Both the position numbers and the translations under genes were made by a program. From assembly GCA_965198225.1 (NCBI GenBank), contig CBDAOY010000009.1, forward strand, positions 352,001-416,000: a stretch of 64,000 nt of DNA, read 5' to 3'. The notes below the pieces were generated by a model. That model was not told the DNA's origin. It did no database searches and saw only the letters and a list, made by a program, of their open reading frames with translations. The DNA is from Terriglobia bacterium (GTDB taxonomy: Bacteria > Acidobacteriota > Terriglobia > 20CM-2-55-15). Shown here piece by piece: positions 1-64,000 of this stretch; position 1 is the stretch's first letter; the number at the start of each line of letters is the position of its first letter.

Positions 1-449
1 TCGAACATCTGGGAAACGTGAATGCCCTTGTCTTCGAGCGCCGGCGGCAGGTTGAAACAGAAGGACAGATACGCCCGATCGGACCGCTTCATGCCCATCC
101 GGTGTCGGGCCCCGGACGCCCAGCTCAGCAGATTGGTCTCGCGAAAACTGTGGAAATCCACAACGAGGTCAAAGCCCCTGGCCCGCACGTCACGAACAAG
201 CCGCCGGATGTCTCCGAGTGCGCGGAAGACGGGACCGTCCCGCATCGCCAGTCGGTCCACCGACAGCACCGCGTCCAGGTGCGGACACAGCCGCGCAAGC
301 GGAGCACACCGACTACCGGTCATTAGAGAAAGTCGGGCTTCCGGAAAGGAGGCTTTCAGGCGCGCAAGGGCGGGCAACAGCAGCGCGACGTCTCCGAGCC
401 GCGCAAATCGGATGGCCAGGATCTCGCCGATACCCCGGAGCTCGGTCAC
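1..449 (-). CDS. Glycosyltransferase family 9 (LPS heptosyltransferase-like), runs off the window edge
   Basis: Not in the ORF track. Manual translation from GTG at 449 (overlapping the TGA of the upstream gene) gives MTELRGIGEILAIRFARLGDVALLLPALARLKASFPEARLSLMT..., the typical GT9 N-terminus (ILxIR..xLGD..L..P). Confidence 0.8.
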   Translation of the reverse strand, partial: MTELRGIGEILAIRFARLGDVALLLPALARLKASFPEARLSLMTGSRCAPLARLCPHLDAVLSVDRLAMRDGPVFRALGDIRRLVRDVRARGFDLVVDFHSFRETNLLSWASGARHRMGMKRSDRAYLSFCFNLPPALEDKGIHVSQMF

Positions 450-1072
450 GGAACGATCAGCCCGCTGCCTTCTTCCTGCTTCTCCGCCGGCACCATCGTC
501 GCGAGCCAGTCCAGGTACTTCCGACTCTTCGGCCGGCCGCTTGAATGGAACTCGGCGGTTGAGATCATAAAGTCGACCACCTCCAGCGCCTCGGATATTT
601 TGAGCGATGTCCCGTCCTCCTGGGCCGCCATCAGCTGGTCACAAGCGGTCTTCATCCGATCAAAGAGGGCGGTTGCGAGGACGTTGTTTTCGGGCGTCGT
701 CTCGTAATAGAGGCCACTCGAGAGGGTATTCAAAGTTGACTTCAGGGACTGAAAGGCTTCGGCAGCATCCTGATCGACGACGTTCGGAATCCGGCTCCTC
801 TCCTCGACGATCACGCGCGCGAGCGTCGCGATCACCGGAGCGTGCCGGTAGAGAAACTGTTCGTCGAACTTCCGGCCCGCCCGTGGGGCCCGACGAGCGG
901 AGCGCCGCTCCGATTCGAATGTACGGCCCGTCTGGAGATAGGTGCAATCACTCGGGCAGTCGATCTCGACTTCGCGCTTCGTTCCGCAGCAGACCGGACA
1001 GATCTTGGTCGCCTTCGCGGGACAGTGACGCTTCGCAGCCCGGGTGTTGCAAAGAGGACACTTAGCGGCCAT
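446..1072 (-). CDS. Hypothetical protein with N-terminal Cys-rich zinc-binding domain
   Basis: 208 aa; CPLC..RHCPA..ICPVCCG..IDCPSDCTYL cluster; translationally coupled to the GT9 gene. Confidence 0.75.
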   Translation of the reverse strand: MAAKCPLCNTRAAKRHCPAKATKICPVCCGTKREVEIDCPSDCTYLQTGRTFESERRSARRAPRAGRKFDEQFLYRHAPVIATLARVIVEERSRIPNVVDQDAAEAFQSLKSTLNTLSSGLYYETTPENNVLATALFDRMKTACDQLMAAQEDGTSLKISEALEVVDFMISTAEFHSSGRPKSRKYLDWLATMVPAEKQEEGSGLIVP

Positions 1073-1088
1073 CAGTGGCGCAGTATAG

Positions 1089-1112
1089 CATACGGTTTTC
1101 GACCCGGTTCAG
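1089..1112. repeat. 24-bp direct repeat, copy 1 (catacggttttcgacccggttcag)
   Basis: Identical copy at 2313-2336; both are followed shortly by ctagtggcctgtaa. Confidence 0.9.
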
Positions 1113-1261
1113 GCCTCTAGTGGCCTGTAACAGATGACTCAGGCCGCCCGCTTACAGGTTATGTTTCGAGTTTCTGCAAAAAGGGGTCCTGAAATAGGAA
1201 GGGGCCAGGGTATCTCCGAAAAGTTGGTAACCAACAACTTTGAAACGAAGGAGATGAACCG

Positions 1262-2310
1262 ATGGCCCGAACTAAGATTAAGCGAAAGGGAGTGGATTGG
1301 AAAGAACTGTTAGGAGAGGAAAAGGATCTGCTGAAAAGCGTCGTGCAGGAGGTGGTTCAGGAAATTCTCGAGGGGGAGATGGAGCAGGTTGTGGCCGCGG
1401 CCAAGAGTGAACGAACGGCGGGGCGGACCGGATATCGGAGTGGCTATTACGAGCGGGACCTGGTCACGCGGGTGGGCAAGCTCGCGCGTGCCGCAGGACC
1501 GGGCCAGCGGAGTGTTTGCGCTACCAACGCAGCGAGAAAGCTTTCGCGTGCCCGGTCGACGCGCAAGGTCAAGGCCATCACTTCGAGAATTATCGGACAT
1601 TCGTTTTCGGCCGCACGATCAGCCGGATTAATAAGACACTGGACACGGAGCTGAAAAAGTTTGCGCGCGAGCATTGGAGGAAGAATACCCGTACGTGATT
1701 CTGGATGCGCGCTACGAGAAGGTGCGCCAAGACGGGGTCATCCGGAGCCGAGCGGTTCTGGTGGCGATCGGCCTTCAACTGGGACGGGAGGCGCGGTGTG
1801 TTGGCGGTGGAACTAGCACGGCCAGTTGGCGGGAACTGTTACTGAGTTTGAAACAACGCGGCTTGTCGGCGTGGAGTTCGTGGTGACCGACAATCATGCC
1901 GGGTTGAAGAAAGCCATCGCAGAAGTCCTCGAAGGCGATCGCAACGCTGCTACGTGAGAAACGCATTGGATTATCTGCCGCGCAAAGCCGATGACTCTCG
2001 CGTTGGCTCTACGACCGGCGTCCAGGAGGCGCGGCAGGACCTGGCGGCATGGTTGAGCAAGTGGGGGCAGCAAAGACTGGGTCGAAGACAATATCGACGA
2101 GACACTAAGCTTCTTGGTCAGCCTGAAATCCACCAATATGCTGGAACGGCTCAACAGTCAAACGGCGAACGCGCGCGGATATTCGCAGCCCTGGGTTTGT
2201 CGGGCGCTGACCACCGAAAACGAGAAGGATCGAAGCGATCCGCTACTTGAACATGGCCTGTTGAAGGAACAAAAGGGACTGGCACCGTCAGACGCCGGCT
2301 GCCTAAATAG
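1262..2310 (+). pseudogene. IS256-family transposase, heavily eroded
   Basis: IS256 motifs spread over several frames: GYRSGYYERDLVTRVGKL, VPQDR, RYQRSEKA, STRKVKAIT, EYPYVILDARYEKVR, RNALDYLPRK, LKSTNMLERLN. Many small deletions. Confidence 0.9.
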
Positions 2311-2312
2311 AC

Positions 2313-2336
2313 CATACGGTTTTCGACCCGGTTCAG
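2313..2336. repeat. 24-bp direct repeat, copy 2
   Basis: Identical to 1089-1112. Confidence 0.9.
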
Positions 2337-2392
2337 TATCCTGGAGCGAAAAATCGCTAGTGGCCTGTAAGAAAGAAACGCAGAGACCTGAT

Positions 2393-2495
2393 GGAAATGA
2401 CGCCTCAGAGGAAATCCGCCAAAAGGCACGGATTCCCTCTGAGGCTTGGAAAAGCTTCGCCAAGAACGCTCAGCTTTCCCACATTCCCACAGGCC
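2393..2495. repeat. Structured palindromic element (ggaaatgac...ttcccacattcccac type)
   Basis: Nested inverted repeats cctcagagg/cctctgagg and aatccg/cggatt; resembles a dispersed repeat often seen near IS ends. Confidence 0.5.
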
Positions 2496-2546
2496 CGACT
2501 CATTTTTCGGAAATACTTTTTGCCGCCTCGCTTACACCCCGCCCGT

Positions 2547-2576
2547 TTGACTTTACGGGCCCCTCTTCGCGATAAT
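2547..2576 (+). promoter_or_regulatory. Putative sigma70 promoter for rpsU
   Basis: TTGACT-N18-GATAAT, 40 bp upstream of the start codon. Confidence 0.5.
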
Positions 2577-2616
2577 CGGAATCTATGCTTATGCCAAGAT
2601 TGGGGGTGTGTACCGA

Positions 2617-2820
2617 GTGGCTGAAGTAAGGGTTCAAGAGGGCGAATCGATCGAGAACGCTCTTCGCCGCTTCAAGAGAAAGGTCCAGCAAGAGGACATC
2701 ATCAAGGAGGTCAAGAGGCACTCCTTCTACCTGAAGCCCGGCGAAAAGAAGCGGATCAAGCAGGCGCTGGCCCGGAAACGGAGCCGGAAGAAGATCCGCC
2801 GCCGTACCTCCGACGACTAA
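2617..2820 (+). CDS. rpsU: 30S ribosomal protein S21
   Basis: MAEVRVQEGESIENALRRFKRKVQQEDIIKEVKRHSFYLKPGEKKR; GTG start at 2617. Confidence 0.97.
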   Translation: MAEVRVQEGESIENALRRFKRKVQQEDIIKEVKRHSFYLKPGEKKRIKQALARKRSRKKIRRRTSDD

Positions 2821-2842
2821 TACGTCAAGTACTACATAGTGC

Positions 2843-2875
2843 AGAAAGGCTCCCGGCTTCCGGGAGCCTTTCTTA
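2843..2875 (+). terminator. Hairpin terminator after rpsU (possibly bidirectional)
   Basis: agaaaggctcccgg-ctt-ccgggagcctttct. Confidence 0.8.
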
Positions 2876-2912
2876 GTTCTGGGCAGGTTGACGCCAGCCT
2901 GCGGCCTTGAAA

Positions 2913-3385
2913 TCAGCCATCCGACCGGATCTTCTTGATTGCTTGCAGCTGATGGAGTGAAAGCTTGTCGGGCCGACCCAGGTGCTCCCGGATCGCAATC
3001 AAATCGTCGATATGGATAACTTCGAGATTCAGCCCTCAGACATTCATGTCGATCGCACGATCCGAAACCGCCAGGTAATCACCGAGCGGCTCAAGGTAAC
3101 CGATCAAGTCGAAGTCTCCGAACCTTGTAGTGAACGCAAAATTGCGCCGAGGGCGAGAGATTGCTCATCGATACGAAACGGAAGATCGGCCGGAGCATTC
3201 CTTGGACACGGCTGGAGCTGGTTCAGCGCGGCTACGAGCCTTCAAGTTCTCTGCCGACCGCTGTTGACACGAGGACTGCCGTGCAGGAGCTCGGCTTGTC
3301 CGCCGATAACATTGAACTCGACTTGGTGCGACTCCAGGATCGCCGCAATCTCTTCAAGAGCGCTCTTGTCGGTTTCGTCGGCCAT
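2913..3385 (-). pseudogene. Nucleotidyltransferase-fold protein (DUF6036/AbiEii-like), disrupted
   Basis: Manual translation: MADETDKSALEEIAAILESHQVEFNVIGGQAELLHGSPRV, then the expected TxDxD motif is missing, followed by frameshifts and an in-frame stop; later segments FTTRFGDFDLIG and IDDLIAIREHLGRPDK are typical of the family. Confidence 0.75.
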
Positions 3386-3560
3386 AGTCCAGAAGCCTTA
3401 AGGCATCGCGGCGCGCCCGGTCGCCACGACGAACGTGTTCGGTCGGAGTAAGCTGAAGGCACTCGCGGATCAGCGTCAGGTCGATCCCGTTACAGTCCTG
3501 CTCGCCGTAATCCAGACGGGAATCGTCGTCGCCCCGGTCAATCTGGCGCTTTGAGCCCAC
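3354..3560 (-). CDS. Small putative partner (antitoxin-like) of the nucleotidyltransferase
   Basis: NGIDLTLIRECLQLTPTEHVRR motif; overlaps the NTase start; GTG at 3560 after a G-rich RBS. Confidence 0.55.
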   Translation of the reverse strand: MGSKRQIDRGDDDSRLDYGEQDCNGIDLTLIRECLQLTPTEHVRRGDRARRDALRLLDYGRRNRQERS

Positions 3561-3705
3561 CCCCCTATTATGTCCGACCCTCTGCTCTTTTGGAGACCGA
3601 AAGACGAACGCGCCGGTTCCGGACATCGCCAGGGTCAGCCCTGAGGGGGTCCGTCCGCTCTGACTCGGACACCGGGCATCTTCTACCCCCTGATTCCCAC
3701 TCGGT

Positions 3706-4848
3706 TTATTGCGGGTGAGTGTCTAGGTGAGGTGCTGCGGGGTCCGGCAAGTTGAATCTGCCGCCACTCACGGACGAAGATTGATCTATGGCATTGTTCT
3801 GTAAGCCACCGCTTACCGAGGAAAATTTCCCGCTGGCAAAATTATTGGATCCGCCGCTGACGGCAGCATATTCTCCAGTGGCCCAGTTGAATGTACCGCC
3901 GGTGACGGAGGAACGAAGGGCAAAGGCGCGATTGGCATACCCGCCGCTGACCGAAGAATAGATCCCGCTGGCCGTGTTGTTGTCGCCGCCGCCCGCCCAG
4001 GAAAGGAGCCCGCTCGCCGTATTGCCTACCCCACCGCTCGCCGAGGAGGTGTGGCCACTGGCAGCGTTTTGCTGCCCGCCGCTCACCGACGAAACGATCC
4101 CGCTGGCCGTGTTGAAATTCCCACCGCTTATTGCGGAATACCAGCCGCTGGCGGTGTTTTTCGTTCCACCGGTCACCGAGGAAAAGAGCCCGTTCGTGGC
4201 ATTCAATAGCCCGACGACGATACCACCGACACTGGTGTAATTGAGGTTCTCGCCGACCACGAGCATATGAGATCCCGTTCGATCGTCGGGTCCGTTCGGG
4301 TCGTTGGGAGCTCTAGGTTCGTTATAGCCGATGATGACGTTGCCCAAGGCGTTAGTGCGCCTGGTGTCCCCCAATCCGTTGGCTACGTGCAGGTTGGCAC
4401 CGGTAATGAAGATCTCGTTTTGATCGCGACTGAAGTGAACGAGCAAATCTTGTAACTCGTCCACTTCCGGGGCCTGGTCGGCGTGGTGCTGGCCGGGGAG
4501 AACATTCGTCAGGTCGGCGTGATCCCCGCTGAAGCGGGGGCCGACTGCGCCAACAGCCTCCGCGTCCGTGTAACGTGGTTGGTGTATGGCGGTATCGTCG
4601 ATGTGCGTCCCCACCTGTCCAAGCAGGGCGTTGAGCCCTGCCTCCAGCGCGTCTACCTGAGCCTGGAGCGCGACGTTCTGCTGTTCCAGCGCGGTTACGC
4701 GAGCCGCGAGGCTGGAGCCGCCTGTTCCTCCAGTTGGCTTACCCGGTGGCTTCGGTGGTTTCCCCTGGGAAAACGCCAACGGGCCTGCAACGAGGAGCAA
4801 TACGACAACAACCGCCGTGACGGCGGACCGAACAAACATTTTCAGCAT
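3706..4848 (-). CDS. Secreted trimeric fibre/adhesin-like protein with coiled coil and 14-aa Gly-rich repeats
   Basis: Signal peptide, coiled coil (LAARVTALEQQNVALQAQVDALE), about 10 repeats of S-S-V-S-GG-x-x-N-x-A-S-G; RBS aggag before ATG 4848. Confidence 0.8.
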   Translation of the reverse strand: MLKMFVRSAVTAVVVVLLLVAGPLAFSQGKPPKPPGKPTGGTGGSSLAARVTALEQQNVALQAQVDALEAGLNALLGQVGTHIDDTAIHQPRYTDAEAVGAVGPRFSGDHADLTNVLPGQHHADQAPEVDELQDLLVHFSRDQNEIFITGANLHVANGLGDTRRTNALGNVIIGYNEPRAPNDPNGPDDRTGSHMLVVGENLNYTSVGGIVVGLLNATNGLFSSVTGGTKNTASGWYSAISGGNFNTASGIVSSVSGGQQNAASGHTSSASGGVGNTASGLLSWAGGGDNNTASGIYSSVSGGYANRAFALRSSVTGGTFNWATGEYAAVSGGSNNFASGKFSSVSGGLQNNAIDQSSSVSGGRFNLPDPAAPHLDTHPQ

Positions 4849-4900
4849 GATCTCCTCCTGCGACAAATAACGACACTGAGCGAAAGTGTCCCTACGGTTC

Positions 4901-6094
4901 TCATCGTTTCCTCCCGTCAGCCACCTTTTGAGTCAATTCCTCGAGTTCTTGCTGCAAAATCCGGATCTGGTCTTGCTGTTCCTTCATGGCCTCGATGAGC
5001 AATGCGGTGATCCGTGCGTAGTCGACAGACCTGGCGTCCTGTCCGTTCGGCTCGTAGACGACTACTTCCGGAACGACTTCGCCGACCTCTTCGGCAATCA
5101 GGCCAATGTCGCGCTCTCCGTCGGACTTCCGGTCATAAGCCACACCACGGAGTCCCAGAACTTTCGCAAGTGCACCTTCCAGTGTGTGGATGTTCGTCTT
5201 CCACCGTCGCGAACTGTACGTGGTCAAGTCATGAATATCGCCCCCTGAACCGAGGCCTACATAGTGGCCGTTGAATGATCCAGTTCCAGCGACAAAAACC
5301 CACCCCGGACCAATTGGAGTTCCATCGCGGTAGCTGCGGAGACCGTGCCTGCCGTCAGTGTGAATGGACTCAAACTGAAAATACGCGTCCGGGTTCATGT
5401 TGTTGTCGACGCGCAATCCGGACAGAAACGTGGAGCCTGCGCCGCCTCTCCCAGGCAAGCGGCCCTGGGGCGTCAAATGAAGCTTCGCCCGAGGATCCGC
5501 CGTCCCGATACCGACGTTGCCGTCGGAGTAGAAGATGTCTGCCGGTTCGACTCCCGGAGCCCATGGCGTCTCCCCGTCAGCTCCGGCTGGCCCGATCGGT
5601 CCCGTTGCCCCCTGGACGCCTTGTGCCCCTGCGGAACCCTCCGGACCCGGCTCTCCCTGGATGCCCTGCGGCCCGGCTGGTCCCACCGGTCCCTGTGTCC
5701 CGATCGTTACGTCCAGGCTGGCAAATCCGTTGGGGGATGGATCACGTATTACCGTCAAGAGATAGGTGCCGGGGGTCGACTGCACAAAGGCGGGTAGCTC
5801 GGCCACGATTCGCGGCGGAACCTCGCCGGTAAAAGCAGCCACAGCAGGCACCCCGTTGAAGGTCACCGCGGGCACGGATGCACCAAAGTTCACACCCTCG
5901 ATCAAGACCACGGGAGTTGGCAGCGCGTCCAGGTTGACCATCGCGTTCACGATGGTCAGCTGGGCGCCCGATCCTCCGGCTGGCTTCCCGGATGGAATCG
6001 GGGGTTTCCCCTGGGGAACCGCCGACACGCCCGCTACGATGAACGAAACGACAACCACCACAACGACGGCGGACCGCGTCAACATTCTCAGCAT
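4901..6094 (-). CDS. Secreted collagen-like protein with C-terminal Peptidase_S74 (intramolecular chaperone) domain
   Basis: Signal peptide, Ig/IPT-like segment, Gly-X-Y run ([19 protein letters not shown]...), GNVGIGT motif, [12 protein letters not shown]...IGLIAEEV...VDY...LIEAMKEQQ. Confidence 0.85.
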
Positions 6095-6183
6095 GATCTC
6101 CTCCTTACTATCATCAACCCAACCATCGCTCGTCGCAGAGCAGCAATCTTCGTCCTGGTGTCATTTTGATTTGTCCTCCAAGA

Positions 6184-6234
6184 GCTCACCCTGTACGGTT
6201 TGTGCTGCCGGCACAACAGGCAAGGTGGGACATC
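6184..6234. repeat. 51-bp direct repeat, copy 1, containing the palindrome TTGTGC-N5-GCACAA
   Basis: Identical copy at 6539-6589. Confidence 0.9.
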
Positions 6235-6538
6235 ACATTGTTCGGATCTTGGAGCATTGAATTGGGAATCAGGCAGGGCTCCGGATTTGGTAAAGACTCC
6301 TATCGATGCCGAGGCGCATGATGTTCACCGCATTCGCGTAGACTTGACCCGATCCATTTCGACCTGCGACTTGTAGATCTGAGTGATGGTGAGAGTTGTT
6401 GGTCCTTCGCCGGCGAAGTAGCTGTCCTCCAAAGTTCATTGTTCGGCGCCAGGGCTCCGGTAGAAGCAATGTTTTCGCGAACCCGCCTCGACTGCCATGA
6501 CCCGCCGCTCCAACTGGCTCCGAGGCAGACTGGTCTGG

Positions 6539-6589
6539 GCTCACCCTGTACGGTTTGTGCTGCCGGCACAACAGGCAAGGTGGGACATC
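6539..6589. repeat. 51-bp direct repeat, copy 2
   Basis: Identical to 6184-6234. Confidence 0.9.
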
Positions 6590-6671
6590 TTGAGACATGT
6601 TTGACCGATTCCCCTCAAATGGGCGAAAATACCGGTCAATCCCCCACGATTCGAGCTTAGGAGAGCCTCCG

Positions 6672-8891
6672 ATGAGTGACGCGCGAGAGCGCCTGGATTC
6701 CTGGAAAGAGATCGCGGCGTACCTCAATCGGGACGTTCGGACGGTCCGGCGATGGGAGACCGCCGAAGGTCTCCCGGTGCACCGGCATGTCCACGCGAAG
6801 AAAGGGACCGTCTACGCCTACCGCGCGGAAATCGATGCCTGGTTGGCCACCCGGAAAGACAACTCCAGCCCGCTCAATGGGATTCCCTCAGCCCGGGAAT
6901 GGACAGGCTGGCAGGGCCATGTGGGTAGCCGGGCTTGCCATTGGAGCTCTACTGTTGGCAGGCTCGACGTGGTGGGTGACCCGCAACGGGTCTTCGGAAA
7001 CAGTACTCGATTTCAACGAGCGCGACTGGGTGCTCATTACCGACTTCGAGAACCGGACCGGAGATTCATCGTTCGACGGATGGTCGAGTACGCTCTCGAA
7101 CGCGAGTTGAGCAATTCTCCGTTCGTCAACGTCGTCCCGGCCGAACGGGTCCAGGACACCTTGCGATTGATGAGGTTGCCGCTTGATAGCCCGATCGAAG
7201 CGGCCCTCGGACGCGAGATTGCTCAACGGGATGGTGAGGTTCGCGTACTACTGGCGGGACGCGTCGAGGTGATCGACTCCACCTACCTCTTGTCCGTGCA
7301 ATTGATAGGCCCGCGTGAAGGCGCGGCCGTGGCCGCCACAAGCAAAGAAGCAAAGGGAGAAGCTGAAGTACTGCCGACTTTGCGGGTTCTGTCGGACTGG
7401 ACCCGGGAAACACTGGGTGAGAAGTTGACGGTCGCCGCCGCGCCAGACCGGAGGCTGGAGAAAGTAACCACCCCGTCGCTGTCGGCACTGAAGCTGTACT
7501 CTCAAGCGGTGGAGCTGACGCACGCCCCGCGGGAGTGGCCGGTGATCGAGCAACTGCTGAGACAGGCGGTGCAGGAAGACCCGGATTTCGCTACAGCGCA
7601 TATCTATCTGGCCCATGCCATAAGGAACCAGGGCAAGCCTCTGGAAGAGTACATGCCCTACGCGGACCGGGCCGCTCGACTGGCTCCAGGGACTTCTGAT
7701 AGTGAGCGTCACTTCATTCTGGGCAGTTTCCATGCACTGAAAGGGCGGTACGAAGAGGCGCTGACCGCTTTTCGGACACATCTGGAATTCGCCCCGGATG
7801 ACTACTGGGGCCGAAACAACCTGGCTGCAATGTACCGAGCGTTGGACCGGCGGAGTGAAGCCGCAGTGTCCTTCGCCAGGGTGGCTGATCTCCGTCCCAA
7901 TGACTTTAGCCTCAATGCCCAGGCTTCCGGCTCGCTCGCCCGAAAAAACCTGCTGGGTCTTGCTCGGGAATACAATCGGCAAGCACTGGAGCTGCTTCGT
8001 GACATGCCGGCAACAGGCAATCCCCTCAAGGCGGACGTTGAGCTTTTCTCGGCCTGGGGATATCTACAGCATGGCGATCCGCGAAGCGCCCTGGGCGAGG
8101 CCAATCGTCTGAGAAAGAAATTGGCTTCGCTGAACAATCGTCAGAAGCTCCTTTACGTCCATCCCCTGGGCAAACTCTACCTGACAATCGGAAAACTTCG
8201 GCAGGCGGAAGATCTCTATGAGGACGCCGAGGTCTGGAACCTCAGCACTGAAGTTAAGTACAGCTTCGACTCGCATAGAATCGCGGCCGGGTTCAGCCGA
8301 ACCGGGCGGTTTCTCGAGTCTTTCGATGAAAGCCAAATAGAGTTGACGCTGGTGGTACCGGTAGTGTTGGCTCGACTGGGTCGGACGAGCCGTGCCGACA
8401 GGTCCATGTCGCAGGTGCGGACCGATTTTGCAACTTTGGTGACCGAGGATCTCCTGAGCATATACAGCGGTGAACTCGCTCTCGCAAGGGGACGAACCGC
8501 CGAGGCGGCTCGTCTTCTTCAAGAAGGCTTGGAGGTCAGCAAGCAGCGGCGTGGACCTGAAACACATTTTCTCGCGGCAGAATCCCTGGCCATGCTCTTC
8601 GAACAACGCGGGGATACCGGAAGGGCGGCTCGACTTCTGGAGGACTGGTCCGGTCCCGAGGCAAGGGCGTGGGTTTTCTACAGTAATGGTCGACCCACAT
8701 CCCCTTACTGGATATCAACACGCTTCAAACTGGCGGCCTTGTACCGTCGAATGGGGCGCGACGACCAGGCCGCCGCGATTGAATCGGAGCTGCGCGATCT
8801 GCTTGCCCTCGCCGATGCGGATCACAACATCGCGATGGAGCTCCAGCAACTGGCGAACCTTGCCAAGCAGACCGCACCGGTCAACGAGTAG
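6672..8891 (+). CDS. Membrane-anchored one-component regulator: HTH (LDSWKEIA type) + TM + TolB-like/TPR; two compensating frameshifts
   Basis: LDSWKEIAAYLNRDVRTVRRWE...GLPVHR; TPR-like helices. The TM helix and DWVLITDFENRTGD segment lie in the alternative frame (about 6880-7080). Confidence 0.8.
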   Translation: MSDARERLDSWKEIAAYLNRDVRTVRRWETAEGLPVHRHVHAKKGTVYAYRAEIDAWLATRKDNSSPLNGIPSAREWTGWQGHVGSRACHWSSTVGRLDVVGDPQRVFGNSTRFQRARLGAHYRLREPDRRFIVRRMVEYALERELSNSPFVNVVPAERVQDTLRLMRLPLDSPIEAALGREIAQRDGEVRVLLAGRVEVIDSTYLLSVQLIGPREGAAVAATSKEAKGEAEVLPTLRVLSDWTRETLGEKLTVAAAPDRRLEKVTTPSLSALKLYSQAVELTHAPREWPVIEQLLRQAVQEDPDFATAHIYLAHAIRNQGKPLEEYMPYADRAARLAPGTSDSERHFILGSFHALKGRYEEALTAFRTHLEFAPDDYWGRNNLAAMYRALDRRSEAAVSFARVADLRPNDFSLNAQASGSLARKNLLGLAREYNRQALELLRDMPATGNPLKADVELFSAWGYLQHGDPRSALGEANRLRKKLASLNNRQKLLYVHPLGKLYLTIGKLRQAEDLYEDAEVWNLSTEVKYSFDSHRIAAGFSRTGRFLESFDESQIELTLVVPVVLARLGRTSRADRSMSQVRTDFATLVTEDLLSIYSGELALARGRTAEAARLLQEGLEVSKQRRGPETHFLAAESLAMLFEQRGDTGRAARLLEDWSGPEARAWVFYSNGRPTSPYWISTRFKLAALYRRMGRDDQAAAIESELRDLLALADADHNIAMELQQLANLAKQTAPVNE

Positions 8892-9022
8892 ATGAGCGAG
8901 ATCATCACATCAGCCGCCCAATCCACCGGCGGCCGTTTCTCGATCTCTCAAACTCGTCTGACGGCGCCGATCGAGAGTGGGTTTCGTGGAAACGGTGCGA
9001 TGAACCGGAGGGGATCCGTCGC

Positions 9023-10018
9023 CTAAGACAAAGCCGTGACGGCCGTGACGTCCACGACGTCTTCCACGGAACATCCGCGCGATAAATCATTCCCCGGCTT
9101 TGCCAGGCCTTGCAGGATCGGCCCCAGCGCACGGGCGCCGGCGAGTCTCTCGGTGAGTTTGTAGGCAATGTTTCCGGACTGAAGGTCGGGGAAAACAAGA
9201 GTGTTCGCTCGCCCCTGAACCGGACTGGCCCCCGCCTTTGCTTTCGCTACCTCCGGAACCAAGGCAGCGTCTGCCTGAAGCTCCCCATCGATGACCAGGT
9301 TTCCGTTACGCGCACATGCCGTTTGTGCGGCCCGGCGGACGCGGTCGACCAGCGCGTGCTCGGCACTGCCCTTGGTCGAAAACGAGAGGAAAGCCACGCG
9401 GGGCTCGCAGCCGAGCAGCTTGCGGGTATTGGCGGCAGCCTGAAGCGCAATCTCCGCAAGTTGCGGGGCGGTGGGAACCGGTACCACGGCACAATCGGTA
9501 AAAACAAGGCCTCCGCGTTCCCCGTGGTCGCTGGAGGGCAACGCCATCAGGAAGTAACTGGACACAATCGATGAGTCCGGGGCCATGCCGATGCAGCGTA
9601 TGGCTGCGCGCACGGTGTCGGCCGTTCGCGTCGACGCACCACCGACGAACCCATCCGCATCTCCGGCACGGACCATTGCGGCCGCAAAGTACATCGGGTC
9701 TTGCAGACGGTCCTGAGCCTCGAGTTCCGTCGTCCCTTTGGCTCGCCAGTCGGTCAGGAGCATCTCCGCGTAACGCTCGATGGTCGAGGTATCGGGATGA
9801 ACGACTTCCACTTTCGAAAGGTTCAGGCTGAGTGAACGGGCCTGTTCAGCGACCCGGTCGGAATTACCCACGAGCACCGGTCGGGCAATCCCTTCCTTCG
9901 CCACGATCCCCGCGGCCTTCAAGATCCGCGCGTCCCCGGATTCGGGGTACACGACCTTCCGGGAAGCGGACGCCGCCCGGCTTCTGATGTCCTCGATGAT
10001 GGGGTATGTGTTTGCCAC
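9023..10018 (-). CDS. pta: Phosphate acetyltransferase
   Basis: [63 protein letters not shown]. Confidence 0.95.
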
Positions 10019-10062
10019 GTCCTAACTCTACAGGCGGGAAGCGACGGGTAGCAAGAGAGGAC

Positions 10063-10221
10063 GCGTAGGCCGTTATCCGTAGGCCGTAGGCCGTTGTGCG
10101 GTTCGGTTCGGCTTTTCATCGATCTGCGCGTTACTCGTCAGTACTTGTCGACGTGAACGGCACAGTTCGAGCCAATCCTCGTCGAGCGCTCCGACAACGG
10201 ACAACGGATAACGGCCTACGA
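10063..10221. repeat. Inverted array of 6-7-bp microrepeats (cgtaggc/cgttatc ... acaacgg/ataacgg/cctacg)
   Basis: Left arm cgtaggccgttatccg is the reverse complement of right arm cggataacggcctacg. Confidence 0.75.
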
Positions 10222-10284
10222 ATCATCAACCACAGGCACTACGACCATTGTGGTTCAAGCACCGACTTCAGGGAGAAGCAACAA

Positions 10285-11703
10285 CTAACGCGTAGCCACC
10301 GGTGCGCGCTCACGCTTCTTCTTGCTGTTGATCCCGTGCCGCTTGATCTTCTGATTTAACGTGGACAGCGGAACGCTGAAGCTTTCGGCTGCCTCGGTTT
10401 GACTCCAGCCGGTCTGTTGGAGGCGCTCGACGATGACCCGCCGCTCGAACGCATCGAGGATCTCGAACAGCGAGCTTTCCTTGTCCATCTCGAGCGAGGC
10501 AAGCGTGGCAAATCGAGGCGAGGGATCGGTGACACTCTCGGGCAGCAAGTCCCGCCCAATCACGTCCCCATACGCCAGCACCACCGACCGCTCGACGACG
10601 TTCTCCAGCTCGCGAACGTTGCCCGGCCACGGGTAATCCATCAGGATCTTCATCGATTCGGAGCTGAAGCGATACATCGGCTTGTCATTCTCTTCGCAAT
10701 ACTTCCGGAAGAAGAAATCGACCAGCAGCGGAACGTCCTCGCGCCTCTCCCGCAGCGGAGGGACATCCAGCGTGATGACGTTCAGGCGATAAAAGAGGTC
10801 CTCGCGGAACTTGCCCGCATCGACCAGCTTCTTCAGGTCGACGTTCGTCGCCGCGACGATCCGCACATCGACCTTGATGGTCTCGGTCCCACCCAGACGC
10901 ATGAATTCGCGTTCCTGGATCACGCGGAGTAGCTTGGCCTGGGTTTCGGGGCCGATAGTTCCGATCTCGTCGAAGAAGATCGTCCCCGAGTCGGCGATCT
11001 CGAACAGACCCTTCTTGGTTGCCACGGCGCTGGTGAACGCTCCACGCACGTGGCCGAACAGCGTGCTCTCGAGAAGGTCGACCGGCATGCTGCCGCTGTT
11101 TACGGGCACGAACGGCCTGTTGGCTCGCGGACTCTTCAGGTGAATGGCCTTGGCGACGAGCTCCTTTCCGGTCCCGCTCTCACCCTGGATCAGGACAGTA
11201 CTGCGGCTCGCCGCAACCTGGGTCACAAGGTCGAGCAGGCGCAGCATCCTGTCGCTCTTCCCAACGATGTTGCTGTAACCGAAACGCTCGTTGAGGGCGC
11301 GCCGCAACTGCTGGTTCTCGCTGTGAAGCTTCCGCTGCTTGATGGCATTGTTGACTATCACCATCAACTTCTCGTTGTTCCAGGGTTTGGTCACATAATC
11401 GTAGGCGCCTGAACGGATCGCGTCGACAGCGGTTTCGATCGCGGCCATAGCCGTGATGATGACGACCGGAAGTGTCGGGTCGATGGCCTTCAGGTCAGGC
11501 TGAATCTCCAGACCGGACCGTCCGGGCAACATCAGATCGAGAAGCACGAGGTCATACAGGTTTTCCTCGACCTTTTGCAGACCTTCCTCGCCCGTGGCTA
11601 CTGATTCGACCGCGAGGCCTTCGGAGCTAAGGAGCAGGTCGAGACTGTCGCGAATCTCCTCTTCGTCGTCGACGATCAGGACCTTGTAGTTTGACTTAGA
11701 CAT
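10285..11703 (-). CDS. NtrC-family sigma54-dependent response regulator
   Basis: Receiver domain (VLIVDDE, LLDLMLP), GESGTGKE, GAFTSA, WPGNVRELEN, Fis-type HTH; real start MSKSNYK at 11703 overlaps the kinase stop. Confidence 0.95.
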   Translation of the reverse strand: MSKSNYKVLIVDDEEEIRDSLDLLLSSEGLAVESVATGEEGLQKVEENLYDLVLLDLMLPGRSGLEIQPDLKAIDPTLPVVIITAMAAIETAVDAIRSGAYDYVTKPWNNEKLMVIVNNAIKQRKLHSENQQLRRALNERFGYSNIVGKSDRMLRLLDLVTQVAASRSTVLIQGESGTGKELVAKAIHLKSPRANRPFVPVNSGSMPVDLLESTLFGHVRGAFTSAVATKKGLFEIADSGTIFFDEIGTIGPETQAKLLRVIQEREFMRLGGTETIKVDVRIVAATNVDLKKLVDAGKFREDLFYRLNVITLDVPPLRERREDVPLLVDFFFRKYCEENDKPMYRFSSESMKILMDYPWPGNVRELENVVERSVVLAYGDVIGRDLLPESVTDPSPRFATLASLEMDKESSLFEILDAFERRVIVERLQQTGWSQTEAAESFSVPLSTLNQKIKRHGINSKKKRERAPVATR

Positions 11704-14440
11704 GCACGGGCTTCCTTGCGAGCGGCAGTTCCAGCCGGAACGCCGTCCCCTTTCCGGGCTCGCTTTCGACGGAGATACTCCCGCCGTGTTCTTGAATGAT
11801 TCCGTAAGTGACCGATAGGCCGAGACCCGTACCCTTGCCGACGTCCTTGGTCGTGAAGAACGGGTCGTAGATCCTCTTGATGTTTTCGCTGCTGATTCCC
11901 GCTCCGGTGTCTTCGATCCACACGCGAAGCTTGGCATCGCTCGCGTCGGTGCGGATCCGGAGGGTTCCTCCCTCCGTCATCGCGTCCTTGGAGTTCAGGA
12001 ACAGGTTCAGGAAAACCTGTTGCAGCTTACCGGCGTTGCCGAACGCCAGTGGGGCTTCCGCCGAGAACTCGCGTTCGACCCGAACCCCGACATTCTTCAA
12101 CTGGTGGCCGAGCAAAGAGATCGTCTCGGCTATGACCTGGTGCACATCCAGCTCGACGAACTCGGTCGCGTTCGTCCTGGAAAAGCTCAAGAGGTTGTTG
12201 ACGATCTCCGAGGCGCGGAACGTCTGCTTGATGATCTTGTCCATCAGCTTGTTCCGTTCGTCACCGGGACTGAGCTGCTTGCGCAACAGCTGCGAGTAGC
12301 TCGAGATGACCGCCAGCGGGGTGTTCACCTCGTGGGCGACGCCGGCGGCGAGCAAGCCCATCGAAGTGAGCCTGTCGTTCTGAGAGAGCTGGTCTTCCAG
12401 TCGGACACGTTCGGTGATGTCGTCCACGATGATCAGCCGGCCCGCTTCGCGGTCTTCCTTGTCGACGAGGGGCGTCGCCGAGAAGTTCACGACCAGGTCA
12501 CCCCAGAGATGCTTGTACAGGTTGCGCTCTTCCCGCAGGCGCTCAAGCGACTGCAGCGGAATGACGTCGGACGTGCTCTTACCGATCATCTTCGACCGTG
12601 GGCTGCCGGTCAGCTTCTCCAGGGCCCGGTTCCAGCCGATGATGCGATCGCCGATCTCGACCATCACGCCGACGCTGATCGACTCGATGATGTTCTCGTT
12701 GAAGTCCTTGAGGCTCTCATACTCGGTGGCCTTGTCTTCGAGCGACCGGTAGAGCGTCGCGTTCTCGACAGCGATGCCGATGTAGTCGGAAACACCCTGG
12801 AGCAGGTCGAGATCTTCGCTGGTGAGGTAGTCCCCGCTCTCGGTGCGACCCATCCCCAAGTAGGCGATTACCCGGTCCTTGGCACGGCAGGGAATAAAGT
12901 AGTTCAGGCCGTGATGCTCTTCGTCCTCGAAGAAGATGTAGGGTTGATCGATGTCTTTCTTGAGGAAAGGATAGACCGTGCCAACCGGCACGTCCAGACC
13001 ATGGGCGCGAGCCATAATGAATCGTAACGGGTCGTCGGGATCTTCTAGCAGTACGGCCATCTGGTCGACGTAGAGCGATCCGGACAGGCGCTCGACGATC
13101 CTGTCGAGTACGGTCTGCAGGTCGACTTCGGTCCCCAGGTTCCGGCCAAAGTCGGTGACAGTCAGACGCAGGTTGTACCGATCCTTGTAGAAAAACTTGT
13201 CCAGCCAGGTCTGAATCTGGTCCTTGGTCGGCGCCAGAAGCAGGGCGGCGATGATCGTCGCCACAACCGGAGCGATGACACCCAGCTGCGGCATACTCTC
13301 ACCGAACAGCCCTCCGACCACCACCACGACGGTGATGTAGAAACCGACGACCGTGGCCGTCGCGAGCGTGTAGGCCATGCCGCGTTTGAACAGGATGTCG
13401 ACATCCATCAAACGATACCGATGGATCGCATACCCGAACGAGATCGGTATGAACGCAAGCGGGAACACGGCGATGTCGGCGTACTCGGACGGTACCATCC
13501 CCAGCATCCGCGGCAGCGACTGGAACACGAAGTAAGGCACAACCGCAACGACGGTGCCGCGCGTCACCCACTTCATCTGCTGGCGGAGCTCTGGCTGCTG
13601 AACGGTGCGGTACGTGTGCATCAGGATGGCCGCACTCGCGATAAAGAACAGGCCGAAATGGAAATCCGTCGCCCCGTCCAGCATATGTCGCAACACGAGT
13701 GGAGAGGGGATGAAGCCCAGGACGCCCGTCACGAAAGCCACCCACGTCACCAGCAGGACGCCGCCTGGCACGTAGAGCAGCGGCAGGGCGAAACGATACT
13801 TCTCGATCCAGGCTTTCTTGAGCGGAAACTCCAGGCAGAAGTGCATGAAGAGCGGTGGCAGGAAGACGTAGGCCGCCTGGTTGGACCAGAAGATCGTCCA
13901 GTCGAAGTCGTTGAACTTCCCGGTGCTCTGAAAGGCGTAGAGAACGAACGAAATCAGGCACACCCAGTAGAAGTGGACCGCGTGGGGCGCACGCCATCGC
14001 TTGGTGATGACGAAGATACCCACCAGCAGATGGAGGATCCCGATGATTTCCAGGTAGGCGAATTGGCTTTCGAATCGATCGGAACGTGGCGCTATGACGA
14101 CCGTGGTTTCGATCTGAGCCTCATCGCGCTCAACATGATAGGTGACTCGGGACCACTCGCCGAGATCGTAGAGCACCTTGGTGACGTGGCGATCATCTTC
14201 GATATCAATGTCGTCGATCGCTACCAGCAGGTCCCCGATCTCGACGCCGGCGCGCGCTCCAGGTCCGGAGGCAACGACTAGGGTAGCTTCGACTCCGCGC
14301 GACGTCTCCATCCAGGACACGCCATCGTCCGGCGCAACCCACTCTCTCTTCTGCTGAACGTTCAGTCCGCCCAGGATGATCATCCCCAGACTGACGATCA
14401 GGGTCGCGATGATTCGGAACGACAATATCCTTCTAGTCAT
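11696..14440 (-). CDS. Sensor histidine kinase (PDZ + multi-TM + GAF + PAS + HisKA/HATPase)
   Basis: GPGARAGVEIGDLL (PDZ), about 7-9 TM helices, AHEVNTPL H-box, DTGAGI and GTGLGL G-boxes. Confidence 0.93.
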   Translation of the reverse strand: MTRRILSFRIIATLIVSLGMIILGGLNVQQKREWVAPDDGVSWMETSRGVEATLVVASGPGARAGVEIGDLLVAIDDIDIEDDRHVTKVLYDLGEWSRVTYHVERDEAQIETTVVIAPRSDRFESQFAYLEIIGILHLLVGIFVITKRWRAPHAVHFYWVCLISFVLYAFQSTGKFNDFDWTIFWSNQAAYVFLPPLFMHFCLEFPLKKAWIEKYRFALPLLYVPGGVLLVTWVAFVTGVLGFIPSPLVLRHMLDGATDFHFGLFFIASAAILMHTYRTVQQPELRQQMKWVTRGTVVAVVPYFVFQSLPRMLGMVPSEYADIAVFPLAFIPISFGYAIHRYRLMDVDILFKRGMAYTLATATVVGFYITVVVVVGGLFGESMPQLGVIAPVVATIIAALLLAPTKDQIQTWLDKFFYKDRYNLRLTVTDFGRNLGTEVDLQTVLDRIVERLSGSLYVDQMAVLLEDPDDPLRFIMARAHGLDVPVGTVYPFLKKDIDQPYIFFEDEEHHGLNYFIPCRAKDRVIAYLGMGRTESGDYLTSEDLDLLQGVSDYIGIAVENATLYRSLEDKATEYESLKDFNENIIESISVGVMVEIGDRIIGWNRALEKLTGSPRSKMIGKSTSDVIPLQSLERLREERNLYKHLWGDLVVNFSATPLVDKEDREAGRLIIVDDITERVRLEDQLSQNDRLTSMGLLAAGVAHEVNTPLAVISSYSQLLRKQLSPGDERNKLMDKIIKQTFRASEIVNNLLSFSRTNATEFVELDVHQVIAETISLLGHQLKNVGVRVEREFSAEAPLAFGNAGKLQQVFLNLFLNSKDAMTEGGTLRIRTDASDAKLRVWIEDTGAGISSENIKRIYDPFFTTKDVGKGTGLGLSVTYGIIQEHGGSISVESEPGKGTAFRLELPLARKPVHV

Positions 14441-14480
14441 AATTTCGCGCGCCGGACACAACTGTCCGTGAGAAACGACA

Positions 14481-14496
14481 TGCAATCCGACGACCA
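14481..14496 (-). promoter_or_regulatory. Putative sigma54 (-24/-12) promoter for the kinase/regulator operon
   Basis: Minus strand TGGTCGT-CGGA-TTGCA keeps the GG-N10-GC spacing, 40 bp upstream of the kinase ATG. Confidence 0.55.
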
Positions 14497-14585
14497 AACA
14501 ACTACACGTGTTTACACAGCTTTAGCGAGCCATTGGCCCCAAAATACCATTTTTGGAAGACAGAATACAAAAAATTGTATTCTGT

Positions 14586-16226
14586 TCAGAACCTTATGTG
14601 TATGCCGCCCTTGAGGAGCCGGGGGTATAAGGCCTGGACGGTCCTGCGGGACCCGAATGCGGGTTCGAAGAGGTTTCTGGCATCGACCACGGCCTGGAAT
14701 TTGGCCGGGAAGATCTTGAGGCTGGGTAAATCTTGCGCAATCGTGATGCTCAAGGTGGGATCATTAAACTCAGTGAACGGCTGGTACGGATCGACGGGCA
14801 CCATCGAATGCCCCGACGCCCAGCGGTACACGGCGGTGACCGCCGTCTGCGTGAGATCGATGTCGGTCTTGACCCGGGCGGTCACGACATGGAGGTTCTG
14901 GCGCTCGGCCTGGGTTCGGAGATCGTCGGGAGAGATGATGTCCGGATCGAATCCGACGGCGCTGGCAAAGGTGTAGCCCACACCGGCTTCGAAGCTCCGG
15001 AAAGTTCGATCCAGGTGCAATCGCAGGCCGGTCGAGGGAGCCTCACTGCCGTCGAAGAACACGATCGCCCGCCGCCCGTTGACGGCATCGACCAGGAACG
15101 CCTGGGTACCGAGCCGATCCCGGAACGCGGCTGCCGAGACCTGAAGGGATTCCGAGAAAACGTGAGATGCCCCAATCTCGTTGTGGGAGTACTGCTCGGC
15201 CTCGGGCGGGATGTAGACGGAGCGATCGAAATATTCACGACCGCGAATCGGGTCATCGGTGTCGGCAGGTGCTCTCTGAGAGAAGGAGGTCCGGAAGGTG
15301 GTCCGCGCCTGTGGCACCCACGAGACCCCGAACTCGGGCCGGACGTAACTGTTGCTCGTGACGCCCTCCGCCCGCCCGATGTCGGCGCCGTAGTTGAATA
15401 CGAGGTGGTCAGACCACTGCATCTGTTCCTGGTACTCAACTTTGACCTCGCGCGATTGACTGCCTGGGGTGTCAGCGCCGAGCATCGCACCCTGTCGGAC
15501 GTTGATCGCCAACGACGATCGCTTGCGGTCGCCCGGCGAAAACTCATAAGACGCTCCGAACCCGCGCGGCTGATCCGGATTTTCGGTGTACTGCCCCGTC
15601 AGCGTGACCTCCGCGCCGCCACCCAGCGGCATACTGACGGCAAACTGGGAACCGACCGAATCCGAAACTCCCGCCGATGTCTCCACCGCCGCCGAGTAGA
15701 GCTGGAAATAACCGGAGGTCTCCATCCCACCGATGACCTCGTCGACGCTGTCCTCGTCGGTCTCCGGCTCTTCCTCGACCATCCGCAGGATGGGGCGAGT
15801 CGAAGGCGAGCTGCGCAGCACCCACTTCATCTCTTCGAGGCTGCCGCGGCGCACCCCGCGACGGACGATTTCCATGGCGGTCTGGAGATTGATCGTCAGT
15901 GCGGCAGTCGTGCCGGCCGCCAGCTGGACACCCCCGGTGACAGCGGGAAGGAACCGTGGTTTTGTGACCTTGATCGTATAGTTTCCAGCCGCGAGGTTCC
16001 CGATAGAGAACAGGCCGCCACGATCGGTAAAGACGAGACGCTCGCGAAGGTTGGTGTCGGCCGCCTGGATTGCAACGAGCGCCCCAATCAGCGGAGATCC
16101 CGCGCTGTCTTGAACACGCCCGCGGAGGCTGGCCGAGCCCAGTGTCTGAGCCACCGCCGTGCCGGCCCCAAACGCGCACCAAACTACAACCGCGGCCAGG
16201 ATGGCGAACTTTCGCAGGTTTCTCAT
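14586..16226 (-). CDS. Outer-membrane beta-barrel (TonB-dependent receptor-like) with carboxypeptidase-regulatory-like N-domain
   Basis: Signal peptide; LRGRVQDSAGSPLIGA..TDRGGLFSI..LAAGNYTIKV; amphipathic strands; C-terminal Phe (GGIHIRF). Confidence 0.75.
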   Translation of the reverse strand: MRNLRKFAILAAVVVWCAFGAGTAVAQTLGSASLRGRVQDSAGSPLIGALVAIQAADTNLRERLVFTDRGGLFSIGNLAAGNYTIKVTKPRFLPAVTGGVQLAAGTTAALTINLQTAMEIVRRGVRRGSLEEMKWVLRSSPSTRPILRMVEEEPETDEDSVDEVIGGMETSGYFQLYSAAVETSAGVSDSVGSQFAVSMPLGGGAEVTLTGQYTENPDQPRGFGASYEFSPGDRKRSSLAINVRQGAMLGADTPGSQSREVKVEYQEQMQWSDHLVFNYGADIGRAEGVTSNSYVRPEFGVSWVPQARTTFRTSFSQRAPADTDDPIRGREYFDRSVYIPPEAEQYSHNEIGASHVFSESLQVSAAAFRDRLGTQAFLVDAVNGRRAIVFFDGSEAPSTGLRLHLDRTFRSFEAGVGYTFASAVGFDPDIISPDDLRTQAERQNLHVVTARVKTDIDLTQTAVTAVYRWASGHSMVPVDPYQPFTEFNDPTLSITIAQDLPSLKIFPAKFQAVVDARNLFEPAFGSRRTVQALYPRLLKGGIHIRF

Positions 16227-16246
16227 CAAATGGTTTCCCGCGGGAC

Positions 16247-17854
16247 CTAGCGGTTTCCGCCTGCGTCGACAGCTTCCTGTACGATGAACTTGCTCGACTG
16301 CGTGATGATGTCGCCCGACAGGTTGTCGGTGATCCTCACCTGGATCGAGTACTCGCCGGGCTCGAACTCATCGAGCGATACCGACTTCTGAATCGTCATC
16401 TGTTGCGCTGCGTTCGAGACTTCCCGCGAATCATCGACGATCTTCTGCACTTCCTGCCCGTCCCGGGTGATCAGCGTTTCGACCGTCGCGGACGGTTTCA
16501 GCAGGTCTTCATCGATCTGCAGGTTGTAGACTTGGATCCAGTAATTCAGGTCGCGATCCTGCTTGAAACGCTGTTCCACGCTGGGGCGAACTTTCGAACT
16601 GCCCAGGATGAACGCCCCGGAACCGACCTGCCTGGGCGGCAGCGGCTCTATCAGATCGGCGAGAATCAGAGAACTCGCAGCCAGTTGCTCTTCGGGAAAC
16701 CGCGGGACGGCGAGCCGCTGGTTGATGGTCCCCACATCGTTGCTGTTGAGGTCCTTCAGCACGAGATCGATCTTGTACAGACCCGGGCGCAACGGAATTA
16801 CTTTCTGCCACACCGAATAGCTGTCGAGGGCACGCTTGAAGAGCGCGTCGGGGATATCGTTGCGGATCGTGTCTTCGAACACGTGCGCCACCCGACCGTT
16901 GATCCCGGTTACCCGACCGAAGACATTGATCAGCGAACGATGAATGCCGTCGGTTACCTGGAAGGCAATGTCTTCGTTGTCGATCTTGATCGTGACCGGA
17001 GACAGGATGCTGTCCTCGGTCACGCGGACGAAATCGGCACGCATCTCGAACGGCAGCAGGTTGTAGGAGAGCTTCGTGGTAACGATGGTTTCCAGATCCT
17101 TGAACTTGATCTCGGGCGGCTTGAACGCCTTGGCATACTGATCCAACCGCTCGAACTGATTCATCCGGGAAATCCCGCTTGTGTTGCCGTTGATGCGGCG
17201 GTTCGCTTTCGCCTCGGCGGGATCGTCGGACATCTCTTCGTCCAGGGTCAGGCCGCCGGTCGGTGTATACATCAGAGCGTCCTTTTCGAACGGGTCCATC
17301 GTGAGCCGATACTCGCCCGTCAGAGTCGGGTCGACGAACTCGAAAAGGATGTCGCTGCCGATCCCCTCGATGTACCGGTAGTTCCAGATTTCGAACGGGT
17401 AGGTGGTCGTCGTCCCGCCGCCCTCATAGATCGGCCGCTGATAGGTGCCGCCCGCCGGGTGCGACTCTTTGTTGTGGGGCGGACCATGAATGATGTAGAT
17501 CCTCCCACGATCGGTCTTCCAGCCCGGTTTGCCGGATGCGAAACGCTCGTTTGAGTACGCGATGCGCACGTAATGATCCTCGCGATACTCGTTCCCGATT
17601 GTGTCGGGTGTCGGGTCGCGGCGTAACCAGAACTGCTCGATGAACTGCTCCCGCTCTTCGTCGGTCTGTAACGCTTTGAACGCGGCCTTCTCTTCGTCCG
17701 TGATGATGTAGGCTACGTCTTGATCCAACCACCTTGCCAGTGCACGGTTCGCTCGCTCAGCACGCGCGCTTCGGCTGTCACGCTGAGCCTCGGCCGGAAT
17801 CGACACGGCCAGCAGACCGAACACAAGGGCACCCACGATGACTTTACGGTTCAT
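16247..17854 (-). CDS. GWxTD domain-containing protein
   Basis: WLDQDVAYII, FWLRRDPTP, PGWKTDRGRIYIIHGPP; signal peptide. Confidence 0.93.
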   Translation of the reverse strand: MNRKVIVGALVFGLLAVSIPAEAQRDSRSARAERANRALARWLDQDVAYIITDEEKAAFKALQTDEEREQFIEQFWLRRDPTPDTIGNEYREDHYVRIAYSNERFASGKPGWKTDRGRIYIIHGPPHNKESHPAGGTYQRPIYEGGGTTTTYPFEIWNYRYIEGIGSDILFEFVDPTLTGEYRLTMDPFEKDALMYTPTGGLTLDEEMSDDPAEAKANRRINGNTSGISRMNQFERLDQYAKAFKPPEIKFKDLETIVTTKLSYNLLPFEMRADFVRVTEDSILSPVTIKIDNEDIAFQVTDGIHRSLINVFGRVTGINGRVAHVFEDTIRNDIPDALFKRALDSYSVWQKVIPLRPGLYKIDLVLKDLNSNDVGTINQRLAVPRFPEEQLAASSLILADLIEPLPPRQVGSGAFILGSSKVRPSVEQRFKQDRDLNYWIQVYNLQIDEDLLKPSATVETLITRDGQEVQKIVDDSREVSNAAQQMTIQKSVSLDEFEPGEYSIQVRITDNLSGDIITQSSKFIVQEAVDAGGNR

Positions 17855-17928
17855 AAATCACCTCAGAAGACGATGATAGTCAACCATCATTAATAGCAAT
17901 CCAATTATCATAGCATCAAGGGGAGTCC

Positions 17929-18204
17929 TCGGAAGCCTGCTAAAATGCCCCTGATCGGAGCCCGGGACCACCGCCGCTCCGACGCAGGCGCCCCATGACT
18001 AGAGAATACACCCATTAGCGCCCATCGATCGGTGAGGTAAATCGTTAACAGTCAAGGTATTCAGTGGTTTTCGAAACCGCCTACAGCCTTCGGAAGCCTG
18101 CTAAAATGCCCCTGATCGGAGCCCGGGACCACCGCCGCTCCGACGCAGGCGCCCCATGACTAGAGAATACACCCATTAGCGCCCATCGATCGGTGAGGTA
18201 AATC
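17929..18204. repeat. Two identical 115-bp direct repeats (17929-18043 and 18090-18204) with a 46-bp spacer
   Basis: tcggaagcctgctaaaatgcccc...ggtgaggtaaatc occurs twice in the divergent intergenic region. Confidence 0.92.
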
Positions 18205-18282
18205 ACCTCATGAGACGGCCGGAACAGTCTTTCGTGAGCGTGGCCGGAGGCCGGTAGTCAGTAGTCGGTAGTCAGGTAGGGA

Positions 18283-18726
18283 ATGATGACGTCACTTCAC
18301 CGGTTCAGATGGATGGGGCCCGACACGGTCCTCGTTGCCGCGTGCGCGGTGTGGATGGCAGCCATCGTCGCGGCGCCCCTGCTCGAGTTGGACTGGGTCT
18401 ACACCTTTTTTTCCAGGATCTGTCACCAGTATGCCGAACGCTCGTTCCACCTTGCGGGAGCCCCGCTCGCGGTGTGCATCCGTTGCACTTCCATCTACGC
18501 GGGCTTCCTCATCGCCCTCCTGGCGGGACTCGGACCCAGCAGGCGCCTCCTGATCTGGGCCATCGGTCTGACCGCCGTCGAGTTCTTAATTGCGGGCCTC
18601 TTTGTCGATATAGCCCCCGCTCGCGTCTTCTCAGGGCTGCTGCTTGGGTCTGGGGCCGCCGGTTTCGTTCGGGAAGGGATCCGAGATCTTTTCGTGCGCT
18701 CGGCTTCGGAGAGGAGCTCGGTGTGA
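18283..18726 (+). CDS. DUF2085-family membrane protein
   Basis: FSRICHQYAERSF...LAVCIRCTSIYAG motif with TM helices. Confidence 0.85.
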   Translation: MMTSLHRFRWMGPDTVLVAACAVWMAAIVAAPLLELDWVYTFFSRICHQYAERSFHLAGAPLAVCIRCTSIYAGFLIALLAGLGPSRRLLIWAIGLTAVEFLIAGLFVDIAPARVFSGLLLGSGAAGFVREGIRDLFVRSASERSSV

Positions 18727-19343
18727 GGACATGTCGGCAGTGCGGCCTGACTCTGGCCGAGAACGCCCAGTACTGCATGCAGTGCGGTACACCGATCGAT
18801 CGACCCGGACCGCTCAGCCAAATCGGAACCTCGAGCTTTGCCCAGCCGGCCCTGATCGGAGGCGCGGCGCTCGGCATTCTCTCTTCTCTGCCTCTGGTCA
18901 ATCTCGGCAACTGCATCTGCTGCATCTGGGTGATCGGCGGAGGGGCGCTGGCTTCCTGGCTGCTGATCAAACAGCACCCGGGTGGCGCCGGCGGCGCCAC
19001 CTACGGCGACGGGGCATTCGTCGGCGTCCTCAGCGGGATCGTCGGGGCGATGATCACGACGTTGATCTCGCTGCCGTTCCGACTCCTGGCCGCCGAAAGC
19101 CTGCGATCTCAGCAGGAGGCCATCGAGGAACTGCTCAACGAGTATCCGGAAATGGAGGGAGCGATTCGGGAACTGATACTGCGATTGCTATCGCCTGACT
19201 TTTCTTTCACCACCTTGCTGGTGAACTTGCTGATCAACCTGATCGTGTTCTCCCTCTTCGCAATGATTGGAGGGATCATCATGGTGGCGATTCTGAAGAA
19301 GGAACCGCCGCCTGTCGGCGGCGGAGTAGTCAGTAGTCAGTAG
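18723..19343 (+). CDS. Zinc-ribbon membrane protein
   Basis: GTG at 18723 overlaps the upstream stop; CRQCG..AQYCMQCGTP ribbon followed by 4 TM helices with NCICCIW. Confidence 0.8.
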   Translation: MRTCRQCGLTLAENAQYCMQCGTPIDRPGPLSQIGTSSFAQPALIGGAALGILSSLPLVNLGNCICCIWVIGGGALASWLLIKQHPGGAGGATYGDGAFVGVLSGIVGAMITTLISLPFRLLAAESLRSQQEAIEELLNEYPEMEGAIRELILRLLSPDFSFTTLLVNLLINLIVFSLFAMIGGIIMVAILKKEPPPVGGGVVSSQ

Positions 19344-19382
19344 TCAGTTAAGCAGAAACAGCCGGTAGTAGCTTACACAGAA

Positions 19383-19427
19383 CTCCCCTCCTCAGATGAG
19401 GAGGGGTGGCGCGAAGCGCCGGGGTAG
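19383..19427. repeat. REP-like palindromic element
   Basis: cccctcctca-ga-tgaggagggg plus ggcgc-gaa-gcgcc, between convergent genes. Confidence 0.7.
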
Positions 19428-19440
19428 TGCTGAAGATGAT

Positions 19441-19467
19441 GAGGGGCGGCGCGAAACGCCGCCGCTC
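19441..19467 (-). terminator. Hairpin immediately downstream of groEL
   Basis: ggcggcg-cgaaa-cgccgcc; no strong U tract. Confidence 0.5.
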
Positions 19468-19472
19468 TTACC

Positions 19473-21110
<1,638 letters not shown>

Positions 21111-21144
21111 CTATGGTTTTACAGGGATAGAAGAATAAAAGGCA

Positions 21145-21171
21145 TTAGCACTCGCGCTAAGCGAGTGCTAA
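21145..21171. promoter_or_regulatory. CIRCE element (HrcA operator)
   Basis: Perfect TTAGCACTC-N9-GAGTGCTAA, directly downstream of a minus-strand TTGATC...TAAGAT promoter-like sequence. Confidence 0.96.
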
Positions 21172-21225
21172 TCTTACCCAAATCAGGGCTTCCGGATCAA
21201 GGGGGTGCCGAACAGGCCGGAAGCG

Positions 21226-23799
<2,574 letters not shown>

Positions 23800-23830
23800 G
23801 GTCTCTCAGATCTCCGGCTATGGCTGGCCA

Positions 23831-24277
23831 TCACTCCGAGGTAATCTTGATCTGTTTCGGTCTCGCCTTGTCCCTCTTGGGTAGCGAAATCGACAACACG
23901 CCGTCGTTGTAATCCGCCCGGATCTTGTCTTCGTTCACCATCGCGGGGATCGAAAACGAGCGGGTGAAGGAACCGTAGGACCGTTCGATTCGGTGATAGC
24001 TCTCTTCCTTAGTCTCCTTTTGAAACTTCCGGTCACCCTTCAAAGTGAGCACGTTGTTCTCCAGACTCAGCTCGATGTCCTTGCGCCCCATGCCTGGGAC
24101 CTCGGCCTGAACGATGATCTGGTCCTCGGTCTCGAAAATGTCCACGGCCGGGCTCCACGCGGTGGTCGCCGACGGTTCATCGGATCTCCATCCCCGGTTA
24201 GCCTCCTCGAAGAGGCGATTCATACGGTCCTGCAGTGTGTTTAAATCTCGAAATGGATCCCATCGAATAACGGCCAC
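23831..24277 (-). CDS. Hsp20/alpha-crystallin small heat-shock protein
   Basis: RWDPFRDL, PAVDIFET, ERSYGSFTRSF, DGVLSISLPK. Confidence 0.95.
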   Translation of the reverse strand: MAVIRWDPFRDLNTLQDRMNRLFEEANRGWRSDEPSATTAWSPAVDIFETEDQIIVQAEVPGMGRKDIELSLENNVLTLKGDRKFQKETKEESYHRIERSYGSFTRSFSIPAMVNEDKIRADYNDGVLSISLPKRDKARPKQIKITSE

Positions 24278-24317
24278 CGATAGCCCTCTATAATTTAGTC
24301 ACACGTCATGATATATA

Positions 24318-24338
24318 TATGAGTGTTGTGGTGTCAAG
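24318..24338. promoter_or_regulatory. HAIR-like (HspR-type) operator overlapping the hsp20-clpB promoter
   Basis: Minus strand CTTGACA-N7-ACTCATA versus consensus CTTGAGT-N7-ACTCAAG (10 of 14); contains TTGACA -35 with TATCAT 18 bp downstream. Confidence 0.55.
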
Positions 24339-24621
24339 TTTTAACATCTCGCCCGGCTTGCCGATGGTCTACCCCAAACGCGCGACGACGTGGCGGCGAT
24401 CTAGATTAAAGCCCTATTATACAATAATTTATATGGTCGACTGGGCACAACCGATACCGCGGTTGCTCCAGACATTCCTCGTGGTTTGGTGTCAGAACCA
24501 TGGCGGGCTTCGACGGGTCCCTGAACACTGGCCTGTAGTTTATGGTGTGGAGAATGTGCAGAGCATGCCGGGGGCACCAACCCGGGCGTCCGTCGGACCA
24601 AGCTGATATCATTGCAACCGC

Positions 24622-25704
24622 ATGGACCCTGCCGCGCTGACTCATCGCCAGAAAAACGAAGAATCGACCCCGAACCTGGCCGACTACGACTACGGGTTGC
24701 CACCCGAAGCGATTGCCAAAGAGCCCGTGCAACCTCGAGACGCGTCCCGGATGCTGGTCGTCGACCGTCGCTCGGGACGGCTGACGGATGCGCACTTTCG
24801 CGAGCTGGCCCGTTACCTGCGTCCATCCGACGTCGTCGTGGTCAATAACACGCGGGTCCTGAAGGCGCGCGTCTTCGGCAGGCTCGCCGGGGATAGGCGC
24901 GATGTGGAGGTCCTGTTTGCGAACCCCGTTTCCGAGCGGACCTGGGAAGTGATGCTTCGGCCCGGAAAACGGGTGCGAGAAGGCGATCGAATCCACCTGG
25001 ACGACGAGATCGCCTTCAGGGTCGGGGAGCGCCGGGACCACGGCCTTCGCCTGATCGAGCTCGAGACGTCCAGGCAGGCCGGAGTCGTCGGGGTGCTCGA
25101 GCGATACGGTCACGTACCGCTGCCTCCCTACATTGGGCGACCGGACCGCCCGGCCGATGAAACCGATTACCAGACAGTGTACGCAGACAAGATGGGCGCC
25201 GTTGCGGCGCCGACGGCAGGCCTTCATTTCAGCGACAACGTGTTCGCTTCCCTCGATGAGGCGGGCATCGAGGTGGTCGAGCTCACCCTGCATGTGGGCA
25301 TCGGAACCTTCATGCCTGTACGCTCCGAGGACCCGGCAAACCACCGGCTCAAGGGCGAACATTACGAACTCACCCTGCCGGGCGCCGAAGCGCTGAACCA
25401 GGCGCGTCAGGACGGACGTCGTATCGTGGCTGTCGGCACGACAACGACGCGAACGCTCGAACACGTCTTCGCACAGAACGGCAAGTTCGTGGCGGGTAAA
25501 GGCGAAACCGACCTCTATATTCTCCCCGGGTTCCGCTTCGCCGCGATCGACGTTCTGCTCACCAATTTTCACCTCCCGCGAACGACCCTGCTGCTGATGG
25601 TCTCTGCGTTCGCTTCCCGGAAAATCGTCCTCGAGGCTTACAGCCACGCCCTCCGGGAGGGCTACCGGTTCTACAGCTACGGGGACTGTACGCTCTTCGC
25701 CTAG
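24622..25704 (+). CDS. queA: S-adenosylmethionine:tRNA ribosyltransferase-isomerase
   Basis: GHVPLPPYI, YQTVYA, AVAAPTAGLHF, TNFHLPRTTLL, YRFYSYGD. Confidence 0.97.
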   Translation: MDPAALTHRQKNEESTPNLADYDYGLPPEAIAKEPVQPRDASRMLVVDRRSGRLTDAHFRELARYLRPSDVVVVNNTRVLKARVFGRLAGDRRDVEVLFANPVSERTWEVMLRPGKRVREGDRIHLDDEIAFRVGERRDHGLRLIELETSRQAGVVGVLERYGHVPLPPYIGRPDRPADETDYQTVYADKMGAVAAPTAGLHFSDNVFASLDEAGIEVVELTLHVGIGTFMPVRSEDPANHRLKGEHYELTLPGAEALNQARQDGRRIVAVGTTTTRTLEHVFAQNGKFVAGKGETDLYILPGFRFAAIDVLLTNFHLPRTTLLLMVSAFASRKIVLEAYSHALREGYRFYSYGDCTLFA

Positions 25705-25754
25705 AGGCGCGTTTTAGCCGCCTGTTCGGCCCGTCGCGGGTTGGCCGTACACGG

Positions 25755-25782
25755 TTGACACTGCAAGGGCTTACGTTATAAT
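25755..25782 (+). promoter_or_regulatory. Consensus sigma70 promoter of the cold-shock gene (long 5' UTR)
   Basis: TTGACA-N16-TATAAT, about 135 bp upstream of ATG 25919. Confidence 0.8.
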
Positions 25783-25918
25783 GTCGCGGTCCAAATACTC
25801 TGCAGCACAGCGTAAGTTCGAAAAGAGCGACCCACTGAACTTCCCGTCGACGGTCCCCCTTTTCAAGCTTTGCGGTTTGGGCAGCAACAGTTCTTGAAGT
25901 AAAGGAGTTTGGAGAGGC

Positions 25919-26128
25919 ATGTCTAAAGAAACTGGCAAAGTGAAGTGGTTCAACAATAAGAAGGGCTTTGGGTTTATCGAGAGGGCCAGCGGCGGGGATG
26001 TTTTTGTTCACTATTCGGCGATCGAGAGCGACGGGTATAGAACTCTGAAAGAGGGGGATGACGTCGAGTTCAACATCACGGAAGGACCGAAAGGGTTTCA
26101 GGCGGAAAACGTCACGAGACCTGAATAG
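25919..26128 (+). CDS. Cold-shock protein (CspA family)
   Basis: [24 protein letters not shown]. Confidence 0.97.
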
Positions 26129-26157
26129 CGACCTGGAAGATTTTTTTCATCAAGGTT

Positions 26158-26191
26158 AAGGACCCTGTGATTCGCTTCGCAGGGTCTTTTT
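26158..26191 (+). terminator. Rho-independent terminator
   Basis: aaggaccctgtga-loop-tcgcagggtcttttt. Confidence 0.85.
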
Positions 26192-26870
26192 GCGTGTGCT
26201 CGGTTGGCGTCTCCCCGCGTAACTTTTTGCTTCAGCCTGCTTCGTCACCCGTGATCCGCAAACAGCATCAGAATCACAGAAGGGAGAAAACGCCAGTTCG
26301 GTGAAAGCCCTTCAACTCGGATCCGCCCCGGACCCAACTGCCAGCGAGCTCATCGTCGATCATTTCTTCAACAACATCCTGACCGCCGGCTTTCGACTCT
26401 TCCCCAACGTTGCGGACGCTGCCACCGGCAAACCTGTTCCCGATCTCGGCCCGGCAACTTCCTTGTCAAGCAACCGATCAGCCAGCAGGCTTGCGGCTCT
26501 CCAATGCCCATACCCCCGTTTGTCGGCTCGCCTCCAAGCACGTTCGTCCCGATGGACCTGGACGTCGAAACGCTCAATCTCAGCGACGGCCGGTACACTG
26601 TCGAACTCCTGGAGAGTCCGGGATGCCTGTCGAAGGTCCGGTCGCGGCCCAGTTCAGGTTGAGAAATGGAATGCGGCAGGGAACCATGGTCGCACCGGGG
26701 GTCGGTGTTCGGGCCGCAGTGCAATCACGGGACCCCGTCTTTTCCTCGTGCGCCTGCGCCGCCAGGCGATGCCGTCTATCCGCACGGGCCCTGATGAAGG
26801 CAACTGTCGCACGATCTAAGTTATTGAATAGAAAGCATCGAGACCGTGTCATCCGTGGTATAAAGGAACG

Positions 26871-29537
26871 ATGTCGAGGCTCTACCACCTCCGGCGCGAG
26901 CTTGAATTCTCGACTCAGACCCGTCAGGGGAAGTCCTACCTGGTCGTCAAGGACCCGGTAACGAATCGCTACTTCAATTTCAAGGAGATGCAGGCCAGCA
27001 TCGTCGAACTGGTCCGGGAACCGATCGACATTGACTCGCTGGGCGCAGCGGCAGCCGCCCGGTTGGGCGCCACGGTCAAGGCGGCGTCCCTGGAAGGCTT
27101 CCTGAAATCGCTCGAAGAGAAGCACCTCCTCGACACGCCGACCGTCGCCGAAAAACTCGCCGTCTACAAAGAGCGCAAGCCACGGGGAAAAAGCCTCCTC
27201 TACATGCAGCTCGTGTCGCTCAATCCCGAGAGGGTCTTAGGCTATCTGCTGCCCAAGGTGGGGTGGTGCTTCACGCCGGCATTCAACGTGTTCGCTGCGA
27301 TCGCGATCATTTGCGGGTTCGTCATCACTTTCTTGAACGCAGGTACGTTAGCTCAGGAAACCCTTTCGCTCTTCAGCCTTCGCGGCGCGCTGATGACCTG
27401 GCTGGTCGTCGCCGCGGTGTTGACTGTCCACGAGTTTGCACACGGGCTGACATGCTGTCATTTCGGCGGCAAGGTGCAGTCGATGGGCTACATGCTCATT
27501 TATTTCAGCCCGGCCTTCTTCTGCGACGTGAGCGATGCCTGGATGTTCCCGACCCGTCGCGAAAGGATGTGGGTCACGTTTGCCGGCGGCTACTTTCAGC
27601 TCGTCATGTGGGGGCTCGCCGCGATCGCCTGGCGGGTCCTTGCCGAAGACACACTCGCCAGCGAAATCCTGCTGATCGTGATGGTGACTTCCGGAATCCA
27701 GACGCTGTTTAACTTCAATCCGCTCATCAAGCTCGACGGCTACTACATGCTGAGTGACTACCTGGAGATCCCGAACCTGCGGGAGAAAGGGTTCCGGGCG
27801 TTCCGGGCGTGGCTGGCGGGAACGGCCGATCCCCTTCTTGATACGCCGCAGCGTAAGGCGCTGCTGCGGTACGGAGCCATCTCGCTGACCTTTTCGACGT
27901 TACTGCTGTCGTTCGTTTACGTTAACATCTATCTGCTAGCGACCTCATACTTTGCTTTTGCGGGTCTGGTCGGGTTTTTGATGTTTTCGGGATACACATT
28001 GAGACGGACGGCGGCAGAACCGGTGGCAGGCGTTCGATCATTGATCACACGCGCGATGCTCCGCAAGTTCCGAAACTTCGGTGTAGGAGCGGCGGCGGTG
28101 CTGGCGATGATCATCGTCCCATGGGAGCTGAAGATTTCCGCCGATTTCCGAATCCTGCCGCTACAGGAATCGATCGTCCGCAGCGAAACCGCGGGTACCG
28201 TGGCCGAAGTGCTGATCCGCGAAGGAAGCCGCGTCGAGGCCGGCGAAGTGATCGTCCGCTTGTATGACTTCGACAAGCAGAAGGAGTTGGAAACCGTCTC
28301 GGGCGAACTGGAGCAGAAACAGGCCGAGTTGGCTCAGCTCCGGGTCGGGCCACGCACGGAGGAGATCGACCAGGCCGAAAAGCTCGTCGACACGAAGCGG
28401 GTCGAACTGGAGAACATCCGGAGAAACGTCCAACTCCAGAACCAGCTCGAGCAGGCGCTCACTACCAGGCAGACGGAACTGAGGCTCGCAGAAATCGAGT
28501 TACGGAGAACGACCGACCTTTTCATAGAGGAACTTGGTTCGAGGGTCGACATGGAGAAGGCACAGGCCACTGTGGAAGTCCGCCGCAGCGCGGTCGCGGA
28601 AGCCGAAGCGTCGGTTCAGATTCTGGCCGAGAAGAACGACCGCGAAGAAGACCTCAAGACCCGGGAACTTGCCGAGGCCGAGAGCGCGCTCGCGCTCCTG
28701 CGCGCCGGTTCGCGGCCCGAGGAAATCCAGCAGCGGGAAGCTGAAGTCAACATGCTGGAAGCCCGGCAGCGCATCCTGGGCGAAGAAATCAAGAAGAGCG
28801 AAATCCGCGCGGGAATTTCGGGAACGGTCACGACCCCGTTTGTCCAGAAGATACTCAACCGTCACCTGCAGGCCGGCGAAGAGGTCTGCCGCATCGTTGA
28901 CATGGACCGCGTCCGCGCCGAGATGTTCGTGCCGGAGCAGGAAATGGGTGATGTATCCGGAGTTAGCGTCGCGATGACGATGGAAGCAAGGGCACAGGAC
29001 GTCCGGGAACTAGACGTCACTCTCACTTTTCAGGGTGATGAGGTTCGGTTGGACGTCCCCGCTCTTGGCGCCGTCTACGTCGGGGCACTGGACAAGGGCG
29101 GCGAAACGATATCCGGGACATGGAGACATGCGGATGCTCAGCTCCCGCTCACCTTCGATAAGGATAAGATGGATTCGGAGGCGATGGCTGGTTCGTCGAG
29201 CGCCACCACCGCGTTGGCGGGAGTGTGGGACGGAACACTCGGCGAGGGGAAACTGAAGCTTCGGTTCGAGCCGGGCATGCCGGTCCGACTGAAAGCGCGC
29301 AGCTTCCCGACCCGCGAGTTCGAGGGCAACGTCGACTTCATCGCACCCGTAGCCGAGATGGTGGACAACGCGCGCGTCATCAAGATTCGAACCGAGCTGG
29401 ATAACGGCGACGGGATGCTCAAGCCGGACATGACGGGCGTCGCAAAGATCCACGCCGGCCGCCGCCAGGTCATCGCGCTGATGACCCGCCGCATAATCCG
29501 CTGGTTCCGAACTGAATCCTGGTACTACCTCCCCTGA
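26871..29537 (+). CDS. PqqD/RRE-like + M50 zinc metalloprotease + HlyD-type membrane-fusion protein
   Basis: N-terminal beta3-alpha3 pattern (YLVVKDPVTNRYFNF...FLKSLEEKHLL); HEFAH and NFNPLIKLDGYY M50 motifs; lipoyl-like half motifs, long coiled coil and LKPDMTG barrel. Confidence 0.9.
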   Translation: MSRLYHLRRELEFSTQTRQGKSYLVVKDPVTNRYFNFKEMQASIVELVREPIDIDSLGAAAAARLGATVKAASLEGFLKSLEEKHLLDTPTVAEKLAVYKERKPRGKSLLYMQLVSLNPERVLGYLLPKVGWCFTPAFNVFAAIAIICGFVITFLNAGTLAQETLSLFSLRGALMTWLVVAAVLTVHEFAHGLTCCHFGGKVQSMGYMLIYFSPAFFCDVSDAWMFPTRRERMWVTFAGGYFQLVMWGLAAIAWRVLAEDTLASEILLIVMVTSGIQTLFNFNPLIKLDGYYMLSDYLEIPNLREKGFRAFRAWLAGTADPLLDTPQRKALLRYGAISLTFSTLLLSFVYVNIYLLATSYFAFAGLVGFLMFSGYTLRRTAAEPVAGVRSLITRAMLRKFRNFGVGAAAVLAMIIVPWELKISADFRILPLQESIVRSETAGTVAEVLIREGSRVEAGEVIVRLYDFDKQKELETVSGELEQKQAELAQLRVGPRTEEIDQAEKLVDTKRVELENIRRNVQLQNQLEQALTTRQTELRLAEIELRRTTDLFIEELGSRVDMEKAQATVEVRRSAVAEAEASVQILAEKNDREEDLKTRELAEAESALALLRAGSRPEEIQQREAEVNMLEARQRILGEEIKKSEIRAGISGTVTTPFVQKILNRHLQAGEEVCRIVDMDRVRAEMFVPEQEMGDVSGVSVAMTMEARAQDVRELDVTLTFQGDEVRLDVPALGAVYVGALDKGGETISGTWRHADAQLPLTFDKDKMDSEAMAGSSSATTALAGVWDGTLGEGKLKLRFEPGMPVRLKARSFPTREFEGNVDFIAPVAEMVDNARVIKIRTELDNGDGMLKPDMTGVAKIHAGRRQVIALMTRRIIRWFRTESWYYLP

Positions 29538-29678
29538 GAAAATGCGCATATTTTGCGCCAACACCCTCTCCTGCGCCAATATTTTCGCCAAACCTTTGGT
29601 CAACCTAACGCGATTCCAAGAATTAATGTATTTTTTGGAAACTCCCGCTTATCCTTATTTCTGAAGGCTAAGGAAGTC

Positions 29679-29782
29679 GCCTTTGTAAAACGGCAAATTC
29701 GTCGAAAGACGAAGACGCAAAGCCACAAGGCTACAATCCCTTGAGGTTCGGATGGGATCATGCCGGTTGGGTTGCCAAAGGC
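29679..29782 (+). ncRNA. c-di-GMP-I (GEMM-I) riboswitch aptamer 1
   Basis: GGCAAA-TTCGTC-GAAA-GACGAA-GACGCAAAGCCAC...GGGTTGCC; P1 gcctttg/caaaggc; canonical G20, A47, C92 equivalents. Confidence 0.9.
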
Positions 29783-29835
29783 AGGGAAGTGGCAAACCGG
29801 CACGGAGCCTTCTGCCCTCCTCACCGAGAAGAATT

Positions 29836-29953
29836 CTCTGACAGATGCAAATCCGTCGAAAGGCGGGGCCGCAAAGCTTCGAGACCACCGGTTCGTCGGT
29901 TGATCTGTGGATCGGCCGGATAGATCACGTCGGTCGCGCTGCCTGACTAAGAG
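29836..29953 (+). ncRNA. c-di-GMP-I-like riboswitch aptamer 2 (U20 variant)
   Basis: TGCAAA-TCCGTC-GAAA-GGCGG-GGCCGCAAAGC...GCGCTGCC with an extended P3; T in place of G at position 20. Confidence 0.75.
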
Positions 29954-30014
29954 GTTCCACCTCGGGCTCACCTTTTCTTTTTTGCAACGAATCGAGAACT
30001 GGAGGTAGCTGGCT

Positions 30015-30038
30015 ATGTACGGCGTGATTTGGGTCTAG
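30015..30038 (+). CDS. Candidate 7-aa micropeptide MYGVIWV
   Basis: Strong SD GGAGGT 8 nt before ATG; first ORF after the riboswitches; followed by the hairpin acgacgtc-tcgcg-gacgtcgt (30062-30082). Confidence 0.45.
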   Translation: MYGVIWV

Positions 30039-30119
30039 CCCACACTAGAACTGGAAGTGATACGACGTCTCGCGGACGTCGTTTGAGGATCTTAACTCCG
30101 TCCGTCCCTGGAGAATAGA

Positions 30120-30212
30120 ATGAGTGAGAATGGTGTTATCCTGATCGATATTGAAATCGAGGAACTGGAACAGAAGATTGCCCCGAGTGGTTACTTGGCC
30201 AATGATGACTGA
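30120..30212 (+). CDS. Candidate 30-aa precursor peptide MSENGVILIDIEIEELEQKIAP-SGYLANDD
   Basis: SD GGAG before ATG; acidic leader ending in EELEQKIAP; followed by the hairpin gccgcgagc...gctcgcggc (30221-30253). Confidence 0.75.
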   Translation: MSENGVILIDIEIEELEQKIAPSGYLANDD

Positions 30213-30279
30213 TTGAGCTCGCCGCGAGCAAAGAGGCGTCCTCTAGCTCGCGGCTGCGACGTCTGTTTGGCCTCGCGAA

Positions 30280-32769
30280 GTGACGTGGAATAAGCTCACA
30301 GTCCAGGCGAAGGCATACCTCCGGAGCGTCTATGCAATAGGCGCTCTGCTGTCCTTTGTCTGCATGGCTGCGCCCGCCCGTATTTCAGAAACCCCTAATC
30401 GATTCGACTCCGAATGGGTTTTCCTGACACTGGTCTCGCTCTTTGTCGCGACGGTTACGGTTCGCTTACCTAGAACACCGTCCGCCGTGATATCGATCGG
30501 TGACGTCTTTACCATCCTGGCACTACTCCAGTTCGGCCCGGGACCCGCGCTCGTCATGTACTGGAGCCAGATCATCATCCTAATTGCAACCGACCAGGTG
30601 AAACGGCGTGGATGGCGGAGCTTCGTTCGAGTATCGGCCCTTTATCAACACTTCTTCTACTACAAGCACCTGTTCAACCTCGCCACGTGCGCGCTATCGA
30701 TCTCGGCCATGAGCGTGGCGCTGATGACGGCCGATCTGATTGGCCTGTCCGATCCCCTAGGTTTTGCTGTCAAACTTGCAGCCCTTGCAACAGTATGGTT
30801 TGCAGTCAATACGGGCACACTCTCTCTGGCGATTGCGCTTTTGGAAGACAAGTCCTTTTGGAAGACTTGGTTTGACGGCGTCAGTCTGTATGTCCTTAAT
30901 TTCTTTGGCTCGGCGGCGGCGGCGGGCTTGATGTCTCAGTTCTATGAACAGGCCGGTTTCTCGACTTTCCTGTTCGCCCTACCCATCGTTGTGGTCTTTT
31001 ACCAGCTCTACCGGTTCTACATCGAAAAGTTCGAGCACGCCCGGGCACACATTGCCGAGTTGAACAAGCTCTACCTCCAGACGGTCGAAGCGCTCGCGAC
31101 CGCCGTCGATGCGAAAGACCGCTACACCCACGGCCACATTCGACGCGTCCAGTGCTACGCGATCGAGCTGGCAAGGCGGATGGGAATGACCGACGAGTGG
31201 GACTTGATGGCCATTCGGTCCGGCGCCTTACTTCACGACATCGGGAAAATTGCGATTCCCGAGTATATCCTGAACAAGCCGACAGTGCTGACGGAGTCCG
31301 AGTTCGAAAAGATGAAGATTCATCCGTCGATCGGCGCCAGCATGCTCAAAGGCATCGAGTTCCCGTTTCCGGTTGAACCCCTGGTCAAGTCCCACCACGA
31401 GCGCTGGGACGGAAAAGGCTATCCAGAAGGGCTCAGCGGCGAAGAAATCCCGCTTAGCGCAAGGATCCTGTCGCTGGTCGACTGCTACGACGCCCTGACG
31501 ACCAATCGTCCATATCGCGCCCCCATGTCTCGCGACCAGGTCATCGAGTTCTTCCGGCGGGAGTCCGGAAGAGCCTATGATCCAGAGGTCGTCGAGACAT
31601 TCGTCGCAAACATCGGGAATTTGGAGGAGGAAGCCACAAAGATCGAAATTCCCGACTCTGATATCTGGGGAGGGCTCACCGTCGAGCGAAGGGTGAGCGA
31701 GAACGTGCGAGCCCTGGAGAAGGTGCAACCCACCGTCACGTACAGCGACGCAATGAACGTCACCCCGTTTGCGCAGACCGAACTCTACTCGGTCTTCGAG
31801 TTCGTACGTGCGGCAAATTGCCTCCGCACGGATGACGTCCTCGCCTTCATCGGGATCAAGCTCAGGAACTTGATCCAGTTCGACGCCGCAGTTTTCTACC
31901 TCGCGGATCTCGATCGCGGTGTTGTCGTCCCGTCGCATGTGTTGGGGCGGATGGGGGATGCCATCAAGGAGGGTGTACCCCTTCCGCTCGACCAGAAGCT
32001 GAGCGGGTGGGTCGCGGCCAACAACCAGGCCCTGCGCAACCTGCCGCCGTTCCCGGATTTCAGGAACTTCCACGATCCGAAGCCGCGGTTTGAGATCTCG
32101 AGCATCGCCCCGATGAACCATCGCGGCATCGTCGTCGGGTCCCTGGCACTGTACCGGGAAGCGAAGGAGAACTTTTCCGACCTGGAATTTCGGCACCTGG
32201 AGATTATTGCCGCGCAGGCCGCGGTCGCCTTGAATCGGGCTCGCGAACAAGAGGGCACCGAATCCGCGCTCTTCGACGAGCTCACCGAACTGCCGAACGG
32301 CTACCAGATGTACCTGATGTTCGATCAGGTCGCCACAGATGCGCTACGCTATGAATACCCGTTGGCGCTGATGGCCTTCCGGTTGGACGAGTTCGCGGAG
32401 ATCAAGCGACGTTATGGACATCTCAGCACAGCCGAAGTCGTGAGGTTCATCTCGCGCTATCTGAAGGACGAAGTCCGGGATACGGACATTCTCGTGCGTT
32501 ATGCGGACGACCAGTTCCTGACGCTGAACCCCAAAATGAGCCGGGATCAATCGGAGGTTCTAAAGTCCAGAATCCAGAGCGAGCTGGACCGGCACAAGTT
32601 CATGATCCGCCACGGGATCGAACTGGCGCCAAGGGTCTCGATCGGCATCGCCGAGTTCCCAGAGGAAGCCACAAAGCTCGAGGACCTGCTTTCCATCGCC
32701 GAATGGCGCCTCACGGAAGACGAGCGACTCCGGTCGATGGCTCGCCGGACACTGTCTTTCCCCTCCTGA
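30280..32769 (+). CDS. Membrane-sensor HD-GYP c-di-GMP phosphodiesterase with GAF and degenerate GGDEF domains
   Basis: About 7-8 N-terminal TM helices; KDRYTHGH, LHDIGK, HHERWDGKGYPEGL, DCYDALTTNRPYR; GGDEF site reads RYADDQF. Confidence 0.92.
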   Translation: MTWNKLTVQAKAYLRSVYAIGALLSFVCMAAPARISETPNRFDSEWVFLTLVSLFVATVTVRLPRTPSAVISIGDVFTILALLQFGPGPALVMYWSQIIILIATDQVKRRGWRSFVRVSALYQHFFYYKHLFNLATCALSISAMSVALMTADLIGLSDPLGFAVKLAALATVWFAVNTGTLSLAIALLEDKSFWKTWFDGVSLYVLNFFGSAAAAGLMSQFYEQAGFSTFLFALPIVVVFYQLYRFYIEKFEHARAHIAELNKLYLQTVEALATAVDAKDRYTHGHIRRVQCYAIELARRMGMTDEWDLMAIRSGALLHDIGKIAIPEYILNKPTVLTESEFEKMKIHPSIGASMLKGIEFPFPVEPLVKSHHERWDGKGYPEGLSGEEIPLSARILSLVDCYDALTTNRPYRAPMSRDQVIEFFRRESGRAYDPEVVETFVANIGNLEEEATKIEIPDSDIWGGLTVERRVSENVRALEKVQPTVTYSDAMNVTPFAQTELYSVFEFVRAANCLRTDDVLAFIGIKLRNLIQFDAAVFYLADLDRGVVVPSHVLGRMGDAIKEGVPLPLDQKLSGWVAANNQALRNLPPFPDFRNFHDPKPRFEISSIAPMNHRGIVVGSLALYREAKENFSDLEFRHLEIIAAQAAVALNRAREQEGTESALFDELTELPNGYQMYLMFDQVATDALRYEYPLALMAFRLDEFAEIKRRYGHLSTAEVVRFISRYLKDEVRDTDILVRYADDQFLTLNPKMSRDQSEVLKSRIQSELDRHKFMIRHGIELAPRVSIGIAEFPEEATKLEDLLSIAEWRLTEDERLRSMARRTLSFPS

Positions 32770-32927
32770 CTTTCTCTTTGTCCGACAAAAGTCGCGTTTT
32801 TTGCGTTCCTTGTTCCGCCAAAGCGCGATAAATTGTCGCGGCTCTCGTTCTAACAATCTCCAGATGCTGAATGACAGCTCTGGCACCGGCAGTGCTGGTG
32901 ATCTGACGGGAGGAAGGCCCTCAATCA

Positions 32928-35900
32928 TTGCAGCGTTTCCTGACAGATCGCTTCGAAGTTCGCCGAATCCTCCGCCGCTCGAAGCACGTGACGTCGTTTG
33001 TGGGACACGACCGTTGGTGGGGACGGGACGATGTCTTTGTGAAGTGCATCCGAAGTCGAGCGTGCTGGATCGACCCGGCTTTCCCGGAATCACTGGCTCG
33101 CTACCGCGGCCTGGTTCACCCGCTGATCGGGAACATCTACGACGCCGGGTTTTCCCCAAGGAAAGACTTCTACTACGTACGACACCACGCGGCTCAAGCG
33201 GAGAGTCCCGCGAGTCCCGCACAACTCCTGCGAGTAGCTCCCCAGATAGTCGCCGCCTGCGCCTTGCTTCATTCAAGAGGTCTGGTCCACGGTCGGATCA
33301 AGCCAAACAACATCATCGTCCACGATAGCACCTGTCACGTTGTCGACGGTGGACTCCCACCTCTGCACGAATGGAATCTCGATGTGGACGACGTCCACTA
33401 CCGCGCACCGGAGCTTCTGGAAGGGGGTGAACCAACTATCGAGACCGATCTCTACTCACTCGGTGCGGTACTGTACAGGGCTTATTCAGGTCGCACTCTA
33501 TTTGAAGATCCCAGCATCGAACTTCTCAGAAACAAGTACGCCAACGCGAAACCTGAGCCTCTGAACAATGTCTGCGATGCGCCGAAAGCCGTCAGCGATC
33601 TCGTCCTGGGCCTGGTCGGCCGGAACTCGAAGGCAAGAAAAGAGGTGTTCACGGATGTCCTGAAGCTCTTCCCTGCTAGCTCAAGCCGCGTGATGCACGC
33701 GCCGTTTGTGGGTCGAGAAAGAGAGTTGCAGGAAGCGATAGAGCTTCTAGGTTCGAGTGGTCGCGACATACGGCTGCTGGTTGTCGAGGGAGAGGCTGGT
33801 GCCGGAAAGACAAGGCTGGTCGAAGAGCTCGGGTTTCGTCGCGCCCTCGCTTCCAGCGACTTCTCAGTCGGCCGGAGCTTTGAGAGGGAAAACCGTCAGT
33901 TCGAGCCGCTTCTTCAGGTGTTCTCCCAGAAGTTGGACCGGCGCGATGTGCTTTTCAAACGCTGGGAGGCGGCCGAGTTTCCACGCTTTCGTCACTCTCT
34001 GGATCACCTTCTGTCAGAAACGCTGGATGAGGGGCTGCCGCACGGGCTGTCTGCCGGCAAACTCGTGACAGACCTCGTGGGAGTGACGATTTCTCTAACC
34101 AATCAGGCACGGCGCAGCACTGTTGTTCTCGAAGACGCGCACTGGGCCGACGAAGGCACGCTCAAAGTACTCGAACAAATCCTTCTTCGCGGGGAGGAGG
34201 CGAACCTCTGCTTTCTCCTGACCGCCCGGTCGGGTGAGATTCAGGGACCGCTGCGCCGGTTGCTGAGCGGTCCGGCACCTTCCGGAATCACAATCCATCG
34301 AATCTCGCTCGAACCGCTGACTGCGACCGCGGCTCTCAGCCTTGCTGAGAGTCTTTGCGGCAATGCGGGGCACGCCGCACGGATCGTGGAAAAGGCCTGC
34401 GGAAACCCACTGTTCCTGGAAGAGTACTCCCGACACCGAAACATCCGAGGCAAGAGTCAGCCATCCAGCGTAAAGGATGTGCTCGTCGACAAGGCGACGA
34501 GTCTGACCAAAGGGCTCAGAGGTGCTATCGAGGCACTTTCGCTCTTTCCGAAACCCATGTCCTTCGACGAAGCAAAGGGCGCGATCGCGTCTCTGGTACC
34601 TCGGCCCGATGGGCAACTGGAAGAGCTGCTCGAAGCAGGCATTGTCGTGTCGGACGGTTCAAACATCCGGTTTCGTCACGACGGGATTCGGGAAGCGGTG
34701 TACAAGAGACTAGCGCTCAAGCGCCGCCGACAATTTCACCAAACCGTATGCGACCGGCTCCTTCAAGAGCCATCCGACGACGAGGCCATTGGATATCACG
34801 CCGAACGGGCCGGCTTACCCAAGAAGGCCGCCCGGGCCTACATCGCTGCCGCGGACCGCAATCGTGAGCATCACAATTACCAGACTGCAGCCGAGCTCTT
34901 TTCCTTCGCGCGCAGGTGTTTTGTCCGCTCTAGGCAGAAGGTGCCTCATTCGTTGGACCTGTCGTACAGCCGCTGCTTGATGTCGATCGGAAGAAAGTAC
35001 CACGCGCGGAAGCTTCTCCATCGAATCGTAGCGACTAGCACCGATCACGGCGTTCGGGCCCTGGCATACGGCTATCTCGCCGGCTCTTCGCCGGACGATC
35101 CCGAATCGTGTCTGGCATTCTTTCGCTCACAGCTAGCGGAACTCCCGAAGGGATCGGACAAACTCTCCTCGGTACACTTGGGCCTGTCTCAGGCTCACGC
35201 TGTCGCCGGGCACGCCCGGGAAGCCACGAAGTGCCTTTCGAGCGCCGAACGACTATTCGCAGGGAATTCCGATGCGACGAGGCTTCGGTCATTTCTTGCC
35301 ATAAAGGGGGTCGTTCTCATTGCGCTTTGCGAGTACCGGCAAGCGTTATCCGTATTGCCCAGCCAGGCTGTCGGAGACCATCAACCTCGCGTTCTAAACA
35401 ATAGAGCCGTATGCATGGAGCATCTCGGCCAGTTGGATGCAGCCTGTGCGTACCAACGCGAAGCACTCGACCTGTCTCGCCGCCAAGGCATGCTGGAAGG
35501 GGAACTGCTGTCACTTGCTAACATCGGCGCTTTCGAAACCAAGAGGGGCAACTTCGAACTAGCTGCGAGCAGTTTCCGGGAGGCTGAAAGTTTCTGTGCT
35601 TCCATGAACCTTTATCGAGACGGGGATCGGAAAAATCTGCCGCTCCCCGCTGCCGATCAGGCAGCCCTCCGCATGGAAATGGGACAATACGCCGAGGCGC
35701 GGAAGCTGTTCGTGTCGGCTTTCAGATGGCTCAAACGGGACCGCTCGAGCCAGAGCGCGATCTGGGCCGCCCTGAAACGGAGCGAGTTCTACACGCGAAC
35801 TGGTGAGATGCAGCTTGCGGCACCGGTCATCGATTCCGTTAGCGCCAGCGAGCTCTTTGACACCGACTTCCTGAAGGTGGAGCGGGCCCTGATCGAGGCC

Positions 35901-37973
35901 ATTTTACTCAGGCTCCCTGAAATAGACCGGCTTCGGCTTCTCGACGCCGCCCTGCCACTCACCGCGTCTCTCGGTACGCTCTACCAGCGCTGTCGCGTCC
36001 TGATCGAGTCGGCGGCGCTTCTAATCGACGCGGCGCGTGACGAAGAGGCCCGGACGCGCGTCGCGGAGGCTCTGAAGCTGGCTCGGCGACACGGATACAG
36101 ACCGCTCGAAGCAAGTGCTTTGCTAATCAAGGGTTCAGTAACACGGAAGAAGCGCGCCCGGCATGAATACCTGCTACAGGCTTACCGGATCGCGTCCGAT
36201 ACCCCGCTGCCGGAAATCGCAGCCGAAAGCGCGCTTCGGATCGGAGAGCATCAGCTTGAATTGAATAATCTTTTCAACGCGCGTGAATACCTGTCGCGAA
36301 GCGTCTCTTTGACCAAGTCGCTGGCGGGCGGATTGCCGGCTCGGGCTCGAAATCGTTACCTTCTCGTTCCATGGAGGCAGCAAGCGATGAAACTACTGGC
36401 CAGCGTCGAGAATCAGCTACCTGCTCCCGGACGTCCAACCCCGATAAAGGACCCTCAGGATCGCCCGCTCTTCAAAGTGGCTTACGAAACAACGATGTCT
36501 CTCGGCGCTGCCAAGGGGGTCGAAGAGTACGTTCGTGCCTTGAACGGCGGGATCAAACGGGCGCTCAAGTGCAACGTCGCGTTCATGCTAACCGCCCGAG
36601 ACAAGATCGAGTTTCACGCTCTGGAAGCCCCGCCTGACGACGGCCTATCCAGAACGCTTTCCAAACTGTACGACAAGGTTCAGGACGGTCCTTTCTTCGG
36701 TCGAAGGGAAAATGTTCAAGAACGGGGTTCCGACAGAAGCGGCACAATGGCGTGGATTCCGCTGACAGCAGCCGGCTCCCGACTCGGAGGTCTGTATGTC
36801 AACATCGGAAAGAGGAGATTCAGCGAAGCAGAAATGGAGTTTCTTACGATGATCGGAATCATCGCGGCGAATGCGCTTGCCTCAATTCTGGCGTCTGACC
36901 ACCTGCCTCGCCAAAAGCGTCGCAAAAGATTCCATTACAAAGATATTGTTGGGGTTTCACGGGAAATCGAAGAAGTATGCGCCCAGATCGAGATTGCCGC
37001 CGGCAATCCTGCCACCGTGCTCATCGAAGGTGAGAGCGGAACGGGCAAGGAACTGGTAGCCCGGGCTATCCATGACCACAGCGCGCGGCGCGCGGGGCCG
37101 ATGGTGACTGTCGATTGTGGTTCGATCCCGGAAACGCTGATCGAGAGTGAGATGTTTGGAAGTCGACGGGGATCATTCACCGGAGCCACGGCGGACCGTC
37201 GGGGCCTGATTGAATCTGCCCACAGGGGAACGCTGTTCCTCGACGAAATCGCGAATACCAGCCCCGCCCTGCAGGCCAAACTTCTTCGAGTGCTGCAGGA
37301 GAAGGAGGTACGACGGCTCGGAGAAACCAAGGGCCGGGCCGTCGACATCCGTCTTTTGGCCGCGACCAACGCAAACCTCGAAAGGCTGGCTGAACAAGGT
37401 CAATTCCGCCAGGACTTGTATTTTCGGTTGAAAGTCCTGTACATCCAGATCCCTCCCCTCCGCGAGCGAAGGAAAGACATTCCTGAAATCGCACGCGCTT
37501 TTCTCCGGCAGCTAACCCAGGCCAACGCTACGAACAAGCGCTTCGGTCGCGGGATTCTGGACCGCATTGCGGCCGGACACTACCCTGGTAATGTTCGGGA
37601 ACTGCAGAACCTCGTGGAGCGCGCCTACTTCTCGGCAACCGCCGGCGACACGATCAAGAAGGTATCCATCGAAGTTGTTCCGGCTCGGCGCAAGGACTCA
37701 AATGAAGTCCAAGCCTGGTTCAAGGACCTGACGGAAGGACGCAAGGACTTCTGGGTCGACATCCACGCCCGCTACAAGCAACGCGACATTTCTCGCGAAC
37801 AGGTCATTGCGTTGATGGGCCTCGGCTTGAAGGAGACGCGCGGATCTTATAAGTCTGTGGGTGAACTGTTCCATGTCCAGGAGAGTGACTATCGACGCTT
37901 CATGGATTTCCTCCGCCGCAACAAGTGTCAGCCCGATTTCAGACCGTATCGAAGGTTAGAAGGCCCACGCTAG
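32928..37973 (+). CDS. Multidomain sigma54 activator: pseudokinase + STAND-type P-loop + TPR + GAF-like + AAA+ + atypical HTH
   Basis: HGRIKPNN/DGG/YRAPE/DLYSLG kinase remnants; FVGRERE, GEAGAGKT, LEDAHWAD, GNPLFLEE; GESGTGKE, GSFTGA, YPGNVRELQN; C-terminal TRGSYKSVGELF..DYRRFMDFL. TTG start is uncertain. Confidence 0.9.
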   Translation: MQRFLTDRFEVRRILRRSKHVTSFVGHDRWWGRDDVFVKCIRSRACWIDPAFPESLARYRGLVHPLIGNIYDAGFSPRKDFYYVRHHAAQAESPASPAQLLRVAPQIVAACALLHSRGLVHGRIKPNNIIVHDSTCHVVDGGLPPLHEWNLDVDDVHYRAPELLEGGEPTIETDLYSLGAVLYRAYSGRTLFEDPSIELLRNKYANAKPEPLNNVCDAPKAVSDLVLGLVGRNSKARKEVFTDVLKLFPASSSRVMHAPFVGRERELQEAIELLGSSGRDIRLLVVEGEAGAGKTRLVEELGFRRALASSDFSVGRSFERENRQFEPLLQVFSQKLDRRDVLFKRWEAAEFPRFRHSLDHLLSETLDEGLPHGLSAGKLVTDLVGVTISLTNQARRSTVVLEDAHWADEGTLKVLEQILLRGEEANLCFLLTARSGEIQGPLRRLLSGPAPSGITIHRISLEPLTATAALSLAESLCGNAGHAARIVEKACGNPLFLEEYSRHRNIRGKSQPSSVKDVLVDKATSLTKGLRGAIEALSLFPKPMSFDEAKGAIASLVPRPDGQLEELLEAGIVVSDGSNIRFRHDGIREAVYKRLALKRRRQFHQTVCDRLLQEPSDDEAIGYHAERAGLPKKAARAYIAAADRNREHHNYQTAAELFSFARRCFVRSRQKVPHSLDLSYSRCLMSIGRKYHARKLLHRIVATSTDHGVRALAYGYLAGSSPDDPESCLAFFRSQLAELPKGSDKLSSVHLGLSQAHAVAGHAREATKCLSSAERLFAGNSDATRLRSFLAIKGVVLIALCEYRQALSVLPSQAVGDHQPRVLNNRAVCMEHLGQLDAACAYQREALDLSRRQGMLEGELLSLANIGAFETKRGNFELAASSFREAESFCASMNLYRDGDRKNLPLPAADQAALRMEMGQYAEARKLFVSAFRWLKRDRSSQSAIWAALKRSEFYTRTGEMQLAAPVIDSVSASELFDTDFLKVERALIEAILLRLPEIDRLRLLDAALPLTASLGTLYQRCRVLIESAALLIDAARDEEARTRVAEALKLARRHGYRPLEASALLIKGSVTRKKRARHEYLLQAYRIASDTPLPEIAAESALRIGEHQLELNNLFNAREYLSRSVSLTKSLAGGLPARARNRYLLVPWRQQAMKLLASVENQLPAPGRPTPIKDPQDRPLFKVAYETTMSLGAAKGVEEYVRALNGGIKRALKCNVAFMLTARDKIEFHALEAPPDDGLSRTLSKLYDKVQDGPFFGRRENVQERGSDRSGTMAWIPLTAAGSRLGGLYVNIGKRRFSEAEMEFLTMIGIIAANALASILASDHLPRQKRRKRFHYKDIVGVSREIEEVCAQIEIAAGNPATVLIEGESGTGKELVARAIHDHSARRAGPMVTVDCGSIPETLIESEMFGSRRGSFTGATADRRGLIESAHRGTLFLDEIANTSPALQAKLLRVLQEKEVRRLGETKGRAVDIRLLAATNANLERLAEQGQFRQDLYFRLKVLYIQIPPLRERRKDIPEIARAFLRQLTQANATNKRFGRGILDRIAAGHYPGNVRELQNLVERAYFSATAGDTIKKVSIEVVPARRKDSNEVQAWFKDLTEGRKDFWVDIHARYKQRDISREQVIALMGLGLKETRGSYKSVGELFHVQESDYRRFMDFLRRNKCQPDFRPYRRLEGPR

Positions 37974-38246
37974 TGTCCTGAGTTAGAAGTTCGTTCACTA
38001 TCTCCGACGGATGTTGCCACTCGCGGGGTGGACGTTGAACCGATCGACAACGGGTGTATGCACGCGGCCGGCTCGGCCCTCACAACCGGCAACTTCCATC
38101 GGCCCTGCGGGTTCGGGCGGAACGGCGCTGTCTTTGGAGTCGCTCCTCCTCGCAATGAATGAGCATTGGCTCGTCGTCGCTCCCCCCAAATCCAGCGTCG
38201 TTGCGCTCCGAAATATAGCAAACGTACTTCTAACTCAGGACACTAG
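37970..38246. mobile_element. MITE with IS630-like ends, bounded by CTAG
   Basis: CTAG-tgtcctgagttagaagttcgtt ... aacgtacttctaactcaggaca-CTAG (one mismatch); the end translates RTSNSGH*, like IS630 transposase C-termini. Confidence 0.85.
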
Positions 38247-38329
38247 GTGCCGAGCAGGCCTGTTTGAGTCGCCGATGATGAATGTAGGGCCGCACGAGAT
38301 AGATCCAACCCCCGTGCTACCATTCGGCC

Positions 38330-38998
38330 ATGGAACCGGTGGTAAAGGTCTCCGGCGTCCGAAAGGTTTACGAGGGGGAAGGCGAACCGGTTGTTGCGTT
38401 GAACGACGTCTCGCTCGAGGTCGACTCCGGCGAATTCGTTGCCCTGATGGGCCCCAGCGGCTGCGGCAAATCGACCCTCCTGCACATCATCGGCGCGATG
38501 GATCGTCCGTCGGCGGGCAAGGCCTGGATCCAAGGCGCGCCCATACACAACCTACCCGAAGAAGAGCTGACCGGAATCCGTCGCACACGAGTGGGCTTCG
38601 TGTTTCAGTTCTTCTACCTTCTGCCCACGCTCACGCTTGAAGAAAACGTCGCCTTGCCCCTGTTGCTCGCGAACGGGCGGCATGTGGATTCGGACCGGGT
38701 TCAGGCCCTGATTGAAACCGTCGGCCTGACCGACCGGCGTTCAGCAACCCCGAACCAGCTCTCGGGTGGGGAAATGCAACGGGCTGCGCTGGCAAGAGCA
38801 GTCGTCCACCGGCCGCCGCTCGTCGTGGCGGACGAACCGACCGGCAATCTGGATTCCGATAACGGTCGCGTGATCCTCGAGCTGCTCCGGAAGTTGTCGA
38901 GAGAGGGCACGACCGTCGTCATGGCCACCCACAGCGATGCGGCTGCCGCGTACGCGGCGCGTGTGTTACGCCTGAGGGATGGGAAACTGGTCGAATGA
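38330..38998 (+). CDS. ABC transporter ATP-binding protein (LolD/MacB-like, AttE-like)
   Basis: [26 protein letters not shown]. Confidence 0.95.
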   Translation: MEPVVKVSGVRKVYEGEGEPVVALNDVSLEVDSGEFVALMGPSGCGKSTLLHIIGAMDRPSAGKAWIQGAPIHNLPEEELTGIRRTRVGFVFQFFYLLPTLTLEENVALPLLLANGRHVDSDRVQALIETVGLTDRRSATPNQLSGGEMQRAALARAVVHRPPLVVADEPTGNLDSDNGRVILELLRKLSREGTTVVMATHSDAAAAYAARVLRLRDGKLVE

Positions 38999-41598
38999 CG
39001 CGCTTTGCCCGGCTCTTCCACCGCTACATCCTCCGCGATCTCGCGCGCAATCCCATCCGGACGCTCCTCACCCTGACCGGGGTGGCGCTGGGCATTGCGG
39101 TCGTCGTCGGGGTGCACGTGGCCAACGACCGGGCGATCTCCTCGTTCAACGACTCGCTGCGGATCCTGAGCGGCCAGGCCGACCTTCAGATTTCTGCCAA
39201 CGGGCTGCAACTGGACGAGGAGCTGATCGGCGAGCTCTCCTGGGTCTGGGACGTGGGCGCGATGACGGCGATCGTCGAAGGCCGGGTCGACCTGGACGCC
39301 TCGCCCAACCCGATCGAGCGGCAATCACTCCGGATCTTCGGTATCGATCTGCTATCCGACGCTCCGTTCCGAACCTACACACTCACCGAAGGCGACGACC
39401 TCGGCCTGGACATCACCCGTGAGCAGTTCATCGACTTGCTGGTTGAACCCGACACCATCATCATCCCCTCACTCCTGGCCGAAGAGTTCGCCCTCGGCGT
39501 CGGCGACACGATTCAATTCCTTGTTTCGAACCGCTGGCGGGACTTTCGGGTCGGCGCCATCCTGCAGGACGAAGGCGTGGCCGAAGCCTTCGGCGGGCGG
39601 ATCGTTTTCATGGACATCGCCGGAGCGCAGACGGCTCTGAACAAGATCGGTTGGATCGACCGGATCGAAGTCCTCCTGGACGACCCGGCGCTGGCGGATG
39701 CGGTCGAAGAGCGGATCCGAGTCCAACTCCCTGCATCGGTCATCGTCTACCGGCCCGAAGAGGCCGCCGCCTACAACGAAAAGATGGTCCGCGCCTTCCG
39801 CTACAACCTGACCGCGCTCTCCTACATCGCCCTCGTCGTCGGCATGATCCTCGTCTACAACACGCTGAACATCGCCGTCGTTCGGAGGCGGGCCGAAATC
39901 GGCGCGCTCCGCACGTTAGGAACTTCGCGGACGACCATCAAATGGATGTTCCTGATCGAAGCGACCGCCTTCGGTGTGATCGGCGCCGCGCTCGGGGTCT
40001 GGGGGGGGGAGTTCCTCGCCGCTGCAGCCGGTGCTCTGGTGTCGCAGACCATCTCCGGGCTTTACACCGGCGTCGCCGTCATCCCGTCACTGACACGCTC
40101 CGACCCTATCTTCTACATCGAGATGCTGTTGCTCGGCGGTGTCCTGGCGGCAATCTCGGGAACGGGGCCCGCGCTGCGGGCCACCCAGGTCTCGCCGGTG
40201 GGCGCACTGCGCGAGAACGTCCTCGGCACTATTCGCGCAACGCGGCTGCGGGTTCAGGTCTTCGGCGGAATCGGTGCGCTGATCCTCGGTACCGTTCTCG
40301 CACTCGGTCCGCCGATCGAAGGTTTCCCGTTTCTCGGGTACGCATCGGGCGTGTCGTTCATCGCCGGCTTCGGACTGCTCTCACCCCTGCTCGCACGGAT
40401 GCTTCTAAAACTGATCCGGCGCCCGTTAACGACGGCGCTTCCGGCCGAAGGTCGCCTGGCCGTCCAGACGATCGAAGGTAGTCTCGGCCGGGTCGTCGTC
40501 GCGGTGATGTCGCTTGCGATCGCCGTAGCGATGCTGATCAGCGTGGCGATCATGGTCGCGAGCTTCCGCGACACGGTGATCGTCTGGATCGACCAGACCT
40601 TGAAGGGCGACCTCTACCTGCGTCCGGCCGCGTTCGGCAGCAACGGGGGGCGGAACGTCCTGGAGAGCGAGACCCTGCACGTGCTCGAAACCATGCCGGC
40701 GATCGAAGCCATCGACCGGTTCCGCTCGATGACGATCGACTACGGAGGCTTCCCTGCCTTCCTGGCTGCCGGAGAGTTTGGCACCGTCGCTTCTCACAGC
40801 AACCTCCTCTTCATGAACGGCCGCCAGACGGCGGCGGTCGCCAAACGGTTGATCGGGGCCGACCGCGTGGTCGTTTCCGAGCCCTTCGCCGTACGGCACG
40901 GGGTTCGTGCGGGCGATCGGATCATGCTCCCGACCCCGGCAGGGATGGAGCCGTTCGAGGTCGAAGCCCTCTTTTATGACTACTCATCAGAGGGCGGGCT
41001 CGTAGTAATGGATCGTGGCACGTACCTCACGAAATTCGAGGACCCCGACGTCAGCAACGTTGCGCTCTACCTGAAACCCGAGGCTGACCCGATCACGACC
41101 CGAGCCGAGATCGCGGCCGCGCTCCCCGACACTCAGCTTCGGATCGCAACGAACGGCGAGCTGCGGGGGCAGGTGTTGCGCGTCTTCGACCAGACGTTCC
41201 AGATCACCTACGCCCTGGAGGTCATCGCGATGGCCGTAGCGGTGCTGGGAATCGCCAATACGCTAGCCGCGCTCATCATCGAGCGCCGTCCCGAAATCGC
41301 CATGTTGCGATTCATCGGGGCCGCACGGTCACAAATTCGCCGGGTCGTCGTCCTGGAATCGGGCCTGATCGGCGTGCTCGGCGGCGCGATCGGCCTGGTC
41401 CTGGGCATCCTTCTGTCGCTGCTCCTGATCTATGTCATCAACTTCCAGTCGTTCGGCTGGACCATCCAGTTCACAATGCCGCTGGGCTTTCTGGCGCAAG
41501 CGCTTGGGGTGGTGCTGGTCGCCACCGTCGCGGCCGGGCTCTACCCGGCATCACTGGCACTGAAGATGGATCCGATCAAGGGGATCCGGGCGGAGTAG
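38995..41598 (+). CDS. ABC transporter permease (duplicated MacB-PCD/FtsX, AttF/G-like)
   Basis: Two FtsX-like halves (RRAEIGALRTLG, RRPEIAMLRFIG), VINFQSFGWTI; ATGA overlap with the ATPase gene. Confidence 0.92.
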   Translation: MTRFARLFHRYILRDLARNPIRTLLTLTGVALGIAVVVGVHVANDRAISSFNDSLRILSGQADLQISANGLQLDEELIGELSWVWDVGAMTAIVEGRVDLDASPNPIERQSLRIFGIDLLSDAPFRTYTLTEGDDLGLDITREQFIDLLVEPDTIIIPSLLAEEFALGVGDTIQFLVSNRWRDFRVGAILQDEGVAEAFGGRIVFMDIAGAQTALNKIGWIDRIEVLLDDPALADAVEERIRVQLPASVIVYRPEEAAAYNEKMVRAFRYNLTALSYIALVVGMILVYNTLNIAVVRRRAEIGALRTLGTSRTTIKWMFLIEATAFGVIGAALGVWGGEFLAAAAGALVSQTISGLYTGVAVIPSLTRSDPIFYIEMLLLGGVLAAISGTGPALRATQVSPVGALRENVLGTIRATRLRVQVFGGIGALILGTVLALGPPIEGFPFLGYASGVSFIAGFGLLSPLLARMLLKLIRRPLTTALPAEGRLAVQTIEGSLGRVVVAVMSLAIAVAMLISVAIMVASFRDTVIVWIDQTLKGDLYLRPAAFGSNGGRNVLESETLHVLETMPAIEAIDRFRSMTIDYGGFPAFLAAGEFGTVASHSNLLFMNGRQTAAVAKRLIGADRVVVSEPFAVRHGVRAGDRIMLPTPAGMEPFEVEALFYDYSSEGGLVVMDRGTYLTKFEDPDVSNVALYLKPEADPITTRAEIAAALPDTQLRIATNGELRGQVLRVFDQTFQITYALEVIAMAVAVLGIANTLAALIIERRPEIAMLRFIGAARSQIRRVVVLESGLIGVLGGAIGLVLGILLSLLLIYVINFQSFGWTIQFTMPLGFLAQALGVVLVATVAAGLYPASLALKMDPIKGIRAE

Positions 41599-41600
41599 GC

Positions 41601-42710
41601 ATGCATACGCTGGCACACATGGCGGTGCTGTTGGTTTCGGTGGCACTGGTCCAGGCGCCCGAACCGAACCGAATTCGCGAACCTGAGTATCGACTGGCCC
41701 TTCCCGGCTACGAATACGCGTTCCCGCGCGACCACGGATCGCATCCCGACTACAAACTGGAGTGGTGGTACTACACCGGACACCTCGACGGCGACGACGG
41801 CCGACGCTTCGGATACGAGCTGACCTTTTTCCGCATAGGGATGGACCGGCGCGCTGAAAGCGCATCCCGCTGGAACATCGACGACCTGCACGTGGCCCAC
41901 TTTGCATTGAGCGAGATCGACGTCGACCGCTTCCGTTTCTATGAACGATTGAACCGCGCGGGCCCCGGTATTGCCTGGGCCCGGGAAGGAACGCTCGACG
42001 TGGTGAATGCCGGCTGGTCGGTCCGACTCGACGGCGATCGAATGAGACTCCGCGCCTACGCCGACGGCATTCTCCTGGAGCTGGAACTCACGTCTGCCAA
42101 AGATCCGGTCGTCCACGGCATCGAGGGGGTCAGCCAGAAGGCCGACGGCGTCGGGCAGGCGTCGCACTACTACTCGATGACGCGGATGGACACCCGGGGC
42201 CTGCTGTCCTTCGACGGGCAACCGGTCAACGTGGCCGGAGAGAGCTGGATGGACCACGAGTTCGGGACCAACCAGCTCGCGCCCGAACAAATTGGATGGG
42301 ACTGGTTCAGTGTCCAGCTCGACAACGGCGAAGAGCTGATGCTCTACCGGCTACGGCACCGGGATGGTTCGATCAATCGGAACTCGAGCGGAACCGTCGT
42401 TGCGGCCGGCGGCGAGACCCAACATATTGCGCTGGACCAGTTCACCGTGACGGCACTGGGTGAATGGGCGAGTCCGAAGAGCGAAGCGGTTTATGCAATC
42501 GACTGGCGATTGGAGATCCCGGGCTTCGACGCCGACCTTCGCGTCATTCCGTTGATGAGAGATCAGGAGCTGGTCACGACGCGGTCGACCGGCATCGCCT
42601 ACTGGGAGGGCGCCGTCCGTATCGAAGGGACGTGGAAGGGACAGCCGATTACCGGTCGAGGGTACGTCGAGTTGACAGGGTATTCGGAACGGTACCGGCC
42701 CAGCGTCTGA
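41601..42710 (+). CDS. AttH/CrtC-like lipocalin-fold secreted protein
   Basis: FPRDHGSHPDYKLEWWYYTGHL, SWMDHEF, GWDWFS, YWEGAV, GYVELTGY. Confidence 0.92.
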   Translation: MHTLAHMAVLLVSVALVQAPEPNRIREPEYRLALPGYEYAFPRDHGSHPDYKLEWWYYTGHLDGDDGRRFGYELTFFRIGMDRRAESASRWNIDDLHVAHFALSEIDVDRFRFYERLNRAGPGIAWAREGTLDVVNAGWSVRLDGDRMRLRAYADGILLELELTSAKDPVVHGIEGVSQKADGVGQASHYYSMTRMDTRGLLSFDGQPVNVAGESWMDHEFGTNQLAPEQIGWDWFSVQLDNGEELMLYRLRHRDGSINRNSSGTVVAAGGETQHIALDQFTVTALGEWASPKSEAVYAIDWRLEIPGFDADLRVIPLMRDQELVTTRSTGIAYWEGAVRIEGTWKGQPITGRGYVELTGYSERYRPSV

Positions 42711-42755
42711 GGGCCGTTCAACTGACCGGTCGGTACGGTCTCGGACCGTCCAGGA

Positions 42756-43169
42756 ATGGAATCGCACTCGACCCACGATCGATCAATCACCGTCGTGGCA
42801 GCTGTCATCCACCACGACGGCAAGGTCCTGCTGACCCGCCGATTCCAAGACGCACACCTGGGCGGCCTGTGGGAGTTTCCAGGGGGGAAAGTCGAAAAAG
42901 GGGAATCGATGGAGGCGGCGTTGAGCCGTGAGATCCACGAGGAATTGGGCGTGCGGATCAGCGTTGGCTCGTTGATTCTCGACGAGCGGTTCGACTACGG
43001 GGACCGCGCCGTTCACCTGCACTTTTTCGATTGCGGGATCGTCACGGGAGACCCGCACTCGCTCGGCGTGTCGGATCTGGCGTGGGTTTTCCCCTCGGCT
43101 CTGGGCCAGTACGACATGCCGAAAGCCAACGCCCGGTTGATCGCCCGGCTTCAGGAGGGTTCTTCCTGA
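42756..43169 (+). CDS. mutT: MutT/NudG-like Nudix hydrolase
   Basis: HLGGLWEFPGGKVEKGESMEAALSREIHEELG. Confidence 0.88.
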   Translation: MESHSTHDRSITVVAAVIHHDGKVLLTRRFQDAHLGGLWEFPGGKVEKGESMEAALSREIHEELGVRISVGSLILDERFDYGDRAVHLHFFDCGIVTGDPHSLGVSDLAWVFPSALGQYDMPKANARLIARLQEGSS

Positions 43170-43207
43170 ATCGGGGCACTGGTTGGCGCTGCGGCTGCGT
43201 CACCGTC

Positions 43208-43651
43208 TCACTCCCCGGCGGGGTTGATTCTCACTTCGGGGTTCCACTCCGAAACTTCACCATCGGCATAGATCTGGCGCACCTTCCAGACCAATGTCGT
43301 TGCTTCCGGCGGATTGCGTGCGAGAAAGCTGAACTTGGCGAACTCGTGCTCCCCGATCGAACCGCCGCTCCACACGGCGCCGGTGATAGATCCGCCCACA
43401 TCCGTCCTGTGTTCGATCGACCAGCCGACTTTGGCCTCGAAATAGGGCACCTCGGTATCTGGAGGGAAGTCGACTTCTATCCGTACCGTCGATCCCGCGC
43501 GCTCATGCGGAACACGCATCGTGTATTTCAGGGTTCCACTTGCCTCGGCCACGTTCGGCCAGATCGTGACATGGCCAAAGGCCGACTGAGCGGTGAACAA
43601 CGCAGCAACCGCCAGAACGGCAAACATCGGGACAAATTTTTCTTCCTTCAT
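43208..43651 (-). CDS. YcnI/DUF1775-family copper-binding protein
   Basis: Signal peptide followed by His (AFGHVTI), RVPHER, W-SGG, QIYADGEVSEW. Confidence 0.85.
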   Translation of the reverse strand: MKEEKFVPMFAVLAVAALFTAQSAFGHVTIWPNVAEASGTLKYTMRVPHERAGSTVRIEVDFPPDTEVPYFEAKVGWSIEHRTDVGGSITGAVWSGGSIGEHEFAKFSFLARNPPEATTLVWKVRQIYADGEVSEWNPEVRINPAGE

Positions 43652-43839
43652 GGCGTTTTCTCCAATAACGTGGCGAGCTCAAACCAACGGGTACGCTCGC
43701 CGGAGTCGCTCATACGTACTCGTTGCGGGCGACTCCTTCAGTTGAAACGTGCTTGATACGCGAAGATGGCCCGACTAGTCTAGCTGCAGACGCCTCCAAT
43801 GCGAAGGCGTGCCGCTCCCCGCCCTAACTTGTGGAGTCG

Positions 43840-45730
43840 ATGCGTCAACTTATCCAGTTTCTTGTCATCGCCGGTCTGGTCGTCGGGTTCGGGCTGCCAA
43901 CCCCGTCATTCGCACAGGCAGACCACGTCGGCGGAGCCGCCCGGACGTCGGAGTCGGTTGTTGTGGACGGCCTCCTCGATCCCGAAGAGTGGGCGGGCGC
44001 GGGGCGGGTCGATTCCTTCATGCAGTTCGAACCTCAACGTGGAGATCCCGCCTTCGAGCCGACCGAAGCCTACGTCCTTTACGACGACGTTTACGTTTAC
44101 TTTGCGTTCCGGTGCTTTGATTCTCAACCCGAGAGCATCACTGCACAGCTCACGCAGAGGGACGCCGATCTGTTGACCGACGATGCGATCATCGTCGTGA
44201 TCGACACGTTTCACGACCGGCGTTCCGCCTACTTCTTCGCAACCAACCTTCTCGGAACTCAGTTCGACGGGCGCATCACCGACAACGGCCGCGTCGTCGA
44301 GAACACCTGGGATGCAGCCTGGACTTCGGCCGCCTCCCGATTCGACGAGGGCTGGACGGCGGAAGTCGCGATCCCGCTCTCCACCCTTCGTTTCCGTGCG
44401 GGCGCGGACACGACCTGGGGACTCAATTTCGGCCGAACGTCCCGTCGGTTGCTGGAGACGAGCTTCTGGGCGGGTCCGCTCGAAGACCGCTACCGTATCT
44501 CGCAGTACGGCACACTCGAAGGGCTGGACCTGGAGGGGGCTCAACGCAAGTTCGAGGTCATTCCCTACGTGCTGGGCAACTTCCAGGAAGGCGGAGAGTC
44601 CGATGTGGCGGCCGGCATGGACCTCCGCTACTCGGTGACGCCCGAAAACGTCGTGACGATGACTTTGAACCCCGACTTCGCAACCATCGAAGCCGACCAG
44701 GAACAAGTCAACCTCACCCGGTTCGAGCTCGATCTGCCGGAGAAACGACAGTTCTTCCTGGAAGGATCGGAGCAGTACCGCCAACGGATCCAGACTTTTT
44801 ACTCGCGCCGGATCGCCGACATCCGGGTCGGCGCCAAGATGCTGGGTCGGGGCGGCAGTTGGCAGTATTCAATGCTCACGGCGCAAACCGACCCTGTCGA
44901 AGTCGAATCCCGTAGTTCGGTGCGCGAGTCCGCCAACTATTCGGTCTTCCGCCTGCAGCCCGACGTGCTCGGGTCGTCGACGCTGGCGCTGATGGCATCC
45001 AACCGGTCGCTCGCCGGGGTCAACGGCGGCTCGGTCGGACTGGACACGACACTCTTCTTCACCGATACCATCGGGTTTACCGGACAGTTGATCCGCTCGC
45101 ACGGGCCGGCTCATGGCGGGAAGTGGGCCTGGTTCGTGCGGCCCGCGCGGGACACTGCGACCAGTCACGTGCACTTTCGCTACACCCACCTGGGCGACGC
45201 CTTCGGCGACGACGTCAACGCAATCGGGTTCATCCGGGACGATGATCGCCGAGAGATGGACAGCGCCTTCACCCGGCGGTTCTTTCCCCGATCCGGACCC
45301 GTCGAGCGCATCGAATACGATTCCAACTACAATATCTACTGGAGTCAGAAGGATCTCCTCCGGAGCTGGCGAATCGATGAATCGCTCGATGTGGACCTGC
45401 GTAGTCGATGGTCCCTCGGCGTATCCCATTAACGAGCTGTCGCTGGAATACGAGCTGGCGCGTCTCTGGCTGGATCCGGATCCCGAAACCTCCTCCACAG
45501 CCATTCATGTTCTCCGGGTGACCCAGAGTTTCAACCGGGACCTTTTCATGAAGCTGTTCTTTCAGACCAATTCCGTCATCGATCGGAAGAACCTGCAGGC
45601 CGTGTTCGTCTGGCGTTACAAGCCTCCGTTCGGCACCATCCAGTTCGCGTACCAGCGCGGGACGGCGGCGTTCGGCGAACGTTCCGAGCAGGGGAACACG
45701 TTGTTCGTAAAGTTCTCTTACGTGCTGTAG
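43840..45730 (+). pseudogene. CBM9-like/DUF5916 outer-membrane protein, split near 45430
   Basis: VDGLLDPEEW, GWTAEVAIP, LNPDFATIEAD, EKRQFFLEG; the frame stops at 45432 and the C-terminal barrel strands (…GNTLFVKFSYVL) continue in another frame to 45730. Confidence 0.75.
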
Positions 45731-45874
45731 GAACCACCGGTTCATGAAGTGCCGCGGCGCGTTTTTCCCAGCTCGTGCGATGAAAGGGCGACGGAAACGT
45801 CTGTGACCTGTCAAGCCTCCACAGGTCGGAGGTAGCAGCCGAAAAGAACGGATCGGATACAGCTTGATGCGCGA

Positions 45875-46098
45875 CCAGTAGCCTGTAACAGAGATAGTGG
45901 CAGGAGCGAGGCGCGAGGTGATGCTCTTTCATCCTGAGCGGCGAGCGACAAAGAGATCGCCGCCAACCCCCATCGGCCCGAAGGGTTCGGGCGGAACGGC
46001 TCCGAACGTTATGCTCCCTATCTATGGGACCGGGTACTGAAATCCGGTAACGTTGCGCTCGCAACGCCACTATCACTCTCTCTGTTACAGGCCACTAG
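45875..46098. mobile_element. MITE with IS630-like ends (ctagtggcctgtaacaga family)
   Basis: ccagtagcctgtaacagagatagtggc ... gccactatc..tctctgttacaggccactag; shares the internal motif catcggccc..ggttcgggcggaacggc with the 37970 element. Confidence 0.75.
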
Positions 46099-48190
46099 GG
46101 AACCGGGTGAATCTCGACTGTGAGCAGCTTGTCGGCAAAGAAGTGATCACGGATGGCCCGGTTGATGTCTTCCGGCGTGACACGATCGACGATGTTGCCG
46201 AACTCGTAAATGTAGTCGTGGCCGATCCCGAAGAATTCGGCATCGAGAATTCGGCCGGCAAGCGCAAGGGGAATGGACAGGCTCACGATGAACGCGCCGC
46301 GCACAGTCGAGCGGTGGAAGAGTGCCTCGTCGCGGCTGATGCCTTCGTCGACCATCTCGCGAATGGTCTCACGCGTCGTTTCGATCGCCAGTCTGGTGCG
46401 TTCCGGATCCACGTCGAGGGAGATGCCCAAAGCCCCGCTCCCTTCGTCGCCTCGAAGAAGACCGAGCCGACTTCGTAGACCAACCCCATCCGATCCTTCA
46501 ATTCCAAGCCGAGCCTCGACGAGAGAACGCTTCCGCCCACTGCCACGTTGGCGATCAGCCCGGCGTAGTAGTCGTCGTCGGTCCGGCGCAGCAACCCGGG
46601 ATGTGTCATCAGGACGTGCGCGTCCCGTGCTTGCGGCATTTGGATCACAATCGGGTCCGGACCATCAGGAGCGTCAACGTCGGGGACGTGGACGACGGAG
46701 GGCGGCCGGTCCTGTTTCCAGTCGCCGAACAGGTTGCGGACTTCCTGCATGATCTCTGTCCGATCGAAGTTTCCAACCACCACCAGGATGGCATCTGCCG
46801 AACGGTACGTCCTGCGATGAAAGTCCATCACATCGTCGAGGGTATAGCCCTCGACGGCGGCGCTCTGCTCTTCGATCGGCTCCACGTGGAAAACGTGGCC
46901 GGCTTCGTAGAAGTGTCGGCTGGCTTCGTTGAAAGCCCTGAGCTGGACCCATCCGGCTTTCGCCCTGAGGTCCGCTACCAGCCTGCGTTTGACATCGCCG
47001 AGTATCGATTCGGTGACTGGCGGTCTACGAACCAGCGTCTCGATCAGCTCGAGGATCGGCGTGCGTGCTTCGGGCAGGCCGCGCCCTTCGATGTAGGTGT
47101 TGAACGAAACAGCGGAGAAGTCGAGCCTCGCTCCTTCGGCTTCAAGGCCTGCCTGGCGTGCCAGCTCGGCCATTACGTTGGCCGTCAGTACCGCCAACAA
47201 CGGTTCGTCGGCAGTCTCGAAGTAAGCACCGGCGGCGACATAGCCTTCGACTGTGAGGATGCGGAAATCCGGATGCGAGAAGAGGAGGACGCGCATGCCA
47301 CCCGGAAGGACTTCGCGGGTCACCTGGGTGTAATGCTCCTGTTCGGCTGCTGCGGCAGGTGCATCGTCACGAACCATCCACTCCCTGTACCGGAGGAAAG
47401 CTTCGCGCTCTTCGGCGCCGGGAAGGTCGGCCAGGGCCAGCATCGTCTTCAACGGGCTCTCCCGCTGCAGCTCATATTCCATTCGGTTCATGCCGATTCG
47501 CTCGAATGCCGCATCGTCGGCGACGATGGCCGCGCTCGCCGCAAGCGCGGTTCCATCGAAAGTCCGCTCGATCGTTTGGCGAACGACATCGAATTCGAAG
47601 CTGCCAACCAGGATCATCCTGGCGTTCCCCGGCCTGTAATGCTGTCGGTAGAACGCTCGAACCTCTTCGCCGTTGACGTTCAAGACCTCTTCGACCTGTT
47701 CCGGCCCGGCGGTTAGGTTGCCCTCCTCGACGACGACTCGCTTCTCCAGATCGATATTTTCGGAAGACAGGATCGAATTCACCATCCGCTCCGCCTCGAT
47801 CAACAGCGCCTCATCCAGATACTCCGTCGGAAACGTTTCGTAGAAGAGAACCCGGTCATCGAGGGTCATCGCGTTGAACGACGCGCCCATCCGCTCCAGC
47901 TCGCGGGGCACGTCGTGTTCGGGAGTGCCTCGGAACATGAGATGTTCGGTCAGGTGGGCCAGCCCCGCCTTGCCCGCAGGATCGAGCTCCGCCCCGGCTC
48001 CGTAGATGATCGCCAGAGCGGTGACCGGGAAGATGCGGTACTCGACGAGCGTGACTTCCAGGCCGTTGTCGAGGCGGAAGGTCTCCCAGGACGGCTCTGC
48101 GCCGAGGGGCAAAATCGTCGACGCGAAATAGATCGCCAGGAAAAGGGGAAGTCGGGCAGCTCTTGTGAATCGGTGCAACTCGGGGCGCAT
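46095..48190 (-). pseudogene. M16 (pitrilysin-like) zinc peptidase, fused two-domain form, frameshifted near 46430
   Basis: GLAHLTEHLMFRGT, SSRLGLELKDRMGLVY; the true C-terminus (GISLDVDPER...VTPEDINRAIRDHF) is in the 46095-46430 frame. Confidence 0.75.
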
Positions 48191-48200
48191 GCCCCCCCGA

Positions 48201-48923
48201 TTATACGGCGGGAAGCTCCAGCGGCGTCGGCATTCGCTCGTCCTTGTCGATCTTTCCGTCCAGGATATGAACGATGCGGTGGGCGCAGTCGGCGACGATT
48301 CTCTCGTGTGTTACGAGGATGATCGTGTTGCCCTCGGCGTGGAGCCGGTCGAAGAGCCGCATGATTTCGGCGCCCGTTTGTGAGTCAAGATTGCCGGTCG
48401 GCTCATCGGCCAGGATGATCGAGGGCGCGTTCACCAACGCCCGGGCGATCGCAACCCGCTGGCGTTGACCGCCAGACAGTTCGTTGGGCCGATGGTCTTC
48501 GCGGTCGGTGAGCTCGACCATTTCCAGCGCCGCATGGGCGCGCTTTTTCCGGTCGCGTGCCGGCATGCCGCTGTAGATCAGCGGCAGCTCGACATTGTGC
48601 AACGCTGTCGCTCTGGGCAACAGGTTGAACGTCTGGAAGACAAAACCGATTTCCTTGTTCCGGATATAAGCCAGCTCGTCGTCGTCCATGTCGCTGACGA
48701 GCCGCTTGTTCAGCCAGTACCGACCACGCGTCGGGGAGTCGAGGCATCCGACCAGGTTCATCAGGGTGGATTTACCGGAACCCGACGGGCCCATGATGGC
48801 CATGTACTCGTTCCGCTCGACGTTGAAACTGACGCCCTGGAGCGCGTGGATCCGGTTGTCGGTACCCATTTCATACGTCTTCCACAGATCCTCGGATCGG
48901 ATGATGTATTCGACGTCGCTCAT
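48201..48923 (-). CDS. ABC transporter ATP-binding protein (MacB/LolD-like)
   Basis: [26 protein letters not shown]. Confidence 0.95.
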
Positions 48924-50317
48924 GGAGTCGGACCGTTTTCTAACTTGATGCGCGCCTCATCCTCCAACGTTCGAAGAACACGATAGCTTCCGGTGACGAT
49001 CTCTTCGGACCCGTCCAGGCCATCGAGGATTTCGATATCGGTCGTTCCGACGATTCCCGTTCGCACGGCCTGGAACGTCGCCACGCCGTTCTTCACGATA
49101 AACACCCCTTCCTGTTCGAACTTGGGCTCTTCATCCCGGCGGGTATCGACGCGGACAGGATTCTTGACGAAATCGGGCACCTCGGCCTCGCCGATCTCGC
49201 GTACCGTCAACGCCTGGATCGGAACAGTGAGCGTTTCGTTGCGCGCAGCGGTTTCGATTGTCGCGGTGCAGGACAGTCCCGGGCGCAACTCCGCGGGCGG
49301 GTTGTCGAGAGTGATCACGACTTTGAAGTCCCGCGCCTCATCGGTGTTGGTGGTGTTGGACGAGATGCTGCCACCGCTGCTGGTCAGCGCGGTATTCCCG
49401 ATTTCCGACACGTACCCGGGGAGCGTTCTGTCGGCCAGGGCGTCGACGCGAACCGCGGTCCGTTGTCCGAGCTTCAGGTTGATGATGTCGGTTTCATCGA
49501 CCCGAACCTCCGCCGTGATCACCGACATGTCGGCGATCGTCATCAATGTCGTACCCGGCTGGTTTTGGACGCCGACGATCGCATTCTCGCCTTCGTTGAC
49601 CGGAAGGTAGGTGATCACGCCGGACAGGGGGGCCCGTATCGTGGTCTTGTCGAGTTGGTCGCGAGCCCGAATCAATGAAGCTCGCTGCTGGCCCATACGA
49701 AACGACAGCCCTTCCTTCTGCTTCAAGACCTGAGCCAGTTGCGCTTCGGACTGGACGATCCTGGCTTTCGCCGCATCGACCTGGGCTACCGCCACATGGT
49801 AGGTCGCCTCCTGTCGGTCGAACTGCTCGCGGGAAATCAAGCCGTTCTCGAAGAGCTCCTCCCCCCTCTTGAACTCCTGGTTCGACCGCCGGAAGTCTGC
49901 CTCGATTCGGTTCAACTCCGCCTTCGAGCTGTCCAAAGACGCTTCGGCCGAACGGATCGACGCGTCCATTCCCTCCAGCTCCGATCCTGCCGCGTCGAGG
50001 CTGGCCTGCGCGCTCTGGACATCCGCTTCGGTCTGAATCGACTCGATCTGGAGCAACAACTGGTTCTCCACGACCGACTGGCCTTCAGCAACGGGTAGGG
50101 CGACGATTCGCCCGAAGGTGTTCGAGCCGATGTTGACGTACCGCTTCGGCTTGATCTCGCCGTTCGCCGTCACCGACTGGACGAGTTCCTGTCGGAGCAC
50201 TTGCCCGGTCTCCACGGCAACGATCCCGCGATTGCGGACCGTGACGGCATAACCGACGGTCGCGGCGATCGCGCTGACCATCACCAGGGCGAGGATGAGT
50301 TTCTTGCCAGTCGTCAT
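48920..50317 (-). CDS. Efflux periplasmic adaptor (MacA/HlyD-like)
   Basis: N-terminal TM, coiled coil, [22 protein letters not shown]. Confidence 0.92.
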
Positions 50318-50844
50318 GCTTTATTTACGAACTGAGCCGGCGAAATGTTACCGGCAAAGACAAACACCCAATTTTAACAGGAGGGAGGGTTCCTTAGTAA
50401 GCACGGCCTCGTTTTGGTAGTGTCTACCGCGTTTCCGAAAAGGCACAGATCCCCCGGGCGTGTGAGCCTCCACTATTCAAGACGCGCGAACGCGGCAGGT
50501 CGTTACACTCCCGCGTTAGTTTTCTAAGAAGTTGGAAGGATCGTCCAAACAGGCAACAACATCCCCATTTCGCTTTTTCGAAGCGAACGACGTGCGTTTT
50601 TTTGTGGAGAAAATTTTGCGCCCTGTCTTGAGCGTTGTCGACATCGGCGCCTGAAACGCCCTGTTGGTACGGGTTATAGCCTTCCGCGTTTGAGTGCACG
50701 GATGTCGCGGTTGAAATGAAAAATAACGCGCGATTTTTGCTTTGAATTTTTTGATCACTTATCTTACAAATAAGCACAACAAAGCTTCACCCACGTTAGG
50801 TGAGCAAGTGTTGTAAAGAGAACGAGGATTTCAAATCCTCTTTT

Positions 50845-50871
50845 AGCCCCGCTTCACGGCGGGGCTTTTTT
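50845..50871 (+). terminator. Rho-independent terminator on + strand with no upstream ORF
   Basis: agccccgc-ttcacg-gcggggc-tttttt. Confidence 0.75.
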
Positions 50872-50897
50872 GATGTTCGAAAAAAAAGATTCCCGTC

Positions 50898-52145
50898 TCA
50901 GTGGATCGTTTCGATCTTCTTCTTCAAATAATCCATCAGCAGGTACTGGCCAAGAGTGTCGGTCGAGGTGAAGTACGCCTTGCCCCTGGAGATCTCCGTG
51001 ACCTTTTTCACGAAGTCGACCAGGTAGTGATCAGTGGCAAGCATGAAGGTGTTGATCAGTATTCCCGACTTCCGGCAGATCGCGACTTCCTTGAAAGTCT
51101 CTTCCAGGATGACCGGATCGAGGCCAAAAGCGTTCTTGTAGATCCGGCCGTTCGGCAGTGTCATCGCGGAGGGTTTGCCGTCGGTGATCATGATGATCTG
51201 GCGCATGTCCTTTTTTTCGGCCATCAGGAGCCGCCGGGCGAGGCGAAGTCCCTCTCGGGTGTTGGTGTGGTAGGGACCGACGACGACCCTCGCGAGTTGC
51301 TTGAACGGAATCTCTTCAGCCGAGTCGTGGAAGAGGACCATGCGCAGTGAATCGCCCGGGTACTGCGTTCGTATCAGGTGGGCGAGCGCGAGCGCCACGC
51401 GCTTGGCGGGAGTAAAACGATCCTCAGCGTAGAGGATCATGCTGTGCGACGTGTCCAGCATGACGACGGTCGCGCAGGAGCTTTCGTAGTCGGCCTGACG
51501 TACCATCAGGTCGTCGGGTTCGAGATTGATCGGCACGCCCAGGCCTTCGCGCGACACGGCTCGCATCAGGGTCTCGTTGATGTCGAGGTTCAACGTGTCC
51601 CCGAACTCGTAGTGCTTCGACGAATGGAACGCTTCGACTCCGGTCGACAGGTCGGAAGTCTCGTGTCGGCCGAAACTGCTCTTTCCCAATGTACCCATCA
51701 GGTGGCGCAGCGCGCGGAACCCGAGGAAGTCGACGGATTTATCGGTGATCTCAAACTGCGCGCTACCCGTCTGCTCGCCTTCGATGCCGGACGCTTCCCC
51801 CTCGGGTGAGGACATGCCTTCCGGCATCTGTGTGGACTGAAGCCAGCCCTCATCGATCATCCGCCGGATCAGTTGGTCGAGCATCTGATCCATCTCGCGC
51901 GCTTCGCCCTGGGTTGGATCATCGAGCCACTGTTCCAGCAACTCCCGCGGGATCCGCTCCATTTCGGCGAGCCGCTCCATGATTGCGCGGCGAAGCGCGT
52001 CCATGTCGCGCGGATTGGTTACATCATGGAAGCCGTACTGAAACCCGCTCTGCAGCAGGAAGTCCGACAGCGAGTCGAGCAGGTCCTCGATGCTGAGTCC
52101 GTCCAGCGGTGACGGAACGTATTTGGTGTATGTAATCTTCGCCAT
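50898..52145 (-). CDS. VWA domain-containing protein
   Basis: [30 protein letters not shown]. Confidence 0.9.
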
Positions 52146-52150
52146 TGGAA

Positions 52151-52177
52151 TGTGCGGTCACAGACCGCACCTACAGT
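52151..52177. repeat. GTAG-type REP element, copy 1
   Basis: Minus strand actgtag-gtgcggtc-tgt-gaccgcac; near-identical copy at 63030-63056. Confidence 0.85.
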
Positions 52178-53662
52178 TCAATTGAGCGGTTTCTTGAAGC
52201 GGTTCGGATCGATGGAGTAGTCCCGGTACACGTCCTGCGCCGACTTTCTCTCCGCCGCCGAATAGCCGCGTTCCTCGGTTCGCGTAATCTTGTCGTGAGC
52301 GCAGAGGCCTTCGAGTATGAACTCTGCGGCGGCGACGCGGGCTCCAGGGGAGGAGTCGGCATCGATACCGAGTGGGGATAGCCGGTCCATCAGGCCGTCG
52401 ACTTCGGCAAAACGCTCGAGGGTCTGCGCGATCGGTTCGACATCGGACACCTTCAGCGTGCCACCTGCGTCGAACCACTCTGTAACCGGCTTGAAGTCGG
52501 TGCGTGGAAAGTGGGTTCGGAAGACCATCTGCACCGCCTGGCGGATCAGGTCGCGAGCGACGATGTCCGCACCCTTCAACTCGCCTTCGTATTCCAGTTC
52601 CAGCTTCCCGGTTATCGATGGGATCGCTGCGTAGATATCCACAATGCGGGCAATCGTTTCCTCTTCGGCCAGCATAACGCACCGGCGCTCCGCATTGCTG
52701 GCCGCGTTTTCGACGCACGAAATCGGTAACCGCTGGCTGACGCCGGAACGTTTGTCGATCCGCTGGTCCGCGCGAGCCCTGAATGCGATCCCTTCGATGA
52801 CCTCCCGGATGAACTGGGGAATGGCAATTGCCCCCCGATCCCGGCCGGTCCAAGCCTCTTGCTCGGTGATAGCGACACCGTGTTCCAGATCGACGGGATA
52901 GTGCGTCTTGATCTCCGAGCCGATCCGGTCCTTCAGCGGTGTGACGATCTTTCCTCGCGCGGTGTAGTCCTCCGGGTTGGCTGAAAAAACCAGCGCAACG
53001 TCGAGCGGCAACCGGACCGGATAGCCTTTAATCTGGATGTCGCCCTCCTGCATGATGTTGAACAGTCCGACCTGAATTTTCCCGGCGAGGTCCGGCAGCT
53101 CGTTGATCGCAAAAATGCCGCGGTTTGCCCGCGGTAGTAGTCCGTAGTGAATCGTGAGTTCGCTGGCCAGTGCATGGCCCGCCTTCGCGGCCTTTATCGG
53201 ATCGATATCCCCGATCATGTCGGCAATCGTGACATCGGGTGTTGCAAGCTTCTCGACGTAGCGCTGATCCCGGGACCGGTAGGCGATCGGTGTCTGGTCA
53301 CCCATTTCCTTCACGAGCTCCCGGCATCGGCGGCATATCGGCATGAAGGGATCATCGTTGATCTCGCAGCCTTCGATGCAGGGAATCGCTTCATCCAGAA
53401 GGTCGGCAAGCTGGCGCAGGATGCGGCTCTTGGCCTGACCGCGCAGGCCCAGCAGAATCATGTTGTGTCGGGACAGAACAGCGTTGATCACTTGGGGAAC
53501 GACCGTGTCTTCAAATCCCATGATGCCTGGGAAGATCGTTTCGCGGCGCTCGAGCTTCCTGACGAGATTGACGCGCATCTCATCCTTGACAGTTCGCCCG
53601 CGGCAGCTGTCGTCGCCGAAGGGTGTTCTTCTCAGCTCTCCCAGGGTTGTTGCTTGCATCAT
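52178..53662 (-). CDS. Magnesium-chelatase ChlI-like AAA+ ATPase (VWA partner)
   Basis: LLGLRGQAKSR, YVEKLATPDVT, NRGIFAINELPDL, SANPEDYTARGKI. Confidence 0.9.
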   Translation of the reverse strand: MMQATTLGELRRTPFGDDSCRGRTVKDEMRVNLVRKLERRETIFPGIMGFEDTVVPQVINAVLSRHNMILLGLRGQAKSRILRQLADLLDEAIPCIEGCEINDDPFMPICRRCRELVKEMGDQTPIAYRSRDQRYVEKLATPDVTIADMIGDIDPIKAAKAGHALASELTIHYGLLPRANRGIFAINELPDLAGKIQVGLFNIMQEGDIQIKGYPVRLPLDVALVFSANPEDYTARGKIVTPLKDRIGSEIKTHYPVDLEHGVAITEQEAWTGRDRGAIAIPQFIREVIEGIAFRARADQRIDKRSGVSQRLPISCVENAASNAERRCVMLAEEETIARIVDIYAAIPSITGKLELEYEGELKGADIVARDLIRQAVQMVFRTHFPRTDFKPVTEWFDAGGTLKVSDVEPIAQTLERFAEVDGLMDRLSPLGIDADSSPGARVAAAEFILEGLCAHDKITRTEERGYSAAERKSAQDVYRDYSIDPNRFKKPLN

Positions 53663-53720
53663 GGATCCCCGCTGTCTGACACTTCCGAAGTTCGTCTGCG
53701 TGGCGCCTTCATCGAACTAC

Positions 53721-54410
53721 TCACGCGAAGATGTAAGCCACACTGAAAAAGAAGAAGTTCGCCACAAAGTGTGCGGCGACGGCACTTTCGATCCCGCCCT
53801 TGAGGAAAATCAACCCCAGCAGCACGCCGCCCACAAACGCCGCGGTAAACGCGTAAATGTTGTGCGCCATGGCAAACAGCAGGGACGTCAGCACCAACGC
53901 CATCGCCGGCGGTAGTATCGCTACCAGCAACGGCTGGATCGGCTTGACCTTCTGGTAGAGGTGCTGGAAGAGGAACAAGAGGCACGACATGATAAAAAGG
54001 CGGTAGACCACTTCCTCGAAGATCCCCGTATCGAGAGAAATGATGAACGAGTCGTAGAGATCGTCCATCTCACGAATTCGGGGAGCCACGAATGGGCTAT
54101 ATCTATAACTAAAAAAGAACAGGTAATTAATGAGGCCGAGCACAACGCCCGGGAGTATGCCGTAGTTGACCAGATCCTGAAAGGTCGCGCGAGAGTCGTC
54201 GGATGTCAGCACGATCGAGCCCCGTAAATTGCTTTCCTGCGCCGCGTACATTCCGAAAGTGCCGAAAGCCATCACCTGAACGAAGCGTGCTATCATGGTC
54301 CAGGTCAGAGAGGCAGACCCACTTTCGTAGTTGAGCTCCGACAGAACTGCTGTGCCACCCGCCAGGATCGCGAGGGCGGCACAGAAACCGAGGACCTTTT
54401 TGGAGCTCAT
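53721..54410 (-). CDS. CPBP/Abi (CAAX-type) intramembrane protease
   Basis: EEVVYR, FAMAH and HFVAN motifs with multiple TM helices; start uncertain. Confidence 0.85.
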   Translation of the reverse strand: MSSKKVLGFCAALAILAGGTAVLSELNYESGSASLTWTMIARFVQVMAFGTFGMYAAQESNLRGSIVLTSDDSRATFQDLVNYGILPGVVLGLINYLFFFSYRYSPFVAPRIREMDDLYDSFIISLDTGIFEEVVYRLFIMSCLLFLFQHLYQKVKPIQPLLVAILPPAMALVLTSLLFAMAHNIYAFTAAFVGGVLLGLIFLKGGIESAVAAHFVANFFFFSVAYIFA

Positions 54411-54493
54411 CGCGACCATCATACACCAAGAAACAGACAGCGGTTGAAACCCCAAAACCGGTCGCTGTTGAGGTTTTGGAGACACCTTCGTCG

Positions 54494-55243
54494 ATGCGAC
54501 ATCTCCTGGTGAGCGACATTCATTCCAACATCGAAGCGCTTGGCGCGTGCCTGGAGAAGGCGAGGGACAAGGGTTACGATTCGGTGCTCTGCTGCGGGGA
54601 TGTCGTCGGCTACGGCCCGGACCCGAACGAGGCCGTCGACCAGCTGCGCGGGCTGAAGGGAATCACGATACGGGGCAACCACGATCGCGTATCCTGCGGA
54701 CAGGACGAGCCGACCGACTTCAACCCCTACGCCAAGGCGGCCGCCCTCTGGACGCGAGAATCGCTGACCGAGGAGAACCACCAGTATCTACGCGCTCTGG
54801 CGCTTGGCCCGCTCGACATCGGCGACAGCGCACAGCTTGTCCACGGCGCAATCACCCACGAAGACGACTACATCATGTCGGAATCGCACGCGGTGGACAA
54901 CTTCGTGATCGCAGAGACCTGGTTGACCTTCTTCGGCCACAGTCATTTTCAGGCCGCATTCTCGTGTGATGAAGATCAGAACATCTCGGCGGAGTCAGTC
55001 GAGCCCCAGGATGACTCAAGTGCGTTCCTCTCGCTGCGAAAAGACAAGCAGTACCTGATCAATCCCGGCTCTGTCGGCCAGCCGCGCGACGGCGATTGCC
55101 GCGCCGCGTTTGCGATCTGGGATGTCGACGAACACCGCCTGGAGTTCCACCGCGCCGGGTACCCTATCGACGTCACGCAGGAAAAGATGCGGGGCCACGA
55201 GCTTCCTGCGTACCTGATCGATCGCCTGTCTCACGGCAGGTAG
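54494..55243 (+). CDS. Calcineurin-like metallophosphoesterase
   Basis: SDIHSN, GDVVGYGP, RGNHD, VHG, GHSH, NPGSVGQPRDGD. Confidence 0.95.
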   Translation: MRHLLVSDIHSNIEALGACLEKARDKGYDSVLCCGDVVGYGPDPNEAVDQLRGLKGITIRGNHDRVSCGQDEPTDFNPYAKAAALWTRESLTEENHQYLRALALGPLDIGDSAQLVHGAITHEDDYIMSESHAVDNFVIAETWLTFFGHSHFQAAFSCDEDQNISAESVEPQDDSSAFLSLRKDKQYLINPGSVGQPRDGDCRAAFAIWDVDEHRLEFHRAGYPIDVTQEKMRGHELPAYLIDRLSHGR

Positions 55244-55245
55244 GT

Positions 55246-55428
55246 CTAGCCCGCATTTCTCACGAGTGGTCTGCTGCAGCGCCGGATCCATCCGCCATTA
55301 CTGCGTTGCGCTTGGTCGGCCTCCTCAGCGTACTGTCAAGTACGCCTGCGTCGCCCGACCGGCGCGCGCCTTGTCCTGACGGCGCCTCCGACGCTTCGCG
55401 ACGACAACCCGCGAGAAATGCGGGCTAG
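55246..55428. mobile_element. MITE bounded by CTAG (third end family)
   Basis: ctagcccgcatttctc ... gagaaatgcgggctag perfect 16-bp inverted ends, with internal hairpins (gcgtact-gtca-agtacgc). Confidence 0.85.
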
Positions 55429-55462
55429 GGAAGCAGCTTCGGAGCTATCCGGACACAGTCCC

Positions 55463-55924
55463 TCAGATTCGTTTGTAACTGCCGTCAAACAGCGTGTTCC
55501 AGGCGGCACCATCCTGAGACATTTCCATTCTCGTCCGCAGGTTTCCGGGATCCCCCAGCTCTTGGATCATGCGCGCGTGCATCCCGGGGCCGCCATGAGC
55601 GAGAATCAGGCTGTCGCCATCCAAACGGCCCACGAAGACCTCTGGCGGTGACCCCATGCAGTCAAACCAATGGAGTGTGTAGAGATCTTCCTTCGGGTCG
55701 AAGCTCATCACGCCGTGACCTGTAAAGGTCACCATTCCGTCCCGCTCCTGTTCGTAGTCGCTGATGAGGGCAAACCCGTTCAGTGCCAGTCGGCTCTTCG
55801 TCCTGCCAAGGGCAACGCCTCCCTTGGGATCCCACTGTGAAGGGTGCATGCGTTCCTCTCCTTCCCAGTGTCCCGCCAGCTTTTCCATGTTCAAGTGGCC
55901 GGGCACGGGCTGCGGCATCTCCAT
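55463..55924 (-). CDS. DUF1579-family protein
   Basis: LAGHWEGEE, FTGHGVMSFDP, WFDCMG; start MEMPQP at 55924. Confidence 0.8.
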   Translation of the reverse strand: MEMPQPVPGHLNMEKLAGHWEGEERMHPSQWDPKGGVALGRTKSRLALNGFALISDYEQERDGMVTFTGHGVMSFDPKEDLYTLHWFDCMGSPPEVFVGRLDGDSLILAHGGPGMHARMIQELGDPGNLRTRMEMSQDGAAWNTLFDGSYKRI

Positions 55925-56055
55925 GACATACCCCCTTTCTTGAAAACAGTTGCTGTCAGTCCGCCGTCTCGGCGTCCTTCGGCCAGTGTGGGGCCGGGTT
56001 CCCTGACCAGACCCACGCGATGAAGTCCACAAGCGGCGGCTCTCCTTCGAGTTAC

Positions 56056-57405
56056 TTATCTGAAGCTCAAGCCGCTGAAGTCCCGCCCCCCTACCATGAT
56101 GAAGATCGGGCCGAACAGGTCGTCGATATCCTCGTCCGGTCTGCCGCGGACGGCGATCAGGTCGGCGAACTTTCCTCGCTCGATCGTCCCCACCTCTTCA
56201 TCGATTCCGACGACCTCGGCGGCAATCCCCGTCGCCGCCGTGATGGCTTCCAGCGGAGTGAATCCCGCATCGACCAGGTTGACGATCTCCAGGGGCAGGA
56301 TACCTTGAATGTTGTCGGTTCCGACCGTGACCAGAACGCCGCGGTCTTTCGCCCGTTTCAGCTCCTGCCAGCGAGCACGCACCGACCTGTCCCTCTCGGG
56401 CAAGGTCAGGCGGGCCTCCCGGACCACCGACCTGCTGCGCTCGAGCCAGTCCACGATGCCGGCCGCCTCATTGTCGACCCAGTCCCACTCGTCGTCGAAG
56501 AAGCCTCCGAAGCCGATGATGTAAGTGTTGACCAGGCCCGCGTCCTGTGCGAGGAACACGTCGATCAATTCGTCATCCAGCCCGCCAGCGTGCTGGATCG
56601 AATCGGCGCCGGCCTCCAGCGCCAGTCGGGCCGCCGCACCGCTGGCATGTGCCGTCACCCGGACACCCAGCCGATGGGCTTCGTCCACCGCCGCTTCGAT
56701 CTCGTCGCGGGTGAAATTCGAAGTCTCTTCCTCGAAACTGTGTCCCGAATTGGGACCGATCCGCAGGCCGTTGGTCACCATGAGCTTGACGTGGTGGGCG
56801 CCTGCTTCAACTTGCTGGCGGACCATCCGCCGGAATTCCCACGGGCCGTTGAAGAGAAGGGACTCGGGCGGACCGAGCCCTGCGGTCGTCGAAATCCACA
56901 GACCGCCGGGATAGATCCGCGGACCCGGAAACAACCCGTGTTCGACGGCCTGCCTGGTGTAGATGTCGATGTTCTGGGTTTCGCCGACGACGTATGCGGA
57001 TGTCACGCCCGATAGCAACTGGATGCGGAGGTTGCGCGGCACGCGGGTCATCTGACGGGTACCGGGCTGCGCCATCCCGGCCAGTTCCCCCTCGATTCCG
57101 GTGGAGTCCACGCGGACCGAGACATGGGCGTGTGCGTCGATCAACCCGGGCAAAAGCGTCCCGCCGCCGAGGTCAATGACCCGTGCCTCAGGGGGAAGCT
57201 GTAGGTCCCCGCTCGCACCGACGGCGTCGATCGTGTCGCCCCGCACAAGGACGACGACGTCCTCCACCACCGGCGCCCCGGTACCGTCAAGCATCCTGCC
57301 GGCACGAATCGCGATGACTTTTTCTTCCTGTGCCCATGCCGTCGGCTCTGCTAGTAGTAGCGCCGCGAACACGCCGAACAAGCGGACAAGCGAACTCAAT
57401 TTCAT
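56056..57405 (-). CDS. Secreted amidohydrolase-family protein
   Basis: LPGLIDAHAH, VTAHA, SIQH, GTD, GTIERGKFADLIAV. Confidence 0.92.
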   Translation of the reverse strand: MKLSSLVRLFGVFAALLLAEPTAWAQEEKVIAIRAGRMLDGTGAPVVEDVVVLVRGDTIDAVGASGDLQLPPEARVIDLGGGTLLPGLIDAHAHVSVRVDSTGIEGELAGMAQPGTRQMTRVPRNLRIQLLSGVTSAYVVGETQNIDIYTRQAVEHGLFPGPRIYPGGLWISTTAGLGPPESLLFNGPWEFRRMVRQQVEAGAHHVKLMVTNGLRIGPNSGHSFEEETSNFTRDEIEAAVDEAHRLGVRVTAHASGAAARLALEAGADSIQHAGGLDDELIDVFLAQDAGLVNTYIIGFGGFFDDEWDWVDNEAAGIVDWLERSRSVVREARLTLPERDRSVRARWQELKRAKDRGVLVTVGTDNIQGILPLEIVNLVDAGFTPLEAITAATGIAAEVVGIDEEVGTIERGKFADLIAVRGRPDEDIDDLFGPIFIMVGGRDFSGLSFR

Positions 57406-57531
57406 CACTCTCTAGCCTCCTCCGTCATTGACGATCCTTGTTTGCAGCGGATCGATCTTGTCAGCGAACCTTAGGAAACGCACGAGAATTCGCTCATCTG
57501 TTGGGGAACCATTTTGGGGGCCTTGCAGCTC

Positions 57532-57642
57532 TCACCGCATGAACAGGAGGTACGCGATCACCGCCAGGACTGCCATGTAGAGCAAGAGGCAGACCGGCAG
57601 AATCCAAACGGCCTTCAAGTCGCCTTCGGGATTGTCGTTCAA
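57532..57642 (-). CDS. Small single-TM protein (36 aa)
   Basis: TTG overlapping the upstream TGA; MNDNPEGDLKAVWILPVCLLLYMAVLAVIAYLLFMR. Confidence 0.55.
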   Translation of the reverse strand: MNDNPEGDLKAVWILPVCLLLYMAVLAVIAYLLFMR

Positions 57643-58094
57643 TACCCCAGACGAACGATTTCGCCTATAGGAACTCTGAAGTTCCAGTTGTTCGGGAGGT
57701 TTTCGAATCGGTAGCTGAATCGTCGGCTTTCGCCGGGGGCGAGCGGACCGCCGGGGGCGAGGGCTTCCTCTTCGGATTCCTGGATGGAGACGCCGTCGTA
57801 GTCGGTGAAGGTGAGTTTGAGCGCGGCCGAGCGCAGGGTTCGATCGGAACTCAGGTTTGTGAGCGACCCCTCGATAACACGGATCCTGTGACCGACGTAG
57901 TTCTCGCTCGTCAGGATTGCCAAGCGGGACAGGTCGACATGAGCGCGGATTTCGTCCGGATCGTCGATCTGGGTGAGTGGCTGCGCGCCGAACGACTCAG
58001 TCGCTTCAGTCGGCGGAGACGACATCGCCCAAAGACCCAGGAGGCCGAGAGCCACTACGATCGAGGCTCCAATGATGACTTGGGTCCGTCCCAT
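57639..58094 (-). CDS. Membrane-anchored Ig-like (DUF3426/FxLYD-like) protein
   Basis: N-terminal TM; IEGSLTN, PLAPGESRRFSYRFE, NWN. Confidence 0.7.
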   Translation of the reverse strand: MGRTQVIIGASIVVALGLLGLWAMSSPPTEATESFGAQPLTQIDDPDEIRAHVDLSRLAILTSENYVGHRIRVIEGSLTNLSSDRTLRSAALKLTFTDYDGVSIQESEEEALAPGGPLAPGESRRFSYRFENLPNNWNFRVPIGEIVRLGY

Positions 58095-58155
58095 TCGCTC
58101 TTCTCCGTATTCGAAGAGGATACGCCAATACACGCTGACGTGTCGATGAATGGGG

Positions 58156-59445
58156 CTACGCCGATCCGTTTTCCGGACCGACGATCACGAGTGAATAGTC
58201 GCTCGTGCTCAAGTATTTCGCCGCAACACGCGTGATGTCTTCAACGGAAACGGCGTCGATGAATGCCGGGTATTTCTGCGGGTAGTCGAAGCCCAACCCG
58301 TAGGCTTCGGCGTTGATCAGGAAACGTCCGACCTGGGCGCTGGTTTCGAAGGCAAACACGAAGCTCCCCGTCAGGTAGGCCTTCGCGTCTTCGAGTTCTT
58401 CGGCCGTGACCGGTTCGGTGGAAATCCGGTCTACCTCCTCGACAAAGCCCTCGATGGCGCGATCGACATTTTCCGGCGCCGTGCCGATGTAGGCGATGAA
58501 CTTTCCCGGATCGATTCCTGCGGTGTTGGTGATGCCGGCGAAAGTCGTATAAGCCAGACCCTGTTCGTCACGGAGTTTGTGCGGGATCCTCGCCGTCAGA
58601 CCAGCTCCGCCGCCTAGGATCGTGTCCAGCACCTGCAACGCGTAATAGTCCGGATTGGCGCGCTCGACACCCAGGTGTCCGAAATAGACGTGTGTCTGCT
58701 GGGTCGGCATCCCGATGGACCTGCGCCGGATCTCGTGTTGCCGTTCCGGCCTGGGAACCTCCGATACTTCCGTTTCACGGGGAACCCACTCGCCAAAGGT
58801 CTCTGCCAGCTTCCCGACGAGCTCCTCGGCCTGGAGGTCACCGACGATCGAGACGGTGGCATTGTTGGGGCGGAACCACTGATCGTGGAACTGCCTGAGG
58901 TCATCCACTGAAATCTTTTCGACCGTATGCGGGTAGCCGTGGACGGGCCGGTGGAGGGGGTGTGTTCCGTAGACCAGCTCGTTGAATTCCCAGCCGGCAA
59001 CAACCTGGGGACGATCCATCGCGCTTCGAATCTCGGCCAGGACCCTCGCTCGATGCATCTCGAGGCTTTCGGGAGCGAAACTGGGACTCGTAACGATGTC
59101 GCCCACCAGGTTCAGGCCAAGGTCCAGGTCCTTGCTGAGTACGCTGAGAAAGACAGCGGCCCTCTCGTACCCGCCCTCGCAATCGATCACCCCGCCGACC
59201 GATTCGATGGCGTCGGCAATCTCCAGGGAGGACCGCGTCGAGGTACCCTCATCCAGAAGCCGACTTACTATGACGGCCAGTCCTGCGCGCTCTTCGGGTT
59301 CATAACGCGCACCGGCGTGGAGGCTCATGTTGAAGGAGATCGCCGGAACGGATGGGTTCTCGATGAGGAGGAACCGGAGACCGTTGTCCAGAGTCAGGCA
59401 TTCGGGCTCGAAGGAGCGGGGGCCGGTGGCGGAATGCCGTTTCAA
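58156..59445 (-). CDS. M16B peptidase, non-catalytic subunit
   Basis: LDNGL, HPLHRP, RIPHKLRDEQGLAY; lacks HxxEH. Confidence 0.9.
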   Translation of the reverse strand: MKRHSATGPRSFEPECLTLDNGLRFLLIENPSVPAISFNMSLHAGARYEPEERAGLAVIVSRLLDEGTSTRSSLEIADAIESVGGVIDCEGGYERAAVFLSVLSKDLDLGLNLVGDIVTSPSFAPESLEMHRARVLAEIRSAMDRPQVVAGWEFNELVYGTHPLHRPVHGYPHTVEKISVDDLRQFHDQWFRPNNATVSIVGDLQAEELVGKLAETFGEWVPRETEVSEVPRPERQHEIRRRSIGMPTQQTHVYFGHLGVERANPDYYALQVLDTILGGGAGLTARIPHKLRDEQGLAYTTFAGITNTAGIDPGKFIAYIGTAPENVDRAIEGFVEEVDRISTEPVTAEELEDAKAYLTGSFVFAFETSAQVGRFLINAEAYGLGFDYPQKYPAFIDAVSVEDITRVAAKYLSTSDYSLVIVGPENGSA

Positions 59446-60731
59446 TTCCCGATCTCCGGCGCGTCCTCTCCGAGTAGCCAGGCGACGGTGCGATTCTGCT
59501 CTGAGAGATATCGACGGCAGACGTCGGAGATGTTGGCCGGATCAACCGCCGCCATTCGAGACAGGTAGCTGTCGACGTAATCGAGGCTGTCCAGCGTGGC
59601 AATCTGGCCCAACAGGATGGCCTGGTCCAGGTTGCGCTCCTTGGTCAAAACGAAATGCGCCTCGACCTGGTGCTTGGCACGGTCCAGTTCGTGGTCGCTG
59701 ACTCCTTCGGCTGCGACACGACCGAGTTCATCATGAATCGCCGCTTCGATCTCTTTCGGGGCAATGTTTCCACGGCCTTCAGCGCGGATGTGGAACAAAG
59801 TCGGATCCCGGGACTCGCCGTAGTCGGCAACGGCAAACGTGGCCAGTTGTTCGCGCTCCACCATGCGCTGATAGAGGCGGGAAGACTTGCCCTCGGCCAG
59901 AACCACCGAAAGGAGTTGCAGGGCGTAGGAGTCTTCGTGACCGATCTGGGGTGTATGGTAAGCGATCGCGAGTCGCGGGACGTCCGATCGCCAGCGCACC
60001 GTGATGCGCTTTTCCGAAGACTGCGGGGGCTCTTCGATCTCGACGCCGGAGGCGCCGGGTTGCGCTGGAATTGATCCGAAAGCCTCGACGACTTTGTCGA
60101 GCGCGGCTGCGGTCTTGAAGTCCCCGACCAGGACGAGCGTCGCGTTCCCCGGATGATAATGGGTACGGTAGTAGGCTTCCATGTCCTCCCGCGTGGTCCG
60201 CTCCAGGTCTTTCTGCCATCCGACGACCGGGTTTCGGTAGGGATGTCGGTCGAACGCAGTCGCGTTCAGTTCCTGCATCAGGAGTCCCCACGGCTGATCC
60301 AGCCCGGCTTTCAGTTCCTCGATGACGACTTTCCTCTCCGACTCGAATTCCTCGGAATCGAAGATGGTGTTGACCATCCGGTCCGCCTCGATCTCCAGGG
60401 CTCGCTCCCACCGGTCGGAGGCGAAGCTGAAATAGTAGGCGGTGAAGTCATAGGACGTGAAGGCGTTGTTGCTCCCGCCGTTCTTCATCGTCAGGAGATC
60501 GATCTCGCCCTTCTCGAACTTCTCGGTACCTTTGAAGAGCATGTGCTCCAGGAAGTGGGACCGGCCGGTCTCTCCCGGACCCTCGTTTCGGGATCCAACG
60601 CCGTACCAGATCATTGATGTCACGGTCGGCGACGTGTTCGATTCGCGGGCGAGCACCACGAGGCCATTGTCCAGGACCTCACGATGCACGTCGTCCGTGG
60701 AGAGTATGGAAGAGGGTGAAAGCTTCGACAT
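59442..60731 (-). CDS. M16B peptidase, catalytic subunit
   Basis: HFLEHMLFKGT, NAFTSYDFTAY, HPYRNPVVGW. Confidence 0.93.
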   Translation of the reverse strand: MSKLSPSSILSTDDVHREVLDNGLVVLARESNTSPTVTSMIWYGVGSRNEGPGETGRSHFLEHMLFKGTEKFEKGEIDLLTMKNGGSNNAFTSYDFTAYYFSFASDRWERALEIEADRMVNTIFDSEEFESERKVVIEELKAGLDQPWGLLMQELNATAFDRHPYRNPVVGWQKDLERTTREDMEAYYRTHYHPGNATLVLVGDFKTAAALDKVVEAFGSIPAQPGASGVEIEEPPQSSEKRITVRWRSDVPRLAIAYHTPQIGHEDSYALQLLSVVLAEGKSSRLYQRMVEREQLATFAVADYGESRDPTLFHIRAEGRGNIAPKEIEAAIHDELGRVAAEGVSDHELDRAKHQVEAHFVLTKERNLDQAILLGQIATLDSLDYVDSYLSRMAAVDPANISDVCRRYLSEQNRTVAWLLGEDAPEIGN

Positions 60732-61168
60732 TTTCGAGTTCTAATCCTCGCCCCGCCCTGGTCATGCGGTTCGCCGACCACCAGTTGAGCCGGAGCGCAG
60801 ATTAGCAAACGGCACCCCTGCTGTCAAATAAGCCCAATTTTAAGTGTGAGTTACGCCATCACTTTCTGCAACCGATCATTACCCGCTACGGCTGGGCCGC
60901 AGAGACACTACGACCATAGTATTACTGGCCCGCGGCGAGCCGGGCTTGATCTCGGCACGATTCAGCGAAAGAGGGTTTTGGACCGGTTGGATGCTGAAAC
61001 GGCGGCACGCAACACGCCATCTCCTCGAAAGAAACGAGATTGCTCTTCGATGTGCTCAGCCCTCTCGAAGTCGCCTAAGAGAGACCGGGCGCGCATCACC
61101 ATCACCTATGTACGTAGTATATGGGTCGGCTTGTTCCGCGTACCGGCTCCGACTGGCCTCCATCCCGT

Positions 61169-61576
61169 TCAACGACGTTTGCCGGCGACCTGAACCCGGA
61201 CGGCCGCGCGATTGAGGGCGGCGATAGCCCTGGGGTAATCGACATCCTCGCCACCTCCCGAGATCAGGGTGTCGGCGCGATCCCGAGCCTGGGTCGCACG
61301 CTCGACGTCTATCTCGCCGGCGGGCTCGGCGACATCTGCAAGGATGCGGACTTCGTCGTCGAGCACTTCCACGAATCCGCCCGCGATCGCGATCGAATGC
61401 GCCTCACCCTCGAGCGTATAGACGAGTTCGCCCACGTGCAGCTCGGAAAACAAGGGGGCATGGCCGGGTAGCAGGCCAAGGTAGCCGCCAAGGCCGGGCA
61501 CCTGGACTTCGTCGACTTTCCGCTGGATCAGGGACCGCTCCGGCGTAACCAGGGTGAGGTCCAGAGTCTCTGCCAT
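61169..61576 (-). CDS. atpC: ATP synthase F1 epsilon subunit
   Basis: LVTPER, GLLPGHAP, GGFVEV. Confidence 0.96.
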   Translation of the reverse strand: MAETLDLTLVTPERSLIQRKVDEVQVPGLGGYLGLLPGHAPLFSELHVGELVYTLEGEAHSIAIAGGFVEVLDDEVRILADVAEPAGEIDVERATQARDRADTLISGGGEDVDYPRAIAALNRAAVRVQVAGKRR

Positions 61577-61586
61577 TGTCGATTAC

Positions 61587-63056
<1,470 letters not shown>

Positions 63057-63908
63057 TCAAACGCTCGCACCGCTGACGACCTCGATGATCTCGCGCGTGA
63101 TGGCCGCCTGCCGGATCCGGTTCATGTTGAGCGTCAATGTATCGATCATTTCAGCAGCGTTGCGCGACGCGGTGTCCATCGCGGTCATCCGGGCGCCGTG
63201 CTCGGAAGCCACCGACTCAAGCAGAGCCCGATGGATCTGAACATCGACGTACTGCGGCAGCATCCGCGCGAATATCGCTGCAGGCGGTTGTTCGTATATG
63301 TAATCGATTTGCGATTCCTCGCCCTCGAATTCGCTCGAGCTCAGCGGCAGTAGGGGCTCGACGACGATTCGCTGCTGCAGGACCGATTTGAATTCGTTGT
63401 AGGCGAGGTAAACCGCGTCCGTTTCACGAGTGCCGTACAACTCGACGATCCGCCGGCCGATGGTTTGGGCGTGCTCGAAATCGAGCTTCGAAAAAATATT
63501 AATGTGCTCTTCTAGAATGCTCGCCTCCCGAAGGCGGAAGTAGTCGCGTCCTTTACGGCCTACGGCCATTATTCGCACATCCTGATCGGGGTGAGCCTTC
63601 AGGAAGTCGTGCGCGGCACGCGCGATGTTCGAGTTGAACGCACCGCACAGACCCCGGTCTGCAGTCACGACAACCAGCACCATCCGATGCTGCTCACGAA
63701 CCTCCAGCAGCGGGTGTGTCAAGCTCTCGGCCCGCGCCGCGAGGTTCCCGAGAACACGCCGCAGTTGATCGGCGTAGGGGCGCGCGGCAAACACCCTCTC
63801 CTGGGCGCGCCGCAGTTTTGCGGCCGACACGGTTTTCATGGCCTTCGTGATTTGCTGGGTGTTCTTGACCGAGCGAATCCGCCGTCGGATGTCGAGAAGG
63901 TTTGCCAT
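63057..63908 (-). CDS. atpG: ATP synthase F1 gamma subunit
   Basis: QITKAMK, DRGLCGAFN, RQAAITREIIEVVSGA. Confidence 0.98.
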   Translation of the reverse strand: MANLLDIRRRIRSVKNTQQITKAMKTVSAAKLRRAQERVFAARPYADQLRRVLGNLAARAESLTHPLLEVREQHRMVLVVVTADRGLCGAFNSNIARAAHDFLKAHPDQDVRIMAVGRKGRDYFRLREASILEEHINIFSKLDFEHAQTIGRRIVELYGTRETDAVYLAYNEFKSVLQQRIVVEPLLPLSSSEFEGEESQIDYIYEQPPAAIFARMLPQYVDVQIHRALLESVASEHGARMTAMDTASRNAAEMIDTLTLNMNRIRQAAITREIIEVVSGASV

Positions 63909-63917
63909 TTTGATCGG

Positions 63918-63977
63918 CTAAGTGTCGTTCTCCGCTTCTAAGCTCCGTTCTCGGCTTCTAAGCGTCGTTCTCCGCTT
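63918..63977. repeat. Three 20-bp tandem repeats derived from the end of atpA
   Basis: ctaagtgtcgttctccgctt / ctaagctccgttctcggctt / ctaagcgtcgttctccgctt. Confidence 0.85.
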
Positions 63978-64000
63978 TGAAGCGCTCCTTTGCTTCTGTG
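63958..64000 (-). CDS. atpA: 3' end of ATP synthase F1 alpha subunit (partial)
   Basis: ...TEAKERFKAENDA*; position directly upstream of atpG fits the conserved atpA-G-D-C order. Confidence 0.7.
   Translation of the reverse strand, partial: TEAKERFKAENDA

Follow-up and report, generated by a model that had tools for sequence, protein, structure and literature searches.

A candidate peptide-signaling module behind tandem c-di-GMP-I riboswitches in a soil acidobacterium

Analysis of a 64,000-nucleotide stretch (the window) of the 6.4-Mb genome of a soil acidobacterium revealed a locus that we read, with a probability of about 55%, as a ribosomal peptide-signal module wired into c-di-GMP signaling. 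Five components had been listed in the preliminary description, namely an RRE-M50-HlyD protein, two aptamers, small ORFs, an HD-GYP protein, and a sigma-54 activator (EBP), and all of them were found in place. Sequence and comparison revealed a precursor peptide family with an (I/V)EELExK(I/V/T)AP leader and a very short, usually Trp-containing hydrophobic core. On the same grounds, its predicted cognate protease is a site-2 (M50) enzyme of the daptide type, fused both to an RRE and to an HlyD adaptor; a membrane HD-GYP-GAF-GGDEF protein and a sigma-54 activator with kinase, STAND, and TPR domains are inherited along with this pair. In the family to which the window belongs, the peptide genes were relocated behind tandem c-di-GMP-I riboswitches, and a core-only micro-ORF, MYGVIWV, was gained. 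A search of the main texts of the open-access literature returned no paper on this architecture or its motif strings, and the locus looks like an undescribed link between c-di-GMP, as a nucleotide second messenger, and signaling by a ribosomal peptide. The preliminary interpretation, a peptide-based feedback loop, is partly supported, and the locus is best described as a real, undescribed variant: small-ORF conservation, protease linkage, and the leader motif class bear the interpretation out, but SGYLANDD may not be a typical core.

The RRE-M50-HlyD fusion (888 aa; positions 26871 to 29537, plus strand) was delineated by Pfam, NCBIfam, alignment, and fold prediction. Its layout comprises a predicted RRE (aa 1 to ~100), an M50/site-2 metalloprotease (aa ~135 to 420), and an HlyD-type periplasmic adaptor (aa ~430 to 888). 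A genome-specific insert of ~100 aa lies at aa ~696 to 800, and the orthologue matches all skip query residues 696 to 800. Peptidase_M50 from Pfam scored 25.1 bits, just under its cutoff of 27.2; the HlyD part matched HlyD_D23 (63.4 bits) and HlyD_3 (53.6 bits) from Pfam and RND_mfp from NCBIfam (94.4 bits; cutoff, 94.9). Comparison of 11 orthologues revealed that both metal-binding motifs of M50/site-2 proteases (HExxH and NxxPxxxLDG) are present and invariant, the former as H187, E188, and H191 and the latter as NPLxKLDG (N283, P284, L285, K287, D289, and G290). The daptide_HExxH model NF041824 matched aa 29 to 374 with 236.1 bits (E value, 6.7e-70), below its curated equivalog cutoff of 300. 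An AlphaFold2 model of the N-terminal 115 aa (pLDDT, 87) contains three strands and helices. The best PDB matches of this model in Foldseek were PqqD (5sxy) and the lasso-peptide RREs 5v1v, 5v1u, and 6jx3 (E values, 6e-3 to 3.5e-2; TM[target], 0.63 to 0.73). The PqqD family of Pfam reached 19.7 bits at the N terminus (cutoff, 23.4), and the structural model supports an RRE fold for this domain. The gene is split or truncated in four related genomes (G012, G015, G021, and G024).

A complex prediction of the 30-aa leader with the RRE had been proposed in the preliminary description. It gave a score of 0.50, compared with 0.02 for the best control. Of 80 solved complexes, 58 attained this mark, as did 2 of 110 mismatched pairs; scores between this mark and 0.60 were obtained for only 7 of the 80 solved complexes but for both mismatches that passed. 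The runs agreed in at least 79% of contacts, with a partner pLDDT of at least 56. The prediction lends weak support to the pairing.

The leader-peptide gene (30120 to 30212, plus strand) is preceded by GGAGAA and encodes the 30-aa peptide MSENGVILIDIEIEELEQKIAP followed by SGYLANDD; the predicted cleavage site between the two parts is modeled on daptides. Of the 20 loci examined, 18 contain a leader ORF; in the other two, the contig stops just behind the micro-ORF. The motif EELExK(I/V/T)AP is invariant in all 17 aligned peptides (residues E14, E15, L16, E17, K19, A21, and P22), and third-position codon variation spans EELExKxAP. The same 17 peptides end in D, K, I, E, F, N, S, or G and never in Thr, and the predicted cores comprise 6 to 8 residues in most genomes. 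The window peptide lacks the Trp-hydrophobic core found elsewhere. The preliminary description had put forward its tail, SGYLANDD, as the core; since the ancestral core appears to be a Trp-containing xVIWx instead, SGYLANDD may be a degenerate tail. Two hairpins, assessed by folding z scores, separate the leader-peptide gene from the HD-GYP gene (30221 to 30277, plus strand); the fragment 30221 to 30254 had a z score of -2.5, and 3 of 200 shuffles folded as well.

The micro-ORF MYGVIWV (7 aa; 30015 to 30038, plus strand) resembles a leaderless copy of the xVIWx core and is preceded by GGAGGT at a distance of 7 nt. Fifteen copies were found in 13 of the 20 loci examined (13 genomes), all with a GGAGG-like Shine-Dalgarno (SD) sequence or purine run, and their C termini follow [YFC][GA]VIW[VI]. 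Synonymous variation among the copies, read by eye from the ORF listing, includes all four Val codons, ATT and ATC for Ile, and all three stop codons. A stem search detected a 9-bp hairpin downstream (30062 to 30082, plus strand), so that an SD-like run before and a hairpin after each small ORF, as previously noted, are borne out at the locus. The comparison of family loci likewise confirmed that the two tiny ORFs are real genes, conserved at the protein level across genera. By its codon pattern, the 7-codon micro-ORF would be a conserved gene under clear purifying selection, in a size class missed by routine annotation. Within the whole 6.4-Mb genome, the leader regular expression and the micro-ORF regular expression with SD each matched twice, once at the locus in either case, so that their joint presence here exceeds chance.

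Ten precursor peptides compared with NCBIfam yielded only a subthreshold match to Amm_Lyn_leader (13 to 15 bits; threshold, 30). A phylum-wide degenerate DNA pattern for the leader matched 35 of 301 genomes, a count that is uninformative because a reversed-pattern control was about as frequent. Five hand-picked matches in other Acidobacteriota translate to ..RIAP; three of them lie beside an M50-HlyD gene, and two look like chance. In a multiphylum sample of 80 RRE-M50-HlyD loci, strict EELE.[KR]IAP-type small ORFs were present near the gene and on the same strand in 16.

Comparison with RF01051 revealed two c-di-GMP-I (GEMM-I) aptamers upstream of the small ORFs, at 29682 to 29779 (76.2 bits; E value, 3.5e-13) and 29836 to 29946 (44.9 bits; E value, 1.6e-5), both on the plus strand. 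Both score above the gathering score of 35 and are the only RF01051 matches in the 6.4-Mb genome; on this covariance-model score they are predicted c-di-GMP-I riboswitches. In aptamer 2, P2 is enlarged by a 37-nt insert, and the first G of the consensus GGCAAA is replaced by U. In 11 relatives, RF01051 matches lie directly downstream of the M50-HlyD gene, as a pair of aptamers in 8 of them and as a single aptamer in 3. The element GTATTTTT (29628 to 29635, plus strand), ~50 nt upstream of aptamer 1, is a candidate -10-like promoter element; columns G91 to T97 of this motif are invariant in an alignment of 10 intergenic regions, and a similar TGTATTT precedes the peptide gene in 2 of 4 loci of a second family described below.

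A weak terminator-like element, a 5-bp hairpin (GAGGU/ACCUC) followed by a U tract, is positioned behind aptamer 2 (29951 to 29983, plus strand) and is probably the remnant of a strong terminator present in relatives. In the relative G023, this terminator is canonical (GGGCUGCC..GGCAGCCC plus UUUUCUAUUUUUU), with the 3' strand of aptamer 2 doubling as its 5' arm. Passing the Rfam gathering score and having a terminator-type platform in relatives are features shared with known c-di-GMP-I riboswitches. Given a mutated outer terminator stem and the low score of aptamer 2, control by c-di-GMP may be weaker in the window than in relatives; the earlier claim of control by the aptamers is thus backed by the shared strand in the relative but qualified by the weakened terminator of the window. 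The first genes after these riboswitches are the 7- to 44-aa peptide genes of the leader-peptide/protease system, and no c-di-GMP-I riboswitch before such peptide genes was found in open-access main texts. In G027, the riboswitches and peptide genes are retained although the HD-GYP gene is truncated to 72 aa.

The next gene (30280 to 32769, plus strand), analyzed by Pfam, alignment, and hydropathy, encodes a membrane sensor-HD-GYP-GAF-degenerate GGDEF protein (HD_5, 129 bits; GAF_2, 30.9; GGDEF, 88.8). HHERWDGKGYP is intact in the window protein. Of 16 orthologue rows, 15 cover the motifs THGH, LHDIGK, and HHERWDGKGYP, and all 15 conserve them; by its motifs, the domain is a predicted c-di-GMP phosphodiesterase. 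The GGDEF domain had been called dead, and the window protein indeed reads YADDQ(F) in place of the GG(D/E)EF of active cyclases, with the RxxD motif kept as RDTD. Nine relatives of the window's family carry YSNDQ, YSEDQ, YANDE, YGSEE, YAHDE, YTNEE, or YASDE at this site; GGDE(F) is kept in five rows from the second family and L088, and RxxD is kept in all rows. A crude hydropathy scan revealed ~5 to 6 hydrophobic segments at aa 17 to 243. This membrane domain matched nothing in Pfam at E values up to 5, and only a MASE9 lead (0.93) was obtained in the Atlas.

The EBP (32928 to 37973, plus strand) is organized as pseudokinase-STAND NTPase (AAA_16)-TPR-GAF-like-sigma-54 AAA+-HTH, with Pfam matches to Pkinase, AAA_16, TPR, and Sigma54_activat (223 bits). 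Its GAFTGA loop reads GSFTGA, as expected of a sigma-54 activator, and it contains no membrane segment before aa 1305. The kinase domain carries HGRIKPNN and DGG in place of the HRD and DFG of active kinases; the second-family orthologue carries HADLKPEN and DFG. A sigma-54 promoter-like site, TGGCACCGGCAGTGCT (32881 to 32896, plus strand; one mismatch), lies 32 nt before the EBP start codon; it is weaker in near genera and absent in others, and a scan of the whole window gave 27 matches against 21.3 expected, which is not above chance. In 13 family and 4 second-family loci, the sigma-54 promoter search yielded no candidate ahead of the riboswitches or the peptide genes, and the M50-HlyD gene likewise has none in front of it.

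Within this class, a second family encodes one fused peptide, MEEILVLEVEELEEKVAP followed by NVIWAN, just upstream of the RRE-M50-HlyD gene, with the orthologue of the giant sigma-54 activator on one side and that of the TM-HD-GYP-GAF-GGDEF protein on the other. The peptide gene lies downstream of the protease gene in the window's family and directly upstream of it in G034, G042, G050, G058, and L088. The order EBP, peptide, M50-HlyD, S8 protease, HD-GYP was found in all four second-family genomes and in L088, with the peptide gene ~5 kb from the HD-GYP gene and a small two-TM protein encoded between peptide and protease. Comparison of the second-family loci with Rfam gave no match to any family and hence no riboswitch. 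The presence of the fused peptide beside the same genes argues that peptide, protease-adaptor, phosphodiesterase, and activator constitute a single module that occurs in two gene orders. Innovations particular to the window's family are its riboswitches, its leaderless micro-ORF, and the dead state of both GGDEF and kinase.

The co-conservation expected from the preliminary description was thus found: the small ORFs are tied to the RRE-M50-HlyD gene in two gene orders, and HD-GYP and EBP orthologues travel with them. Within the window's family, the HD-GYP gene is adjacent in 9 of 20 loci and the EBP gene comes next in 8. Thirteen of the 14 genomes with an HD-GYP orthologue of at least 51% identity (the window's genome included) also have M50-HlyD, related genomes being nonindependent samples. 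Conversely, HD-GYP was not found in 14 of 27 family genomes with M50-HlyD (the window's again included), many of these assemblies being fragmented. The system is often decayed across the family. The TM-HD-GYP-GAF-GGDEF architecture also occurs, at 31 to 35% identity, in four genomes without an M50-HlyD match.

These components suggest the following scheme. High c-di-GMP would stabilize the aptamers and prevent terminator formation, so that the peptide genes are transcribed, and transcription would read through them into the HD-GYP and EBP genes. The RRE would dock the leader, the M50 domain would cut after Ala-Pro, and the core would exit by an HlyD-coupled route. The HD-GYP membrane domain, the TPR-STAND activator, or both could then perceive the hydrophobic peptide or peptides; on present grounds, the cytoplasmic activator and the HD-GYP protein are equally plausible receptors. 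With its I-site-bearing dead GGDEF as c-di-GMP sensor, the HD-GYP protein would lower c-di-GMP and shut the riboswitches, and the outcome would be a negative-feedback pulse with sigma-54 transcription as output. Cleavage and export of the peptides, their detection by the HD-GYP protein, and a role in quorum sensing are inferred. The complete circuit, a riboswitch-gated pheromone system of a Gram-negative soil phylum in which c-di-GMP induces a leaderless 7-mer and a precursor, daptide-type maturation and export follow, and sensing by the HD-GYP protein and/or the STAND-TPR activator resets c-di-GMP, is considerably more doubtful than the module itself and is offered tentatively. A leaderless 7-mer, MYGVIWV, beside an RRE-dependent protease/exporter counts against the scheme.

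An alternative is that the peptides act inside the cell, in line with a micro-ORF that has neither leader nor signal sequence. The micro-peptide, and perhaps the cleaved core, could bind to the STAND-TPR sensor of the EBP in the cytoplasm, so that c-di-GMP would act through riboswitch and peptide on transcription and M50-HlyD would merely remove or export the ligand. The STAND NTPase and TPR domains, the lack of a membrane segment before aa 1305, and the position of the EBP gene next to the peptide gene in the second family are in line with this. However, the leader of the ancestral form targets a membrane protease-adaptor, which implies peptide release outside the cytoplasm, and a secreted-type S8 protease also belongs to the second-family module; we regard purely intracellular action as unlikely. 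A similarly low probability is assigned to an antimicrobial or membrane-active product, a minimal tailoring-free RiPP-like bacteriocin whose production the HD-GYP protein and EBP only regulate. Protease and leader resemble those of daptides, for which hemolytic activity is described (10.1101/2023.03.08.531785); an HlyD adaptor is present, near genera have a MacB-type ABC pump, and the small two-TM ORF beside the second-family precursor would also fit an immunity protein. Against such a product, most predicted cores have only 6 to 8 residues, tailoring enzymes are absent at the locus, the intergenic region of the window holds no immunity-like ORF, and such close linkage to a pair of sensory proteins is a pattern more typical of signaling.

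The position of both small ORFs in the 5' leader of the HD-GYP gene, each followed by a hairpin, would also be expected of cis-acting uORFs or attenuator peptides of a riboswitch-controlled HD-GYP/EBP operon that adjoins M50-HlyD by coincidence. c-di-GMP riboswitches are known in front of c-di-GMP turnover genes. Nevertheless, the second-family peptide is encoded upstream of M50-HlyD, ~5 kb from HD-GYP; conservation concerns the amino acid sequence beyond the mere reading frame; the leader belongs to the motif class recognized by RRE-fused proteases; and G015 and G027 retain the peptide genes without an adjacent HD-GYP gene. Cis-acting uORFs are therefore highly improbable.

The peptide-signal module shares features with several known systems. 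Work on daptides describes MpaA/DapA precursors with the leader motif ELExMEAP, cleaved after P(-1), and an RRE-fused intramembrane site-2 protease, MpaP/DapP (10.1101/2023.03.08.531785). As there, a predicted RRE is N-terminal to the M50/S2P protease, with the NF041824 match over aa 29 to 374, and the EELExKIAP leader is of the ELExMEAP class with Pro at the predicted -1 position. In contrast to daptides, the protease is fused to an HlyD adaptor and stays below the NF041824 cutoff (236 versus 300 bits), the cores are 6 to 8 aa long instead of long aliphatic helices, the host is a Gram-negative acidobacterium, and none of the 17 precursors ends in Thr, the site of Dmp modification. DapB (DUF-RRE), DapC oxidoreductase, DapD aminotransferase, and DapM methyltransferase were absent among ORFs of at least 150 aa at 11.7 to 48.2 kb of the window (Pfam and NCBIfam). 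The earlier statement that no RiPP-modifying enzyme is encoded at the locus was confirmed by the domain scans for ~12 kb around it, and daptide-type tailoring enzymes were not seen in RRE-M50-HlyD loci inspected in detail. Because C-terminal Thr and tailoring enzymes are absent, the locus is not a daptide locus.

Membrane M50 proteases of epipeptide and pearlin systems (YydH/EpeP/LiaK and TglG/TmoG) mature, and possibly export, a ribosomal peptide (PMC10885120). NF058609 weakly matches the RRE-M50-HlyD protein (37.5 bits; cutoff, 225), but no radical-SAM epimerase or PEARL enzyme is encoded here. Double-glycine leader/PCAT export differs as well: no C39 domain is present at the locus, and the conserved motif ends in Ala-Pro. 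In Gram-positive bacteria, short hydrophobic pheromones (enterococcal sex pheromones and SHP/Rgg) are matured by the M50 protease Eep. The two systems share a membrane M50 protease, peptides of very small size with hydrophobic and aromatic residues, and candidate receptors encoded nearby, but the signal peptide or short propeptide is replaced here by a predicted RRE-bound leader, no RRNPP receptor is present, the adaptor would serve a Gram-negative envelope, and the link to c-di-GMP is new. Tandem GEMM arrangements were reportedly described by Weinberg in 2007 and Sudarsan in 2008.

If the proposed reading is correct, this would be the first riboswitch directly controlling ribosomal signal peptides, and one compact locus would join c-di-GMP riboswitches, RiPP-type leader recognition, and sigma-54/STAND signaling. 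The RRE-fused site-2 protease with an ELEx..AP leader, known from Gram-positive daptides, is widespread in Gram-negative phyla as an HlyD fusion, and the 585 RRE-M50-HlyD relatives found across many phyla would represent a large tailoring-free branch of the RRE/leader-peptide world. Cell-cell signaling in Acidobacteriota is almost unknown, and the module offers defined peptides (YGVIWV and NVIWAN types) and candidate receptors.

Two further neighbors were rejected as core components. QueA is a conserved neighbor within the family only. An ABC ATPase (38330 to 38998) and a duplicated FtsX/MacB-type permease (38995 to 41598), together at 38330 to 41598 on the plus strand, may be an inner-membrane partner of the HlyD adaptor; this pump is kept downstream of the EBP gene only in G002, G003, and G020.

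Genome comparison establishes, for the module, conserved peptide genes, a cognate RRE-protease-adaptor protein, the placement of the riboswitches and co-inheritance with two sensory proteins. The five co-oriented components named in the preliminary description were all found in place on the forward strand. Its two tiny ORFs, each preceded by a Shine-Dalgarno sequence and followed by a hairpin, were likewise confirmed: a micro-ORF encoding MYGVIWV (30015-30038, +) and a 30-aa leader ORF (30120-30212, +). Stretches flanking M50-HlyD orthologues were fetched from related genomes, and 20 loci were screened. Conservation of the small ORFs, which the preliminary description had treated as decisive, was found: the leader ORF is present in 18 loci, the two misses being contigs that end right past the micro-ORF, and micro-ORFs occur in 13, with one or two copies each (15 in total). 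Alignment of 17 leader peptides revealed invariant M1, E14, E15, L16, E17, K19, A21, and P22 and a variable tail beyond Ala-Pro. The micro-ORFs have the form M(x0-6)[YFC][GA]VIW[VI]; the motif starts with Tyr or Phe in all copies but one (Cys in MTCGVIWV of G015), and every copy has a purine-rich Shine-Dalgarno sequence, GGAGG-like or similar. Their codons vary (Val as GTG, GTA, GTC, or GTT; Ile as ATT or ATC), all three stops are used, and DNA alignments revealed similar third-position variation across EELExKxAP. A scan of the window's genome found just one further, chance-like match to each motif. As judged from these comparisons, both small ORFs are genes. They are tied to each other by natural fusions: the relative G004 has a single peptide, leader-AP-SAQWEVNGRTAKKEHYSVIWI, and in G009 a YGVIW unit is fused to the N terminus of the leader. 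In G023 and G030, the leader ORF is flanked by one micro-ORF on each side.

The RRE-M50-HlyD ORF (26871-29537, +) encodes 888 aa. Pfam analysis revealed clear adaptor domains (HlyD_D23, 63.4 bits; HlyD_3, 53.6 bits) and a borderline Peptidase_M50 match (25.1 bits versus a cut-off of 27.2); the HExxH and NPLxKLDG zinc-site motifs do not vary over 11 orthologues. The top NCBIfam match was the daptide intramembrane metalloprotease NF041824 (aa 29 to 374; 236 bits, below the equivalog cut-off of 300). Residues 1 to 115 were modeled by AlphaFold2 as three strands followed by helices (pLDDT 87). The nearest solved folds found by Foldseek were PqqD (5sxy), the lasso-peptide RREs TbiB1 (5v1v and 5v1u), and 6jx3, with weak E-values of 6e-3 to 3.5e-2 and TM(target) of 0.63 to 0.73; the Pfam PqqD match is subthreshold (19.7 versus 23.4 bits).

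The report on daptides describes clusters discovered via an intramembrane site-2 protease that carries an N-terminal RRE fusion, precursors with the N-terminal motif ELExMEAP, and a numbering in which Pro is -1 (bioRxiv 10.1101/2023.03.08.531785). The motif found here, EELExK(I/V/T)AP, belongs to the ELExMEAP class, and the daptide protease NF041824 is the closest NCBIfam relative of the RRE-M50-HlyD protein. By analogy with this motif class and protease, the precursor is predicted to be cut after Ala-Pro, and the system would work like leader-peptide/site-2-protease maturation. Independent genomic support for the peptide-protease link is provided by a second bacterial family of the same class (G034, G042, G050, and G058) and by L088 from a public MAG. 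Their M50-HlyD proteins are only about 28 to 33% identical to that of the window, and a single peptide gene lies directly upstream, encoding MEE(I/N)(L/V)VLEVEELE(E/D)(K/I)(V/I/T)AP followed by NVIWAN, NVIWVS, NVIWTGN, NILWGV, or NALWGG. Prediction of a complex of the leader with the N terminus of the protease, suggested in the preliminary description, used the RRE (115 aa, 11-row alignment) and the 30-mer (17-row alignment) and gave a score of 0.50, compared with 0.02 for the best control; runs shared at least 79% of contacts, and partner pLDDT was at least 56. The prediction gives weak support. Of 80 solved complexes, 58 reach this mark, as do 2 of 110 mismatched pairs; among scores of 0.60 or lower, it is reached by just 7 of those 80 complexes and by both of the passing mismatches. 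The score may also partly mirror likeness to known complexes, because solved RRE-leader complexes exist.

Both GEMM-I aptamers of the preliminary description pass the Rfam gathering score as c-di-GMP-I riboswitches (29682-29779, +, 76.2 bits; 29836-29946, +, 44.9 bits), and they are the only ones in the 6.41-Mb genome. RF01051 was present in 16 of 60 genomes searched, the window's included. In 11 relatives it lies just 3' of, and co-oriented with, the M50-HlyD gene, with two over-threshold aptamers in 8 and one in 3. Matches to a crude aptamer-core regular expression were confined to loci of the window's family, and none was found in any distant-phylum locus. In G023, a canonical intrinsic terminator comes after aptamer 2, GGGCUGCC-AGAGGC-ACAC-GCCUC-GGCAGCCC-UUUUCUAUUUUUU, and the 3' strand of the aptamer serves as its 5' arm (z = -3.4); equivalent arms were seen in the alignment of G003, G004, G009, and G030. 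Because terminator and aptamer share an arm, ligand binding should block termination, and the riboswitch is inferred to be an ON switch. In the window, the outer stem of the terminator is mutated, leaving a 5-bp hairpin and a U tract, and aptamer 2 has an insert and a lower score. In G027, the riboswitches and both peptide genes are kept, the HD-GYP gene is cut to 72 codons, and opposite-strand genes adjoin it; this pattern favours the peptide genes as the primary cargo under riboswitch control.

The HD-GYP gene (30280-32769, +) encodes HD-GYP, GAF, and GGDEF domains. As proposed, the protein is multi-TM (about 5 to 6 hydrophobic segments within the first 245 residues) and has a dead GGDEF domain (active site ADDQF, RxxD I-site kept); GAF is present, and the HD-GYP domain is intact by sequence. 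The giant sigma-54 activator (EBP; 32928-37973, +) has kinase-like, STAND NTPase, TPR, and sigma-54 AAA+ (GSFTGA) parts. The first is probably a pseudokinase, because its catalytic loop reads HGRIKPNN. Among the 20 loci fetched from the window's family, 9 have HD-GYP after the peptide genes, and in 8 of these the EBP is next. The other 11 comprise 4 contig ends, a truncation (G027), a rearrangement (G019), and 5 loci without HD-GYP within the fetched stretch (G005, G012, G015, G021, and G024). The second family and L088 have a different order on one strand: EBP, peptide, small two-TM ORF, M50-HlyD, S8 subtilase, HD-GYP, and OppBC. The M50-HlyD gene was found in 13 of the 14 window-family genomes with an HD-GYP orthologue of at least 51% identity (window's included). 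Conversely, 14 of 27 family genomes bearing M50-HlyD, the window's included, lack such an HD-GYP match, many assemblies being fragmented. Co-conservation, which was to decide the proposal, was recovered in two gene orders. The same TM-HD-GYP-GAF-GGDEF architecture (31 to 35% identity) occurs in four other-family genomes without an M50-HlyD match, so the architecture itself is not exclusive to the module. Judged by genomic context, the module includes both the HD-GYP protein and the EBP. In the window's family, GGDEF is dead with RxxD kept, and riboswitches and leaderless micro-ORFs are present; the kinase is dead at least in the window. In the second family, the GGDEF motif and the kinase (HADLKPEN, DFG) are intact, and no riboswitch was detectable by Rfam.

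In the proposed mechanism, c-di-GMP would allow transcriptional read-through past the riboswitches, and the leader would dock on the RRE and be cleaved after Ala-Pro. The peptide would be released via an HlyD-coupled route, which in near genera may involve the downstream MacB-type ABC pump (38330-41598), and perceived by the HD-GYP membrane domain (MASE9-like, an Atlas lead only) and/or the TPR-STAND activator; c-di-GMP hydrolysis would give negative feedback. No sigma-54 promoter was found before the M50-HlyD gene or before the peptide genes; the sole good site (32881-32896) lies ahead of the EBP's own gene, and its conservation is not wide.

The module resembles the short hydrophobic pheromones of Gram-positive bacteria matured by Eep. 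A daptide identity was rejected, since no precursor among the 17 aligned peptides ends in Thr and no tailoring enzymes lie nearby. The earlier claim that a RiPP-modifying enzyme is missing holds, with no oxidoreductase, aminotransferase, or methyltransferase in the neighbourhood; the upstream flank encodes a histidine kinase, GroEL, ClpB, Hsp20, and QueA, and the downstream flank an ABC pump, a CrtC-like lipocalin, and an M16 peptidase. Searches of open-access main texts turned up no description of these precursors alongside an RRE-M50-HlyD fusion or of a riboswitch ahead of such peptide genes, nor of a system with this architecture, as remarked earlier.

Several further features were observed. 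The flanking histidine kinase, of PDZ-7TM-GAF-PAS type, lies 12 kb upstream (11696-14497, -), with the Hsp20, ClpB, and GroEL genes between it and QueA; no link between the kinase or heat-shock genes and the module was seen. The HlyD part of the window protein has an insert of about 100 aa (28956-29270, aa ~696 to 800) found in no orthologue; with its segments in permuted order, it shares 71% identity with a portion of a secreted repeat protein of 234 aa encoded elsewhere in the same genome (L005:1003-1707, contig C6 of G000); it could be a genuine domain insertion or an assembly chimera. The M50-HlyD gene is broken in several relatives, at loci of G002, G003, and G020 (L042, L041, and L047) and G015, G021, and G024 (L057, L058, and L059). 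Some breaks are frameshifts or stops in single- or few-contig assemblies, possibly sequencing errors; others are kb-sized insertions or truncations. Just past the M50-HlyD stop is a direct repeat (TGCGC(N)ATATTTT(C)GC(G)CC-like; 29542-29600), which the aligned relatives do not share. The first G of GGCAAA in aptamer 2, present in most relatives, is U in the window (29845-29851) and A in G003 (L041:~6015). A G-to-A change at this position (G20 of Vc2) moves GEMM-I selectivity toward 3'3'-cGAMP, so the second aptamer may differ in its choice of ligand. G002 and G020 have an insertion of about 2 kb separating the riboswitches/peptide genes from HD-GYP.

In the second family, the place of the riboswitches is occupied by a two-hairpin element in the peptide-gene 5' leader (L143:5870-5975 with aligned L140, L141, and L088; alignment A5, columns 469-544), which is conserved, some changes being compensatory, across just 4 sequences and matches no Rfam family. 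An ORF of 67 to 70 aa with two hydrophobic segments between the precursor and M50-HlyD genes (L143:6258-6467; L142:9656-9859), with no counterpart seen in the window, could encode an immunity-like or accessory membrane protein. The S8 subtilase gene between M50-HlyD and HD-GYP and the OppB/OppC-type oligopeptide permease genes after HD-GYP (L143:9507-11429 and 14110-16110; orthologues in L140, L141, L142, and L088) possibly point to peptide trimming outside the cell followed by re-import.

A wider search verified 585 RRE-M50-HlyD relatives, spread over many phyla. Of the 80 loci kept, 16 have small ORFs close to the gene, on its strand, that match a strict EELE.[KR]IAP-type motif; none was found at the other 64. 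In Gemmatimonadota, Vicinamibacteria, Verrucomicrobiia, and others, one to three precursor genes stand alongside (L070, L071, L072, L073, L105, L067, L068, L079, L138, and L136), with EELE(Q/E)RIAP leaders and Gly/Asn/Pro-rich cores of 30 to 40 aa, apparently a large, undescribed precursor family.

Follow-up and report, generated by a model that had tools for sequence, protein, structure and literature searches.

Within the window, the whole 64,000-nt stretch analysed, a 30-codon ORF is preceded by a gene for an 888-aa fusion protein and by an RNA leader carrying two predicted c-di-GMP-I aptamers and a seven-codon micro-ORF, and is followed by genes for an 829-aa membrane protein and a 1681-aa regulator (Table 1). 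The first-pass annotation had described the 30-aa ORF with a Shine–Dalgarno site and a 3′ hairpin, all of which are present as written. The CCGTCCCTGGAGA context of the ribosome-binding site was found again in related loci. Ten of 200 shuffles fold as well as the 3′ hairpin, and the U tract behind it is weak; a simple terminator scan, which counts only loops of 3–8, did not flag it. A loose regular expression for the leader motif, run in six frames through the 6.4-Mb genome, returned four matches, and the sole short ORF among them was the precursor.

Table 1. Features of the locus (nucleotide positions refer to the window; aa positions to the 888-aa protein)
Feature	Position	Strand	Description or basis
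888-aa fusion protein, upstream of precursor	26871-29537	+	RRE + M50/site-2 metalloprotease + HlyD/MacA-type adaptor
N-terminal RRE (predicted)	~aa 1-105		AF2 model, Foldseek, PqqD profile
Intramembrane M50/site-2 metalloprotease (predicted)	aa 187-191; aa 283-292		HEFAH; NPLIKLDGYY
C-terminal HlyD/MacA-type periplasmic adaptor (predicted)	~aa 420-888		Pfam, profile matches
c-di-GMP-I aptamer 1	29682-29779	+	Rfam RF01051 76.2 bits (gathering score 35), E 6.5e-15, full model 1-87
c-di-GMP-I-type aptamer 2	29837-29947	+	RF03167 44.8 bits, under gathering score 59, E 5e-9
Expression-platform remnant	29951-29984	+	Short GAGG/CCTC hairpin, then T run; sequence, comparison with relatives
Micro-ORF MYGVIWV + stop, 7 codons	30015-30038	+	GGAGG at 30001-30005
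Hairpin between micro-ORF and precursor gene	30061-30083	+	Place common to closest relatives alone, sequences differ
Precursor ribosome-binding site	30110-30114	+	GGAGA, 5 nt ahead of ATG
Precursor ORF	30120-30212	+	ATG at 30120, TGA ending 30212; 30 aa, MSENGVILIDIEIEELEQKIAPSGYLANDD
Leader, aa 1-22, ending IEELEQKIAP	30120-30185	+	Alignment, codon pattern, modelled interface
Predicted core SGYLANDD, aa 23-30, + stop codon	30186-30212	+	Hypervariable among relatives
3′ hairpin behind precursor gene	~30221-30254	+	Fold -30.7 kcal/mol, z -2.04
829-aa membrane protein	30280-32769	+	TM N-terminus, HD-GYP phosphodiesterase, GAF, GGDEF; Pfam HD_5 2e-37, GGDEF 4e-25, GAF
Sigma-54-promoter-like site TGGCAC-N5-GTGCT	32881-32896	+	47 nt before 1681-aa regulator gene
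1681-aa regulator	32928-37973	+	Ser/Thr kinase, STAND (AAA_16) NTPase, TPR, sigma-54 activator AAA+; domain search

The peptide is one of a Terriglobia (Acidobacteriota) family encoded by short ORFs, in which a leader of the form (I/V)EELEx(K/R)(I/V)AP is followed by hypervariable cores. Glu-14, Leu-16, Glu-17, Ala-21, and Pro-22 are invariant in 33 aligned peptides. Among 68 distinct DNA versions, the ten codons of the leader motif have mean diversities of 0.17, 0.10, and 0.54 at codon positions 1, 2, and 3, the first two positions of the Glu, Glu, Leu, Glu, Ala, and Pro codons being (nearly) invariant, and the six codons past Ala-Pro vary at all three positions (~0.26–0.75). In both the peptide alignment and the codon diversity, conservation of the leader stops exactly at Ala-Pro. 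The first-pass view of a precursor-like peptide with an acidic conserved leader and a variable core is borne out; in the leader codons, variation is almost confined to third positions. The short distinct cores mostly end in Asp or Glu (22 of 31), and those linked to a protease gene have only 6–11, mostly acidic, residues. Close relatives differ in their cores, a second genome from this genus having SGSLAVDK where SGYLANDD stands here. Unlinked paralogues with the same leader carry long Gly-rich, basic, or repetitive cores (GETVWPFPGPG..., DGGETVLPL...KRP, GSHGSK repeats).

A tblastn search with the 30-aa precursor matched 28 of 60 related genomes, 25 of them among the 33 from the same family, and a short ORF with the same leader motif was present at all 20 loci taken from the tblastn matches. 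Homologous small ORFs near M50–HlyD and HD-GYP genes, proposed in the first-pass annotation as a check, were found in many related loci. In a phylum-wide sample, with 18 candidates scored per genome and few close relatives, 7 of 401 genomes matched the precursor at E ≤ 0.01, a count that is no measure of absence; two of these matches (L055 and L057) are probably false, being inside long ORFs. A leader scan of one genome per species gave 478 pattern matches, only three of which held up in tblastn with the first sequence, and it provides no usable picture of the distribution outside the phylum. One of its matches is a Gemmatimonadaceae record (L052) with no protease homologue within its 8 kb. 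A chance, untranslated ORF might be suspected from the shortness of the precursor and from the lack of any Pfam or NCBIfam family model matching it above threshold. Such an explanation is scarcely credible given how the codon positions vary, that the ribosome-binding site is conserved, and that the ORF occurs in dozens of genomes and metagenome contigs. Judged on sequence comparison, the 30-codon gene is real, far beyond chance, given its homologues in many genomes, the same motif at their loci, and the codon-position pattern.

The first-pass annotation had assigned cleavage to a neighbouring RRE–M50 protein, and the 888-aa product is indeed predicted to combine an RRE fold and an M50/site-2 protease, fused to an HlyD adaptor. 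Residues His-187, Glu-188, His-191, Asn-283, Pro-284, and Asp-289 of the HExxH and NxxPxxxxDG motifs are invariant in 25 homologues; Pfam Peptidase_M50 scored 25.1 bits, under its cut-off of 27.2. NCBIfam NF041824 (daptide_HExxH) matched aa 29–374 at E 6.7e-70 and 236.1 bits, missing the cut-off of 300, and by profile comparison the protease is a clear homologue of the daptide leader peptidase, without equivalog status. The match to NF058609 (YydH/LiaK) was weak (E 2e-9, 37.5 bits vs a cut-off of 225). HlyD_D23 (63.4 bits, cut-off 30) and HlyD_3 (53.6 bits) of Pfam matched the protein, and the adaptor half also matched EmrA (1.9e-22) and MacA (3e-17) profiles. For the N-terminus, Pfam PqqD covered aa 25–87 at E 0.001 and 19.8 bits, under its cut-off of 23.4. 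An AF2 model of aa 1–125 (pLDDT 82.3) contains strands 12–18, 21–28, and 33–37, then helices, and its best Foldseek matches were PqqD (5sxy; E 1.8e-3, TM 0.63) and lasso B1 proteins with leader (5v1v and 6jx3; TM 0.72–0.73). Nine of the ten best Foldseek rows, all at E > 0.001, are chains of RRE-bearing RiPP proteins, among them PqqD, TbiB1, MibB, TigE, ThcOx, and LynD. As modelled, the N-terminal domain has an RRE fold, a PqqD-like winged helix.

The precursor and the 888-aa protease were also modelled as a complex, with a median score of 0.66 against 0.00 for the best of three controls; the runs agreed in at least 71% of contacts, with partner pLDDT of at least 55. By counts that hold only roughly, own alignments having been used, this mark is attained for 58 of 80 solved complexes, against 2 of 110 mismatched pairs. 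The modelled interface brings peptide residues 5–23 against protease residues 33–38, 65–84, 188, 191, and 281–305, which supports a leader gripped by the RRE and the HExxH site. Part of this pass may reflect likeness to known RRE–leader complexes, since such complexes have already been solved. The pairing is also seen in gene content. Among 26 close metagenome loci, each with at least 900 nt downstream, the precursor stands behind the protease gene in 22 and the protease is without an adjacent peptide in four. The 60 relatives comprise 26 genomes with both peptide and protease, 2 with the peptide only, 7 with the protease only, and 25 with neither; two of the seven protease-only genomes do carry the peptide by regular-expression search.

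By sequence, the closest described relative is the daptide system (MpaA/DapA with MpaP/DapP), not ammosamide. [quoted passage not shown] The two systems have in common E(-8) L(-7) E(-6) x x x A(-2) P(-1), here ELEQKIAP at residues 15–22, as well as a site-2 protease with an N-terminal RRE, here the one matched by NF041824. Positions -4 and -3 are K and I here in contrast to M and E in the daptide leader. The invariant C-terminal Thr of daptides is missing, the peptide ending in Asp and only 2 of 67 distinct family peptides in Thr, and the short acidic cores contrast with the ~20 aliphatic residues of daptides. Further differences are the lack of DapB/C/D/M-type genes nearby, the fusion of the protease to an HlyD adaptor, the c-di-GMP riboswitch and micro-ORF upstream, the linkage to HD-GYP and sigma-54 regulators, and the host phylum Acidobacteriota, whereas the daptide clusters in the main text of that preprint are from Actinomycetota, Bacillota, and, in one case, Pseudomonadota. 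Membership in the daptide class was rejected on the lack of the C-terminal Thr and of modifying enzymes nearby. The likeness to ammosamide-type pearlin leaders suggested in the first-pass annotation is weak: the ammosamide/lymphostin model NF033737 aligned leader residues 9–22 with model positions 10–23, below threshold (E 0.013, 15.6 bits vs a cut-off of 30) and in only 4 of 33 family members, and the daptide leader is closer. LanB-like aminoacyl-tRNA ligase genes, which go with ammosamide/lymphostin, are absent nearby.

The daptide-type leader and protease, together with the sub-threshold NF033737 match, could point to a precursor of a further modified RiPP, daptide-like or otherwise tailored, with its enzymes encoded elsewhere in the genome; RRE-type leaders mostly serve modifying enzymes. 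Among the large neighbouring ORFs scanned (~18.3–45.4 kb of the window), however, no modifying enzyme was found. These ORFs encode a zinc-ribbon protein, Cpn60, ClpB, HSP20, QueA, the protease, the HD-GYP protein, the kinase–sigma54 regulator, ABC/FtsX, CrtC-like, and DUF5916/CBM9 proteins, and a few more have no family match. Neither the scanned neighbours nor the conserved synteny include aminotransferase, dehydrogenase, methyltransferase, radical SAM, YcaO, or LanB-type genes. The sole RRE found sits on the protease, and with the rarity of a Thr end this makes a tailored product improbable. YydF/YydH epipeptides resemble the present case in that a small peptide destined for export owes its maturation to a membrane HExxH protease, but the conserved set here is without a radical SAM epimerase or ABC transporter. 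A double-glycine/C39-type leader, suggested by the E-L spacing, was rejected, there being no Gly-Gly and no C39 transporter.

Upstream of the precursor gene, the two aptamers (clan CL00126) are by their covariance-model matches a tandem of c-di-GMP-I aptamers with predicted ligand binding. The second one exceeds the RF01051 gathering score in relatives, for example with 66.2 bits at locus L002. Covariance models detected the riboswitch in 14 of 17 and in 6 of 10 class-A loci, and in none of nine loci of unlinked paralogues. Nine of 14 related loci have a strong hairpin followed by a U run, and this hairpin uses the 3′ end of aptamer 2 as its 5′ arm. Here the outer stem of the expression-platform hairpin is degenerate, its arms not being complementary. 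Gating may be weaker here than in relatives, because aptamer 2 is sub-threshold and the outer stem of the terminator degenerate. Small shares (0.07 and 0.04) turned up in two metatranscriptome runs, in both cases as RNA-library sequences from relatives that are possibly untranscribed: in run X1 one 355-nt contig, 90–95% alike, covers 29720–30050, a span taking in both aptamers and the micro-ORF, and in run X2 short pieces lie on aptamer 1 alone. Neither run contained sequence over the precursor ORF. No consistent sigma-54 promoter was found ahead of the peptide genes in 31 loci. Tandem c-di-GMP-I riboswitches with two complete class-I aptamers in series have been described, as in Bc3-5 of Bacillus thuringiensis (PMC4759541, PMC12452182). 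Bc3-5 likewise has two class-I aptamers in one 5′ leader; the genes predicted to be controlled here differ, being a 7-codon ORF and the 30-codon precursor, then a c-di-GMP phosphodiesterase gene. The tandem riboswitch and the micro-ORF had been absent from the first-pass annotation.

The micro-ORF is kept in relatives as M(x0-4)[YFCL][GA]VIW[VI]-stop, 56–104 nt upstream of the precursor gene. Its diversity at the three codon positions is 0.09, 0.16, and 0.41 (25 distinct versions), all three stop codons are used at the same place, and a six-frame search of the complete genome gave a single instance of [GA]VIW[VI]-stop. By these patterns it is conserved and apparently translated. The spacers between micro-ORF and precursor share no common hairpin across the wider family, and 29935–30125 folds no better than its shuffles (z 0.96). 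The VIW element comes in three formats: in a second family it forms the core that follows the leader (NVIWAN and similar), in some loci it is fused before the leader, and in most it is a free micro-ORF. Its occurrence in three genetic formats suggests that it may be the ancestral active ligand. Arrest peptides keep their C-terminal residues right up to the stop codon, as the micro-ORF does. Both small ORFs are placed between the riboswitch and the HD-GYP gene, in the 5′ region of the latter, and in two loci (L085 and L044) extra micro-ORFs stand directly before that gene, as might be expected of cis-acting uORFs that tune it and whose products have no function. Such a role is decidedly improbable for the pair: a fixed leader with a free core is the opposite of an arrest peptide, peptides encoded at unlinked loci bear this leader too although no partner gene lies downstream, the leader was modelled onto the RRE with clean controls, and the second-family peptide gene precedes the protease gene rather than the HD-GYP gene.

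In most related loci the HD-GYP and activator genes follow the precursor, an arrangement that also goes beyond the first-pass annotation. The HD-GYP gene was behind the precursor in all 20 metagenome loci with enough sequence, and the kinase–STAND–TPR–sigma54 activator gene is syntenic in genome loci and in ten metagenome loci. An alignment of 17 orthologues shows that the GGDEF domain of the 829-aa protein has a degenerate active-site motif (ADDQF) and keeps the RxxD site. The sigma-54-like site before the activator gene is one of four of equal score on both strands of the window and is kept weakly in relatives. The four-gene set was found again, in another gene order, in the second family, where Opp-like genes flank it at one locus; in the genera of G015 and G027 the peptide is without HD-GYP and kinase genes beside it. 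A MacB-type ABC transporter, considered for the export step, was not counted as part of the set, since its gene is a neighbour only in this genus and one other (G020) and not in G032 or G023. No ABC or other pump forms a conserved part of the gene set, and no immunity gene is conserved among the linked genes.

The same cleavage and export might yield an effector instead of a signal, an antimicrobial, surface-active, or matrix peptide whose production the regulators just control. The cores of the unlinked paralogues look more structural or antimicrobial, and daptides are membrane-active, haemolytic peptides (bioRxiv 10.1101/2023.03.08.531785). We consider an effector unlikely, as the protease-linked cores are so short and acidic, no immunity gene is conserved, and the tight linkage is to signal-transduction genes, not to resistance or transport genes.

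Computation establishes the ORF family and the pattern of selection on it, the domains of the encoded proteins, the riboswitch, and the synteny. We put a probability of roughly 55% on the reading that the locus encodes a c-di-GMP-gated, leader-cleaved, exported short peptide signal. The RRE of the 888-aa fusion would bind the 22-residue leader, and we infer that, as happens in daptide maturation, cleavage by the intramembrane zinc site falls at Ala-Pro or directly beside it, to give a short acidic peptide, predicted to be SGYLANDD, whose export the fused periplasmic adaptor would assist. Since the 3′ end of aptamer 2 is the 5′ terminator arm in relatives, we infer that high c-di-GMP turns transcription from the leader RNA on for the micro-ORF, the precursor, and probably the HD-GYP gene. 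The peptide might then act as a secreted signal, feeding back through the membrane HD-GYP enzyme and the kinase–STAND–TPR–sigma54 activator. The conserved neighbourhood of sensor and regulator genes and the divergence of cores among close relatives lend a peptide quorum-sensing role indirect support. A fuller scheme is tentative, and as a whole we would not bet on it: in this undescribed Terriglobia circuit, the tandem riboswitch would turn on two peptides, the hydrophobic VIW peptide, which has no leader, and the acidic one guided by its leader, the RRE–protease–adaptor fusion would recognise, cut, and help export the latter, and the HD-GYP protein and/or the TPR of the activator would sense the peptides, closing a loop between cell–cell communication and c-di-GMP.

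In streptococci and enterococci, the M50 protease Eep processes short hydrophobic pheromones, which after export re-enter the cell through Opp and bind to TPR-type RRNPP receptors. The present gene set resembles them in the link between an M50 protease and very short peptides, in its TPR-bearing regulator, in the micro-ORF ending in the hydrophobic hexapeptide YGVIWV, and in the Opp-like genes beside the set at one second-family locus. It differs in the presence of an outer membrane, in recognition that would run via leader and RRE and not via a signal-peptide-like precursor, and in a regulator that is a kinase–STAND–sigma54 activator instead of an RRNPP protein.

Gram-positive bacteria are well known to communicate by peptides, but for bacteria with an outer membrane this is, to our knowledge, rarely documented. 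Acidobacteriota are among the commonest soil bacteria, and our literature search found no peptide communication system of this kind for them. The literature searched likewise held no M50–HlyD fusion with such peptides, no riboswitch-controlled peptide genes in Acidobacteria, and no such leader outside daptides, though the supplementary RRE-family datasets of the daptide paper may include related entries. The gene set looks like an undescribed peptide signalling system. The daptide-type pair of leader and RRE-protease appears to serve beyond the daptides too, acting on untailored-looking peptides as a general "cut and release" module. If true, the riboswitch target would be unusual, a second-messenger riboswitch having 7-codon and 30-codon ORFs as its first regulated genes. 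Few conserved coding sequences for which selection is evident would be shorter than the micro-ORF, and genes like it and the precursor escape standard annotation. As a compact conserved set with testable parts, these genes would offer an experimental handle on peptide communication in outer-membrane bacteria.

The first-pass annotation had described a short ORF encoding a 30-residue precursor with an acidic leader (residues 1–22) and an 8-residue core, SGYLANDD. The ORF was confirmed as claimed, and GGAGA lies 5 nt upstream of its ATG. A tblastn search with the 30-residue query hit 28 of the 60 related genomes searched, including 25 of 33 same-family genomes and 2 of 4 genomes of a second family; each of the 20 loci fetched from this search contained a short ORF that is preceded by a ribosome-binding site and encodes the motif (I/V)EELEx(K/R)(I/V)AP. 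Among 33 aligned family peptides, M1, E14, L16, E17, A21, and P22 are invariant and all residues past Pro-22 are variable. Across 68 distinct DNA versions, the ten motif codons showed a mean diversity of 0.17, 0.10, and 0.54 at codon positions 1, 2, and 3, respectively, and the six codons after Ala-Pro varied at all three positions. The leader is therefore under purifying selection and the core free or diversifying, which answers the refuting condition that the annotation had set. The ORF is a gene under selection, and its codon pattern speaks against the rival reading of a chance ORF. The annotated 3' hairpin does fold (−30.7 kcal/mol, z −2.04), but 10 of 200 shuffles were equally stable; its U tract is weak and a simple terminator scan did not list it.

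Features of the peptide–protease locus and related sites (window positions unless a contig or locus is named)
Feature	Position	Details
RRE–M50/site-2 protease–HlyD fusion	26871–29537 (+)	888 aa
Extra segment of the fusion	~28965–29270	aa 699–800
Copies of the extra segment	C6:193364–193570; C4:237242–237442	71% identity for the C6 copy
c-di-GMP-I aptamer 1	29682–29779	Rfam, 76.2 bits (gathering score 35)
Aptamer 2	29837–29947	GGC-variant model, 44.8 bits (below its 59), E 5e-9
Micro-ORF MYGVIWV	30015–30038	between riboswitch and precursor; ATG TAC GGC GTG ATT TGG GTC TAG after GGAGG
Precursor ORF	30120–30212 (+)	ATG at 30120, TGA ending at 30212; product MSENGVILIDIEIEELEQKIAPSGYLANDD
3' hairpin	~30221–30254	
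HD-GYP/GGDEF protein	30280–32769 (+)	829 aa
Sigma-54-promoter-like site	32881–32896	TGGCACCGGCAGTGCT (TGGCAC-N5-GTGCT), 47 nt before the regulator start
Kinase–STAND–TPR–sigma-54 activator	32928–37973 (+)	1681 aa
MacB-type ABC transporter	38330–41598	directly after the regulator gene
Second family member, same genome	G000:C5:27757–27831 (L060)	MEPKNNEGFELELELIIEELEPKIALGDDDWGGFPGGGPWG
RRE-protease paralogue	G000:C6:790085–791674 (L022)	719 aa
Tandem cassettes, metagenome contig	L082, ~2675–3830	four

The second family member in the same genome has no riboswitch, and Ala-Leu replaces Ala-Pro in its sequence, so that it may have lost cleavability. The orthologous precursor of a same-genus genome (G002; L031/L003) has Met for Lys at −4 and has lost its stop codon, giving an extension of ~20 residues; the protease gene there is split between frames near residue 356. 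Either the system is decaying in that genome or the assembly contains errors. The protease gene is likewise split in G015, G020, G021, and G027. From another phylum, a Gemmatimonadaceae record (L052) has a short ORF ending in DFSVEELEQRIAPTGGTYTGHGWDLSANKAG, with no protease homologue in the 8 kb around it.

The annotation had further proposed that a neighbouring RRE–M50 protein cuts the leader. Residues 29–374 of this protein match NCBIfam NF041824 (daptide biosynthesis intramembrane metalloprotease) with an E-value of 6.7e-70 and 236 bits, below the equivalog cut-off of 300 bits, and H187, E188, H191, N283, P284, and D289 are invariant in 25 homologues. PqqD matched the first 110 residues below threshold (E 0.001). 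Residues 1–125, modeled with AlphaFold2 from 47 sequences (pLDDT 82.3), form three strands and then helices; the structures that Foldseek ranked best in the PDB were PqqD (5sxy), the lasso-peptide leader-binding TbiB1 (5v1v and 5v1u), and 6jx3, followed by MibB, TigE, ThcOx, and LynD, all of which contain RiPP recognition elements, with TM-scores to small targets of 0.63–0.73 and all E-values above 0.001. This supports the RRE–M50 identity given in the annotation, with the protease and RRE family scores below their cut-offs. In its C-terminal half the protein is a periplasmic adaptor, similar to EmrA, MacA, and HlyD. At least 1022 homologues of the triple fusion were found in a large protein collection, mostly of ~788 residues, the named ones being called 'putative peptide zinc metalloprotease protein', 'AcrA', or hypothetical. 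The protein here is ~100 residues longer, owing to a segment in its adaptor part that has two further copies in the genome. The 719-residue paralogue (26–28% identity) is kept in several relatives, and a regex search found no leader-motif peptide beside it.

We modeled protease residues 1–420 together with the precursor, both supplied as alignments. The complex scored 0.62, 0.66, and 0.69 (median 0.66; best of three controls, 0.00), with at least 71% of contacts shared between runs and a partner pLDDT of at least 55; the same mark is attained by 58 of 80 solved complexes and 2 of 110 mismatched pairs, a benchmark that is only rough here because the alignments were our own. In the model, peptide residues 5–23 contact the RRE strand 33–38 and helices 65–84, and the peptide also contacts protease E188, H191, and the 281–305 region. 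This supports binding of the leader by the protease, although part of the pass may be likeness, since the PDB contains RRE–leader complexes. [quoted passage not shown] The daptide numbering, the end of conservation, and the complex model together place the predicted cleavage after Pro-22. Comparison and modeling lend good support to the biochemical core of the original idea: very probably the peptide is a precursor that is recognized through its leader and cut by the RRE-protease next to it.

The precursor is not itself a daptide, as a C-terminal Thr is found in only 2 of 67 distinct family peptides; the main text of the daptide preprint (bioRxiv 10.1101/2023.03.08.531785) does not mention Acidobacteria. 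The likeness to ammosamide/lymphostin leaders suggested in the annotation came down to a weak NF033737 match (E 0.013, 15.6 bits) that lies below the cut-off of 30 and extends to 4 of 33 peptides. A rival reading is a RiPP tailored by enzymes encoded elsewhere, which would share the RRE-guided leader; among the neighbouring ORFs scanned there was no dehydrogenase, aminotransferase, or methyltransferase.

In many relatives the small ORFs sit beside M50–HlyD or HD-GYP genes, for which the annotation had proposed a search. The order ClpB, QueA, protease, peptide, HD-GYP/GGDEF, and kinase–sigma-54 regulator recurs in five genome loci from three same-family genera (L030, L031, L036, L039, and L044); G027 and G015 retain the first four without the two regulator genes. 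A protease search yielded 80 metagenome contigs, 26 of them close (at least 44% identity) with at least 900 nt downstream. The precursor is present in 22 of these 26 and absent from four (L071, L092, L093, and L103). Wherever at least 300 nt follow the precursor (20 loci), the next gene encodes the HD-GYP protein. In the second family (G058, G050, G042, and G034) the order is regulator, peptide, and protease. An HD-GYP gene follows in three of these four loci, with an S8 protease (subtilase) gene ahead of it in G058; the G050 stretch examined has none. The G058 set is flanked by SBP_bac_5 and BPD_transp_1 (Opp-like) genes. Distant protease homologues (30–40% identity) have a motif-bearing peptide upstream in 9 of 32 contigs, with long, repetitive cores. 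Among the 60 relatives, which are related and hence not independent, 26 have peptide and protease, 2 the peptide only, 7 the protease only, and 25 neither; two of the seven were later found to carry the peptide.

Paralogues that share the leader have longer cores, either Gly-rich or basic, for example GETVWPFPGPGNPWGGH, or DGGETVLPL with a basic tail (L032–L035, L041, L042, and L045–L047). They lie at a conserved position flanked by an aconitase-family gene and PTPS/LigD genes, unrelated to the protease locus and with no protease gene nearby. They are often paired and have strong ribosome-binding sites. Genomes such as G012 and G005 have only unlinked paralogues and a protease gene without an adjacent peptide, which suggests that the protease also serves substrates encoded elsewhere.

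Two c-di-GMP aptamer matches, which the annotation had overlooked, precede the precursor. Equivalent positions hold two in L002, L003, L005, and L013 and one in L009; at least one was found in 14 of 17 loci of one set and 6 of 10 class-A loci of another, and none in nine unlinked-paralogue loci or eight distant or second-family loci. Of 14 loci examined, nine have a strong hairpin with a U run behind it, and the 5' arm of this hairpin is built from the final bases of aptamer 2 (GGGCUGCC). Because of this overlap, ligand binding should prevent termination, making the riboswitch a predicted ON switch. In the window's own genome the outer terminator stem is non-complementary, leaving a short hairpin and T run, and switch polarity and strength are uncertain here.

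The micro-ORF, likewise overlooked in the annotation, lies 56–104 nt ahead of the precursor gene in the genome loci and in 20 of 22 metagenome loci, in the form M, 0–4 variable residues, [YFCL][GA]VIW[VI], stop. Over 25 distinct versions its diversity is 0.09, 0.16, and 0.41 at codon positions 1, 2, and 3; synonymous codons alternate at its Val, Ile, and Gly positions, and TAA, TAG, and TGA all serve as stop, for which reasons it seems to be translated and under constraint. A search of the genome in all six frames gave a single occurrence of [GA]VIW[VI]-stop. The four tandem cassettes of L082, each a micro-ORF plus precursor, stand behind one aptamer pair. In five loci without a micro-ORF (L011, L069, L070, L072, and L098) the precursor starts with MKENYGVIW or a close variant ahead of the leader. 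The second family has neither micro-ORF nor riboswitch, and its cores behind the leader read NVIWAN, NVIWVS, NILWGV, and NVIWTGN (L043, L150, L151, and L152, in the genome order given earlier). The VIW element thus comes in three genetic formats, and may be a second peptide ligand, an element with an effect on the protease, or an arrest peptide that works in cis. A further rival reading, in which the two small ORFs are upstream ORFs acting in cis, would accord with their place behind the riboswitch; against it stand the second-family gene order, in which the peptide gene precedes the protease gene, and the fixed leader with its variable core.

The 829-residue protein has a transmembrane N-terminus and HD-GYP, GAF, and GGDEF domains. 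Among 17 orthologues its HD and HHExxDGxGYP motifs do not vary; the GGDEF motif is degenerate (ADDQF here) in all first-family orthologues compared, with the upstream RxxD site retained, and canonical in the second-family protein. It is most simply read as a c-di-GMP phosphodiesterase with a regulatory domain. The regulator combines a Ser/Thr kinase domain, STAND NTPase, TPR repeats, and a sigma-54 activator module. The sigma-54-like site, one of four with that score in the window and weakly kept outside the closest relatives, may indicate autoregulation. The MacB-type transporter consists of an ATPase and an FtsX/MacB_PCD permease of the duplicated acidobacterial type. Only this genus and G020 have it next to the regulator gene; G032 and G023 do not.

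Another rival reading, an exported effector, would use the same cleavage and export. The signalling role, to which we give slightly under even odds, is based on the sensor and regulator genes linked to the peptide, on the riboswitch, on the absence of tailoring or immunity genes nearby, and on the cores, which are short and vary among close relatives. For the combined reading, a c-di-GMP-gated, leader-cleaved, exported short peptide signal, we estimate a probability of about 0.55. We found no published description of this peptide–protease–riboswitch system. An RRE-guided leader peptide with a site-2 leader peptidase is of a kind already known; the regulatory context of the circuit, if true, may prove new in kind.
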